DNA of 63,888 nucleotides, the filler included, from Atractiella rhizophila (taxonomy: Eukaryota), in assembly GCA_021432655.1 (NCBI GenBank). It is 5 parts of 5 records of this genome, joined end to end, with 100 filler letters (N's around TTAATTAATTAA, not from the genome) between each part and the next. Parts side by side here need not be neighbours in the genome. Positions count along the whole stretch, not along the records: positions 34,229 to 51,175 come from MU271886.1; 4 more parts are not named here. One strand, given 5' to 3'. Of the stretch, positions 1 to 63,888 are shown piece by piece. The translations under genes were made by a program, and so were the position numbers. A model generated the notes under the pieces. The model had not been told where the DNA came from and made no database searches. It saw only the letters and a program-made list of their open reading frames with translations. Each line of letters starts with the position of its first letter. Within the stretch, counting starts at the first letter, position 1.

Positions 1-95
1 AACCCTAACCCTAACCCTAACCCTAACCCTAACCCTAACCCTAACCCTAACCCTAACCCTAACCCTAACCCTAACCCTAACCCTAACCCTAACCC
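1..95. repeat. Telomeric repeat (CCCTAA)n / TTAGGG, left chromosome end
   Basis: About 16 perfect CCCTAA units at the contig start. Confidence 0.98.
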
Positions 96-746
96 CCTAC
101 ACTTTATCAAATTGCTGTGAAATATGTAAATGGGGAAAACAATACAAAAAGCCTTCGACCATAGTCCACTTTACGAAGCTGACAATATGTAATATGCTAT
201 GCATATATGCCACAAACGATACCACAAACCAGTATTGTGATATTATAATAATAAGATACAGTACTAAGGCTCCAATGTTCTTCTGCATCCTTTCGTTCTC
301 CAGTTATAGGCTCCTCCTTCGCTCAGAAGTAAAACTTAGACTTCCAAGTCACACATTCTGTCATATATGTAACTGTAAAGATATCGAGCTCAGGTGGCTC
401 TGGCATCGACCTAAGTGGTCTCGTTGTGCTGCATCATGCGCTACCCAGTTACTGCCTCGAGCTCAAGTAAAAGGAAAAAGAAGTCGAAGAGGAACTAAGC
501 GAAGGAATTTCAAGTTGAAGAGGTCTTGCGTGTGACAGTGCTCTGCCACCGAACGATTGGAAGTGCCTATCTATCGACAAACACACGGCGTGAGCGGCAC
601 CATGGCAGGCGGGGGATGTCAGATGTCAGATAGGCGACCAGTGTATATTGTTCAAAGCAAACGTATTCCCGACCAAAGAATAGAATGCATAGGTCGAGTG
701 TGAATAGCGTACACAAAACATTGTCCTTGACGGAAGAAATGGGATT

Positions 747-2238
747 TCATTTCCTCCCAAAGACAATGGCCAGAATGATACCGACAACAACAAGAACTCC
801 AACGGAGATGAAGAAACAAATCCAGCGACCCCTACGGTAGTTCCTGGCAGAAACATTCGCCTGTTTTAGCTCCTTGATGCTAAGCCAGCAAACAGATAAG
901 CGTCTGAGAGTCAAGGACAGGCCAACGGAAGGAAAAACCTACGTCATTCCAAGTTCCTCACCAACAAGCGCCTGTCGTTCATCAATGCTCACAATCTTTT
1001 CATCGTCTTGCTCAACCATGATAGACATCTAAATCCGTCCTCAGCTGCGTCCGCGGAGAGAGACAGAGACAGTGACTTACTTCGTTAAAAAGTTGAGCGA
1101 GCTCCACGAGCGTCTGCTCAATCTTCTTGATGTCCTTTTGTCGGTCTTGGGCCGCAGACAAAGCGCGTCGAGCATCCGTAGTTCTCGATCCAAGCAACTA
1201 TAAGACTCAATTGGTTAAACCACAGGGTTGAGTAGGTAAAAACGACAGCGCACAGCTTGAGCAAAGACCCCACCCTCGCCCGCGTCACCATCAACTGCAT
1301 TCCGGACCTCATCTTCGGTCGCATCAGGTTTCACGATCCTATACTGCCTCTCGAGTCGCATCCTAAGCCTATCTCGATACGCCTTTTCCACTCCTTGGTA
1401 CGACTCGATGGTCTCCATGAACCTCTTCTTCAACGCTCCCTCCTGGTTCTGGCGCACGCTCTTGTCCGGGTTCGTGGCTGGCAAACGGACGGTTTGTCGC
1501 TCAAGGGTTTTGATGCGTTGCTTGATCGAGTTCGACAGCGTCGATATGGAGGAACTCGCAGTGGCAAGGTCAGAGGATACAGTGGAGGCGGTGCTGTTCG
1601 GGTCAGCGTCCAATGCAGTAAGCTGACGGTTGTGTAGGTCGGAAATGTTTTGAACTTGATCGTTGAACGTGCGGATGGCATCCTGGATGGCACTAATCTG
1701 TATAACGGCAAACAGTCAGAGGAGCACCGAACTGTCGACCTGCGTAAAGAAAGAGAACACGCAGTTAAGGATGTCATGAGAGGTGTGCGGAAAGAGGCAG
1801 CTACGGCTAGAAAATACCATCGTGATATTCAAGGGAGAGCAGTGAACACCGTTTTCTCTACTTGTATCGGAGTAGCCTCATTCTGCCTAACAATGTTCTT
1901 GTTTCGACTACTTCAGCAGGTCTCCTGCTTGGACACAAATCACTGGGCTTGAGTGAACGAGAAAGAGCTGGGGCAAGTTCTTGCGGTGCAACGTCTAGGC
2001 AGGTGAAGTGAAGTGGGACAAAATGTCACTCTTTCGCCTTCAGTCGTTGTTCTGCCACCGGAATGAATGCAGAAATGGTTTCCCAGACCCTCCGAAACTT
2101 GTAGACTGAAAGGGCAGGACGTACCTCAGCAAAATAGTCGTCCATGCTCCCTCCACCCATGCTATTCCTGCCCTCCATTTCATAGCTCGTCGCATTTGAA
2201 GAGCCTCCACCGGAGGAGTGTGTGTAGTTGAGCGGCAT
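747..2238 (-). CDS. Plasma-membrane syntaxin (Sso1/2-like Qa-SNARE), multi-exon
   Basis: Spliced product MPLNYTHS...MDDYFAE|ISAIQDAI... contains Habc helices (RLERQYRIVKPDATEDEV), a SNARE motif (AQDRQKDIKKIEQTLVELAQLFNE|MSIMVEQ) and a C-terminal TM segment (RWICFFISVGVLVVVGIILAIVFGRK*). Introns are GT-AG. Confidence 0.9.
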
Positions 2239-3542
2239 GTTGGGCGGGGGAAGAGAAGGAGTAGTGAGGTTGGAGACGTTGAAGGAGGTGGTCGCTGGAG
2301 GAGAGAAGGCGAGCGCGAATGTAGGCGGTGAGAGACACAGCGCCGCGGAGTTCCCGTGCGTACTCTCGGGAGCCGTATTTTGGCATTCATCCAACAACCC
2401 GCTGCTGCCTGTGAGTGATGTGATGCAGTACAGTATTCACATTTCTGCTTTATCAACAAAGTACAATAATTACATCGTCCTTCAAAACGACGCTCACACG
2501 AATCCTCGCTTCGACTCCCCTGCTCCAGCCGTCTCTCCACTCGCGTCAGCAGCTGCCGTCGTGGGATTGTTATACTGAGGCTGCAAGTTGATGTTGTTAG
2601 GAGGTAGACTTCCCCCCGTCTGGTGTTCAGCCGTCGTTTCTGGTCGTCCTCGAAGGTGGTCCATGCCTTGGCGGACGTCATTCATCCCTATTCCAAGGGG
2701 TGAGCAGATTGGAAGTGAGAAGGAGCAAAGCAACCGACCGCGGTTGGCAATGCCTTCATTGTGAGTTTCAGAGACTTGATGCTTCGCGTGACCATCACGT
2801 CCAGTGATGGCATCTCCAAGCGAGTCCATCGCCCTTTCCTCCATTGTTCAGCACAGGAAGGGGACGGTGAGCACACGTACGAGTTAAAGGTGCCACGAAT
2901 CGCGTCTCCTGTTCCACCAGCGACGTTAAACCCATCTCTGCATCGTATGCCCTCAGCCATGCCAGTCCTGTACCCATGAGAACGGGACGCACCGAACTTT
3001 CTCTCCAAAAGTACTCCCTGCATTCCTCCCATGAGCAGGAGCGTTCGTCGCATAAGCAGGCGATGTAGAGCTAGTGTTGGTGGTTGCGTTGGAAGACATG
3101 TTGCTTTCTGCTTACTTGCTTGGTTGTTATTGACTTGTCACCTACCTTTGCTCAACCTTTATATATTCGCGAAAGAGGTGACGTCAGATTATCTTCCAGC
3201 GTCACCAATTTTCATCATGTCGGCTAAAGCTGGGCTATGATTAGAATCAGGATTAGAATACATGGACTTGACCGTTGACTTTGTCACTGCTGAGCGCAAG
3301 GCTGCAAGTTTGAATATTGTCACCGTTTACAGATGAAGCCTGAGACCCTGCCACCACGATCGACGAGGGATTGGAGAACAGCACATTTATAAAGAGAATC
3401 ACTTCTTGCGAGGACTTTTGCGGCTCGAAGTAACGTCCTGTGCCATGCTAGAAGCACGACTTGGGGTTTCCTTTACCATGTAGCTCGTGTCCTTCTTTGT
3501 ATCAGTGCAAGTTCCAGTGATCAGCATACGACGATTCTCCAC

Positions 3543-4750
3543 ATGTTTCCCCTTGATGCGACTCCTCGACGCAGACCAGGTAATGATACCTCCCCGAGTG
3601 TTTCCATATCTGACCTCCAAGTTATTCCAGACTCCACCCGTCTTGATGAGGAAACGCTACCATCCTATTATCCTGCTCAATACTATCCAGCACAGATTCG
3701 CCGAGTCTTAAATCAAATCGTTTCCAAACTAGGTTTTGGAACTACGTCGAAAGTATTGATTGTGCAGGGTCCTGCGGTAAGAAGAACCATTGAAAAAGAA
3801 AGTAAACTACCCATGCTGATCTTAGGACGCGAACCCTAACCTCTGATAGGACTTGATTTCTTGCATTTCTAAGGTCAACTTATACATACAGGTCGAGATC
3901 TCCCTCGACTCGTATCAAAGCTAATTCAGATCCAGATGTGGAACCGAAGAGCATACTCTTCACGATGAAGGATCTTTCCGTGTTGACGAAGACTGAAGAA
4001 CGAGAGGTCCGATCTCCTATCCCTCGCAAGCTTCTCATGGATTGCATAATCTACCCCTTTATCGCACCTCCCTACACAATCCATTTCCACATATTATGCG
4101 ACTTCGCACACACTATTTGGCGATCTCGCACCATGAAAGGACGACATCATGCCTGATCTCTTTCGAGCCCTGGAGTTGTTCTTGACATGCCTTGGAGTTA
4201 CCCCACATCTGGAGCTTAGGCTGGCTATTTTGCATAGTTGTTTATGACCGTCACTTTGTTTGGCGCCAAGAACAGTGAAGGAAAGTTTTCGAACGCCTAA
4301 ACTGTTGCGGAGTTGAGTGCACTGAGGACTGAGGGGAACGCCGCCGAAAGAGATTTTGAATGTTGAAAGGCAAGAGGCCTGGATGGTGAGCACAAGTGTG
4401 CTCAACTTCAAGTTTTTGCTTCCTCACTTCGTTCTTCAACGCAAATGGAGGCGTCTGGCTCCCATTGACCCATACCGAAGAAATCATTGTAGGCCTTGGA
4501 GACCTTTTTGAGCGCGACAATGGGGAGTTGTTTCTCCCTTTCATTTGGAAGGCGCTCAAGTTAGCGGATTACGGTGGATCCCTCGCTTGCTTAGGAGTCA
4601 TGAGGTGTAGAAACGAGGCGACTCGTTAACGGTAAAGTCCATTTGGCTAGTTGACGCAGGATGCACAATCACCTTGGCATAACGTGATATTGGTGCCCGT
4701 CAACTTTCCTCATATGGAGCCTCAGCATGATAAAGGTACTGTACTTCCTA
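3543..4750 (+). pseudogene. Degenerate SRPK/Sky1-like (fungal CMGC) protein kinase
   Basis: Recognisable but broken motifs: EETLPSYYPAQYYPAQI..QIVSKLGFGTTSKV, LDFLHF*GQLIHT|D, SILF..SPIPRK..ILCDF, IMPDLFRALE, AEL.AL..PP. There are stops and frameshifts, and much of the N-lobe is deleted. Confidence 0.75.
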
Positions 4751-7346
4751 TGAGTACTTATTGGAAGATGTCAAAATTGCGAGTGTGAGGGATGCATTTA
4801 GCATTTGCGTCATGTACCAAGCTTTCAAATTCTTACATCTAGTCCCTTCGACTGCTTATAATCCATGTTCACCGTGTCCTCAACGTCAACAGGTGATTTC
4901 TGTGACACTTTATTTCTTTTCTGCCTCTTCCCTCAACGCTTCCCTCCTTGATTTAGCCTTCTTACGCGTCAGTTGACGGGACCCAAGACACGACAAAGAG
5001 AATGAGACCCACATTCTGGTCCAGATACGGTTTCTCGCCAACTGAGCTGGCCCTATTGCCTGTTCTCCTTCCTCCAGCCAGCATGAGGTCGGGAGTTGCG
5101 GAACTGGAAACAGCATCTTTCAGATTTTGGGAGAGAAGGCAGGGATGAGGCGTACTGAAAAACGCTTCGGTTGTCCCAGATGGCGACATCGTTTGGTGTC
5201 CACTTGATCCTTGCCTGTTGCTCTTTTATCAGCTTCGATTCCTGAATCAGCAAAAGGCGAACCTGGAGGTCGTGGTTCCTCGTCACCAGTCTCATGACGT
5301 AGTCTTTGATCATCTGATTCTCATACGGCGAAACGTCCTTGATTTCGGTAAAATGGAGCCCAAAACCAACTATCGCTTTCCATCCCGTTACCTATTCTTC
5401 TGATTGAAAAAAGCAAGCTGAAAGTTAGGAAGCGCATACAGGATTCGATCGCACCATGGGATGGACCGGTGCGAAAGTGTCTCCTACGTTCAGTGGAGAT
5501 CCGCGAGGCTCCATAATGGGGCAGTTAGACCGTTCCGCTTTGGATAAACCTTTTGGGTTTGCAGTGTGAGAAAAAGAAGAGCGACGCACCAGTCTTCTTG
5601 AAGATAGGCTGCGCGCACACACATTCCAGACTCTCCATGAACTTTTGCCATGGGGGGGACATGCGATCGTACCTTCAAGCAAGCATACTAAATCTAAAGG
5701 TTCTAGCGATTTGGGAGCGGACGCACAATTCGTAAGCAGACGCCCACATTGTATCTCCTCCAGTCTTAGGGGTTTCATGAAGCTTGAGGCAGGAGTAACT
5801 AAAACCCGCATTGAGTATGAAAAAAAATCGAGAATCAGACAACGAACTCCGCCGGGCACGTTTCGAAAAGGCAATCGGAGTGCCACTTTGTTTGTGTCAG
5901 AATGTGATTCCACAAGAAGAGGAAGACACACTTGTTCAGCAGCATCGTTATATGTCCGTTTCATGTCTTCTTTTGGGTACAGCTTAGCCTGCGTCTCACT
6001 CGAGATAACGTAGATTTCTGGGTCCGTTCCGCCCTTTTCGTCCATCTACACCGGGCTTAGTTGGAGTTGCCTCTGAGCACAAGATACGCACGGCAGAGTT
6101 CAGGGGTGAATAGAATAGAGGGTGCTTGTGAAGGTCGTGATCGGCAGGTCGCCCTCCCAGCTTGCCGAGAAGATTGGTGAACCTTTTCTGAAGAAACATG
6201 AAGATGGGTTTGCTGAAGCACTTGAGGAAGAGCATACCTGCGAGGCGATGTCTAATTCCTGGGTGCGGAAAAAAACAACTCCTCGCTGACTGACTGTTGA
6301 CGGGAGTGTCAGCACCTGCGAACGCTTTGGGAGAGAAACATACTGATGATTGCGAGGTCTCGGATCATCTGTTCCGCATTAGAGGCGTTGAGGATATCTT
6401 TGATCTGGGTCTTTGGATACTCTCTCCCTGCCAAGCCGGGCAAAAATCAATGTTAATCAATTCCGATGCGACAATAGGGCTAACCAATGACAGGAGTAAC
6501 CTCAAAAAACTCCAGGTGATCGAGAGAACCCGAGTACTTGAGAGGCTCCTTCAAGGAAGTTGTCATGCCGAATTGTCACCGTTCAATGATGTTGGTAGGT
6601 AGTAGATAGATGGGACGAAGGTAGAGGGTGCGGAATATAAGACGATGATCGCTGCCGTGCGCATCAATCGATCTCCCACCTCTTCGCCTGAGGTAGAGTG
6701 GAGTCCATCCGATTTTAGCTCAACCGCCGATGTGGCATGCTTTGGTGAGGGGACGGCACTGGTCGGCTCGCTACTTGAAGCCGCCAACGGCGAAGGGGCG
6801 AAGGAGAGAGTGAGTGCATTACGCATTACGATTAATGGTTATCTTCACTTGGATAGCTCGAGATATCGGCATCTGGGACAGAGTAAATCTGAGACTGGGA
6901 GCGAGGACAGGAGCAAGAGGAGCCAATTTGGTTGGCACAGCGCATTTTTGGTCTGGGCAAGGTTACCACGCTTAAGTCGCTAGACTCTGAGAGTCGAATG
7001 GGTTTGAGCCGTCGCCTTAAAACGTCGCTTTAACACTCAAAGAAACGTGCCAGCTAAATAATCATGATTAACCTATCTCTACTTGTTGAACTTAGTGCAG
7101 CAACACCCCAAACTGAAGGACTAATGGATTGAAAGACAATGCATGCGAACAACTTGAATAAGAATGCCAAAATTATGGTAATGCAGCTAAAGTCTCCCAA
7201 TTCTCTTCTCATCAAGTATGTCTCTTCGAAGCGACCCCCTGCTATTAGTTGCGACCTTGAAAAGAGAGCGTCACTGGGGTTTATTTGGATCGGGGGGGTC
7301 CATGACGAAGGCTCCAAAGAACGCTCTTGCAAGTGTTTGATCCGCA
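3936..7346. repeat. Tandem segmental duplication, unit A (~3.4 kb)
   Basis: Near-identical to 7348-10887 from ATGTGGAACCGAAGAGC to TGTTTGATCCGCA. Confidence 0.95.
4910..6566 (-). CDS. TauD/TfdA-family Fe(II)/alpha-ketoglutarate dioxygenase, copy 1 (multi-exon)
   Basis: MTTSLKEPLKYSGSLD..EVTPVIG|REYP, VSQRGVVFFR, WHSD (HxD), TGGDTMWAS, HPMVR.NP, DVAIWDNRSVFH, R.G.R..SVGEKPY; ends AEKK*. Confidence 0.92.
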
Positions 7347-7347
7347 A

Positions 7348-8170
7348 ATGTGGAACCGAAGAGCATACTCTTCACGATGAAGGATCTTTCCGTGTTGACG
7401 AAGACTGAAGAACGAGAGGTCCGATCTCCTATCCCTCGCAAGATTCTCATGGGATCGCATAATCTACCCCTTTATCGCACCTCCCTACACAATCCATTTC
7501 CACATATTATGCGACTTCGCACACACTATTTGGCGATCTCGCACCATGAAAGGACGACATCATGCCTGATCTCTTTCGAGCCCTGGAGTTGTTCTTGACA
7601 TGCCTTGGAGTTACCCCACATCTGGAGCTTAGGCTGGCTATTTTGCATAGTTGTTTATGACCGTCACTTTGTTTGGCGCCAAGAACAGTGAAGGAAAGTG
7701 TTCGAACACTCAAACCGTTGCGGAGTTGAGTGCACTGAGGGGAATGCCGCTGAAAGAGATTTTGAATGTTGAAAGGCAAGAGGCCTGGAAATACTTTCAC
7801 AATGATGGTGAGCACAAGTGTGCCCGGCTTCAAGTTTTTGCTTCCTCACTTCGTTTTTCAACGCAAATGGAGGCGTCTGGGACCCATTGGACCCATACCG
7901 AAGACATCATTGGAGCGCTTGGAGACCTTTTTGAGGGCGACAATGTGTAGTTGTTTCTCCCTTTCATTTAGAAGACGCGCAAGTTAGCGGATTATGAGGG
8001 CCCTGGGTTGCAATTGCTTAGGGGTGATGAGGTGTTGAAACGAAGCTACTCGTGAACGGTAAAGTCCCTTTGCCTAGTTGACGCAGGATGCACAATGCAT
8101 AATCATCCTGTTGCATAAAGTGATATTGGTGCTATGGCGTCACCCGTTCCTCATATGGATCCTCAGCATG
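7348..8170 (+). pseudogene. Duplicated 3' fragment of the SRPK-like kinase pseudogene
   Basis: Homologous to 3936-4735, with independent indels. Confidence 0.7.
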
Positions 8171-8370
8171 ATAAAGATCATTCTATTGAGTTCCCATTTT
8201 CTTTCCCTCTTACATGTCTTATTTGACCAATTGGTCAGTTTAAGCGCTCGGGAATTATCGCCATTGGAGTTACAGGCAAGTACTGTACACTTCCTATGAG
8301 TACTTATTGGAAGATGTCAAAATTGCGAGTGTGAGGGATGCATTTAGCATTTGCGTCATGTACCAAGCTT

Positions 8371-10111
8371 TCAAATTCTTACATCTAGTCCCTTCGAATG
8401 CTTATAATCCATGTTCACCGTGTCCTCAACGTCAACAGGTGATTTCTGTGACACTTTATTTCTTTCTGCCTCTTCCCTCAAAGCTTCCCTCCTCGATTTA
8501 GCCTTCTTACGCGTCAGTTGACGGGACCCAAGACACGACAAAGAGAATGAGACCCACATTCTGGTCCAGATACGGTTTCTCGCCAACTGAGCTGGCCCTA
8601 TTGCCTGTTCTCCTTCCTCCAGCCAGCATGAGGTCGGGAGTTGCGGAACTGGAAACAGCATCTTTCAGATTTTGGGAGAGAAGGCAGGGATGAGGCGTAC
8701 TGAAAAACGCTTCGGTTGTCCCAGATGGCGACATCGTTTGGTGTCCACTTGATCCTTGCCTGTTGCTCTTTCATCAGCTTCGATTCCTGAATCAGCAAAG
8801 GCGAACTTGGAGGTCGTGGTTCCTCGTCACTAGTCTCATGACGTAGTCTTTGATCATCTGATTCTCATACGGCGAAACGTCCTTGATTTCGGTAAAATGG
8901 AGCCCAAAACCAACGATCGCTTTCCATCCAGTTACCTATTCTTCTGATTGAAAAAAAATAAGCTGAAAGTTAGGAAACGCATACTGGATTCGATCGCACC
9001 ATGGGATGGACCGGTGCGAAAGTGTCTCCTACGTTGAGTGGAGATCCGCGAGGCTCCATAATGGGGCAGTTTGACCGTTCCGCTTTAGATAAACCTTTTG
9101 GGTTTGCAGTGTGAGAAAAAGAAGAGCGACGCACCAGTCTTCTTGAAGATAGGCTGCGCGCACACACATTCCAGACTCTCCATGAACTTTTGCCATGGGG
9201 GGGACATGCGATCGTACCTTCAAGCAAGCATACTAAATCTAAAGGTTCTAGCGATTTGGGAGCGGACGCACAATTCGTAAGCAGACGCCCACATTGTATC
9301 TCCTCCAGTCTTAGGGGTTTCATGAAGCTTGAGGCAGGAGTAACTAAAACCCGCATTGAGTATGAAAAAAAATCGAGAATCAGACAACGAACTCCGCCGG
9401 GCACGTTTCGAAAAGGCAATCGGAGTGCCACTTTGTTTGTGTCAGAATGTGATTCCACAAGAAGAGGAAGACACACTTGTTCAGCAGCATCGTTATATGT
9501 CCGTTTCATGTCTTCTTTTGGGTACAGCTTAGCCTGCGTCTCACTCGAGATAACGTAGATTTCTGGGTCCGTTCCGCCCTTTTCGTCCATCTACACCGGG
9601 CTTAGTTGGAGTTGCCTCTGAGCACAAGATACGCACGGCAGAGTTCAGGGGTGAATAGAATAGAGGGTGCTTGTGAAGGTCGTGATCGGCAGGTCGCCCT
9701 CCCAGCTTCCCGAGAAGATTGGTGAACCTTTTCTGAAGAAACATGAAGATGGGTTTGCTGAAGCACTTGAGGAAGCGCATACCTGCGAGGCAATGTCTAA
9801 TTCCTGGGTACGGAAAAAAACAACTCCTCGCTGACTGACTGTTGACGGGAGTGTCAGCACCTGCGAACGCTTTGGGAGAGAAACATACTGATGATTGCGA
9901 GGTCTCGGATCATCTGTTCCGCATTAGGGGCGTTGAGTATATCTTTGATCTGGGTCTTTGGATACTCTCTCCCTGCCAAGCCGGGCAAGAATCAATGTTA
10001 ATCAATTCCGATGCGACAATAGGGCTAACCAATGACGGGAGTAACCTCAAAATACTCCAGGTGATCGAGAGAACCCGAGTACTTGAGAGGCTCCTTCAAG
10101 GAAGTTGTCAT
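8371..10111 (-). CDS. TauD/TfdA-family dioxygenase, copy 2 (C-terminally extended)
   Basis: Same exon structure and motifs as copy 1. A 1-bp deletion near the stop gives the tail ERNKVSQKSPVDVEDTVNMDYKHSKGLDVRI*. Confidence 0.9.
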
Positions 10112-10811
10112 GCCGAATTGTCACCGTTCAATGATGTTGGTAGGTAGTAGATAGATGGGACGAAGGTAGAGGGTGCGGAATATAAAGACGATGGTCGCTG
10201 CCGTGCGCATCAATCGATCTCCCACCTCTTCGCCTGAGCTAGAGTGGAGTCCATCCGATTTTAGCTCAACCGCCGATGTGGCATGCTTTGGTGAGGGGAC
10301 GGCACTGGTCGGCTCGCTACTTGAAGCCGCCAACGGCGAAGGGGCGAAGGAGAGAGTGAGTGCATTACGCATTACGATTAATGGTTATCTTCACTTGGAT
10401 AGCTCGAGATATCGGCATCTGGGACAGAGTAAATCTGAGACTGGGAGCGAGGACAGGAGCAAGAGGAGCCAATTTGGTTGGCACAGCGCATTTTTGGTCT
10501 GGGCAAGGTTACCACGCTTAAGTCGCTAGACTCTGAGAGTCGAATGGGTTTGAGTCACCTTAAAACGTCGCTCTAACACTCAAAGAAACGTGCAGCTAAA
10601 TAATCATGATTAACCTATCTCTACTTGTTGAACTTAGTGCAGCAACACCCCAAACTGAAGGACTAATGGATTGAAAGACAATGCATGCGAACAACTTGAA
10701 TAAGAATGCCAAAATTATGGTAATGCAGCTAAGTCTCCCAATTCTCTTCTCATCAAGTATGTCTCTTCGAAGCGACCCCCTGCTATTAGTCGCGACCTTG
10801 AAAAGAGAGCA

Positions 10812-11907
10812 TCACTGGGGTTTATTTGGATCGGGGGGGTCCATGACGAAGGCTCCAAAGAACGCTCTTGCAAGTGTTTGATCCGCACGTGCGAGACGGT
10901 ATAAGCCACATTTAAGTCTACAAACCGTCCAGCAATCAGTCGTCAGCCATTACCCCGTAGTTGCAAGTAACCTAACCGTGCAATGTTGAGGCGAAAACAT
11001 ACGTCTGTCGATCAGTCCCCATCCACCCTGCCGCTTCATAAGCCATGATCTGCTCTCCTGTTTCTACCTCCTGTGCTACGTAAGAGAAGCGTCCGAGCGG
11101 TCCATAGGTGATAGTGAATATATGCCGGATTGGCTTGTCCATCATGCTATTGCATCCGACCCCCAAGAAAGTAAGGATCGACACTTAGTGGATGGAAGAA
11201 GGAGACATACGCTTGAGCTGGGACGAAAGGACAGAATTCTGCACACTCACGCTTATGGTCGCGGATGACTATTGTTCCCAAGTAATAGTCCAGGGTAATA
11301 ACAGGTCCAGAATCGCCATGCGAAAACCTTCAACATTGGTTTAGATGAGTTAGCCATGACGCAAATCCAGAAAGATGGGGACGCACAGTTGGAAGAGGTG
11401 GAAAAAGTTCTCGGAGCTCCCTGTCTCGCTGGAGAGCCACATAGTATATTCGTAATGTCGAGTGTCTCCGTCAGCTTGATCTGCCCGTTCAGTCAATAGT
11501 AAATGAAGTATTCAAGAATCGCATCTGGGAGGGAAAGACAACATACAAGGGAACAGAAACTCGCTTCTCTGCCTGGCGCTGCGATCGGTATCTCCCTCCA
11601 ACATGAGAGCGCTATTATCAGCTAAATACAGAGAGTAACAATAAGGTATGCTTCTCTCTGCGCGTTCCTCTCCGCACCCGAGTTGGAGGACTCCAGAGGC
11701 TTGGTATCCCACTGTCACGGTAGGGAAGGTGAGGTTGCCAAACTTCATTCCCTCCCCCGGCGCGAGCTGGAGGGGATTGAAGTCGTCGGGAGAGGGAAGG
11801 AGCGACCATTTGTCGTCTCCCATGCCCAGGTCGAGGTCTGCAGCGCCGGAAAGTGGGATGGCGGTGGAAGGGAGTAGGAGGGAGAAGATATGAAAGAAAG
11901 GGAGCAT
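10812..11907 (-). CDS. Secreted protein, putative beta-jelly-roll polysaccharide-lyase-like, paralog 1
   Basis: Signal-peptide-like N-terminus MLPFFHIFSLLLPSTA; motifs RQRSEF, FFHLFQL, GPVITLD and C-terminal LKCGLYR; GT-AG introns. The gene model is solid; the function is inferred from motif resemblance. Confidence 0.6.
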
Positions 11908-12600
11908 GTTCGTCGATTACAAAGTGAAGATGTAACTATAATTGGTCCGCAACTTGCGAGTGAATTCGAAAGAATGTAAAAGGGAGCGTTTTCTTCCTAT
12001 GTCGCAGGTGTTATCAAAGACCACCCGACTGGGCAAGAAGCAGTGCCCAAAAAGCGCAATTTGCTTCCTGAAGACGTATTAGCACAATCCGCGAACGGAA
12101 GGACGAACTGACGAACACTGGTAGTCAGCTGTCCAACAGCAACAAAGTGCAGCTGCACTGGCCTCAACGGTGTAACAGATTCAGGCGACAGCTGTGGGCA
12201 AGGTCAGGCCCTCTTTGAGAGCTGGTGGCAGTATTGTTCACAAAGAGATGATGGTTGGAAGCGGAGGACTTACATTACGCACGTGACCAGGAAGGCAAGC
12301 AACTCGTGTGAGCGACTGCAGGCCGTAAGAAACTCGCTTCCCGAACTCGAACAACCGCTGCCTAACAACAACGGCAGCGTTGATCTCCCGAAACGCGATT
12401 GGGGTTTTTGTTTGTTTTCGATTCCATTGCTTCATAGATACCACTTCTCTCACCATGACAGACTAACAACAAACCAGGCGCAGCAACCGCTACCATGATG
12501 GAGGATATAAACACAGTCAGTTGGCCCTACGCCTTCGCGCCTTCTTTTCCTTTCATTTCTCCAGCTTGTGTATCCCGCACTTGCAAGACTTGACGACGTG

Positions 12601-13605
12601 ATGATCCCCCTACCTCTCTTCCTCTTCCTTGTCCTCTTCGAGAAGACTACCTCCCTTCCCCTCCTTGGCGGCGACCACTACACCCTGCTTCCATCCGTTC
12701 TCGAACTCTCCTCTCCCCTAATCGCCGACGGCGCCTCCACCATGTCGTTTGGTAACCTTTCCTTTCCATCAGTTGAGATCGGATACCAGGCGTCAGGTAT
12801 TCTCACAGATGGATGCAATAACGAAGAGGCCTCCAGCCATATTGAGAGATGCTACGGACTTTATCTTGCTCAGAATGAAGAACTCATGCTGGACCCCGGT
12901 AGCCCGGAGAACACACCACGGCAGAGGACTGAGTTCTTGTTCCCTTGTGAGTACCTCTTTTAGCCGTTGGGGAATGCTAAGTCTCCCAACGACAGACGCA
13001 GATGATGGAGACACAAGGAACTATGAATGGACGACGTGGATTTCGTCTGCGACAGGGTCTTCGGATCATTTCTTCCATCTTTTCCAAGTATGCCCTCCAC
13101 TTCTTTTCCGCCTTTTCCTAACGTGAGTGATCACTGAACAGCTCTTCTCTCACGGAGACGATGGGCCAATCATTACACTCGACTATTACGAAGGCCTCAT
13201 CGAAATCGTCGACAACTACCGTTCTTGCAGCGGCATGTGTCCAAGCGTCAGCGCGCCAGTGTGCGTCCTCTCATTCCTTTCCTCTCCTTGCTTTGAAGTA
13301 AGACTGGCGCGGATGGAACAGATTTACAGACAACGCAATCCGTCACGAGATCACAGTGACTTATGGACGAGATGGGAACTTCGTTTACACCGCGCGAGCG
13401 AAAGACACGGGGGCTATCGTGCTTCAGTACAATGCACCGGGATATATGGGAGCTGAGAGGCAAACGTTTGTTCTCCCTCTCGAGTTCTTGAGGTTGTGGG
13501 TGTTGAGTTGTGAATGGCTTCAGAATCAAGACTGGGATGTATCGCATTGTACAGCCCGATCAGACGCTTGCGAGAGGCTTCTGGGGGGATTTCGTAATGA
13601 GCTGA
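12601..13605 (+). CDS. Secreted protein, putative polysaccharide-lyase-like, paralog 2
   Basis: Signal-peptide-like MIPLPLFLFLVLF; motifs RQRTEF, FFHLFQL, GPIITLD, IKTGMYR; introns at the same positions as paralog 1. Confidence 0.6.
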
Positions 13606-14148
13606 TAGAGCATCCGAGGTTTATTAGACGTGCGTCCCCTATGTTCTTGCAATCATTGAGTAACACATTCTTAGATGGCACTTTGTTCGATTTGTTGGTC
13701 TCACAAGGGTTCGGCGGTTTTGTGGCATTCGGGTTTCGCATGCTTTTGGGATGTTGGGTTTATGAAAGAATGCTACTAACTTACGATAACAGTGACGGGC
13801 TACTTCTCATGAAGATCATACTTGTTGACAATTGTTGCTGCTGTTGTGCCAGACCTGAATGGACTTTAGACATAGCGGGAACAGTAGAGATAGGGATGAA
13901 AAGATCATTCGATGGTTACAGTGTCAATGAGCAAGATCACAGACTTCAGAATGTCAAAAAGTGAATACAACAGGGGATATGATGCCATGGTATCCTATCC
14001 GACTACTAGTTCAATTTCAAGTCGAGAAATCGGGAAAACGTGAAAAATGCTTTTGATGAACGGATGCGTAAACTGAGCACTGCTTGAAACTATTGCTATG
14101 ACGGCCAACGTGTACTTAGAGCATGCTTCGCTCTCTTGAACGGAAGTC

Positions 14149-15946
14149 TCAATCCTTCCCCCAAACCTTGTCCTCCAGCGCTGCGCGATCATCCCCCAAC
14201 TTCTTGATTTGATCGATGTCCAAAGGGCCTAGCTCCGTCACATAGGAAGAAACGAAGTCGGACTACAATACAATTAGGTGAGCTAGTGATGAGGATGAGG
14301 AACGGGAAAGGATGTACCGGGATCTTCTCAAAGTAGCTATTACTGATCTTTAAAACCTCTCCTTCCATTGCTTTCGTAACGAACATCTTCATCTTGTCAC
14401 TAGCTGCAGTATTGCCAGCGCTCGCAAACCATGCCGCGCAAAGCTCGGAGCCAGAGTTGGATTCAGGGTCAAAGGTTTCTCCATCGTTGGCGGATTGCAC
14501 TTTGTCGCCTCTAGCGATGACCAAAACTCGGGCGTCAGCGCTTTTTGCAAACGATGCAACGGTCAACGAGCCCGTTTTGTTCACGACATCCCCAGAAGGA
14601 AGGATTTTATCCGCTCCAAGTAGGAGTATCTGTATTCCTTCAGCCGAGCGTTTCGCAGGACATGAGTGACGTACTGGTTTTTGCCCTTTCAATGCACTCT
14701 CAGTCACAACGCCAGGCATACCGGCGTCGGTCACAATCTCCAGAGTAACTTTCGGCTGAGGCTTGCTGGGCTTCGCTTCACTCGCGAGAAGGTCAGCAAG
14801 GGCAGGTGGGAAATTGTACATGGAGTTTCGTATGCGAGCCCCTGGACCTATTGACCCGTCGGGAGAGTTGAGAATGTTGCGAATCTTCTGATGCAGAGAA
14901 AGAGCAGGAGAAGCTGGATTGAAGTCATGCATCGATGAAGCATGTATCGAGCGCGGTGAGAAGCCGAGAGACTCTTCTCGACGTTTCCTGTGCCTTTCTG
15001 CGTGCTTGTTGTTCTGCAACAGAAATGTCAGAGTTTCTCCCACACAGAAGAGGTGGTGATCCTTACATATTCAATTGCTTTCTCGATGACCGTGTAAAGT
15101 CGTTGAGCGAGCGTAACACCTTCATTTAGTGGACGCGATTCAGCGATGGTGATATGGAGATGAATGGGCTGTCGCAGACGACTACTTGCTCCGCCCGCGT
15201 AAGGGTCGAGAGGATCATCGGAGGGAGAGTCAGGGTGAGGAGTGAGAACGCGTTGGATAATCTTCGTGAGGACTTGAAAGACAGCCGAACTACTTGAAAG
15301 CTATGATCTACCGTTATTCTTTGCACGCAAGGGAACGAAACCAGACTTGCTGTCATCACATGCATGAATCCCTTCGACTCTTCCCTGGTCATGGTGCTAG
15401 GTTTCCACAGCACCTCTACAACCGCTTGTCGAACAAGGGACTTGTCGGCTGACCGACTGCGCTCTGCTTCTGTGGCAATAGACTTCACCATCCGTTTCTC
15501 GAATTCCTCCACGGTAATAGTATCGTCCGATATCAAAGACATCATGGGTTCTAGTGCACGAAGGAGAGCGTAGGATATCGATGATTCCATTGATGGTCGG
15601 ACTCGACGAAGATGATATGCAGTTACATCGACCCAATACTGTTGATGACCAATCAGTAATATTAATGCTGTCAGCTCATCGGCGCACCGCATAACATCGC
15701 ATCTTTACAACCCCTTGAGGTATTTCTTCACCTGGGCGCTGCTCAATTCCTTCAGGCCAAAAACTGTTCAATTGAATCAAAATTAAAATCAAGAGCAAAC
15801 TGATGACCTCACCGAAAAGCATTATGAGCCGTTTTACTCAGTACACTCGCATAAAGGACGTCGAGGGCTTTGTTGGCCATTTGTTGTGCGCCAGACTGAT
15901 GATCGTGATAGAGCTCTTCTAGCGAGCTCTCGATCTCTGCAGGCAT
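14149..15946 (-). CDS. eIF2B alpha/beta/delta / MtnA-like (NagB/RpiA/CoA-transferase fold) protein
   Basis: HDHQSGAQQMANKAL, RPSMESSI, ISESRPLNEG, LLLGADKILPSGDVVNKTGS, NSYFEKIP..YVTELG. Confidence 0.8.
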
Positions 15947-15996
15947 ACACACGCTGTGGAGCGCTGTCGAGACCAAATCTGACTCAATTGCTCCCT

Positions 15997-16362
15997 CTAA
16001 AAACAGTATTCCTCAGCATTTGAGAAACGACGAAGGTTACACGAACCAAGGTAAAAGCCGTCTAAGCTCGCCCAATAATGCGTAGGCTCTCCTAGTCGTG
16101 CCTCAATATCTTGATAGCATCGAAATTCGCCGTTGATTTCCTCTTCGCCTTCCCCATCCAGGACAACAAAATCGCCTCCCGCGCCACCTGCACCTTTCCC
16201 TTCAACCCCTTTCCCCCGAGCCTGCTTATCCATTGCTCGACGATTCGACTTCGCGGCTTCAACTAAGCCACGTTCATATCGCTCCGACATACGCCACAGA
16301 AAAGCCTCGATGACCGTAACATCGTCCCATTGTATTCGGCGGCCTCGTCGTACCAATCTCAC
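15997..16362 (-). CDS. Hypothetical protein (3' exon; upstream exons probably lie in 16440-16700)
   Basis: A 121-codon ORF preceded by a CAG acceptor; no family recognised. Confidence 0.4.
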   Translation of the reverse strand: MRLVRRGRRIQWDDVTVIEAFLWRMSERYERGLVEAAKSNRRAMDKQARGKGVEGKGAGGAGGDFVVLDGEGEEEINGEFRCYQDIEARLGEPTHYWASLDGFYLGSCNLRRFSNAEEYCF

Positions 16363-17078
16363 CTGTGCAACAAATCAGTTCCAGTGGTGTCGTAACTGTG
16401 AGTACCAGAATGGAAAATTGCTCAGAGAGATAACCAGATCAGAAAAGTAAAACGAAGGCGCTCAAAAGAGTTCGATATTAGAGCTAAAGCTAAACACAAG
16501 TCTGTTAACGAAGGACTTAGGTTTCGGATCCCGTATTTTGAGGGAGCGGATTGGCTGATGCCGATGCTCTCGATATGCATCGCCTCGAAGGAAGCAGGGT
16601 ATCACGACCAGAGTGACACGCGCTGCAAAGGTAGCTAGAAGAGCGTTTAAAACACACCACAACACGCACATTGCAGCTCAGAAAGGATAGTGGGTGGGGC
16701 TATTATTCTCACTCTAACGGCATGACCTGATTACGGTACGAATAAGATAAGTACAGACTTCATGCTCCAGTCTCATGCCACTATCACACTCCGAAGGAGC
16801 ACAATATTGCCTTTGTTTCCACATGTAAAACAGAGCTGCAAAGAAATCGTTGTCTTGTGAAGATGTCATGTGCTACAGTTGCTGGGAAGAATGGAAGAGA
16901 GATATTGCTCTGCCAGAGAAATCAGGCTAGTTTTGATCTGACATTCCCCCCGTCTGGTTCCCTCTGTCCAACGCATGCTCAAGGTTACCCTCGTGGCACT
17001 TGGGCTGCGGAGCCACAGTTGGACAAATGTAGGAAAGAAAGGAGTGTTGAACGGATTCCAAGAGCATAAATAGACAGC

Positions 17079-17178
17079 NNNNNNNNNNNNNNNNNNNNNN
17101 NNNNNNNNNNNNNNNNNNNNNNTTAATTAATTAANNNNNNNNNNNNNNNNNNNNNNNNNNNNNNNNNNNNNNNNNNNN
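17079..17178. other. Artificial contig spacer (N44-TTAATTAATTAA-N44)
   Basis: 100-bp N run containing a six-frame stop linker; a new telomere follows. Confidence 0.97.
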
Positions 17179-17273
17179 AACCCTAACCCTAACCCTAACC
17201 CTAACCCTAACCCTAACCCTAACCCTAACCCTAACCCTAACCCTAACCCTAACCCTAACCCTAACCCTAACCC
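17179..17273. repeat. Telomeric repeat (CCCTAA)n, second chromosome end
   Basis: Perfect CCCTAA array at the start of contig 2. Confidence 0.97.
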
Positions 17274-17293
17274 CGTCCTCGCTTCTCATCAAA

Positions 17294-18449
17294 ATGGCCA
17301 AAAGCATAAGGTATGTCCTTGCATCCCTCTCTAATACCAAAACGTGCAAGCGAGCTAATGCAAATGCATGAAGGAAACCTCGCTGGCTCACCGATCCCTT
17401 TGCTGATCCCGAGCCATTCCCTTCCTACGAAAGTCAAGTCACCTGGCCCGATCCTGACTGGGCGCCCCCTACCCTGCGTGTTCTAGGTGCCACACCTCCG
17501 CAGACAGGTGCTCTGAGCCTAAAAGCGGCTTTAGAGATTTTGGGATTTGGACCAGGTCTGTCTCCACCTCTCCTGCTTGGGAACTCGCGTCCCTGCGTAA
17601 TTGAGCACTCGATTATTTCACAGTACACCACATGACCGTGATACTGCGAGACGCTCGATGTGGACAGGATATCACGAATGGGATAAACACGCTGAGGATA
17701 AGCCATGGTGAATTTGTTGAGCCTCTTCTTGCTTGGTATCAGGGATATCAGGCTGCGGTGGAGGAGCCGACTGGGATGCTGGTGCCTTACTTCTGACAGG
17801 GAAGGGAATGGAGGATGTGAAAGTGATCTTGACCACGAGGGAGGAGGAGAAGTGGTGGCAGAGCTTTCAATCGACCATTGGGTGGTTGCTTAAAAACATT
17901 AGGCTTTGGGTGTTACTCACCTGGTGGTTTCCTACGTTCGTGTTCTACCCTCTCTACTCCATTCTGGTCGCTCACAGCGTTGATATAGATGATGGAACAG
18001 CCTGGTGTACCAATTGTGAGCATTTGCTGCAGGAGAGAGGGCACATTCTCAAATCGGGAATCACACTTACTAGGTCCTCTTCCATCCGGGAATACAAAGA
18101 CAAAATCCTTTCCCTCCACATTAAACCCGAAAACCTCTTGGTCTACAACATCAAAGAAGGATGGAAACCATTGTGCCTTTTCCTTGAAGTTCCCGTTCCA
18201 GATCAGCCTTTCCCGAGATTGAACGAGCAAGAAGCATTGGTGAGAGGACTGAAGTTGTCAATGTGGCTCGGGGCGAAGATATGGATGGGCATCATTACTT
18301 TCCTCTTTGTGGTGGGATGGTTGTGGACCATGGGATGGATTGGGGGCTTTTTGGCGGTAGGAATCGTTGCTGCAGGTGCCATATGGTTGAGTCGTTGGCT
18401 GGGATGGTGGAAGGTGTGGACATGGCTAGGGTTACACAACAGGTTTTGA
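17294..18449 (+). pseudogene. P-loop sulfotransferase-like (Sulfotransfer_4-type) membrane protein with an apparent frameshift
   Basis: MAKSIR|KPRW..LRVLGATPPQTGALSLKAALEILGFGP|VHHM, GYQAAVEEP, KVILTTR..KWWQS, LLVYNIKEGWKPLCLFLEVPVPDQPFPRLN, and C-terminal TM helices. The frame changes near 17785-17795 with no intron that restores it. Confidence 0.7.
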
Positions 18450-18949
18450 TCATGACTCATGCATGTCTTTTGAGCCCTTCTTTGCATGCAGCTCCACTCT
18501 GACTCGCTTCCAAAGGTTACTGAGAGGGGTGTGGGTGATGCTTTTGGCTAGGCTGAATCGTGTGCAATATGAAGTTTCATAAGTGACTGAGCCAAAAGCA
18601 AGACCTCATATCAGGGCAGAACGCTTACCCCAAGCGATGCTCGACGTTTCAAGACAGAGGGCATCTAGCGCTGTCCTGCCCCAAAACTGAAATGACAAGC
18701 AGACTTTTTTAGGAATTCGGCCTTGTCATGAAGTTCCTTGCCTGTATTGGGTGGAATTTTGAAGCAGAAGAGTTGTCGTTTAAAGGTCTGCAAATCCTGT
18801 TGAAGTTCTCATATACGAACCGTTCGAGAAAGGATTGTTCGAAATCAGAGAAATTATGGGGTGGTTTGGAGACGGAAATTGTTGGGAGGAAAGCTTTTCT
18901 GTTGGACAGGAGGGTGATTTTTGTGAATAGGTTGGGTATGTAGTCGTCA

Positions 18950-20094
18950 AGGAAACGCAGGTACCGTTCTTACGTGATTGTCTTCCACCTTCCTACCATC
19001 CTAATGTGCTCGATATCAAACCCAAGTTGGAGGAGAAATGAGGCACCTCCGATGTGGAAGGAATGACCAGAGAAGTGGTTATATCCTGCTGCTGACCAGA
19101 TCTGGTTACATCGATAGAGAAAAGCTGAACGGGTAAGTGCCCGAAGAGAGCCATCATTTTTCTTGTGATCAATATATGCAAATAGATGGTTAAGTGTGTT
19201 ACTGGAGTTGTTGATGCGAAGATGATTAACTATGAGGTCCATTGTCCAGACATCGCCTAGTCTGGTCTGAGGAAGCCTCAAAACTCAAGAGTGACCCGGG
19301 GGGAGGGATTTATCATTCCGAAGAAGTATGCGGAGATAAGGGAAATCTTCTTCAGTAAGATGTCGGGAGAGATCATCACGAGTAATTGATTTCGCCGAAT
19401 CAAAGGATTTGTGAGATCGGACTGTGGTTTCCCCTAACCGGAAGAGGGAGAAAAAGGTGATTATGGCACAGGCTAAAACAGCTGCATCAAAACAATTAGA
19501 GTGATCGAGTTTGTCGACAAGAAGAAGAATCATTTTGAGCGTAACTGCTGGGCGCACAGCGGCCTTAAACAGGGTGCCTTGCTGGCGAGCAATGCCTTTG
19601 CAATAGAGAGTGAGCTCATCCGGCCTGTGTTCCCATATCCAAGGAAAGCCATTAAGGAGATGCCAGGCCTTGAGGCCAGAGACGTAGTGCTCTGCTGTAT
19701 TGATGGAGACGGATTGTGATGGGGCAAGATCAGGGTGGACGCCATTCATAGGTGAAGAGCACCAAATGACAAAGCTGCATACCAAAGGTGCTGTGGCAGG
19801 GAAACGATCTGAAGGTGGGACACACATTTTATCACAAAATTCGATGTATTTCGGAAGGGCAGAGGAGTAAGAGGCAAGTGTGCCTTTGCTGTAGGCATGT
19901 GACAAGGCATCTTTCTGAGCATGGCGGATGATGGGATTGTCAATGATCAGATGTGTAGGATCAGGGTTGTGTGAACTTGTCCAGCCTGTAAGACGAGCAG
20001 CTCCTTTAAATGATGATGAGTTGTGTATAGCCTTGAAAGTAGACAAGTCAGAACAGGCTTGGAAATTACGTAAAATTCTTGAGAGCGTTATCAA
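18950..20094 (-). pseudogene. Tyrosine recombinase ORF of the retroelement (frameshifted)
   Basis: SAM-like N-terminal part (YVSGLKAWH) and catalytic segments are split over ORFs 19285-20094 and 18970-19281; a stop precedes the RYLR tyrosine. Confidence 0.85.
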
Positions 20095-20435
20095 ACAGGA
20101 TCAGAGTTTCCAAATCTGGATTGGATGTGTGGGAGGCTGGGGTGATACCTGGGAAATGGTATTGGCTCCCAAATTTAACAGCAGATGCATTGGGCTGGTT
20201 TGGAGGGTAGTTAGAGAGAGAAGAGTTTTTCCGCCGATTAACTGCAGCTGCCCTGACTCTCCTGTGTGAGGTAGGAGATATCTTGGAAGGCTTAGAAAGA
20301 CAGATGGGGAGACTATGTGGTCATAGAGGGGCAGAGCAAAGAAGGAGGTATAAGAATAGGACTGATTTTGTGGGGCACGTGCGAGACGAACGAGGGATAC
20401 GAGGCGAACAAGGCGGAGACACATGCATTTAGGTT

Positions 20436-22354
20436 TTATGCATCTTGAGAAACATGAGAGAGGTCGGTAAAGGAATTAAATGAGCTAACAATATGTGAGA
20501 TGTGATGAGGCGAAGGGATAGGGACAGGCACAAAGTAAGAAGGGGAAAAAGCAGAAAAATCACCACGAGATAGAGGGTCAGCAAGACTGTTAGCAGGCAG
20601 CACATAAACGGGAACAAATTGTACAAAGAGAGAGTGTGACAAAGAGAAAATACGAAGCAAAGCAGAATTTATAATCGAATTAGAGCACCAACCAGATTTG
20701 TAGGCACCCTGCGCCCCTGTATTGTCTGTGTGGAGAATAATTGAGCGCTCAACACGATTGCGCTGGGATATAACAGAAGTGTTAGGGGACAAGAGAAGAG
20801 ATTGAAAGAGAAGGGCTCCGAGTTCAATAGCAAGCATTTCCCCTACTCCAATCTTCCCATCAGGGTCCTTTACATCAGCTTCTAATTTCCACACAGACCA
20901 ATATTTCCCTTTACAACTCCCAATCCCCATGATGTGCTAGTGTCACCAAACCATCCAAAATCGAGAGGGTTGTTGGAGTCACTTGGATAGAAGAATGGTG
21001 GAGAGTCTAGAATGGAGTGGAGGAGGGAGAGAAGGTGTTATGAACTGGCTGAGATATAAATTTCTTGATACAATGTGCAGTCTCCTCTCCCTCCTTCTGT
21101 TCAATTGCAAGAAATTGGCGTTTAAGTGCATAAAGGGGGCGAGGTGAGGGCGTAAATGAGGAGCAATGAGGAGAATATGAACAAGAAAACCTAAGAGATA
21201 CTCAAGCTGTGCAAAATCAAAGCAATAATGAGGCGCGAGAAAAAACTGAAGAAGTAAAAAAACTTTGTAAAACTTAAGTTCAGGCAAGGAGATCCGTCGT
21301 GAAGGAACAGACCAGATAAAGCCGAGGTATTTCCAAGTTTGTGAAAAATCGTAAGCCTTTGTGGATGAGATGGGAACACCTAATATACAAAGGACAGAGA
21401 GGACATCATCTGCATCAAACCACACATTTTGAGACCGGGAGCGAGTTAGGAAATTATCGTCTACCCAATGAAAACCTTTGGGAAAACCTAGACCATGAAG
21501 GATGTCTATCCAGCATTTGTTGAAAGTGGTATACATGCCTGGGCAGGATGTGCAGCCGAAGCTAGCTACGACATCGACCCAGAAATTATTGTCAAAATCT
21601 TTGAAGCAAAACCAACGCTGAGAAGAGGCATCCGTGCTGAAAGTTCGAAAGGCATCCTCAACATCAAGAACTAGGATCTCAACATCAAGAACTAGTATCT
21701 CAGCATCATTTGGAAGTGAAATAAGAAGTTGAGCAGTACGATCAAAGCCCAATCACAAGGAAATTTGGTATTGTCGATGAAAGAGTTAACGGAAGTGAAG
21801 GGAGGTGGGCAAGGTTTCTTGACTTTGCGGGAGAAGTCTGCCACAAGTCGATATTTGCCAGGCGAGCCAGCCTTGTCGACAATAGAGATTGGGTTAGTTC
21901 GCCAGACACCAGCAAAGTGCTGATCCATTTGGGTTTCAGAAAAAGGTCCTAGTAAACATAATTTCGATTTTTCTTTTTGGCACTAATCACGAACAAAAGC
22001 TAATTTGTTATTGTCCATGTATTTCGTCGAAGAATTTGGTGGAAGCAGCTTCACATAATCGATTCCATTAATACCAGCATTATATCCGAAACGAATGAGA
22101 TTTGGAACATTAAGCGAAGGTGATAAGTACTTCTCCTGTAAGTTACAAATCATGATAAGTCGTTCAAAGGCATCCGGGTCATAAGAGGAGATAATTTGCT
22201 TATTGGGATTGCCAAGATTTGAGATCCAAGGAAGGGGGTTAGATACCTTAAGAGGGACTTCGATTGGAGTGGGGAGTGTGGAGGCAAGCTCGGCAATGAA
22301 CCTTATCGCAGAGAGAACAGATGTGTAATCCTCCACGACAATGTTCTCCCTCAC
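20436..22354 (-). pseudogene. Reverse transcriptase / RNase H ORF of the retroelement (broken)
   Basis: RT and RH motifs are spread over four ORFs; there is a 21-bp tandem duplication (EILVLDV x2). Confidence 0.85.
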
Positions 22355-25277
22355 CTCCTAAGCGGCATCCATTTTTCCTGATTTGATAATATCGGCATAT
22401 CGGTTTATGGTCTCCTTGAGAGATCAGTTTACAAGCGACTTGAGACGGATGCCACAAATCTTTGGAAACATTGACATCTTCAATCTTGAGGGCAACACAC
22501 CGGTCGATGCTGTGGCCAAGGCAGTTGCATCTGTAACAGTGGATGGGTTGTTGGAAGGACGAGGTGGAGCGTTGTGATGGGCTATTGCCGGGATTTGCGC
22601 ATGAAAGGGCTGTCAAAAAGACTGAGATAGAAGGGTATTCGAAGTCCCAAGAGAAAACGAAGTGTTACCAATTGGTAAGGAAGATTTAAGCTGAACGAGG
22701 TCGGAAACTTCCATCCTAGCATCATTGAACATGATCTCCCAGTTATATTCTGAACCAAAGTGGGCTTGGTGACATTGCTCATGAATTTTCCGAACACGTC
22801 ATTCAACTTTAAGAAGAATTGGCCATTGCCCCCCTAGCTCAGGGCAAGCGATGCGCGAACGGTTATACTTATACTTTGCATGCATCCAATGTTGAAGGCG
22901 TTGCATTTGAGCGAGCACACCATTAGGTTTTATTCCCTGGGCCATTTCTAGTTGCTCACCCTCAAGGAGGATGCGGCAGTACACTTCAAATCCAAAGTCC
23001 CAATCTGCTTTCGATGTGAGAAGGGCATCGGCCTCATACTTGCGGAAGATGGAAAGTCCCTGTTGGCGAAATGCTGTGTCGCGTACTGCTTGGTTCTCAG
23101 AATTGAGGCTCCCTTTCGACTCGTTGAACTCTGCTTCCACCTTACGCTTGGTGGATTCTGCGAAAATATTAAGTGGAACGTAAGCATGAGGATGATGTTG
23201 AATCCATTCTTCGACACGAGGAGCAACAGACTGGAAGAGTGAGTATGAGTAAACATTTTGGAGAAGTAAATTCTGAAAGTAAACATATAAATGAATTAGA
23301 GGAGAAGTGCATTGGAAGATGGAATTTGTCTCATTTGAGATGTGCATTTGGAGCAGGAGAGATAAGTATGGGAGAAGTGGATTCTGGAGAAGTGATTTGG
23401 TTGTGAACCAGGCAGAGTAACTGCGATGAGAGAGAGGGAGAAGTCAATATGAAGAGCACAACCTTGCATAGGGATTGATGAATTAGGAGAGATGTCTCCG
23501 AAATAAGAATCGGAGAACTAGATGGAATAAAGACTTACCTCGAGGAAGAGGAAAGGATACATATTAGGGTCAAAGTCTAATGTCTGGTCCCGTTTCGATG
23601 ACCAGGCATCTTTCACCAGGTCCTTCCTAGACTTTGTAGTATCTCCACATTGAGTGCCAGCAATGCTTGTATTTTCAATAGGGCCGCTGATTCTACGTTG
23701 CTTGCACTCATCAATGGAGGGTAAGTCATCCAGGTCAAACGAACACGTTTTTTCTGAATTGGAATGGAATTGGAACCGGATGCGATAGGAGGAGCTGGGT
23801 GGGCAGAAATGGAGGGAAGGAAAGAAGAGGCAGAAGATGCAACTGAAGGATGGCTAGAAGAGGAGGAAATTTGGCGGAGAGCTTGAAGTTCAGATTCTAG
23901 GGATGCAATCCTCGTGAGTGCAGCTTCAAGAGAATCGTCCTTCTCCTTAGCTGCAGATACTGCTTTTGCAAGCTCAATCTCACACTTTCCAATATGGGAA
24001 ACATAATCCCACGCGAGAATGAGACATGAGAAGTAGCGATCTTGCAGGAGTACGATAAGATCAAGTGTCTTTGAGGGTGGGAGACCGTTACAGTGACGGA
24101 TCCAGTGTTCTCGATCTTCGCTGGAATCAATAAATTCGGAAGCAGATCGTAGAGTATTAAAAAATTTATGAGTGCTAGTGAGGTTCCGTGGATCCTCCAA
24201 GCGTGGTAAGCCCAAGATCATTGGTAAATCTGGATGAGAAGCGAAGTATGATTTAACTAAATCACCAATGCTTCTCTGACCCACCGGACGTGGGGCAACA
24301 TTGAGAACCTCCAGGTCCGGGGAAACTTCCCTGCTGAGTGACGCTTTGCTTTTGCCTTTATCTCTAGGTGGCATCAAAGGATCAGTATCGGCATCGGAGG
24401 AAGGGTCCTGTGGGCGAGGTGCAGATGCAGAAGGAGTGGTTGTTGCCTTGGTCTGCGAGGAATATGCAGACAGTGAGGTGTGTGGGGAACGATTGGAAGA
24501 GGGTGGCAATGGTGGCCCAGGTACAGGAATGGTAGAATCAGGAACCCATGTATCAAGGCTAGGAAAAAACTTGTGGGTAGAAAAGAACCCCTCTGATTTA
24601 ACATCTGCAGGGAGTGCTGAACATGCCCTCTCAAAGAGTGGCAAGTTTTCAGGAGAGTCCAGCATTCCTAATCTCTGGGACCATAAGTTGGAGAACACCT
24701 CCTTTGCCAGGCCAGAACCGAAGTAATTTTCTGCCATTATTGATTTGAAGTAGAGAAACTAGCGAGCAGGTTGGAGCTGCGATGCTAGCAAGGAGTTGAG
24801 GTGGGTGAGGTGGTTTTAATTCATTCATTCAAGCGACGTACGTTTGCGCTCATTCAAAGACCGGGCTATCTCCTCGTTCGTTTCTCGCTTCACAGAAGCC
24901 ACACTATATCACCACGCACAACATCCCTTTGAAAATTCTACTACTATTCCTTTGTGACAGAACTGTTCCGTCAGTCAAATGTGGCTGGGGAACGGAGTTA
25001 GGGTCAGGGCCAGGGTGAGTCCCGTCAGCCTAGTTGCGAGGCTCTGACTGATGGAACTAACCTGACGGGATGGAACGCACTGTTGAGTCCCGTCAGCTCG
25101 GACGCGACGGCCAAAATGGTTCGCGGGGTGGGATCAGCCTCGACGCGAACTTGCTCAAACATGCGTTCTACTTCCACCATCAGACTCTCCCTTCCCCTCT
25201 CCCACATTTCGTCTTCCTTCATTCATGTCCTTGTTTATTCATAATACGTCGTAACTAATTAATGATAATGCGAATAG

Positions 25278-26690
25278 CCCGGTCCGCCTGGTGATGCTGG
25301 TCCTTCCTCTCTCGATTGCCTACTCATGGGTGACGACGGAGAGATTGAGGATCCTAAGCGAGCATTGTCCCATCTGGCGAGCGATGGCAAGAAAGAGCTC
25401 AGGAAGTGGTGAGGAGTAACCGTCTTTCAAGCCGTCCAATAGCTGCGTCGTATGGCCTCCCATTTCTTTCGTCTCTTCGGAGGGTACACTGTCAAATAAA
25501 TTCTTGATAAAGAACAGGTGCGGTGTGGATCTCTCATGCGAGGGTACCGAAGGCGAAGGCGGACACAACGGAGGGTACGAATCCGAAGCTGCCTGTTGTT
25601 GATGTTTGGAGAGGAAGCCACAGGGAGAGATGGATGGAGTGACGGAGATCGAGTTGAGGGGAGCGGAGAGGAGGGTGGAGACTTATCAGGAGTTTTGGAT
25701 CGAGGAAATGGAGCAGAGAGAGGTCGTCGTTGTCGGTTGGAATGTTTTTGGGATGATTGAGAGACTTGATCGAGAACATCACACCTGAATGGTAAAGTAA
25801 CTCCTTACTCCAAAGAATAGCATAAAGCTCATTCGGATTGTTGGGACTGCTTCCCATGAGCCAAGTTGGTGGTTCTCCAACGGTCCAAGATGTACTTCTC
25901 GAACGGTATCCAACTGGAATCATTGAGTCTGCCAGCTCACCAGCGGATGCCTCTCTCTTCAAAATAAACGCCATCAACGGTCTCGTGCTCTCCGTACTCT
26001 GTCTCCGGCTGCCCACTTACACCCATTGCGTGGAAATGCCTCGGCTGGAGGAGTGGCTCCGGCGGCTGCGTGTTCGATGGTAAGGGTGGAGGACAGCGTG
26101 GTGTTGAATCAAGCTACAGATCTATGGGGTTGTGAGGGAGCGAGTGCCATATGTTCAGTTATCGGGGGCGAATGGGGGGAGAGGTGAGCAAGAAGGTGTG
26201 TGTGGGGTGTAAGCCGATGGGAGCGCGTGAGGCGGAGGAGCTAGGGTTGGTCGATCTCGTCCCAGCGCTGGAGAGGAGGAGATGTGGATTTTCATCCGCA
26301 CCTTCATTTCTGAAGGAGGAGGCAGGACGTGATGACCTCCATGGGTGACACGGGATCGAACGCGCCTGCAGAGTCTGGAGGATATGGTTCTTGCCGCTTG
26401 ATAGCTAGCTCCGAAGGAGATAGAGGAGCTGGAACCGTTCGTTGAGCAAGAGATGAGGTCAATGCGCTTGTGCTTTTTAGCCACTGGAGAGAGGAGTGAG
26501 AGGTACCATATCGTAGAAGGAGGTTTGCGAGGAAGATCGTCTCCGAAAGGACGCCTTTGAGGCTGACTAAGCATAGGAGGAGAGCGGGCTGGGAGGAATG
26601 TTGGCTAGTGCGAACGTCGACGTTGAGCCTCAAAGTACAGGAGGTGCGCGATTGAGCTCCGTCAATCCGCTCGAGCGCTTGAGGGTTGAA
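25278..26690 (+). pseudogene. HoxX/HypX-like (formyltransferase + enoyl-CoA hydratase/crotonase fold) pseudogene, 5'-truncated
   Basis: Fragments PGPPGDAGPSSLDCLLMGDDG, TYQEFWI, IIESASSPADASLFKINAIN, GNASAGGVA.AAAC, GSECHMFSYRGRMG, AEELGLVD, RSERYH..RRRFARK..TPLRL.KHRR match the fungal HoxX-like protein pattern as I recall it. There are many frameshifts and deletions. Confidence 0.7.
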
Positions 26691-27120
26691 ACTTACTGCA
26701 ATCTACTTCTAACCACGTTCCCTCCTGTTATATTGTAAAAGGGATACTTGGAAGGATCGGAGACCGATGGTGGCCCTTCAGCAAGAGTCAACCTTTTTAA
26801 GAGCTGTTCAAAGCTTTCGATTGAGATTGAATAATGAACACTGCCAACGGAGTTTCGTACCGAATCTTTGCCAATTTTCGCTTTCGCTTTCGACTGGAAG
26901 TGAATGGAGTTCAAGGAGCAGAAAGGAGCACGCCAGTTTTGGCGCAAACCTCTTTGCAGATTGAGGAGCAAAACCATTTTGAACGCAGCCTTCAGTAACT
27001 GACGCAAGCTTAGAGTGACTAGTTCACCACAATTCCTGCATCTCTCTCTCTTGATAAATACCGTTGGGGTTGCCAGGGCAGGCTTCGAGTAAGGCGAGAG
27101 AGCGGTTACAGAGCGGTGAA

Positions 27121-28624
27121 CTAGGGTGAATTGCATTGGAACGCCAAGGTGTGATGGTTTGAGTAATCTCGAGTTTGTGAATAACCGGGATACATGGGCA
27201 ATTTCCACCTCGTTACCCTGGATCGCCACCTCTTGACTCTGTATTCCGGAGCGTCTTCGCTTCTGTTGTCCTGGGTGAAACCAGCATCGGATGCTTGGCC
27301 TGCCGTCTTCCCTCCTGTCACTTTCTGCTTCCGATCCGTCACCGCCTCGTTTGGCTCTTGAGACTGTTCCTCCTTCTCCTTCATCTCGTCTCCTCTTTCC
27401 CCATCGTTCTCTTCCGTCATACCCACAACAACTCGGATTTCGGGATGCCTGTCAACCAAACGATCGCGGAGAATCTGCTGCTTCTCTGTCTCTGTGAACC
27501 AACCAGTAGTTTCTTAATGTAATCAGCAGTATGGGCAGGAGGCTAAACAACTCACGAAGGTGAACATCTGGAACTTCATCTATACGAAGAAACAATCAGC
27601 TACTAACTTTCCCAAGAAATGGAAGGACATACCTTCGTGCTTCTCAAGGGCACTTTCTGAACAATAAGATGTCATCTCCCTGCTCTCCTCAGACGAAATT
27701 TTGACCGCCAAGGTTGCGGGAATCGGGAAAGTATTTAGCGCGTCAGGTTGAATTCGGGAGTTCTGGATGACGGAATATGCGAAACGAGAATACAGATGAT
27801 GGACCGAGGTACGAGTCGGAAGACTAATCTGACACAAGTGATATTCTGAGACATATGTTTCATCCCAGACGAGGAAGTATGAGACTATCTGTCCATAGAC
27901 AGGTGCGAGAATGTATACGTTCGCATCCATCAAAGTGTGAATGTCGGCTCGCATCGCAAGTCCATTTGATAAGTCGTCGATCCCTGCCGCCACATTGTTC
28001 ACATTGCGTTCTTCCTGCGCATGGTATTTGAACCAATGCTCCTCCCAAGTGGGCACCAAGTGAGCGTTTTGCAAAGCAGAATTAGCCGCTAGAACCCAAT
28101 AAGCCATAGTTACACCAGCAGGAGGAGAACGTACGCCGTGAAGAAACGACACACTTCCCGTCCGATTTTACCGCCTCTGCCATCCAGGCTGCAGGGACAT
28201 TGGTCCGAAGCGGCGGTCTCTCGATGGGTTGTGGTCATGACGCCTCCAAAGCATCTTTCCAATGCGCTGGTGGATCAGGAGGTGGCGTCCATGCCCGAAA
28301 GTGGGTTATGATTTTGTAATTCGGAAGTCCTTCTGAGTAGTAGAAGTATTCGGATCCATCCAGGGTTACCACGGTGGGGCCAATTTGCTCGTCGCTTCCT
28401 CGTTTCTTTAGGTGTCCCCCGAAGTCGTTTGCTAGGATCCTGCAGACATCCAGTGCGAATTTGTGACAAATCCCGAAGTCCAAGGTTCCTGGCAGAGGAT
28501 CCAACTTAGGCAAAGAAATGAGTTTTTGAAGAGGTTCGGGTCGATAGAAAATTACGCGGGTGGGAACTACATATCTTCGTCGGGTTGGAGGTTGTGGTTG
28601 AGGCCTGACGGTAGGGGTCTCCAT
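27121..28624 (-). pseudogene. Fungal HNH endonuclease (HNH_2-type) gene with an in-frame stop
   Basis: DGKCRF, NAHLVP..EEHWF, IDDLSNGLAMRADIHTLMD, HLYSRFAYSV. The reading frame continues through TGA at 28235-28237 (LEAS*PQPIERP). Confidence 0.75.
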
Positions 28625-30268
28625 GCTTCTATGTATGTAGTAAAGAACAAGACGGTGATGCGACTGAGAGGCAAGGTTATGAAGCAGCGTTTCCTGGTTA
28701 TGAGACTCGCCGTAAAGACTACAAAGCCTTTTTTGTTTGAGTTACGTACCAAATCAGTGCCTTTCTCTCAGTTGCTCGTGGTCATTCTCAACCCCCACAA
28801 TCAAGCAAATCTCAACGCGGGTTGGGAGGTAGGCAGGTGACTAAGAAGGTAACGGTTTATGGGTCTCTATTCGCGAGCCCAACAAGAGTTATCGGAAGGC
28901 GGTCATGTAAACGCTTGTTTCCGTCTGGCGTCAATGCCAAGTTTTCTACTCGCACGTTGAAAAGGTGAAATGAAATTTTCAAACGAGGCTAGAAGAGACA
29001 ACACTCGTAAATTAAAATGGCTGCCTTGATGTTTGCTCTGTTCCGGCCTTGCCTATGGGAGGAGTGGCGTAAGTGTTGGGAGGGATGAAGCGGCTCTAGG
29101 CACACCGCGAACGAGGCTGATATAAGGCAGAAAGCCGCCAAGCACACAACCCCGAGAGAGGATTTAAGGAAACGGGGACCTGCTCAAAAAGTAGAGGCAC
29201 GGAGGCAAGGCGAAAAGGCAAGCTGACGCAGATATGAACAACTTAATGTCTTAATGTGTGTCGACTGGGATGGCGCGACCGCACATGGTGTTGGGAAGCG
29301 AGTCACAGCGTTGGGAGATCCCTCCAGCTCTCCTACTCCTTCGTCCTCTCTGCGTACTCCTATAGGACTCGATCTCTGTCAACGCTCTCATCCACGCTCG
29401 CGTCTTCAGCGGATGACAGACACCACTGACGGAGGGAGAGGACACGAGAGAGAGCCGGAGTGAGTGAGGCGTCGGAATGCACTCCATTACCCTCTTAACC
29501 CTCTGCCCTCTTTACAGCCCCTTTCGAGCACTCAGGTGACTCTGCGCCCTCCCTCGTCTGTCGCCGCAGTCGTCACCATTCGCCTTGCTCCGCCGCCACT
29601 TACCAGCCCTCACCCACGCGCGTTTCTCTCTCAGTTTACTGCCTTCTCTTATCCAATGCCAACCTGCAGCTAAGTGAGGAGGATGGACGGAGATCGATAA
29701 GGGAGGCGAACGAACGCAGCAGCAGGGAAAGACGACGTCCCCAGTTCGTCTGCAGCCGCCGCCTCCTTCACCTCTGGCAGACCGCCATACCAGGTCGTCT
29801 ACCATGTGTGTTCTCCATCCATCTCTGTCTGTGTTCGGACATGGACATTGTAGAGGTGGCGGAGGGCGAGAGGCATGTCGGATGACCATGAAGGATAATT
29901 GTGGTTGAAGAACGCTCCTTTCACCTACTGCCGTCCTTACCTTTCCCTCGCTCTCCTCTGGAGATCTACCGTCGTCCACCTTGCGTTGCTAGCCAGAGAC
30001 CGCTAGTATACTTTCAAAGTCTAGTGTCGTCTTGTCTTCAATAATATATTGCATTGTGTTAAAACGAGTTCAATGTAATCACAATAAAGAATATCGACTT
30101 GGTCATTTGTTAGATGCCACATGATAACAGAGAAGAGGATGATGGATACATGACAAGTACAAAGATTCTAGTTAAACAATTAGTTGAGTTATTAATCACA
30201 CATGCACATGGGTTGCCCATTGGCTGATAGTGTTCGAGAATTGCTCGACGGAAAAGCTATCACTTAGG

Positions 30269-31355
30269 TCACCATGCTCCTATTCTAAAGCTGCTAGCTC
30301 CTCCACACTTCGGAACATTGTGATATGCTTGTCCTTCCAATTCCATAGGAGAAGCTTTGGTGGAGCTGTCGACACGCAGATGTCCTGCTGGACAGCAGGC
30401 ACTGCCGTCGTCGAGTTGCTGCTCCGTCTGAGGTGGGCCCATCGAAAGGAGGCTCTTGAATTGGTCGATAGCGATAGATTGACGGTCGAAAGGGGAGATC
30501 AGATGTTGGAGGCCGGGAGATTGAGCCAACAAGATCCACAGCATGGACGGAAGGTAGCACTCGGAGTTTAGGGTGAGCGAAGCAGAGAAAATCAAGCAGG
30601 TCTTCCCCTGAATGGAAAATTTCTCGGAGAAGTCGGTATGGAACAGGTCGTGTATGAATCCATACCTGGCTTTGGTGCTGGCAAATCCACAAGAGAACTG
30701 GCGGCAGGATAAGCGGCATAAGCAGAAGTCACGTCCATAAATCACGCACCTTGTCGACGATTGACCTACACCCTCGGGACTTCTTGCTAAAATCGAGTAC
30801 TGTCGGGGTATCCCCTTTGATATGCTCGTGCATACGCGCTTGAAATTTATGGGACATAGACGGGATTCTCTCATCCATCGTAACTAGATACTTGTCTCGC
30901 CATGAGATGCCATGATCTGGATACAACTCAAGATTCCTTTGCTGTCGGAGAAGTAGAGGCGAGTCGGCATGACCTTTGAAGGTCTTGTAAAGGTCTTTTA
31001 AAACCGGCAACGCCCGAGCACCGAAGCAGGTCAAAGCATCCTCGGCAATACAGATCTCAAGCTGGTGCATGTCCTCCGTGTGGATCATAAACTTCGAGGC
31101 AAGATTGTCGACAGCCCCAGAAACGAGAATATCATCCGTCACACTTGGGCTGTCTAAAAAATTAAACAACTGTTGAGTGAGACGAGGACCCATGTCGGGC
31201 TCTCGAATCGCGGCATATGGAAGAATATGTGGCGTAACCAGCCTTGAGGTGTGGGGTGATTTGTGACTGCTTCTATGGACGCGGGTAATCTTGGGGACAG
31301 GGAAGCGGGTATCCTGAAGAAACTGTTTGAGCCTCACAATTTGGCTTCGCGACAT
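30269..31355 (-). CDS. Hypothetical two-exon protein (lineage-specific)
   Basis: MSRSQIVRLK...IVDK|FSCGF...GAW*, joined by a GTGCGT...CAG intron near 30700-30750; no family recognised. Confidence 0.55.
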
Positions 31356-31719
31356 GCTTAAAGTGAAGATTAGAACCTTTCTTCCTGCATATCTTTTAGC
31401 ATAGGATACAACAGACAATCCCCTGATCAGTATGACGCACCGGGAGGTTTAGCTGAGGACTTGGGTGAGGAGTCAAATGCGTTGTTGTCGTGATCTCGGG
31501 AGTTGCTCCAAGCTTTCGGTTCCGGATATTATCTTTGTCCACCCTTCCTTAGCTTGCCCTTCAGCAGTGCTGCCGTCTTCTTCGTCACCTCTCACAGAGA
31601 TTAAAGATTGCCCCGCCGCTGTCGCCCCGTAACTGGATGGCTCCTTTTGGCGCTCACCCTCGCTCATTCTTGCGTTGGCTCCTCAAGAAGTCGTCAGCGT
31701 CATTATTCATTCACGGTCA

Positions 31720-32070
31720 AGTGTTGTCTCGTCTTCATGTTGCACTCTCTTAAACTCTAAAACGATTTCAATGCACTCACAATGAAGAGTATTTGGGAAA
31801 TCAGTTATTTGATATGAAATGACAAAGAGAAGAGGATGACAGATACTTGACAACTGTTGGGTAGGCGGGGACCATTCCTAGCTCTCGAATAGCGGCGTAA
31901 GGTGGATTCCAATTTGTAGAATTTGCCCAGGGACCGAGCATGACAGCACTCGTTGTTCGCGTGAGAGTCTGATGGTTAGGGAAGCGGGTATGCTGAAGAA
32001 ACTTTTTCAGCCGAAAAACTTGGCTTCGTGACAAAATGCGAAAAGATATACATGCTGTGTCCATGAGACA
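31720..32070 (-). pseudogene. Internally deleted paralog of the 30269-31355 gene
   Basis: LSRSQVFRLKKFLQHTRFP..PYAAIRELGMVP resembles the neighbour's N-terminus; 31720-31860 resembles 30020-30170. Confidence 0.55.
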
Positions 32071-32501
32071 AGCCGTCATGCATAACAAGAATACGCACCT
32101 CAGTCCATTGTAGTATTTGTACTACGTACGACGTTAGTGTCAATGTTGACCTCCGAATACCTAGACGAGTACGATGCAAGCTCAAAATCTTAGGAGTAAG
32201 CTTGTCAACCTCGGGTTGCCTGTGGCAGCACGTGATCTCTACCTCTTTCATGGCACTTGGTCAAATTTGGCGTTGACGAACTTTCGACTTGTGCGACCAT
32301 TCTGACTAAATCCAGCTTCTGTGGAAGGCGTGTGACTTTCACATTTGGCCAGGGCAGGGGTTACGTGGGTTATATAAGCGGTTAAGGTGCGCTAGATCAA
32401 CCTGTTCTGTTGGCTGTGGGAGCTGTGAACTCGTCATGGGGAAGAGGGCTGATGCTCTTTGCTGGGAGCACAGGAGGTCAGAAACTTGACTGCCCACTAC
32501 G

Positions 32502-34128
32502 ATGATAACCCATCGACTGACACCATCCCCTTTCTTTACCGTTCTCGCATTAATCTCGTCCGTTCATATCCACCCCACATCGGCAGAACCCCTCACCATC
32601 TCCCTCAACTCTCCTTCTTTCACCTCTTGCCTTAACACTCGCTCCGAGTTCGCGGCTCCAGCTGAGCAGCGGCTGGAGATCTCCCAGTTCTACGCCACCT
32701 TTGACACAGGACAAACATCACCCGGAGACTCCGGCGATGGGGTACCTGTTGGAGGCCTTTTTGGGGGAATATTGGGGAATGGGAAGAAGGATCTTCTCCG
32801 TCTTGTTGGCGTGGGAACGGTCGGAGCCCAGTCTACTGGTTTTTCGAGCGAAACCAACTTCCTGTCCACGTTTGTTGTCGATAGCTCCGTGCTCAGTTTT
32901 CAGACCTTCAAGAATCAGAGCGCCTTATGCCATTCAATCCGCGAACCTGGATTCACAGGTTCAACAGACGGGGGGGACGCGCTATCTGGATGCCCCTACG
33001 GTCCAGGCGATATTGCAGTGGGAGTTACCATCCCGCTCGATTATTCGTATCCTTTAACCACCATCAACTCACGCTTCTCCGTCCTCGATACGAGTACACC
33101 TCCTCTCACACTCGCATGTTGGAATGTCGCCGTCACGCCTTATTATCCGCATGGGTATTACTACAAGCTCATCCTCTGGCTGCCAGTTTCCCTCGTCATC
33201 TGCTACTCCATTCTTCTCATTTCCGCTCGCGTTTACGCCGCCTACACATCTCTCCTCAGCGAACGAGAAACATTTCTAGCTGCTTCAGACGATGTTCAAC
33301 AACAAGCAGATCAAGGAAGTAAGGTTGGAACGGTTTGGTGGAGAGCTTGGAGTGGCTTTGGGTTACAGGATAGCGGCAGTCTCCTCAGATTTGAGACGCC
33401 TGGGGTGTTGGATATCTGGGGTGCGGTCATTTGGACGTGGATGTTGGGCACTGTCGCCGTCAACTGGCCTGGCTTTGTCTGTACGTTGACGCGACTCTCT
33501 TATACGTCTCTCATCAACGTATCGCAGATCCAATCCTTGCTCAAGTGTCCTGGTCTGCACTCCTCTTTAGTACAGCTCTCTTTCCTTCTCTCTCCTTCTG
33601 GTGACGATAGTTTACTGCAGATACAAGCCTCCCTACGGATCGGGAGAAATTGCAAGATCCCCTTGTTACGAGCTACAACCCTCCTTCAGGATACGTCACC
33701 CAATTCAACGACCCCTCCTCCCCAATATACATCGCACCAGATGTTCCTAACGTGCTCTCCAATATCGGTGTTGACGGTTCTATATCCACCCATGGCATTA
33801 GCAATTTTGCTTATGCGATTGGCCTTCGTCCAGAGGATCTATTCCCAACAGCCATAACCTTCTGGCTCATCCTTGTCGGCGCTGCCATCGTCCTCAGCAT
33901 TGGCGGTTACGTCATCCGTTTCGTCCATCAAAGAGTCACGAAAGGTGGGGACAGTGGCAGGCGACGAGATTCGACAGAATCCGATGGCTCGCAGAGACCC
34001 GCCCCAATCCCTCTGCAAGGTGGTATGAGGAAAGAACACTCGGACGGGTCTATCATGGCTGCGTTCAGCACGGATGTTCTACCATATGGATCGAATTCGT
34101 TGGGTGGTAGTAAGGCATTTGAACCAAA
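32502..34128 (+). CDS. TRP-like (FLC/Pkd2-family) membrane protein with an N-terminal ML-like domain; 3' end cut by contig end
   Basis: Signal peptide, CPYGPGD..YSYPLTTI..LDTS..LAC, LLRFETPG, VAVNWPGFV|YPI, GISNFAYAIG, and several TM helices. Confidence 0.7.
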
Positions 34129-34228
34129 NNNNNNNNNNNNNNNNNNNNNNNNNNNNNNNNNNNNNNNNNNNNTTAATTAATTAANNNNNNNNNNNNNNNN
34201 NNNNNNNNNNNNNNNNNNNNNNNNNNNN
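34129..34228. other. Artificial contig spacer
   Basis: N run containing TTAATTAATTAA. Confidence 0.97.
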
Positions 34229-34924
34229 AGAAGAAGCACCAAGGGCAATGCTACAAAACAGTTACCCTTAGCAAGACTTCTAAGAAGGGACCAACCTGTA
34301 TGTGTTCAGCTGTGACAAAACAGCCAAACCTCCTGAGAGCTGTAAGGCGAGAAAGCTCCAAGCTTTTTGGTAGCTTAGCTGCCCTGCAGCGAGAGGGCGC
34401 CCCTTCGTCCGCGCTACATAGAGTATTCGATGAGCCTTCATCGAAACTGGTCAGTAAGGGACATACCGACCTTCGCGTCTATCCCCGAGTCCCACATGTC
34501 GTTGATGGTGCATCCTGCTCCTCGCATAATGACAGCTTCGTTGCGATAACATTAGTAGCCGCTTGGTTAAGCAAAAGAAGCGAACATACCTCCAAATCCG
34601 AACAAAGCAAGATTCCCCAACCACACGGATGGCGGGGCGTGAGATGAATAACACGCCATGGAGATTCCCCAAGCTACAACCATCTTAAGTACGCGTATAA
34701 GGAAAAAAACGTTTCATACTACAAGGAAGATAAAGCAGCCATGTTCCTATGGGTTTGTCCAGCCGCGCCAGCTCGAAATAGGGCTTCAGACCATGGAGGC
34801 GTGCGGGGAGTGTGAAAGAGCGTCGGGTCGTAGCATGCCTGAAAAGTGGGGATGAGTAGTTTAAGTGCGGTCGCGCACCGTTGTGAAAAGAATGGAGTGA
34901 AGTCCTAAGAGCCAGTCTGCTCAT
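34229..34924 (-). CDS. COQ2: 4-hydroxybenzoate polyprenyltransferase (UbiA family), 5' part
   Basis: Mitochondrial-targeting-like N-terminus, [49 protein letters not shown]. Confidence 0.93.
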
Positions 34925-35217
34925 GATACGATAGTTGTAGTTGAGTTGTTGTAATCATGTTCGATTAACAACATCACACCAGACTCAACCATTTCTAGCC
35001 TACGTTTGTAGCTGCTATATAAACCCAAGAATGTCCATGAGTTGATGACGGATAGTGAAGCTGTCGCCTTCAGGGAATCGTGTGAACACAACTGGAAAGC
35101 CCCTAAGATCCCGTGAAACTATGACAAGATATGATACGGATGAACAATAATATTACAAATCCTGGGAACCACATTACAGCTGAGAGAAACAGAAACCAAA
35201 GACGATATTCACCGAGT

Positions 35218-36973
35218 TTAGTTATCTAAGAGTAGACAGCTGGATTCGAGCAGTCTTTTAACTTTGTGACCCCTGATCTTATCATTCAGCAACTCAAGAG
35301 TAATAACTACCTCCTGCATACTCCCCTGATTATTTCTCCAGCATGAAAGACCGCTCGCCTCCAGTGCCATGGCGACGTCGTCGGGGCGTAGACCCAATGC
35401 CTTCCCAATTCCTTCAATGGTGAACGTTGTTTCAAAAGATTCTGGCTCCGGTCTGGCCTCTTGCGTCAACGGGGTCACCTTTTTCTGTCGAACAAATGGT
35501 CATTCACAAGAGCCTACAAGACAGCCAAAGAGGGAGATGCTTACAGATCGTTTTGATGCGGCCTTCTGCGGCAATGACGCAAGCTTGCCTGAAAACCCTT
35601 CGTTGGCAAGTGTCGTTCGCAAAAATTCCAGAACCTCTGTGGACCAAAACGCCAGATAGGCACGTAATCCGAGCTCTGAAAGCGGCCGCTCTGGTGTGCC
35701 CGCTACGCCAGGTTGTCTTTTAGATAGTTCATAACCTGTAGCAATATCAAACGCAGCCAGCCATTTGTACTAGAGGCGCACTGAATTCAATCAACATAGT
35801 TCCATAACTTCTGCCCTGGAACGGTGGGAAAATCACGATGCATGCCAGGTTATAATTGTCATACGATTCTTTCTCCTGTCAAATGGGTCAGGATTTGAAT
35901 ATTAGCCGAGCGTTGATCTACCTTGGAAAAGTAACCCAATGGCCAATCACAGGATCCTATTGATTCAGTCAAAATGTAAAACTATGATAAATCAGTGATT
36001 AGCTTAGGAATGTTTGAAAGAGCTATGCTGACCTTAAATCCTTCAACATCAAAGAACACGTATTTATGGTCGATAAACAGTTTTCCAAAAAGGCACAAGC
36101 ATTGACAGTATAGCTGACGGGCAAGTAAACATGGAAATATTGATTGGTGGACAGGGATATACCTTATTCACAGCTCCGTCAACTTCCCAGATGATGTGGG
36201 CACCATTCTGATAGACCTTCTTGCCTGGAGGATGCATATGATTGCAGCTTTTCTTCGCGCGCAGAATGTGAGATATCAGCCATAAACAGTAAACAGTTAC
36301 TCACACGATGAGCCGAATACTGTGAAGGCAAGGTGAAATACGCGAAGCATCCCCCGCAAACAAAAAGTTTGTCGATTGTTGGCTCGAATGCTCCTCCTCT
36401 TGTCACTTGGGGGACCTGAGATACTACGCCGCCGCTCAATGCGCGCATTTCGCGAGACATACGAGTCCCGCCAGTATTTACCCGAACACTCCCCTTTGAA
36501 ACAGACTTCCCATCTCCGTCATGAGAGAGCGGTTCCTCAGGAACTGACTGATATTGAGTGTTGCAAAATTGTTGAAGCATTCCGCGTACCGCTCACTGTA
36601 GCATCAGTTTCTGCAGCAGATCCTCGCGTCCCAGCGGTTGTAGAAGCGGAATGTAGCGCAGATGCCTTCTGCGTTTGTGCCCGCGATGAATCTGAGTAAC
36701 AACGTAAGAGCTAGTAGCGAAAAGGGGATGCAAACTTACTCGCTCCTCCAGTTTTAGAAGAGTACTCCTTTGCCAGAACAATATCTTCTTCCTGAAAAGG
36801 GAATGGAGATGGGTACCACGTAAAAAAGATATATGAGCACTGTTGACAATATCAGCTTTATCTGGTGGGATGCGAATTCCCACGTAGAAGACAGTATTGA
36901 TGCAATGATGCAAATGTGATTCTGGGTTTGATGAAGTCTGCAAATTGGTTTCCATTGACTGGGCAGCAGCCAT
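35218..36973 (-). CDS. MYST-family histone acetyltransferase (Sas2-like)
   Basis: TWYPSPFP, LFVCGGCFAY, HPPGKKVY, WEVDG, LFGKLFIDHK, GYFSKEK, NYNLACI..PPFQ..YG, FSYELS, GTPERPLSELG. Confidence 0.9.
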
Positions 36974-37024
36974 TTTCGTGTTGACGCGACGCGCGATGAA
37001 CAAGAGGCAATGAGATATAGAGGG

Positions 37025-37036
37025 AACCCTAACCCT
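37025..37036. promoter_or_regulatory. Telomere-repeat-like motif (AACCCTAACCCT) in a short bidirectional promoter
   Basis: Lies in the 154-bp gap between the divergent HAT and eIF1A start codons. Confidence 0.45.
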
Positions 37037-37127
37037 GATGATGAAAAGAGAATCGATCTGATCTCCTCCTTTGGTTGACGAATTGAATCGACGATTTTTC
37101 TGCAGGACCTAAAATAATCAGGAAATC

Positions 37128-37966
37128 ATGCCAAAGGTAATGTTACGGTCTCTTTCTTACTTGATTGTTACTTACATTCTTTTAGAACAAAGGAAAGGTC
37201 GGTTCCTGCCTTCGAGTCACCTGCTCGTTAGGAGCTGACAGCTGCTCAAGGGTGGCAAAAACAGACGAAGGGGAAAGAATGAGAATGAGTCTGAAAAGCG
37301 AGAACTTGTATTCAAGGAGGATGGTCAAGGTACCCCAACTTCTGGCGTGATCGCTTCCTTCTAGCCTAATTTCTCCGCCAGAATATGCCCAAGTGACAAA
37401 GATGTTGGGAAACGGGCGCTTGGAAGCATTCTGCTTTGATGGTGAGAAACGTTTAGCCCATATTCGAGGGAAAATGCGTAAGAAGGTTAGCTTTCTTCGT
37501 TCGTCATTGTGGTCACTGGTCGCTCATCATGGTTGCCTTGCTAGGTTTGGATCAACCAAGGAGACATCATTCTCCTGTCTCTCCGAGATTTCCAAGACGG
37601 CAAAGCCGACGTAATCCAGAAGTACTCATCTGATGAGGCTAGAAATCTCAAAGCTTATGGAGAATTGCCCGAAACTGGTTTGCTTTCTTTAGTGGGATCG
37701 ACTTCTACTAACAACAACCTGTAGCCAAAATCAATGAAACGGATACTTTCGGCCCAGAGGTAGATATTTCATTTGTTCATCGTGTTATCAAACTTACTGA
37801 CTCCGAATAGGACGAGGAATGCAACTTCGAGGTGAGTGCATCTGATCGCTTAGACCTTTCTGACATTATCCTCTTCCTTTCAGTTCGAGGAGCAAGGTAT
37901 GTGCATCGTCTCTCCACGGGTCCTTCTACTAACAGCTACCCTCCTTTAGACATTGATGATATTTAG
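37128..37966 (+). CDS. TIF11: Translation initiation factor eIF1A (9 exons)
   Basis: [62 protein letters not shown]. Confidence 0.96.
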
Positions 37967-38089
37967 ACTGTCGTTGTCTGCCCTTCTGTGTTCTGTGTCC
38001 TTTGTACAGTAGTGACTTTGTTTGTATCTGCCACAATCCAAGTAGGAGATGCACCATCAGCATCAAAATAGAATTACACTTGCACCAAT

Positions 38090-39620
38090 CTATGCGGTCT
38101 TGGTCATAAGATGTGGATGAAGCACATAATGAAAGGAGTTGTTGAGCTGGATGCCTTTCGTTAGCTCAATCACTTTCTGGTATGGTGACGGAGTGGAATG
38201 ATTCATATGGACGGCGTTCTAGCTTCACAATCAGGAAAGGGGAAAACCGTTATTAGCTGAAAATACGCACTTCTTTGAAATCGATTTTCGCATCGAGTCG
38301 GGCCTCCCGCACAAGGTTCACAATCCAGCGCTCGCCTTCCGCCTTAGATAGTCCCAGTCTGTCTGATAAATCGGCAATGTCTATCTTGCGATGAATTTTA
38401 CAGTAAACCTCCGAGACCAAGGCGCGGGCCCCTTCGAGGAACTCTTCCGAAAACTCATCCAAAAAGAAGTCCTGGCGCATCACATCTTCACATTTATCAA
38501 GTTCTTGTCGAGCCTGCTCGAAATTCACTTCTTGGTAAAGCTGGAAGACGAACTCGGTGATCGGGTCGGAATACTGATATTTTTCCTGCACGACGCCGCG
38601 AACAATCTCTCGGAGGGCATGATCAGCTGAACGCGAAGTATGACGCGATGATGGACTCGAAGACCTAGAGATGACGAGGGCGACCACAAGATAACGTAAC
38701 AAATGCGGCGAAGCTGTCTGAATCGCGTTCAAGTAGCTTTGAGAGAGCCAGCTGTCGACAAGAGCTGAGCGGCCGTTTTCCGCATTCCAGTAGACAAATA
38801 GACTCCAATGCAACCACCATGTTCGCTCCTTCAATCCGATTGTTCCTCCTCCACTCCCTCCCGTTGCTGCAGACACGGAACCGAATCGAGATTCAATGTT
38901 CTCTCGCAAGCGGTCCAGACCATCCAAAGCTGCAGTCCAGGAACCTTCCAAAATATCTGAAACCAGTTTGCCCCAAAGTGCAGATGTGACTAGCGCATTG
39001 TCGGGGGAGAGCACACAGAAATGGTAGAGGTAATCTGAGGATCCGCTGTAATGCCCAATTGTATATTGATAATGGCCAAATTGGTAGAGGTCATTTATTT
39101 GATCGATATTGAGCTGAGAACACCGTAAGAAAATCAGCGAGAGAGGAAGGAGACCTCACTCCATGATTGTCTTTCAGATAAGCTAAATTTTGCATCTTGT
39201 CTTGACGCAAAGCTGCAACTACTTCCGGACCAGAAATAACCTCCATGACTTTGACTGCTTTCTGTTGCAGATCGGCAAGCGTCTTGACAACTGATTCTTC
39301 CTTCTTTGCTAGATCTAGTTTCTTTCAAAACCCCAACTTGCGCCCCAACGAAAGCTGAGCACACCTTGATCAATTTGAGCTTCCTCGCTAGAGTTCTCAA
39401 TCCCCCTCCCAGCTCTAATCTCCTTCCTCAGATCCCTCAAATACGTTACCATATTAGTAGGTTTGAGCAGCTGAAACTTTGCCTCCAGCACCTCATCGTT
39501 TGTGCGAATGTTTTGCGAGGCAAGGAAGTCGAGCAGTGGTAAGGCGAGATGACGGTCCAAGTTGGGCAAAAGCTGGCTGGTGAGGTCGTAGGAGGACGAT
39601 GCGACTGCTTCTTGCGCCAT
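38090..39620 (-). CDS. INT6: Translation initiation factor eIF3 subunit e (PCI domain)
   Basis: YDLT..LDRHLALPLL.FL, TNMV.Y, ALWGKL, ERTWWLHWSLF, ERWIVNLVREARLDAKIDF. Confidence 0.93.
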
Positions 39621-39859
39621 GGCTACGAGTTACAATCTACCAAGATGGTCCACTCCAGAAAAAAAGTAAGTGTCCGTACACGGCGCACGCCACCGTACGT
39701 GTTGGGCTTAGTTTGCTGGTTCACTTTGCACAAAAGGGACAGCTGGAGCACTTGGGATGTTCATGACATTCAGGTCAAGAAATTATCAACTGCGAACTGC
39801 AAAGACTAGTTGCAAACAAAAACTTTAATAAACGAAACTGCAATAAACAGCGAACGGAA

Positions 39860-41117
39860 CTAAGTAGATGATTCCACTTCCATACCCTCCTCCTCCAACA
39901 CACCAGATTGTCTGCTTTCACCTGTACCGTCATTAACATCTGGAGAATCTAGACCAAGAGAATGCCCATAAACCAAAGCAGGATTGGCCGATACCGCGAG
40001 GACCGACGCCGTCCTATCTGCAACCTCGTCATCCCCGGCTCCGAGCTCTTGCAACTTTTGGGACTGGAGATAAACAATTTCTTGTAGATTTCGGATATAT
40101 TGGACCGTTTTCGTAAGAATTGACCCTTTGTTGAGCTTACTTTGAGCAGCAAGCGCTTGAGACGATTTCTGTCGTCCCTCTGGATCATCCAAATCCGGAT
40201 TAAATTCCAACATCGCTGGAGGGATCAATGTGGCAAGCTCGGCGATTCTGAAACTACTTAGTCAAGCCGAGTAGTAGGTTTAGACAAACCTCTCATTGAT
40301 GTTATCGCGTCGCCTGCGTTCAACCAAGTTCTAAGTTCCAGAATGTCAAGCTAGCGCTTTTGCAGTGAAGGAAATTCGTACATGACTTTCTCGCCTCTTC
40401 TTCTTCTTCTCTAACAAAACTTCGTTCCTATTCTCGACTATCAGTTCGACAGACCTTCAGAGGCATCGATACGCACAGGGAAACAGATTCCTCTTCTTTC
40501 CGCGGAAAAGACCGAGAACGAGTACCCTTGGACACTTTGGGAGCAGCAGCGACTCCCATGACCGGTGCACTCGCCGGGATCGTCTGGAGCCAATCATCTG
40601 GAGAACCGGAATAGCCAAACCCTGGCGATGGAGCATTGTTGAGCCAAGAGGAGGAGTAAACGGCGCTCGCGCCAGTGGTATTGGGAATGACAATCGCGCT
40701 CGTCGAATAGGACGTCGACGGATACGGTTGTCTCCCTCGTGTTGCGGGAGATGGCTTTCTCGTCATACCGGTCCGAGCAAGAGAGGCAACTGATGTCCTT
40801 CGGGTTGACATGAAGTCCTCAGAAAAGGGGGAGAAAGAGACTGGCGATTCGAGGGAAGGTGAAGCAGCATGCGTTGCAGGAGGTACATGGGTATGTGTAG
40901 GAAAATACGCTGCTGGATGAATCGGCTGATCCGACCTCACGTAGGGATCAGGGTTATAGTTGACAACATCGTCCCTCGTGCCGGTGCCTAAATCGTAAGG
41001 GCTGAAGTCGATGTAACCATTAGGTTGTTGATGAGTCCCTTCGGATGGGAGGGCGTGGTAGAAAGGCTGCTTGTTCGTAGGTTCTGTCAGGTCCTCCGCT
41101 CCAATGTAAAGAGACAT
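39860..41117 (-). CDS. bHLH transcription factor (Rtg3/MiT-TFE-like)
   Basis: KKKKRRESH|NLVERRRRDNINER|IAELATLIP ... LNKGSILTKTVQYIRNLQ. Confidence 0.88.
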
Positions 41118-41176
41118 CTTGAAGACAGTTTCCCGTCGTTGTTGCTGTTAGTGAATGGAAAAGGAGACACTGGGTC

Positions 41177-41187
41177 TAGGGTTAGGG
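41177..41187. promoter_or_regulatory. Telomere-repeat-like motif (TAGGGTTAGGG) in a very short bidirectional promoter
   Basis: Lies in the 98-bp gap between the divergent bHLH and RNB start codons. Confidence 0.45.
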
Positions 41188-41215
41188 CCTCCAATTCATC
41201 CGCGAAAAGTGATTT

Positions 41216-44200
41216 ATGAGCTCCCTTTCCCTCCCCTCCGCCCTCTTACGATGTCACACTCTTCCACGTGCAGTTCCCGGACGGCGCCCCATCAGTAGCC
41301 TTCGTGGAGAATCGCGCTGCTTTCACTCCGAAGCTCTTCCTTCGACGAACAAGTCGCGTCGCTGGTCAGACAGCAAATCGTCTCTTGCCCACCTCAAAAA
41401 TGATTCCTCCACTGCAGAAAGAGACGGTAATCCTGATTTACGGCGGAGGACAACTACCCGAAGGTCACGACCCGTGACTTTCCAGCGAACGGGTAAAGGA
41501 TTCGATCTCGAACACTTCCTGTCGTCCGCACTTTTACGTAGTAGCGAAGTGCCTGCTCTTTCGTTGGATATACCGGACGATCGAGTGAAGTCGCCTGAAC
41601 TGCATAAACAACACTATGCACAGGATATTCCTCCCGCCAAGAGCGTCGGGACGTTCAAACAAGAAGAAGTTAAGGAGGGTGAAGACTTGGACGATAGCAT
41701 AATCGAAGATGGATGGACGTTGCGCGGCAGAGTCGGGTCCAGAGAAGGTGAAATCAAATTCGGTGTCGCTCCTCTCGGGAGCTGGGTGGAATGTGGAAAG
41801 TGAGTTAGCTGCCTCGCGCCAGTTCGTGAGCTGACAAGCTCCCAGGCGTAACCGCAATGGTGTCCTACTCGAGAGACACGGCAACCGCCCCTCCTGTGTC
41901 TTCCATCACGTTGACGGTGTCGGCACACTGTCTCCTTCGGCAGTTCAGATCGTTATTCCTAATGTTGTGCCACTGAAACTAGCTGAGGCTGTGTCGACCT
42001 GTCTGAAGTCAGGAACCAGTATGGATACTCATCGAGTGGAGCTTGCAGACCATTGCCGCGCCTTCGAGCTTGACGTGGAGAAAGAAATGAAGCGGATATC
42101 CCACATAACTCACGAGACTCTCTATAAAAGATTGAGAGACCGCGATCCAAGAAAGGCGAGGAGAGTGACGTTGGAAGATGTCGCCCAAGCGATGTCAACT
42201 TTCTGCGCCGACTTCGCAAACTCACCCTCGCCAGCGAAAAAACTGGCAGTTTATAGACATCTGATTCGAGCGGACACGTACTTTTTCCACAACCCATTAG
42301 GCCAGACTACCTCCACTACCTTCTACGTTCAACCTTGGGAAGAACACCTCGAATTCCGATGTGTGGAGAGATGGGTGCAAGAACACTCGATTGAACTCAA
42401 TAACTTTCACATGAAAGTTCGGCAAGCTCATGCCTCTCGTCAACAATCCAATACGCCTAGCTTGCCGCCTTCTCCCTCTGCAGATCAACGCCTCCAGTTA
42501 AGTGCTACTGACTGGATACTTATCCGGTGTCTCTTGCGGCATCTGCTTTATTCGACGCGAGACCAGGCGTCTGCCTATGAGCTCATTGTTTCCAGGATCA
42601 TTGGCCCAGTAGTAGATGTTTTAGGTTTCTCGCAACAGTCCCTCATAACCCATGACAGCGTTACTTTCGACCTTCTCGTGGTTCTAGGAGTCTTTCAACC
42701 CTGGGAGTCAGCTGCGAGACTCAAATCCCACGCGATCATGAAATATTCAAACGGGAATTCCTTGAATTTCATAGGGAAGGGCGAGTTAGATGACTTGCTG
42801 CCCTCGATCGGTCACTCTGTGACAGCGCGGAAGAAAGATCTCATTCTCGAAGATGCGCACGACAGTGTTCGTCATGACTTCGGCCAGTTGCGTTACATTA
42901 TCATTGATGATCTGGACGCCCGAGAACTTGACGATGCGCTGTCGATCGAACCGGGGTTATTGCCTGGCACCAACTGGGTACATGTGCATATTGCAGATCC
43001 TACGAGGTACATTCAACCTGACCATCCACTCGTTACTCGTGTCCTGGAGCTTGGCTCCACCCAGTACACACCTGGAGATGTGCTCTCGATGCTTCCTTCC
43101 TCCTTTCTGGAAAGTTGTCGACCCAGTCTGGAAGGCAGAGCACGAGACTGTGACTTCCAAGTTGCGTTGACATTTAGTGGACTAGTAAGCGAGACTGGAG
43201 ATCTCCTTGAGTACCGGATTCGTCCGTCAATTCTTCGGAACCGAAGAGCCACGACTTATGATCGTGTAAACGTAATTTTGGGGATCCCAACACAAAGACC
43301 GTCGCCTGTCTTGCAACTCAATTGGTCCGAAGTGTACCCAGCGTCAACGCCGACGCGTGAACTTGACCATGTGGACGACTGTCAAGAAGACATTGTGATG
43401 TTGTCTAAAGTGCTAAAATCTGTTGCACGTCGACGCGTACAGGCTGGACTTGGATCCCAGTGGTACCTTCCAAGAGCTAATATTCTTCTTCGCGATCCTC
43501 CTGCACCCTCAAGTCTTGGCCATGGTCAAGAAGTGGCAAACACAACCGATCCCTCTATAGCCATTATTGTGGATTCAATGGAACAGCTTCAGACCTTTTC
43601 GGCTCAAACCATTGTTCAGGAGGCTATGGTACTCGCTGGCAGTATTGCTGCCCACTTTGCTCAGGAGAAAAACATTCCGGTGTTGTACCGTACCTTTGAA
43701 CCTGAGCCGGAGCAGCAACATCTGTGGGAGGAACGTTTACGCTACAGAAATCCGGAAACTGGGACGATCGGCTGGAAGGACCATCTACGACTTCCCGCGC
43801 TGCAGAAAGCTATGGTTAGCTGGCGGACCCAATCTGGGCCGCACTTTCAGCTGAACTTATCCAACGGCTACATGAAAGTCACCAGTCCCCTGAGGAGGGT
43901 TGAAGATTTGCTCGCCCATTGGCAACTGAAAGCTGCTCTGCTACCAACCTCCGCTTTAAAAATCAATCAGCATCCATTTACGGCTTCGCAACTCGATGCG
44001 TATGCGGCATACATTAGCCCTCATATCAAAGCGGCAAAAAGCGCTGAACGCTACAGCTCGGCGGCTTGGCTCAGCTATGTTGTGTCCCGCACTCTGAATT
44101 CGGACAACCCTGATGGTTCAGAAGCTAACCTGTTGCAGAACCTCACGGCATATGCAACAGAAGGTCCATCTTCGGCGAAGGGAGATACGGAACAGCGCAT

Positions 44201-44345
44201 GATGATCGAGGAGTTAGGCGTGTTGGCTAGGGTGGACCTGAGTGGGAATCCGGGTTTCCCAATTGGGTCCAAGGTAAAAGTCGCAGTTTCAGGTGTCGTT
44301 TCTGGTAACACACCGCGCTTGATTTGTCGACTAAACGGTGTATGA
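41216..44345 (+). CDS. RNase II/RNB-domain exoribonuclease (mitochondrial Dss1/Cyt-4-like)
   Basis: RHDFGQL.YIIDD.DARELDDALSIE, WVHVHIADP, QEAMVLAG, GPHFQL..Y.KVTSPLRR.EDLLAHWQ; Arg/Ser-rich N-terminus. Confidence 0.9.
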
Positions 44346-45394
44346 ACTGTATATCACAATCATCCAGCATTAGCACTCTGCTCGGTCAGTAGATCGATAG
44401 ATTGCGTGATAAGTCTATTTGCGTGGAAAAGCGCCACTTGATCAATATTTCGTGGGAAGAAAACTAAACCTAGTAATCAGAACTCTTGGTAATTGCTAAT
44501 GTGAGGCTTGATGTGAGTAGAAGCTAATTCTGGAATGACTGGATCGCAAAAGCGTCATAACTTGGCATTTTGAAAAACAAATCTGACATCATTTTCACCG
44601 CGAACTCAGCTTTGGTTGGTGGTCAGCCGAATCTAAGAACTGTAATCAAATGTTCACAACTGCGTCACTCTGAACTGCAGATAGATTCAGCTGCCCAGCC
44701 ATATCCCTGTTCCACATTCAGAAAGTAATAGCCATGCTGAGGTGTCACTGCCTGTAGCCTCCTGTCTATCATCCTGTGTTCAGCTCTGTGACCCTTCAGG
44801 CGTCCTCATGTGAGAGAACATCTGAATCCAGATGAGAGTGTATCCCTTAGTATGGTTGTGTTCAGCTGGTGATAACTAGATGAGGTCAGCCATTTGTCAA
44901 CTATATCCGGATGAGTTGGGATTTTGATCCATCTGAATTGAGATCTGTATTCATCTGATGATGAGCTGTGTCTGGACTCCCATTAGCCGATGTCAGCATT
45001 ACCCTCATCTGTGCGCATTTGGGTTGTCAGGCTGCCTTGGCCAGGATTATGTGATACTCTTGGTTGCATTTCTGTACATGCCTGGGTGCAACTGGATACA
45101 TTGACTTGAGTGAAATTATTCTGTTTTTACCATTTCACTGCACTTCTCCTGCTGCTTTTACTGACACTTACTATTTTTCAGAATCATAACAGTGTCTTTC
45201 TTTCAATGCTTATTACATTAGTATATTACAGAGATTGTTCACATTGTAGATCAAACCTCATGAAAATAACAAGTTAGCTGACACCTACATCAGTTAGGAA
45301 ATTTGAGAAGCTTACAGCTTTATCAGGTTGCCTACTAGTATTATACCAAAAGTGTATGTGCCTTTAAGCTTGTATAATTAATGAGGATACATAT

Positions 45395-45532
45395 ACCTAA
45401 GAGACAGGAGGCAGTGGTCAAAGATGATGGCCACCAAACAGCCTCCTAGGAAGGAAAACTATAAAGTGAGTTCACACAATACAGTTGGCTGATCACAAAG
45501 ACAACGCCATGCAAAGTAACACCTAATCCAGC
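45395..45532 (-). mobile_element. Degenerate copia-family LTR remnant
   Basis: Similar to the reverse complement of LTR 50385-50552 (GGTCAAAGATGATG...CCTAGG...ACACCTAATCCA). Confidence 0.6.
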
Positions 45533-45974
45533 TAATATAACACTCTATCTAACATGGGCCTCCTTCACTGTTACCTCTATGACAAAATTTTGATTCAGAT
45601 GTCTCCATAGCTTGTATAGCATCTAGAAGATGTGCTCCTGTGCTCCTACAGCCATAGCCTCCACTCAGTGACATCTATAAGACAAAAGCATGATGGGAAC
45701 AAGAGGTAGTTAATAGATGCTACATGCCTAGTCTTTGATTCCTCAACTCACCGGCTATTCTTCTAGCTGGACTGCTAACTTGACCTGTAGGATACATGTT
45801 GTATGGACTAGTGATAAAACATGATGTTTTTATGATTCAATCAACAGATGAACAATAGATGCAAAGTTTGAATGAAATATCTATATGCTTGCTGAGGTAG
45901 AGTGAGTGGAAAGGGATGAGTCAGGCATTGTTGGTAGTTGCCTCAATCCACTGTTGGCTTATGTGACGACAGTA

Positions 45975-46249
45975 TGAGAGAAATGGAGGCTTGACGAAGC
46001 TAGGGGACAGCAGTTGGTCGTCAAAGATGATGACATTGATAAGGAAACACATACCTAGGGGACAGGGATTGATGGTCAAAGATGATGACTGCCTAAACTG
46101 CCTCCTAGGGGTAAATTGGTGGTCAAAGATGATGACTGCCTAAACTGCCTCCTAGGGGTAAAAACCATGAAGTGAGCAAACACAACAAAGCAATAAAGGT
46201 GGCTGACCACACAAACATAAGACCATGAAATGTAGCACCTAATGCAACA
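45975..46249 (-). mobile_element. Solo LTR of the copia family with 5-bp TSD (CAGTA)
   Basis: TG...CA ends; homologous to the reverse complement of 50385-50552; CAGTA at 45970-45974 and 46250-46254; internal tandem repeats of the GGTCAAAGATGATGAC block. Confidence 0.8.
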
Positions 46250-46742
46250 CAGTATTTATTTCCTCAATTACCTCAAGGTTAAGATCTGTGATACCACCTG
46301 GAGAAGCATTGATATGAGAGGCAGTTGTTACATCTTTTATCTGGAAATAAGTGTGTCCTTCTTAACAAGTATGCCACAATACCCAACTAATTATTCGTTT
46401 ATCAGTTTGTAAAATTTGACAAAACAAATAGTAACTCCTCCTGCTCCTGGATCCACCTTCTTCATCTCTAGCATACCTCAAATGGCTTATCAATATAGCT
46501 GAACCATTCCTTGTCCCAGATCCCCTTAATGCTAATGTGATGGGTCGTAGAAGCTATAGCATGATACTATCAAATGGTCATTAAGCTTTAGTCGGCTATG
46601 AGAAAACTCAGTAATGACGTACGAGAAATATGTTACGAGCATCTACTAGCGTTATGCTGAGGTCGCTTTGTTAATTCGTTAGATTGGCAAGAGTAACAAG
46701 GAACCATTTGGAGTTGTTGGAATCTGCAAACTGACAAATTCA

Positions 46743-49700
46743 CATTTCTATGAAGATCGGACATTTGAAACTCAAATTTATCAATATGGCTGAAGAAAGT
46801 AAAAATTTGATCACCCCCTCGGAGAGCAGGGCTATGGCACCTGGTGCATTGTTATGCAGGCAGAATTGAAGCAAAAGGGGTTATGGAGATAGTCTCTGGA
46901 GTAGAGACAAAGCCAGAAGACTTGAAAGAGCAAAAGCAGTGGCAAGAAGACAGCTCCAAAGCAGCTAGAATCCTGTTTCTTAGCGTGGAAGCAACCCAGA
47001 AAGCCCATGTGGCCGGTGTCCTTCAAGATCTGGTCAAGATATGGTATGCTCTTCAAGACATACACCAACAGAAGCGCTCCTCCACACTCTCCTTGAAGGA
47101 AAAGTGAATCCCTCATCACCGTGTGTGCCAGAAGTGACCAACTGTTCCTGGACTTCACCAATATGCTGTCCAAGGACTACTCCCTCAATAATTTGAAGGG
47201 AATACACTAGTTTTGTCCAGAACATCACCCTCATGACCTCCACTGACCTTCAATCGATCAAACAAGCAATCTACTCAATCCAAGCCACAAAGAACTCAGA
47301 AGGTAGCCATCTCCAACACTCAAATAGCAAACCAAGCATCCAACAGCACCAGAGGATGAGGAGGATGGTGTCCCAGAGATGGTAAGGGTGGAGGAAGAGG
47401 TGGAACTCAAGATTTTTCACAACCAGTGTGCAACTACTGCCATAGGAAGTTGTGTCTCATTGCCCTGAAACCCCACTGGACACAATAGAATCTATTAGTT
47501 GTTGTGTTGTTTTGGTCATCTGCCGCTTATGACTCTTATGAGTCATCACTATGCCTGTAGTTTGATTCTGCCTAGAAGTATTGGTGCTCATTGTTGACCA
47601 CCAACTACTCCTAGCCTTAGATCCTTACAAGAAGCAACACAGGGTCTTTAATAGGTCAGCAGAGACTAGGGAGAAGGAGATATTGGGTAGAATCAGCTCA
47701 GACCTACATGCTGGATTTAGCCAATTGCACTAAAATGACCAGTCATTCCCAACAGTGCGGATTAACCCTTTATACCCAAGGTTCAACACCCTTCCCTAAT
47801 CTGTACTGTCTGCAACCACTTTCTCTGCCACAACCATTTCCTTCCATCATTTATAGTGGGGAAGAGCACCCGCTCAACAGCTTTTATAGTGGTTTTGCCC
47901 CACTCTCACAATATGGCTAAAGTGCTCAGACAGGGGTTCGAACCCGGACATGCAGGGTCAGCTCTCGCTACCATGCTGGATTTAGCCAATTGCACTAAAA
48001 TGACCAGTCATTCCCAACAGTGCGGATTAACCCTTTATACCCAAGGTTCAACACTACATGGACCTCTTCCAGTCACATCCAGAGAAGGAACCTTCAAGAA
48101 TTGGGTAGAGAATGTCGCTGGGAAGAAGATCAAGAAGTTTAGAGAGGACAAGGAAGGTGCTTATTGCTCCAAAGAATTCGATCAATACCTCAAGGCCTGT
48201 GGTATCCAGCGTGAACAAACTATCAGGAACTCTCCTCATCAGAACGGCAGAGCAGAGCGAGCCAATAGGACGATTCAGGAGACTATGGTCGCCATGTTTG
48301 AAGAATCGGGACTTCCACTCTTTCTCTGGCCATCTATTGCTTCAGCGGTCGTCCACATTCGCAACAGATCTTCCTCAGCTTCGATCAACCATGCTATTTG
48401 CCACGCGAAACTCACTGGACTTACTCCAACCATCTCAAGATTCAAAATCATTGGATGCACTGCCTACGTTCAAGTTCAGAAGGATGAAAGGGCACACAGC
48501 TTAGGATCTCATACACGAAAATGTGCATTTATAGGTTATTCCCTTGCAGCAAAAGGGTGGGAGTTCTGGGATCCTGTTGGAAAGAAGGTCTACACTCGAG
48601 ATGTTGCCAGATTTGATGAGAGAGAGATGCTCTGCAAGGTGAGGAAGGAGAAGATTACGTTGGAAGAGCCACAGGGACCACTTGATGAGTGGAAGGAGTG
48701 TCAGGATCAGGTGGGAGAAGGACAGAATAATGCTCCAGCCGCTCCTCCAGCTAGGATTTCACTAGATGACGACGATGAAGAAGAAGAAGGATGGATTCAA
48801 CAGCCAGGAGCACCTCCTACACCTCAGGAACAACTCAGACCGCTTGGAATACAGTCTCCAAACAGATTTCATCCCCTTGAGGTTGAAGAAGAACAAGATG
48901 AAAAAAGAGAACAGTCTCCAGACCCCCTACAGCTCGTACCTGAACGGCCTAATACACCCCCACCTCGTCAGTACACCATGCAGAGAGATCCTTGGACAGG
49001 AGTTCACATGCCTAGATTCTCAGAGTCTCCAGATCCCCTCCAGATCTGTCCAACAACACCAGATCAACCTCCTCCAGCAGCTTCGATACCTCCCCCTGTC
49101 ACCAGGCCTTCAAGAATTTATTCTACGAGTAGAGGACGACCTGTCGACAGATTTAGGACCCCAGAAGCGCCTCAAAACAACGACGAAGGGTCAACAGACG
49201 AGCTTGGGATGTTGGTAAAGGAATGTGACATCCTCACTGAGCCAGGGCGATGGAATACGGCTATATGCTTGTCACAGAGCATGCCATGAGTGCAGCAACA
49301 GGAGTAGAGGTCCCTCAGTCATATTCAAGAGCGATGGCAAGCCCTAATGCGAAGGAATGGCATGAAGCGACAGTGAAGGAGATTCAATCTCACTTGGACA
49401 ACAAGAGTTGGATTCTGGTCAAACCGCCTAAAGGAGCAAAAATCGTTGGTTCTCGATGGGTGTTTGCAGTTAAGAAGAAGTCGGATGGTTCTATTGAACG
49501 CTTCAAGGCCAGATTTGTCATCAAGGGGTTCTCTCAACGCCATGGATTCAACCACTTTGATACTTTCGCATCTACGGTCAAATGGGCGACACTTAGGACG
49601 ATTCTTTCGCTCGCTTGTGTCCTGGACATGGAGTTGGAGTCAGTGGATATCTCTACGGCATTCCTTAACGGTGATATGGATGCAGAGGTCTATGCACAAC

Positions 49701-50384
49701 AACCAGAAGGTCATCCACAGGGTCCTCCAGAGTACGTTCTGAAGCTAATCAAGGCCATCTATGGCACAAGGCAAGGAGGGCGTCAATGGCAGAAGAAACT
49801 CGATAAGGAACTCATTGATATAGGATTTAAGAAGATCAAGAGCGACTCTAGTCTGTGGATTTACTCAAAGGGGGACATCAAAGTACTTGTCCCAGTCTTT
49901 GTGGATGATATTATGATCGCTAGCACATCCAAGGGTGCTGTGGAGAACTTCAAGAGGGAGTTAGGGAAGCGATTCAAGCTCAGAGACCTTGGACCAACGG
50001 AATTCCTACTTGGGGTTCGTATTAGGAGGGATAGAAAGCGAAGAATGATGTGGTTGGATCAAGAACAGTATGTCAAGGACCTCCTAGAACGCCAACAGAT
50101 GGACAACTGCAACCCTGTCCTCACTCCTCTCAACGTTGGACACGGTCTCAGCAAGCAGGACTGCACTCAGACAAAGGAAGAACAAGAAGAAATGCGCACA
50201 ATCCCTTACAGCAACGTTGTTGGCTCTATGATGTACTTGGCCATCTCCACTCGTCCGGATATCGCTCACGCAGTCTCTGTCCTCGGAAAATACCTCTCTA
50301 ACCCAGGAAAGAAGCACTGGGAAGCGGCCAAGCATCTTCTATGATACCTCAAAGACACTCAGAATTTAGGAATCGAGTATTCTG
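46743..50384 (+). mobile_element. Decayed Ty1/copia LTR retrotransposon (gag fragment, integrase, RT)
   Basis: Frameshifted gag from 46787; integrase SDL|HGPLP, KFRED, PHQNGRAERANRTI; RT IVGSRWVF, RFKARFVIKGFSQ, DISTAFLNG, VFVDDI, TRPDIA. No 5' LTR found; interrupted at 47709 and 50385. Confidence 0.92.
47709..48053 (-). mobile_element. TRIM (terminal-repeat retrotransposon in miniature), 345 bp, non-coding
   Basis: Identical 80-bp LTRs at 47709-47788 and 47974-48053 (TG...CA); TSD CTACA at 47704-47708 and 48054-48058; PBS TGGTAGCGAGAGC (47973-47961); PPT AGGGAAGGG next to the 3' LTR. Confidence 0.93.
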
Positions 50385-51175
50385 TGTTGGATTAGGTGTT
50401 ATATTTCATGGTGTTATGTTTGTGTGGTCTAGCCACCTCTGTTTTGTTTGCTTCACTTCGGAGTTTTAGCCGCCTAGGGGGCAGTTTAGGCGGTCATCAT
50501 CTTTGACCACCAATCTCTGTCCCTTAGCTCCATCCAGCATCAGATTCTCTCATGGTAGCGAGAGCGATGGCTAGGGATTGAGAGATCAATTTTGCCACCC
50601 ACTTGGTTGAAAATTTTGATCACTCAGCCATCCGTTGTCCAATCGGTTTGAAACTTTGGGATCATAAACGAGACCCCCTTACGCCTATATCCACCCATTT
50701 CTATGAAGATCGGACAATTGAAACTCAAATTTATCAATATGGCTGAAGAAAGTAAAATTTTGATCACCCCCCTTGGAGAGAAGAACTATGGCACCTGGTG
50801 CATCGATATGCAAGCTGAATTAATGTGAAAGGGGCTATGGGAGATTGTGTGTGGAGAGGAGAAGAAGCCTGCTGATTTGAAGGAGGGAAAGCAATGGGAA
50901 AAGGAGCGCTCTAAAGCGGCAGGACTGCTGTTCCTTAGCCTGGAATCCACCCAGAAAGCTCATGTGGTGTCTGTCATTCAAGATCCGGTCAAGATCTGGT
51001 CCACCCGTCAAGAAATCCATCAGCAGAAGAGGTCTTCCACGCGTTTTTCGTCCCTAAGCGCCCTGCTTGCTCTCCAGAAAAAAGAAGATGAATCCCTGGT
51101 CACCCTCTGTGCCAGAAGCGACCAGCTCCTTCTGGACTTCACCAATACCCTGTCCAAGGACTATTCCCTCGATAA
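50385..51175 (+). mobile_element. Second copia element, nested in the first: 5' LTR (50385-50552), PBS (50553-50565), gag from 50739; cut by contig end
   Basis: TGTTGG...TCTCA followed by TGGTAGCGAGAGC; gag NYGTW..M.AEL.*KGLWEIV.G, with a stop at 50826-50828. Confidence 0.88.
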
Positions 51176-51275
51176 NNNNNNNNNNNNNNNNNNNNNNNNN
51201 NNNNNNNNNNNNNNNNNNNTTAATTAATTAANNNNNNNNNNNNNNNNNNNNNNNNNNNNNNNNNNNNNNNNNNNN
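51176..51275. other. Artificial contig spacer
   Basis: N run containing TTAATTAATTAA. Confidence 0.97.
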
Positions 51276-51950
51276 ATATCAGTCCAAGCCTCAATAACAA
51301 CTTGCAGATACCGATGTTCGCTGGCTTCAAGTCTCTATGAATGATGGAGTTCCTATGCAAGAAATCGACCCCCAAGAAGCATTCTAGCGCTACAAACTTG
51401 AGCTCCATGGGCCTCAACGTCTTTAGTAACATTCTCATGGTTAACCAGATGTATACAGACAGACCAGAAAGTGGCGCACCCGTTTCATCCGCAGAGCAAG
51501 AAGATCCCCTCCTTGTAAGAACTCTGTCACCAGACAGACTGACGTCTCTTGCTCCAGAATCATTTTAAGCTGTTGCACGAAGGGACAAGGCTCCTTTTTC
51601 AACGCATTGCAGAGTTGAAACGCCACCCGCTCTTCTTGTCGATATTCAGAGATCGTGCTTTCGTCGCAAACTGGCTTTGGGAAACGTTTTATTACTGCGA
51701 CGAGACCTTCAAATTATTGGCACTTTAGCATACAACTCTGCGCAGGTAGGATGCGAAGAAAATCTGACGACGTTTTTCGTGACGAAGCAGTCTGATTTGC
51801 TTGCCGTGCTGTTGCGACTGAAAGATGCTCCCAACCTCGAATCCCTGGCGCTCGCGAAAGTCCAGTTCAGGAGCTTTGCTGAGAAATTCTGAAAGACGCT
51901 CCGATTCTTCTATTTCCAGCGTTAGGCTTGAGGACCGCTGGACTACCCGA
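51276..51950 (-). CDS. Ser/Thr protein kinase (AGC-like), partial; 5' end uncertain, 3' end cut by contig end
   Basis: VAVIKRF, CPFVQQL, LVTEFLQGGDL, FLHRNSIIHRDLKPANI. Confidence 0.75.
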
Positions 51951-52610
51951 CTTACTGAACGAAGCCAAGGAGTGAACCATGATGTCGTCCTTCAACTCTA
52001 CTCTCCAACCCTCAACCCTTTTGAAGTCAGGCGACCAGCTGCAGCAAGGCTGGGATCGACTGGACTGGAAGTGAGCTCCACATCTGGAGCTTGGAACAAC
52101 TTGAAGCTAGTGTAACTTTCTCCCTAAAGGGATGTTGCACGCGTCACCCAAATGATCTGCACTGCAGCTTTTGGAAGCACCCTGCACCATGGACAACCGT
52201 CAACGATCACACAGATAAAGTGCCAACCTATTAACGTACAAAATCACTCGTTGATCTGGCTGAAAAGGACCGTGTATTATCTTTGCACAGGTCTTGGTGG
52301 TGTATGCAGGTGCGTGATCGATGTTGTTGTTTCTCAAGCTCATTTTGGGCGTCATAAATGTGGCAACAAGAATGTGGGTAAAATGTGTTTTGTGATTTCC
52401 AGAACCCTTGTACAGCGCAAAGACTAGGAATATTTGCTGCATTCTTCTTTATTCTTTATTGGAGGGTTATGTTATCGATCAGTGCATCAGCAGCCATTGC
52501 TGCTTTGTCCAATTTGCATTGCGTAGCGACTCGCCATAAACTATATTCATTGCAAGAACTGCATTTGCAGCATGGCATGGAGACATGCGATGACCCTTAC
52601 GGCACGAAAC

Positions 52611-54090
52611 CTACTCATCTTCTTGGTCTTCCCATTCTTCTGCCTCCTTTAACACCCTGCAGAACCCCTCAGCGCCACCCCACGGATGCGTACTACCCAG
52701 AAGCATCCCCTTCCAGTCCACTCCACGAAAGAAGGACATTTCCATGACTTCATCCTCCTTCTTCTCGCCACATCCCAATCTCTTTTTCCATTCTTTCTCC
52801 AAAAACCTCTTCAACAATTGTTGAACGTCTTGGGGAAGAGCTGAGAAAGTTTTCGGGAATGGCACCGAGTCGAACGAGGAGATAGCGAAGTACAACTCGA
52901 CATTCTCTGGGTCATTACTGTTGCGAAGTGTGAGTACGGTTAATGTGGGTGTTGCATGTTTCGAAAACTGCATACCTATCTCTCGTGTACGGTAATGCTG
53001 CAAGGCACATTTCGTATGCGACAAGCCCAACACCCCACCAATCAGGAGCAGCCAGCCTCCCCTTCTCTTTCCTCGCGTCAATAAACTTAAGAACGCTCCC
53101 GGGTGCCACGCTCTCGATCCATGCACTGTGGACCAACTCTGGAGCCGTATATTCCGGTGTTCCGTTGAGCTGACAGTCCGATATGTGGTCGGTGGACGGA
53201 GGAACGATAATACACGATCCGAAGTCTCCCAGGACCAACGAACCTGTGATTGGATGGAGGAGCATATTTTCTGGTTTAATGTCACGATGATAGACGTTTC
53301 GGTTGTGTAAAAAGGAGACTGCCAAGACGAGTTGGGAGAGATAGAATCGGATGGTGGAGTAGTCCTGAAGGGAGCTTTCCATTGTCAAGCGTGGCAAGAT
53401 ATTAAAGACCGTAAGGGAAGACATGAGTGGGAAGACGAGGGAGGACGTGTATTCGCTGTAAAAGTGACCCTGGAATTCGAGGATGAAGGGATGAGATCCA
53501 AGTCGTCGAACCTCTTCGCACATCTCTACTTCGTGATCGAAGTGGCGAATCTCCTCTTCCGTCGAAGGCGTCACGCGTTTGATCGCAAACACTCGACCGC
53601 CCTTCTTCATGCTCGCTCGAAAGATCTTTCCAAACTTCCCATGCCCTTCTTCTGCTTCAGAAATATCGAAATCATCTTCCCGGATACTTTGGAGTGCATC
53701 GGTTGCAACAAGGGAAAGCACTCGATCAGCGAGATCCAGAGGTTCTTCGGATTCGTGAGAGAGAGGTAGCAACGGGGCGTAAATTAGTTCTGGAGACAAA
53801 GGAGGCTCCAATGGGAAGCAGTCTAGGGATAATGAGAGAAAATCGTCTTTCTCCTCTATCATTTCAACGACAGAAGAGGACGAAGAAGACAAGAGTGCCG
53901 GACGCTTGCATCGAAGAGAGTCAGCACGTTTCAGGGAGCTTGGGTGCTTTCGCTTTCCTTTCTTCACATATGGGGATCCATTGTGATACGCGTAATCGTT
54001 GGGAGGTCGAAAGGTCCAAGTCTTCAACGCCAATGACGACTTTAAGGAGCTGAGTCCAAGGTGCAAGTCAGCTTGAGTTGACGCCTTCAT
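52611..54090 (-). CDS. Ser/Thr protein kinase (AGC-like), two exons
   Basis: GHGKFGKI, FAIK, HRDIKPEN, DFG, GTPEYTAPE, DWWGVG; the intron at 52919-52976 joins to KRLG..FFRGVDW. Confidence 0.9.
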
Positions 54091-55092
54091 GACTATGACC
54101 TAGAATCGATCGAGACCCGGTGTAGGGAGTTCTGCAACTGCACGAGCTGCAGGGCAAGGGTTATATAGGACACCAGGATGATATTGAACAGTGTTTGGAT
54201 GGCATTTGCAGGGTCAAAAGATCAAGGGAGCAAGCAATGCATGAGAGCTTGTGAGCGGTAAACAAAGGTAAAGTTCACAACAGAGTTTCCACGTGCACGA
54301 CTCCGCGATATGAGTTTTTATTAACCTTAGTGTAAATTGTCACAATCAACCAACAACGACGGTGCAAAGACTAGAAAGGGAAACAAGGAAGGCACGGGAG
54401 GGTAGTAAATATATATTGAGCTGAAACAGGTGAGGATCTCTTTTCTGTACAGCGGAGTAGGTTTCGTGTCGAAAGGATGATTCGTAAAAGGTTTGAGCCC
54501 TTGCCGTCAGAGCACGTCTTATTTCCTGGATTCTCTCCTTGAGCTCACTGGAGCAATGAATCCGTAAGGCGAGACGAAGATGAAACCTCCGCTTCTACAG
54601 TGTTTCTTGCGGAACGCGGCAGTTGCGGTCCAAATTGGCTTAGGCGTCTTTTCCTCACACCAGCAGTAGCAACGAAGTGTACGCCCAGTTTTAGTACAGC
54701 TCGTCCTCAAACCTGCCTGTGAGTTTGTGGAAAGTGCACGCAAAGGTTTTGGAGACATGTATACGCCCATGGTTGGCCAAGCTCGACCGCCTGCAGATTC
54801 AAGGCAGACGAGTGGATACAGATGGATTTTTCCTTTGGGTAGATTATCCCCGTCCCTTCTGCACTATGTGTAGGAGGCCCAACGCGCTGTCGTTAAGCTT
54901 AATCGTCAGATTCGTATGGATGGCGGGTTAAATTGCAGTGACGCTGCGGGCAGAAGAGAACAATTGTGAAGAAGCGCAATAGCCGCTGAACCTGATCGAC
55001 TGAACTGTTCCATTCATTTCTTTCTTGTGAAACGATCGCTAACATTGTGCATCGCGCGCTCAGGTGTTCAACCTAACAGTAGAGTCAACAAG

Positions 55093-56526
55093 ATGAGACC
55101 TCTAGTGTCTCTTATTCTTTTGAACTTTGCTCCGTCATTCGTTACCCCTTTCTGCCTTCGTGTTTTCTATACCGTATCTCCAAATTCGAGGCCGAAGTCG
55201 GCACCACAACATCAGCAACATGTCAAGTGGGCGAGGACCTTTCTCATCGGCGTCTACCTCCTTGTGACTCTCCTTCCCTCCCTCCTTTCTCCGCCTGGTC
55301 CGAACTACTATCAGCTACTCGGTTTGCGTTCAGACCGTTTCGTCGGTCAAGGAGAAGTCAGGAAAGCTTATCGACTGGCGGCAAGGACAAACCATCCCGA
55401 CAAGGGCGGTGATCCAAAAACATGGCTTGAGATGGGGAAAGGTGTTCTTGTACTAGCGGGAGACTCCAATAGCGGTTATACTGGAGAAGACGATCTGGCA
55501 CCAGAAGGGTTGCGTTGGGGATGGGAAAGGTGTGGTATTTCGTCATTGAGCACATGGGCATTGATTCATCCATGATTGTCCTGATTGCAGATTTGGACCA
55601 GACTACATCGAGAAAGTGCTCAGTTCGCCTCCTGAGAAGCGACCTGTATCACGGAGGGACAATTTTCTCAAAGGACTCAGGACGGAAGTTTTTGGGTTCT
55701 ACGCTGTCACCGGCTTCTTTCTTTTCTACTTTGGTCGGACTGCTAGCAAGCCGACCGACCCAAATCGTCCTTCCATCCTCTCTTGGGTACAAATTCCTTT
55801 TCTTAGAGACGTAATGCTGATTTGCTGTGCTCATAGTGGCGCCCTATCCTCTTCCTTCTCTTACTTGCCCTGGAATTTTATGAGATCGTGTCTCCTCTCC
55901 CTTCCTCGAACTTCAATTACCAACCACTCTCCTATTCCAGAATATCACGCTGGCTCCTTCCACTTCCCCATCAGCGCATCAACTTCTTTCGACAACTATT
56001 CATTGCCGCCAACTCCGCTCTCGGCCAAGTTGGTTTCTTGTGGTTCGACCTACCAGAAGACGATATTTCAATGGTCATTCGGGAAATTGAACGCCTTGGG
56101 CAGTCATGTTCCACTCTAGAAGCACATGTAGAGGGTCGTTGGAAGCAAGACCTAGGTGGAATCATCCGAAGCCTTGAAGGTGAGAAGCTAGAAGTGGTGA
56201 AAGAGAGGACGGTCGATTTTGTATGTAACTTGAGGTTACGAAGGGACGAAGAAGGCCAAAGGGTGTGGAATGAAGCAGTGGAACGAGCGAGAAGCAGGAG
56301 AGAGCGAGGAAAGACCCCTATACCAGAACATGAATCGTATTCACTCCGACCTTTGGATACCAATGCCCTGTCTCTTGATGGACGGTTCAGAACTCCCTCT
56401 CCCGCGACCGATGAAATTCCAAGTCCTCAGGCGGCGCAGGCATCACGAGAGTCACCACCTCCACTTCCACCTTTAGTTGCCACTCCTTCATCCCTTGTTG
56501 CTGATAAAGCTGGGTACCTTGATTAG
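55093..56526 (+). CDS. Membrane-associated J-domain (DnaJ) protein
   Basis: TM segments, NYYQLLG..VRKAYRLAARTNHPDKGG; two GT-AG introns link the three ORFs. Confidence 0.8.
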
Positions 56527-56648
56527 GCGATTTATCCACGTATGTAACAGCTTTCATTGAGTCTACCTAGGCATGAATGTATACATTTTTTCAACTGCTA
56601 CCGTTCTTCACTTTCCTGTATATAGGCTTGTTGAAAATTTTCATCGTA

Positions 56649-57647
56649 TTATCCAAACGCAGATGACAGGCCCACATCTACTTCCATTTCTACATCCGTG
56701 AAGTCTTTTTGAGGGTCTTCTTGAGCTCGTTCCTGAGAAATTGGTGTCCGCTGCGAGTCCTTTTGAGATAAAGTCGCTGGCTGTGTTACTGGTTCAGGTT
56801 GTTTTGTCTCCACCACAACTGACTCCACTGGTTTAGGCACTGCTTTAGCAGGCTGAGGGAACCGGATTGGTCGAGTGTTCTTCCCCTTCACGAATTGCTC
56901 CAATACCTCCATCGTGATTTTCAGTGCAGTCTGCCCTTGCTTTTCTGATTCCTTCGCCTTTTTGTTCTTCTTCCCTGTTCCTCCAAAAAGCTCCTCCATC
57001 TCTCCATCCTCATCCTCGTCCTCGTCTTCAGGAGGTATACGAGCTCTCCAATCGTAACCACCTGTTTCCTCTAGCTCCTCTAGCGCACTTGTTGCAGAAG
57101 CAATGACCTCATCATGCTCTCGGATGAGTTCCTTCAGGCGACCTTGATGAGGGGAAGCATCTGGAAGAGCGTTGGGATCAGTCATCTTTGACGCTACTGG
57201 GATTCCCAAGCCAGCGAGATGTTCTGAATCAGTCGAGTGGATTTCAGGTAACTTGAGGAGGATGGCATTAAGCTTTTTCTCCAACAAGAGAAGAAATGCA
57301 CTCACCAAGGCTTGCTTGGTCAGTCCAGTAACCTGCTCCTCAAGCCCTTCCTGTTCTGTGTCCCAAATTCCTCCTGCGTCAGTCCCAGTGCTAGGATGGA
57401 CGACCAAATTTCGGAATTCATCCTGTCGAATGCCCTTTAGGAGTGCAGTCGCAGATGAAAGCAGGATGTTATACTGCGGCAACACCGTCGACCAGTCAGC
57501 ACCGCTTCGAAGGATAAGGTCCTGTAAGTTCGCGATGGAGTCTATGGTGTGTGCAAGGCGTGATCGTAGAGCCGTGACAGATGGGAGAGGATAGCTCGAT
57601 GGGTCCATTGGTGGTTGCGCAAGACGTGGCAAATTCTCATTCTCCAT
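56649..57647 (-). CDS. MED8: Mediator complex subunit 8-like protein
   Basis: ALRSRLAHTIDSI..L..DWSTVLPQYNILLS..NLVVHP..LL.KLPE pattern. Confidence 0.7.
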   Translation of the reverse strand: MENENLPRLAQPPMDPSSYPLPSVTALRSRLAHTIDSIANLQDLILRSGADWSTVLPQYNILLSSATALLKGIRQDEFRNLVVHPSTGTDAGGIWDTEQEGLEEQVTGLTKQALVSAFLLLLEKKLNAILLKLPEIHSTDSEHLAGLGIPVASKMTDPNALPDASPHQGRLKELIREHDEVIASATSALEELEETGGYDWRARIPPEDEDEDEDGEMEELFGGTGKKNKKAKESEKQGQTALKITMEVLEQFVKGKNTRPIRFPQPAKAVPKPVESVVVETKQPEPVTQPATLSQKDSQRTPISQERAQEDPQKDFTDVEMEVDVGLSSAFG

Positions 57648-58315
57648 ACTTCATTCTTCCTGTTGACATTACCATATTAATATAAAAACAATAACGTAAC
57701 CTAACTTCTCACACCAATGAATAAGATGTTTAGCAATCTAGCCACTATTATCTGGTCGACTGTGGCCAAATTAAACGTCAGTTTAACACGCTAGACAGCA
57801 CGTTTAGCTTTGAACGCGCTTCAGCTCCTTGAATAAGTAGAGGTGGATGAGTTATGCCTGCCTTTCATAAACTCAGGTGAAAGAGAACAACTCGAACACG
57901 CAACAGGAGGACAACCGCTTCAAAGTGCCTCGCCTTTCCACAAATTTTTGCTGCCAGAACATTGGCAGCGCCAGGAACAGAGCTAAGACAGTAGCTACAG
58001 TCACCTACCTCGTATCCAGATAACTCAGCGAGGAGATATACGAGTGCAAGTATTGTTCGTCGCTTATCTAGATCATGTCTCACGTGATAATATCAAAATA
58101 CAACGTGTGTATCTCTGTATATCTCTTTATTCATTCTTTAAAAACATACATCGGCTTCAGTTAAGTATACAACCGTTAGTAAAAGCATTTGAAATACCAT
58201 AACCTTTGGGTATCGTCAAGCAGGGTGAAGAAGCTGACACGGACAAGTTGGGTTGTACAGTTTCACTTCTCCTTTCGACGTTATGAAATCTCAGAGCCAG
58301 CCATACAGTCATCAA

Positions 58316-59891
58316 CTAATGCTGAGATAGCATTCTTTCGTCCGGATGTATCATGGCAACCTTGCCTGTTTTACCTCCATTGAAAGTTTCGTAGGCTAAC
58401 CCCGCTTCCATGAGAGAGAACGTATGAGAAACTACGACCTAAAACGGGTAAGCTTCAAGCGCTGCCGTTATTTTCAACGGAATGGACACACTTCCGGATG
58501 GAACTTCCATCTGACGAGCTGTGAAGACATGGGGTAAGAATAAGCTGTTCAAAGCAAAGCGCTGACTTACTTTCTCAATCAAGTCCTCCATCTGACCTAT
58601 TGAGCATACCCAACTAAGCAATCAGATTCAGCTCTTGCTTTAGAATAACATAACGGTCGAACCTTCCGTAGATGGTTAAGCTCTTATGAATAACGAGCTT
58701 CGAAACATCAAATTCAACTACCACCTGCACTTTAGGTTTCCCATGCAACATAGTAAGAAAAATCGCTTACCTTTTCCACCTTCTCCTATAAAAACAGTTC
58801 TTCCCCATTGCCTCGCGACTTGCAAGCAGAGGAGCCTAGCGCTAGCAGCGCCACTGCAATCAATGCATACGCTAGGACCATATCCGTCCGTCCAGTTCTT
58901 GATCTTCTCTTCAGCGTCATCGGTTCCAATCACATTGTTCTCTCCTAGAAATTGCTTCGCGAATTCTCGTCGTCCGGCATCGAACTCAACTCCCAGGACC
59001 TTTGCGCCAATGAGACTTGCAAGCTGGGCAGCACCGAGGCCGACTGGTCCCAAACCTGTTCTCGGTGCTTCTTTGTAAATTTTATGCTCTACTGGGATAA
59101 AAGTGCTCACCAGTGACAATAACAGTATCTAAGCCAGATACTTCGGCTCTGAGGATGCCTGCATAAGCAGTGCCTTCCGGACATCATTAGAAACTAGGGA
59201 ATAGGCTAAATCTACGTGCCTAGTCCACAAGCCACCATGGCTCCGTCAAGGAAAGTCAATTCATCTGGCAGTCTGACAAGATCTGCCTCATCGGCAACAA
59301 TGTACTTGCAACGAATCCGTCAATCACCACCTCACATATATTGGGGAAGGATAGACTTTACTTCTCCATGACCTCCATTGCGTTGCCACCCATAAGCTTT
59401 TCGCAGAGCCGAATTTTCGCAGGATATGAAGGTTCCTCGACGACAGTTACGGCAGGCACCACAGCCATGAATGTGATAAACAACCACTCGATCGCCTTCC
59501 TTGAAATGCGTACAATTCGATCCTACTGCTATGACCTTTCCACAAGCTAAAATGACATTTCAAACAGAGATCGTTGACCAGCAAGGCAACAACAAAGGAC
59601 TGACGCTCATGTCCTCCGACAACGTCTCTGTAGCCTTCATCCCCGATCTTATTAATCTCCTTTGGCTTGTAAAGTGCCCTCAGATCACTCCCACAGAGTG
59701 CACTGGCTCTCATCTCCAGCAAATATTGGCCAGAAGCGAGAACAGGAACAGGAACAGTTTTGAGAGATACTTTGTGATCTCCCTCAAAGAACATTCCTAA
59801 ACTGAGTTCAATGAATAGAAGCAGAAATCGAGCCTGGAATCGTACCAACCATCTCTGATGGATAGTTGAAAGAGGAGATTGACGCAGACAT
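58316..59891 (-). CDS. Zinc-dependent medium-chain dehydrogenase/reductase (multi-exon)
   Basis: LCGSDL, GHE|PCG.V, GDRV, GCGAC, ACGL|GTAY, GLGPVGL, IDCSG, GKTGKV. Confidence 0.9.
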
Positions 59892-60298
59892 CTCAAATTT
59901 GATTAGACGTAAAGAGATACAATAGCTCTGGTATTGGCTGATTGGCTGAGCGTCAAAGCAGCCTGATGATTGAAATTTGAACAAAGTTTGAGTTGTGCAA
60001 CAAACTTAGCACAACCATTCTTTGCAGAAGAGCAGGCAGCAGGATTGAGGATGAACATTGCGGGTGTGGGAACAACTAGTCTTCTGTTAATGCCATTAGG
60101 TGAGACCTTTAACTCTAACGAGGGGGTTGAAGTAGCGGGATTGTGGCCAGCGAACAGAAAGGAGAGAAAAGTGATTGGTTGAAATGAACTTCTGCAAGAT
60201 TTAAAGTGCACAAAAGTAGTCCTATTGTCTATCAAAAACGTCAAGTGGACAATCCAACAAAACCTTATGAAGAAGAGTATTTACGTATAGAAGCTTCC

Positions 60299-62386
60299 TC
60301 AAATCCATCTAAACAGAGAAGCAAACCCCAAAATGCCGGCTCCAATAACGACAGAGAGCTCGAACATTTCCTTCGCAAAGGCGTTCGAATTCTTCACCCC
60401 GAACAGTGTTGGAAAGTCGGATGAGCGAGGTCTTGTCGTCATTGAGACAACTGGAGCCTCAGTTGAAACCGTTTCTCCCAGCGAATTTGTTATGGGACCA
60501 GGCTGTCCAGCAGAACTGATGGAGGTGGGGATTTCTCGCACATTTGCCCTTTGCGCCTATTGAGTATGTTTGGCGCGGAGGATCCCGATAGAACGTACCA
60601 AGAATACCTATCTCCAATCGTGTTGAAGGCCAGCTGAAGCTCTGATAAACACTCAGTCTCATTTGTCACTCTGAAATCTCTCAGATCCATTCCTCCAGAA
60701 TTCGATTCTTCCTCCTTGATATACTCGAATTGCATGATCAGTTTCAACCTGGGATGAGAATCCAACATGGTAACGTTGGTGATGCAATCGTGGATCCAAG
60801 CCGCTTGAAGGGCTTGCTGTGTGTCTCCAGAATCTGGGAACTCCTCATGCCATGCAGCGGCAGATTCTGCCATCTGTGACGCCAATGATTTCCTTTATAC
60901 TCTCGTGCCGGAGGAAGCGTACCATACAAGCGATGTTAGAGTACGGCGTGCAATACGTCGTGTAAAAATCAGAGTCTGCTCCAATTACACCAACATTGTC
61001 ATTGGAACTCCCGTCGAAAATGTCGCTGCAATATCCTCCCTCTTGAACGACATTGATATCTTGGCCGCCTGGTCCTTTATAGTCTGTATTGGGTTACTTG
61101 AGCATGAAAACACCCGGTGACGGAAGACACACAAATGGACAATCCCGCCCAATCAACATATTGATCCCCTACGGCAATCACGTATTAGTGAAATTCGAAA
61201 AACAAAGCAGTCCCTACCCGGCCAGTAGGGACTATAAGGGTCGTCTAAATTCGTTAGCTGCCCATCCCCATTTGTATCGAGTGCAAGCGTGTCAGCAGCG
61301 ACGTTGCCGGAACGATCCGCATCAGGGAAGGTCTGACCATAGGGATATCTGATGATTCACCATTATCAGACGCGAGATAATACAGATGCAACATACCCTT
61401 GACCCGTATTCGGCGCCCAAACCCTTTGTTCCGGCACGCTCAGGTGCAATAAGCAGGCATGAAAACAGCACACACATTATTGTAGTCGGACTACGCGTTT
61501 TAACTGTCGTGTACACTTGACGGAACTGCTCAATGAAAGCGGTCGGTTGGCTTGAATATCTGTTCCAATTTCCTTGCATCTCAGGAGCGTAGCGAAGAAA
61601 GCACGTCCGGTCATTGAGCTCGTGATCTTTTAGAAAGCTCGTCAAAGCTTGCTGCTATAGTGGAATAACGGAGGAATGGCGCACAGTCAGCAAGCTGATT
61701 TGCCAGTGCATCGATATCTGCTTGTGTGACTGCTTCGAAGCCGTCAACCGGATAGACGGTGAGAAATATTGCCTAATTCCTTCATTTCATCAATTCAACT
61801 CTCCAAGTTGTAAGAGCTGAAGAGGAACGGACAGCATCAGTTCCACTTCGTTCGATCAAGTTGGCTGGCGCAGGCCCGCCGGCTCCCGTTGTGTAGTTAT
61901 AAGGAGGTAATGGTATCGGTTGCGAGACTTGATACACTGGCACGAGTCTACAGGTGACTGTCAGTTTCCCAGAAGTGAAGCTGGGAGAAGTAACAGATAC
62001 CGTCCTAACCGCTCATTGAACCAGGTTGGTGTATCAGAGAATCCTAAACTCGACTCAGAATCAATATTGGATTCTCTCGAAATAACCCGGCTGGGTTTTA
62101 TGTCCTGAACAAAAATGGAAGTCCATATTGTCATAACAACCCAGCTCTACTACTGGCGATTCTAGCTAGCAACATGCGAAAGAGACGAGTCACCTGCAGC
62201 TGTATCGATCCAAGCTCCAAAGATGACCTGATTGCCTGGCGGTTCGAAAGGAGCCTGGGAATATGCTCGTCCAGCGAAGGACAAGAAAATAGAAACAGTC
62301 GCCAATACCCTAGCCGTTTTTCGTGACTTTGGATTGGTCCGTTGTGGTCTCGCAAAGTGTTTTATCGATAACGTGATAGGAGACAT
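60299..62386 (-). CDS. Secreted/cell-surface glycoside hydrolase, GH26-like (multi-exon)
   Basis: APFEP..VIFGAWID, FLTVYP, FLRYAPEMQGNW, WAPN, PYSPYWPG.DYVDW.GLS; Ser/Thr-rich stalk and hydrophobic C-terminus. Confidence 0.75.
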
Positions 62387-62622
62387 TTAGGCAATAGGCA
62401 GATGATGAAATGTGTAGGCGGGGTGAGGAATGCAAAGGGGACGTGTTAACAAGAAGAGAAACGATTTTATCAATCCAGAAGCTCAAGGGAATACAGATAC
62501 TCAGCGATGTCCCAAGCATCAGACCAGCACTAAGGCACAAGCAAACCGAGACTCTTGACTTCGCAGCCATCACGGCAAAGAGAAAAAGTTGCTGCTTTTA
62601 AGTCTTCGCACGCCGCTCTCAC

Positions 62623-62722
62623 NNNNNNNNNNNNNNNNNNNNNNNNNNNNNNNNNNNNNNNNNNNNTTAATTAATTAANNNNNNNNNNNNNNNNNNNNNN
62701 NNNNNNNNNNNNNNNNNNNNNN
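62623..62722. other. Artificial contig spacer
   Basis: N run containing TTAATTAATTAA. Confidence 0.97.
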
Positions 62723-63298
62723 AAGTCACTTTCAGACGATTCCAAAGATCGGAGGTGTTACAACTCGTGGATTCTCTTCAGGTTAGAACTTCTGATGCTT
62801 TTTACAGACTCTAACTTTATATGTCCACTCCAGACCGCAAAATCTGCTGGCATTCAACACAAGCTCTCTTCCTTCACGCTCATTTCCAAAGAGTCCATCC
62901 CTCACACTGACACGCGTGCCCTCCTCTCCCTGCTCCCCTCCACCTTATACACGCTCCAACTAATCGGTCTATCCTCCATCCCGATCTCCTCCCTTTCCCA
63001 CCTGATCCAACTCTCTAATCTTGAATTCACCGACAGCGTCCTCCTCCACCCTTCTCTCCCTCTCCCACCTTCCATCCCGCTCAAAAAGCTTACCATTTGC
63101 ACCGATGGGGAGAAACCGTCCGATAACCAAGCGTTGGACGTAGCGAAGTCCTTTCCTTCTCTCAAGCTTTTGTGTTTCAAACGACCCGCCGATGTCGTTT
63201 GGAAGTTCAGAGTGTCTTGGAAGGAGGATGGACAGGTGAAGAAGAGGGAGGCGAGCTGTGACGTCGAACTCATCCTTGACGATGGATCTTACAGCTAA
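62723..63298 (+). CDS. 3' part of a leucine-rich-repeat-like protein
   Basis: LxxLxL periodicity (TLYTLQL, QLSNLEF, PLKKLTI, PSLKLLCF); the 5' end is missing. Confidence 0.5.
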   Translation, partial: KSLSDDSKDRRCYNSWILFRLELLMLFTDSNFICPLQTAKSAGIQHKLSSFTLISKESIPHTDTRALLSLLPSTLYTLQLIGLSSIPISSLSHLIQLSNLEFTDSVLLHPSLPLPPSIPLKKLTICTDGEKPSDNQALDVAKSFPSLKLLCFKRPADVVWKFRVSWKEDGQVKKREASCDVELILDDGSYS

Positions 63299-63438
63299 TT
63301 ATTCTTAGACACGCCCTTCATGCCCTTCATCATTGTATCAGGAATCTTTCTTCAGAATCAGACTATTTATTTGGAATCAGCATTTCTGTTGGAATCGTTT
63401 TGATACCCTACTTACTCCTCATAGAGGAGCGGGACTGG

Positions 63439-63464
63439 ATTTTGATTTTGATTTTGATTGATTG
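63439..63464. repeat. Short microsatellite (GATTTT)n/(GATT)n
   Basis: gattttgattttgattttgattgattg. Confidence 0.7.
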
Positions 63465-63750
63465 TTTAGTAAAAGATACCAAGAATGCTGCATTATACGT
63501 AAGCTAATGAATTTTGCTAGTAAAAAGACATGCAAGCTTATCCCTCCAAACGAACTCCATCTCAAATCAACAATGACTAACGCGTGAACACAGGATGTAG
63601 AAAGGTGTAGATAAACCTCATTGGATTCGAACGATTGGACCTCAACGAATGGAAACTGGAAACCAATACTGCTCGCTCAGCCTTCCATGAAAGACGATGA
63701 AGAGGAAACAAAAACGATAAATAGAAGCAACCAAGTACCCGAACGATTTT

Positions 63751-63888
63751 CTATTTAGAAATACCCTCCTTGATCAAAGCGCCTCTCAGACGAGCCCTCA
63801 AATATTCCAACCGCTCTTCATACTTCTCCTCTACGGTTCGTCTCCGTTTTCTCAGCTCTTCGAGCTCTTGGACCAATTTCGCGTCCTC
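63751..63888 (-). CDS. C-terminal coiled-coil fragment of an unknown protein
   Basis: EDAKLVQELEELRKRRRTVEEKYEERLEYLRARLRGALIKEGISK*, open to the window end. Confidence 0.55.
   Translation of the reverse strand, partial: EDAKLVQELEELRKRRRTVEEKYEERLEYLRARLRGALIKEGISK

What the first reader, a model, noticed from the sequence alone, without database searches (positions are those of the whole stretch)
47704..48058. A complete 345-bp fungal TRIM retroelement with identical LTRs, inserted into a copia integrase
Seen: two identical 80-bp direct repeats (47709-47788, 47974-48053) with TG...CA ends and a perfect 5-bp TSD (CTACA). On the minus strand a PBS (TGGTAGCGAGAGC) directly follows the 5' LTR and a polypurine tract (AGGGAAGGG) directly precedes the 3' LTR; the 185-bp interior carries no retroelement coding domain. 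Removing the element and one TSD restores the copia integrase motif SSDLHGPLP. Established: this is the TRIM architecture, characterised mostly in plants and animals. Inference: identical LTRs within an otherwise decayed host imply a recent insertion of a non-autonomous family that may be undescribed in fungi.
Basis: partly seen in the sequence, partly recalled or inferred. Interest (0 to 1): 0.85.

Follow-up and report, generated by a model that had tools for sequence, protein, structure and literature searches.

The report
Miniature LTR retrotransposon in Atractiella
A 345-base non-coding retrotransposon with two 80-base terminal repeats sits inside a dead copia element of a root-dwelling fungus and belongs to a many-copy family: a well-formed, unusually small example of a kind of mobile element already known in fungi.

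Summary
Two identical 80-bp TG..CA repeats sit at 47709-47788 and 47974-48053. A 5-bp CTACA duplication flanks them. On the minus strand the PBS TGGTAGCGAGAGC abuts one repeat and the purine tract AGGGAAGGG abuts the other, around a 185-bp interior. Leaving out the element and one CTACA restores ..ISSDLHGPLP.. in a decayed copia pol.

Contigs of a pure-culture run pair carry the interior at about 18-21 times single-copy depth and the repeat higher still. They also carry the empty site in sister copia copies. It is therefore a family, not a one-off deletion.

The host is Atractiella rhizophila, by a 100% protein match. The same PBS primes a copia element 2.5 kb away and five rust-fungus TRIM families in Kojima 2024.

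TRIMs with 5-bp duplications and copia partners are already described in fungi, so this is a new member of a known kind. Its repeats are shorter than any TRIM repeat I found in print. Identical 80-bp repeats date the insertion only to under roughly 18 million years. A box-A/box-B-like pair straddling the PBS is unexplained.

The parts
47704..47708 (.). target-site duplication, left copy (CTACA)
   Evidence: single CTACA in the empty-site joint
47709..47788 (-). 3' LTR of the element (sense strand = minus), 80 bp, TG..CA
   Evidence: 80/80 identical to 47974-48053
47789..47797 (-). polypurine tract AGGGAAGGG, directly upstream of the 3' LTR
   Evidence: read from sequence
47789..47973 (-). 185-bp non-coding interior. 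On the sense strand it carries two copies of CCACTATAAA and no TTTT run.
   Evidence: (D2); no Pfam domain over it in the one frame tested (protein 1)
47934..47945 (-). perfect 12-nt palindrome GGGTTCGAACCC, which matches the Pol III box B consensus GGTTCGANNCC, 16 nt downstream of the PBS
   Evidence: the only box-B matches of the whole window lie in this element
47961..47973 (-). primer-binding site TGGTAGCGAGAGC, directly after the 5' LTR
   Evidence: same 13-mer after the copia LTR at 50553; same first 12 nt open five rust Helenus interiors
47974..48053 (-). 5' LTR, 80 bp. On the sense strand: TATAAA at 48039-48034, TTTT at 48000-47997, box-A-like TAGTGCAATTGG at 47997-47986.
48054..48058 (.). 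target-site duplication, right copy (CTACA)
46700..50384 (+). host: decayed Ty1/copia element A. It has gag-side stops and an integrase remnant split by the insertion. SH3-like domain at about 48417-48629; RVT_2 at about 49400-50131. It is cut in the RNase H region by the next LTR.
   Evidence: RVT_2 E 4.2e-58; SH3_retrovirus E 8.9e-19; rve E 0.013, profile 56-102 only
50385..50565 (+). 5' LTR (TGTTGG..TCTCA, 168 bp) and PBS of a second copia element B of the same family; candidate type of autonomous partner
45975..46249 (-). solo LTR of the same copia family with 5-bp TSD TACTG, showing that this family makes 5-bp duplications

Best explanation
This is one copy of a multi-copy, non-autonomous LTR retrotransposon of the TRIM/SMART type in Atractiella rhizophila (Pucciniomycotina). 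Its sense strand is the window's minus strand: 5' LTR (80 bp, with a TATAAA box) - PBS for the 3' end of initiator tRNA-Met - 185-bp non-coding leader - 9-nt polypurine tract - 3' LTR. It encodes nothing. Inferred mechanism: its RNA is packaged, reverse-transcribed from the tRNA primer and integrated by the Gag-Pol of an autonomous element. That element is most likely a Ty1/copia family such as the abundant one it landed in, which has the same 13-nt PBS, the same TGTTG LTR start and the same 5-bp target duplication. Shown here: the architecture, the clean insertion with its empty site, and the multiplicity. Inferred: the identity of the helper, Pol II transcription from the LTR, and current activity.
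For: Architecture. Precise insertion: the reading frame is restored, and an empty-site joint 47703->48054 occurs in 2 contigs of X1, with a matching loose end. Multiplicity: unique flank contigs with 0 differences have depth 151.1 (X1, 351 nt) and 129.7 (X2, 466 nt). The X2 contig 47760-47871 (3' LTR-PPT-interior, 0 differences) has depth 2718.7. The X2 contig 47916-48001 (interior-PBS-5' LTR, 2 differences) has depth 2288.4. Summed depth over interior bins 47792-47955 is 8,460-19,158 in X1 and 2,764-8,439 in X2. Over the LTR bins 47710-47791 it is 32,518-47,023 in X1 and 19,810-23,049 in X2. Interior variants exist at high depth: 47881 C>T with a 1-nt gap at 47897 (2600 of 4805 in X1), and 47948/47949. 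A soil metagenome of another study (X3) holds a 266-nt contig that closes on itself after 265 nt, that is one LTR plus the whole 185-bp interior, with 2 differences. Private G at 47759: nearly all other LTR copies carry A there, and both LTRs of this copy carry G, as expected if both were copied from one template. Helper: same PBS after the copia LTR at 50553; solo LTR of that family with a 5-bp TSD; RVT_2 ORF of 367 aa still open. Five rust TRIM interiors start with TGGTAGCGAGAG. [quoted passage not shown] I did not check which families Figure 3 assigns to that primer class.
Against: No second full copy with its own flanks and TSD was seen directly. No genome is held, there is no other copy in the 64-kb window, and two exact-word scans of JGI metagenome contigs found 0. 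Depth of de Bruijn contigs is only a rough multiplicity, and the tool itself warns that it is no copy number. Only 20 of 1,226 laid pieces were listed. X2 showed no contig with the window's own letters at 47759 or 47948. Beyond the PBS plus 2 nt there is no similarity between the element and the copia family, so the helper is not pinned. Fungal Ty3/gypsy elements can also use tRNA-iMet and make 5-bp TSDs (recalled). Expression is not shown: the RNA-library contig (X11, 47709-47884, depth 3.55) may be DNA.
Confidence: 0.85

Rival explanations
1. The element is a TRIM driven by RNA polymerase III (a 'TRIMp3'-like variant). A tRNA-type internal promoter is split by the LTR boundary: box A sits in the last 24 nt of the LTR and box B in the leader 16 nt after the PBS. 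Only the 5' LTR context would then form a complete promoter.
For:: the sense strand carries TAGTGCAATTGG (47997-47986) and GGTTCGAACCC (47944-47934), 53 nt apart. This is the only such pair in both strands of the 63,888-bp window, and all 3 box-B matches of the window lie in this element. Only 8 of 400,000 strand tests on mononucleotide shuffles gave a pair. The sense interior has no TTTT; TTTT occurs only in the LTRs. Kojima 2024 describes Pol III-promoter TRIMs (Helenus) in rust fungi of the same subphylum. T-arm-like GGGTTCAAT motifs occur in some of their interiors (read).
Against: The motif definitions were chosen after looking, and the box consensus is recalled. ARAGORN finds no tRNA, and Rfam finds nothing at E up to 10, even on the element alone. 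I could draw no acceptor or anticodon stem by eye. The box-A-like site is partly palindromic and reads similarly on the other strand. The TTTT lies just upstream of box A, where a Pol III start would meet it within about 10-20 nt. The LTR has a canonical TATAAA for Pol II. The palindrome could instead be an RNA dimerisation site.
Confidence: 0.15
2. A one-off internal-deletion derivative of a full-length autonomous element that shares these LTRs, not a family of its own.
For: There is only one copy in the window. LTR depth exceeds interior depth 2- to 9-fold, so the LTR could also belong to other elements. No second flanked copy was seen directly.
Against:: every 41-bp bin of the interior has summed depth of at least 19x single copy in both runs. 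Contigs bridging both LTR-interior junctions lie at 18-21x. At least two interior variants are each at more than 10x. An independent soil sample closes the 265-nt LTR+interior cycle. The excess of LTRs is what solo LTRs give in known TRIM families (Kojima Table S3).
Confidence: 0.04
3. The family is mobilised by a Ty3/gypsy element rather than by a copia element.
For: PBS type and 5-bp TSD do not separate the two superfamilies in fungi (recalled: Ty3 uses tRNA-iMet and makes 5-bp TSDs). No sequence similarity to the copia family exists beyond PBS+2 nt.
Against: There is exact 13-nt PBS identity plus a shared TGTTG LTR start with a copia family that is very abundant in the same genome. For rust TRIMs, Kojima 2024 found PBS-region similarity only to Copia. 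No gypsy element was examined here, so this is open rather than excluded.
Confidence: 0.12
4. Assembly artefact or local tandem duplication.
For: Short repeats can be mis-assembled, and no listed contig spans the whole stretch.
Against: The PBS and PPT sit at the right places, the ends are TG..CA, the 5-bp TSD is exact and the host frame is restored. The same LTR-interior unit occurs in 4 of 4 runs laid.
Confidence: 0.01

Closest known systems
SMART / FRetro129 of grasses (Gao et al. 2012, PMC3281118; passages read)
   Same: Very small non-coding LTR element with short identical LTRs, TG..CA ends, 5-bp TSD, PBS and PPT. It has tens of complete copies plus solo LTRs. Its putative copia helper shares PBS/PPT but not the LTR.
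   Different: FRetro129 is 292 bp with 85-bp LTRs and a 122-bp interior, and it is confined to grasses. This element is 345 bp with 80-bp LTRs and a 185-bp interior, in a basidiomycete. Sequence similarity was not tested.
Helenus (TRIMp3) families of rust fungi and some Agaricomycetes (Kojima 2024, PMC10886601; abstract, sections 1 and 3, figure legends and tables, and supplement parts 1, 10 and 11 read)
   Same: Fungal TRIMs of 311-724 bp with 5-bp TSDs and LTRs starting TGTTG/TGTTA. Copia is the inferred helper. Five families open with TGGTAGCGAGAG, the PBS seen here. LTR copies outnumber interiors severalfold.
   Different: Helenus is defined by a tRNA-derived sequence inside the LTR, and its LTRs are 104 bp or longer in the whole Table S1 (106 or longer in fungi). 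Here the LTR is 80 bp and no tRNA is detected. Only a box-A-like site in the LTR and a box B in the leader are present. The paper names Microbotryum, Leucosporidium and Rhodotorula as taxa without Helenus outside Pucciniales; Atractiella does not occur in its supplement.
Generic TRIMs annotated in fungal genomes, e.g. Boletales (PMC5689174, passages read); other papers seen only in the search listings
   Same: Same class label and non-coding LTR-PBS-PPT-LTR plan.
   Different: Those are pipeline classifications without element-level description. No paper found pairs Atractiella rhizophila with retrotransposons (0 papers). One search gave 2 papers, both general reviews by their titles and abstract starts.
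Cassandra (5S rRNA in LTR) and retrozymes (hammerhead ribozyme in LTR; recalled)
   Same: Non-autonomous LTR elements of small size.
   Different: No 5S or hammerhead match in Rfam at E up to 10.

Membership tests
[quoted passage not shown] | total length under 1000 bp with two direct terminal repeats | tested here: met
   345 bp; 80-bp repeats 100% identical, TG..CA
TRIM | PBS complementary to a tRNA next to the 5' LTR | tested here: inconclusive
   Position and sequence fit. The 13-mer is identical to the PBS of a copia element in the same contig and, in its first 12 nt, to the start of five rust TRIM interiors. The paper says several fungal families use the tRNA-iMet 3' end. Complementarity to the host's own tRNA could not be checked: there is no tRNA gene in the window and no genome is held.
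TRIM | polypurine tract next to the 3' LTR | tested here: met
   AGGGAAGGG, 9/9 purines, abutting the LTR
TRIM | no coding capacity for Gag/Pol | tested here: met
   The interior is 185 bp. One frame was scanned with Pfam within protein 1, with no domain there; the other frames were not scanned.
TRIM | target-site duplication and an empty site | tested here: met
   CTACA on both sides; joint 47703->48054 in sister copia copies; frame restored
TRIM | a family of copies mobilised in trans | tested here: inconclusive
   Multiplicity is supported by contig depth of 18-21x and above, and by interior variants. Individual flanked copies were not seen, and trans-mobilisation is not testable here.
Helenus / TRIMp3 | tRNA-derived sequence (boxes A and B) inside the LTR | tested here: not met
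   ARAGORN gives 0 and Rfam gives 0 matches at E up to 10. Box B lies outside the LTR. Alignment to the paper's DataS1 sequences was not run.
Cassandra / Ajax | 5S rRNA-derived sequence in the LTR | tested here: not met
   no Rfam match
SMART (FRetro129 family) | sequence homology to FRetro129 | not tested
   No FRetro129 sequence was on hand. The resemblance is in plan and size only.
Ty1/copia (host element) | RVT_2 reverse transcriptase downstream of the integrase | tested here: met
   RVT_2 E 4.2e-58, SH3_retrovirus E 8.9e-19; weak rve E 0.013 covering profile 56-102 only; order IN then RT on the + strand

The most novel reading that the evidence does not exclude
The element is a new variant of Pol III-promoter TRIM. 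A tRNA-type promoter is split across the LTR boundary, with box A in U5 and box B in the leader after the PBS. A complete promoter then exists only at the 5' end, which would allow the LTR to shrink to 80 bp, the shortest I found in print.
Probability: 0.15. Interest if true: 0.6.

Novelty: new member of a known kind. Interest (0 to 1): 0.3.

Why it matters
It adds a clean, probably young TRIM/SMART-type family to Atractiellomycetes, a fungal class for which I found no transposon literature. It extends the rust-fungus picture (copia-dependent TRIMs, tRNA-iMet PBS, 5-bp TSD) to another branch of Pucciniomycotina. Its 80-bp LTR is shorter than the 85-bp LTR of SMART and than every LTR in Kojima's Table S1. 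It is therefore a compact natural test of how little sequence an LTR needs for transcription, strand transfer and integration. For annotation, such elements are missed by LTR finders with default minimum LTR lengths (my recollection). They can also split ORFs, as here.

Tried and rejected
Own-genome search: no genome is held, so copies could not be counted by BLAST.

Window-wide BLASTN of the element, LTR and interior found no other copy. The only hit was the 15-nt CA+PBS at 50551-50565.

Earlier findings of this scan, by sequence, place and words, gave nothing.

Exact-word scans of JGI metagenome contigs with a 26-mer and a 22-mer of the LTR found 0 loci each. This says nothing about absence.

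A tRNA, 5S or ribozyme origin found no support from ARAGORN or Rfam.

Derivation of the leader from the neighbouring copia leader is not supported, because there is no similarity beyond the PBS.

The RNA fold of the putative transcript gave z = -2.05, with 3 of 100 shuffles folding as well. It is mildly structured and nothing can be drawn from it.

The X11 RNA-library contig does not show transcription.

Primer read-through into tRNA-iMet as the source of the T-arm-like motif was rejected by eye. The 15 nt between the PBS and the motif do not continue a tRNA complement (recalled initiator tRNA features).

A formal alignment to the Helenus sequences of the paper's supplement was not run, because sequences from outside the session's stores are not to be typed into tools.

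Full report
**What is in the sequence**

Positions 47709-47788 and 47974-48053 are identical over 80 nt. They start TG, end CA, and are flanked by CTACA on both sides.

On the minus strand, TGGTAGCGAGAGC (47973-47961) follows one repeat without a gap. AGGGAAGGG (47797-47789) precedes the other without a gap. The minus strand is therefore the sense strand.

The plan is 5' LTR 48053-47974, PBS, 185-bp interior, PPT, 3' LTR 47788-47709. The total is 345 bp. Eighty identical bases 265 nt apart, bracketed by a 5-bp duplication, cannot be chance.

**The host site**

- Leaving out the element and one CTACA gives ..EKEILGRISSDLHGPLPVTSREGTFKNWVEN.. in one frame.
- Downstream in the same strand lie an SH3-like retroviral polymerase domain (E 8.9e-19) and RVT_2 (E 4.2e-58).
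- The integrase core scores only weakly (rve E 0.013, profile positions 56-102 of 102).
- The host is thus a Ty1/copia element that has lost part of its integrase and carries stops in its gag side.
- It is cut in its RNase H region by the 5' LTR of a second copia element (50385-50552, TGTTGG..TCTCA). The PBS of that element (50553-50565) is the same 13-mer.
- A solo LTR of this copia family at 45975-46249 (minus strand) has the 5-bp duplication TACTG.

**Where the window comes from**

The window is several contigs joined by N44-TTAATTAATTAA-N44 spacers. The element's contig is 34229-51175, which is 16,947 bp.

An 836-aa RNB-domain ORF on that contig is 100% identical to an NCBI protein named for Atractiella rhizophila. 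The contig of that protein is also 16,947 bp long. No whole genome is held for the window.

**Is it a family?**

The window has no second copy, so I used public runs. Two runs of one coded organism (X1, X2) hold the unique left flank without a difference, at contig depth 151.1 and 129.7. I take these as the single-copy baseline. The evidence against that baseline, all, is as follows.

- An X2 contig covering 3' LTR-PPT-interior (47760-47871, 0 differences) has depth 2718.7.
- An X2 contig covering interior-PBS-5' LTR (47916-48001, 2 differences) has depth 2288.4. Both are about 18-21x baseline.
- Summed depth over the interior bins is 8,460-19,158 in X1 and 2,764-8,439 in X2.
- Summed depth over the LTR bins is 32,518-47,023 in X1 and 19,810-23,049 in X2.
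- Interior variants are each present at more than ten-fold depth: 47881 C>T with a 1-nt gap at 47897 (2600 of 4805 in X1), and 47948/47949.
- A soil metagenome from another study (X3) holds a 266-nt contig that closes on itself after 265 nt. That is one LTR plus the whole interior, with 2 differences.
- An RNA library from roots (X11) holds a 176-nt contig over 47709-47884.

The tool warns that summed contig depth is no copy number, and only 20 of 1,226 laid pieces were listed. I therefore read this as 'tens of interiors, more LTRs', not as a count.

The excess of LTRs over interiors is what solo LTRs produce in described TRIM families. For example, Table S3 of PMC10886601 gives 158 LTRs to 75 interiors and 529 to 144.

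**Support for this particular insertion**

Two X1 contigs join 47703 to 48054, skipping 350 nt. A loose end after 47710 continues GACCTCTTCCAGTCAC. This is the uninterrupted copia sequence with a single CTACA, from sister copia copies.

At 47759, nearly all LTR copies carry A (43,443.8 of 43,760.4 in X1). The remainder with the window's G is 316.6, about twice single-copy depth. This fits the two LTRs of this one copy sharing a private base, as expected when both are made from one template. In X2 this remainder was 0, which I cannot explain beyond incomplete contigs.

**Age**

With 80 sites and the fungal rate of 1.05e-9 per site per year quoted in PMC5689174, zero differences excludes only ages above about 18 My at the 95% level (my arithmetic). 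'Recent' rests more on about 20 copies sharing identical 112-nt stretches. That also allows up to a few million years.

**How it most likely works**

The element encodes nothing. Its LTR has a TATAAA 15 nt from its start. Its PBS is that of the initiator tRNA-Met 3' end. [quoted passage not shown] It also fits the same 12 nt opening five rust TRIM interiors.

I infer the standard TRIM cycle:
1. Transcription from the 5' LTR.
2. Packaging by a helper's Gag.
3. tRNA-primed reverse transcription with PPT-primed plus strand.
4. Integration with a 5-bp duplication.

The best candidate helper is a copia family like the host one. It has the same 13-nt PBS, the same TGTTG LTR start and the same TSD length. 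Its depth in the runs is very high, and its RT frame is still open. There is no similarity beyond the PBS plus 2 nt, so the helper is inferred, not shown. A gypsy helper is not excluded.

**An unexplained detail**

The sense strand carries a box-A-like TAGTGCAATTGG in the last 24 nt of the LTR. A perfect box B, GGTTCGAACCC, lies inside the 12-nt palindrome GGGTTCGAACCC, 16 nt after the PBS. The two motifs start 53 nt apart.

- It is the only such pair in the 63,888-bp window.
- All three box-B matches of the window lie in this element.
- Only 8 of 400,000 shuffle tests give a pair.
- The sense interior lacks TTTT.

This recalls the Pol III-promoter TRIMs (Helenus, 'TRIMp3') of rust fungi, but there both boxes lie inside the LTR.

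Against it:
- The motifs were defined after looking.
- ARAGORN and Rfam see no tRNA.
- A TTTT lies just upstream of box A.
- The palindrome could equally be an RNA dimerisation site.

I give the Pol III reading 0.15.

**Comparison with what is known**

TRIMs are not new to fungi. They appear in many fungal genome annotations (listings; passages of PMC5689174).

Kojima 2024 (PMC10886601; abstract, sections 1 and 3, legends, tables, supplement parts 1, 10 and 11) describes 113 Helenus families in Pucciniales. They have 5-bp TSDs and inferred copia helpers. Full lengths in fungi range from 311 to 724 bp in Table S1.

The grass SMART FRetro129 is 292 bp with 85-bp LTRs. The present element matches these in plan and probable mechanism.

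It fails the defining Helenus feature, a tRNA-derived sequence in the LTR. Its 80-bp LTR is shorter than any LTR in Table S1 (minimum 104, fungal minimum 106) and shorter than SMART's.

I found no paper on retrotransposons of A. rhizophila (0 papers; 2 general reviews). Repbase and Dfam could not be searched.

**Verdict**

The TRIM reading and family status are supported. The claims of novelty for fungi and of recency are overstated. It is a new member of a known kind, of modest interest, with one small oddity worth a bench test.

Noticed in passing
window 17079-17178, 34129-34228, 51176-51275, 62623-62722: The window is not one molecule. It is at least five contigs joined by N44-TTAATTAATTAA-N44 spacers. 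Neighbourhood arguments hold only within 34229-51175 for this finding.
   Followed up: yes
window 1-90 and 17179-17268: Telomere-type repeats (AACCCT)n at the starts of two of the joined contigs. These contigs are chromosome ends.
   Followed up: no
window 3933-7346 and 7345-10887: About 3.5 kb duplicated in tandem at 90-100% identity, near a telomere. Content not examined.
   Followed up: no
window 45975-46249 (minus), also 45414-45530: Solo LTR of the host copia family with TSD TACTG and internal duplications of its 3' part (LTR positions 90-144 and 110-169 repeated). A further LTR fragment lies upstream.
   Followed up: partly
window 50385-50565: A second copia element (LTR + PBS) starts exactly where copia A breaks off in its RNase H region, giving a nested or recombined copia pair. 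It runs off the contig end at 51175.
   Followed up: partly
window 47587-47627 and 48120-48500: The host copia family is extremely abundant in the runs. Summed depth reaches 194,196 in X1 against a single-copy depth of about 150, with many variant contigs.
   Followed up: no
window 47845-47859 and 47878-47892: On the sense strand the interior carries two copies of CCACTATAAA, that is two more TATAAA boxes besides the one in each LTR. Role unknown.
   Followed up: no
window 41835-44345 (+) and 52915-54099 (-): Host genes: an RNB-domain exoribonuclease ORF (100% identical to an A. rhizophila protein of 1027 aa, so the gene has further exons) and a protein-kinase ORF on the next contig.
   Followed up: partly
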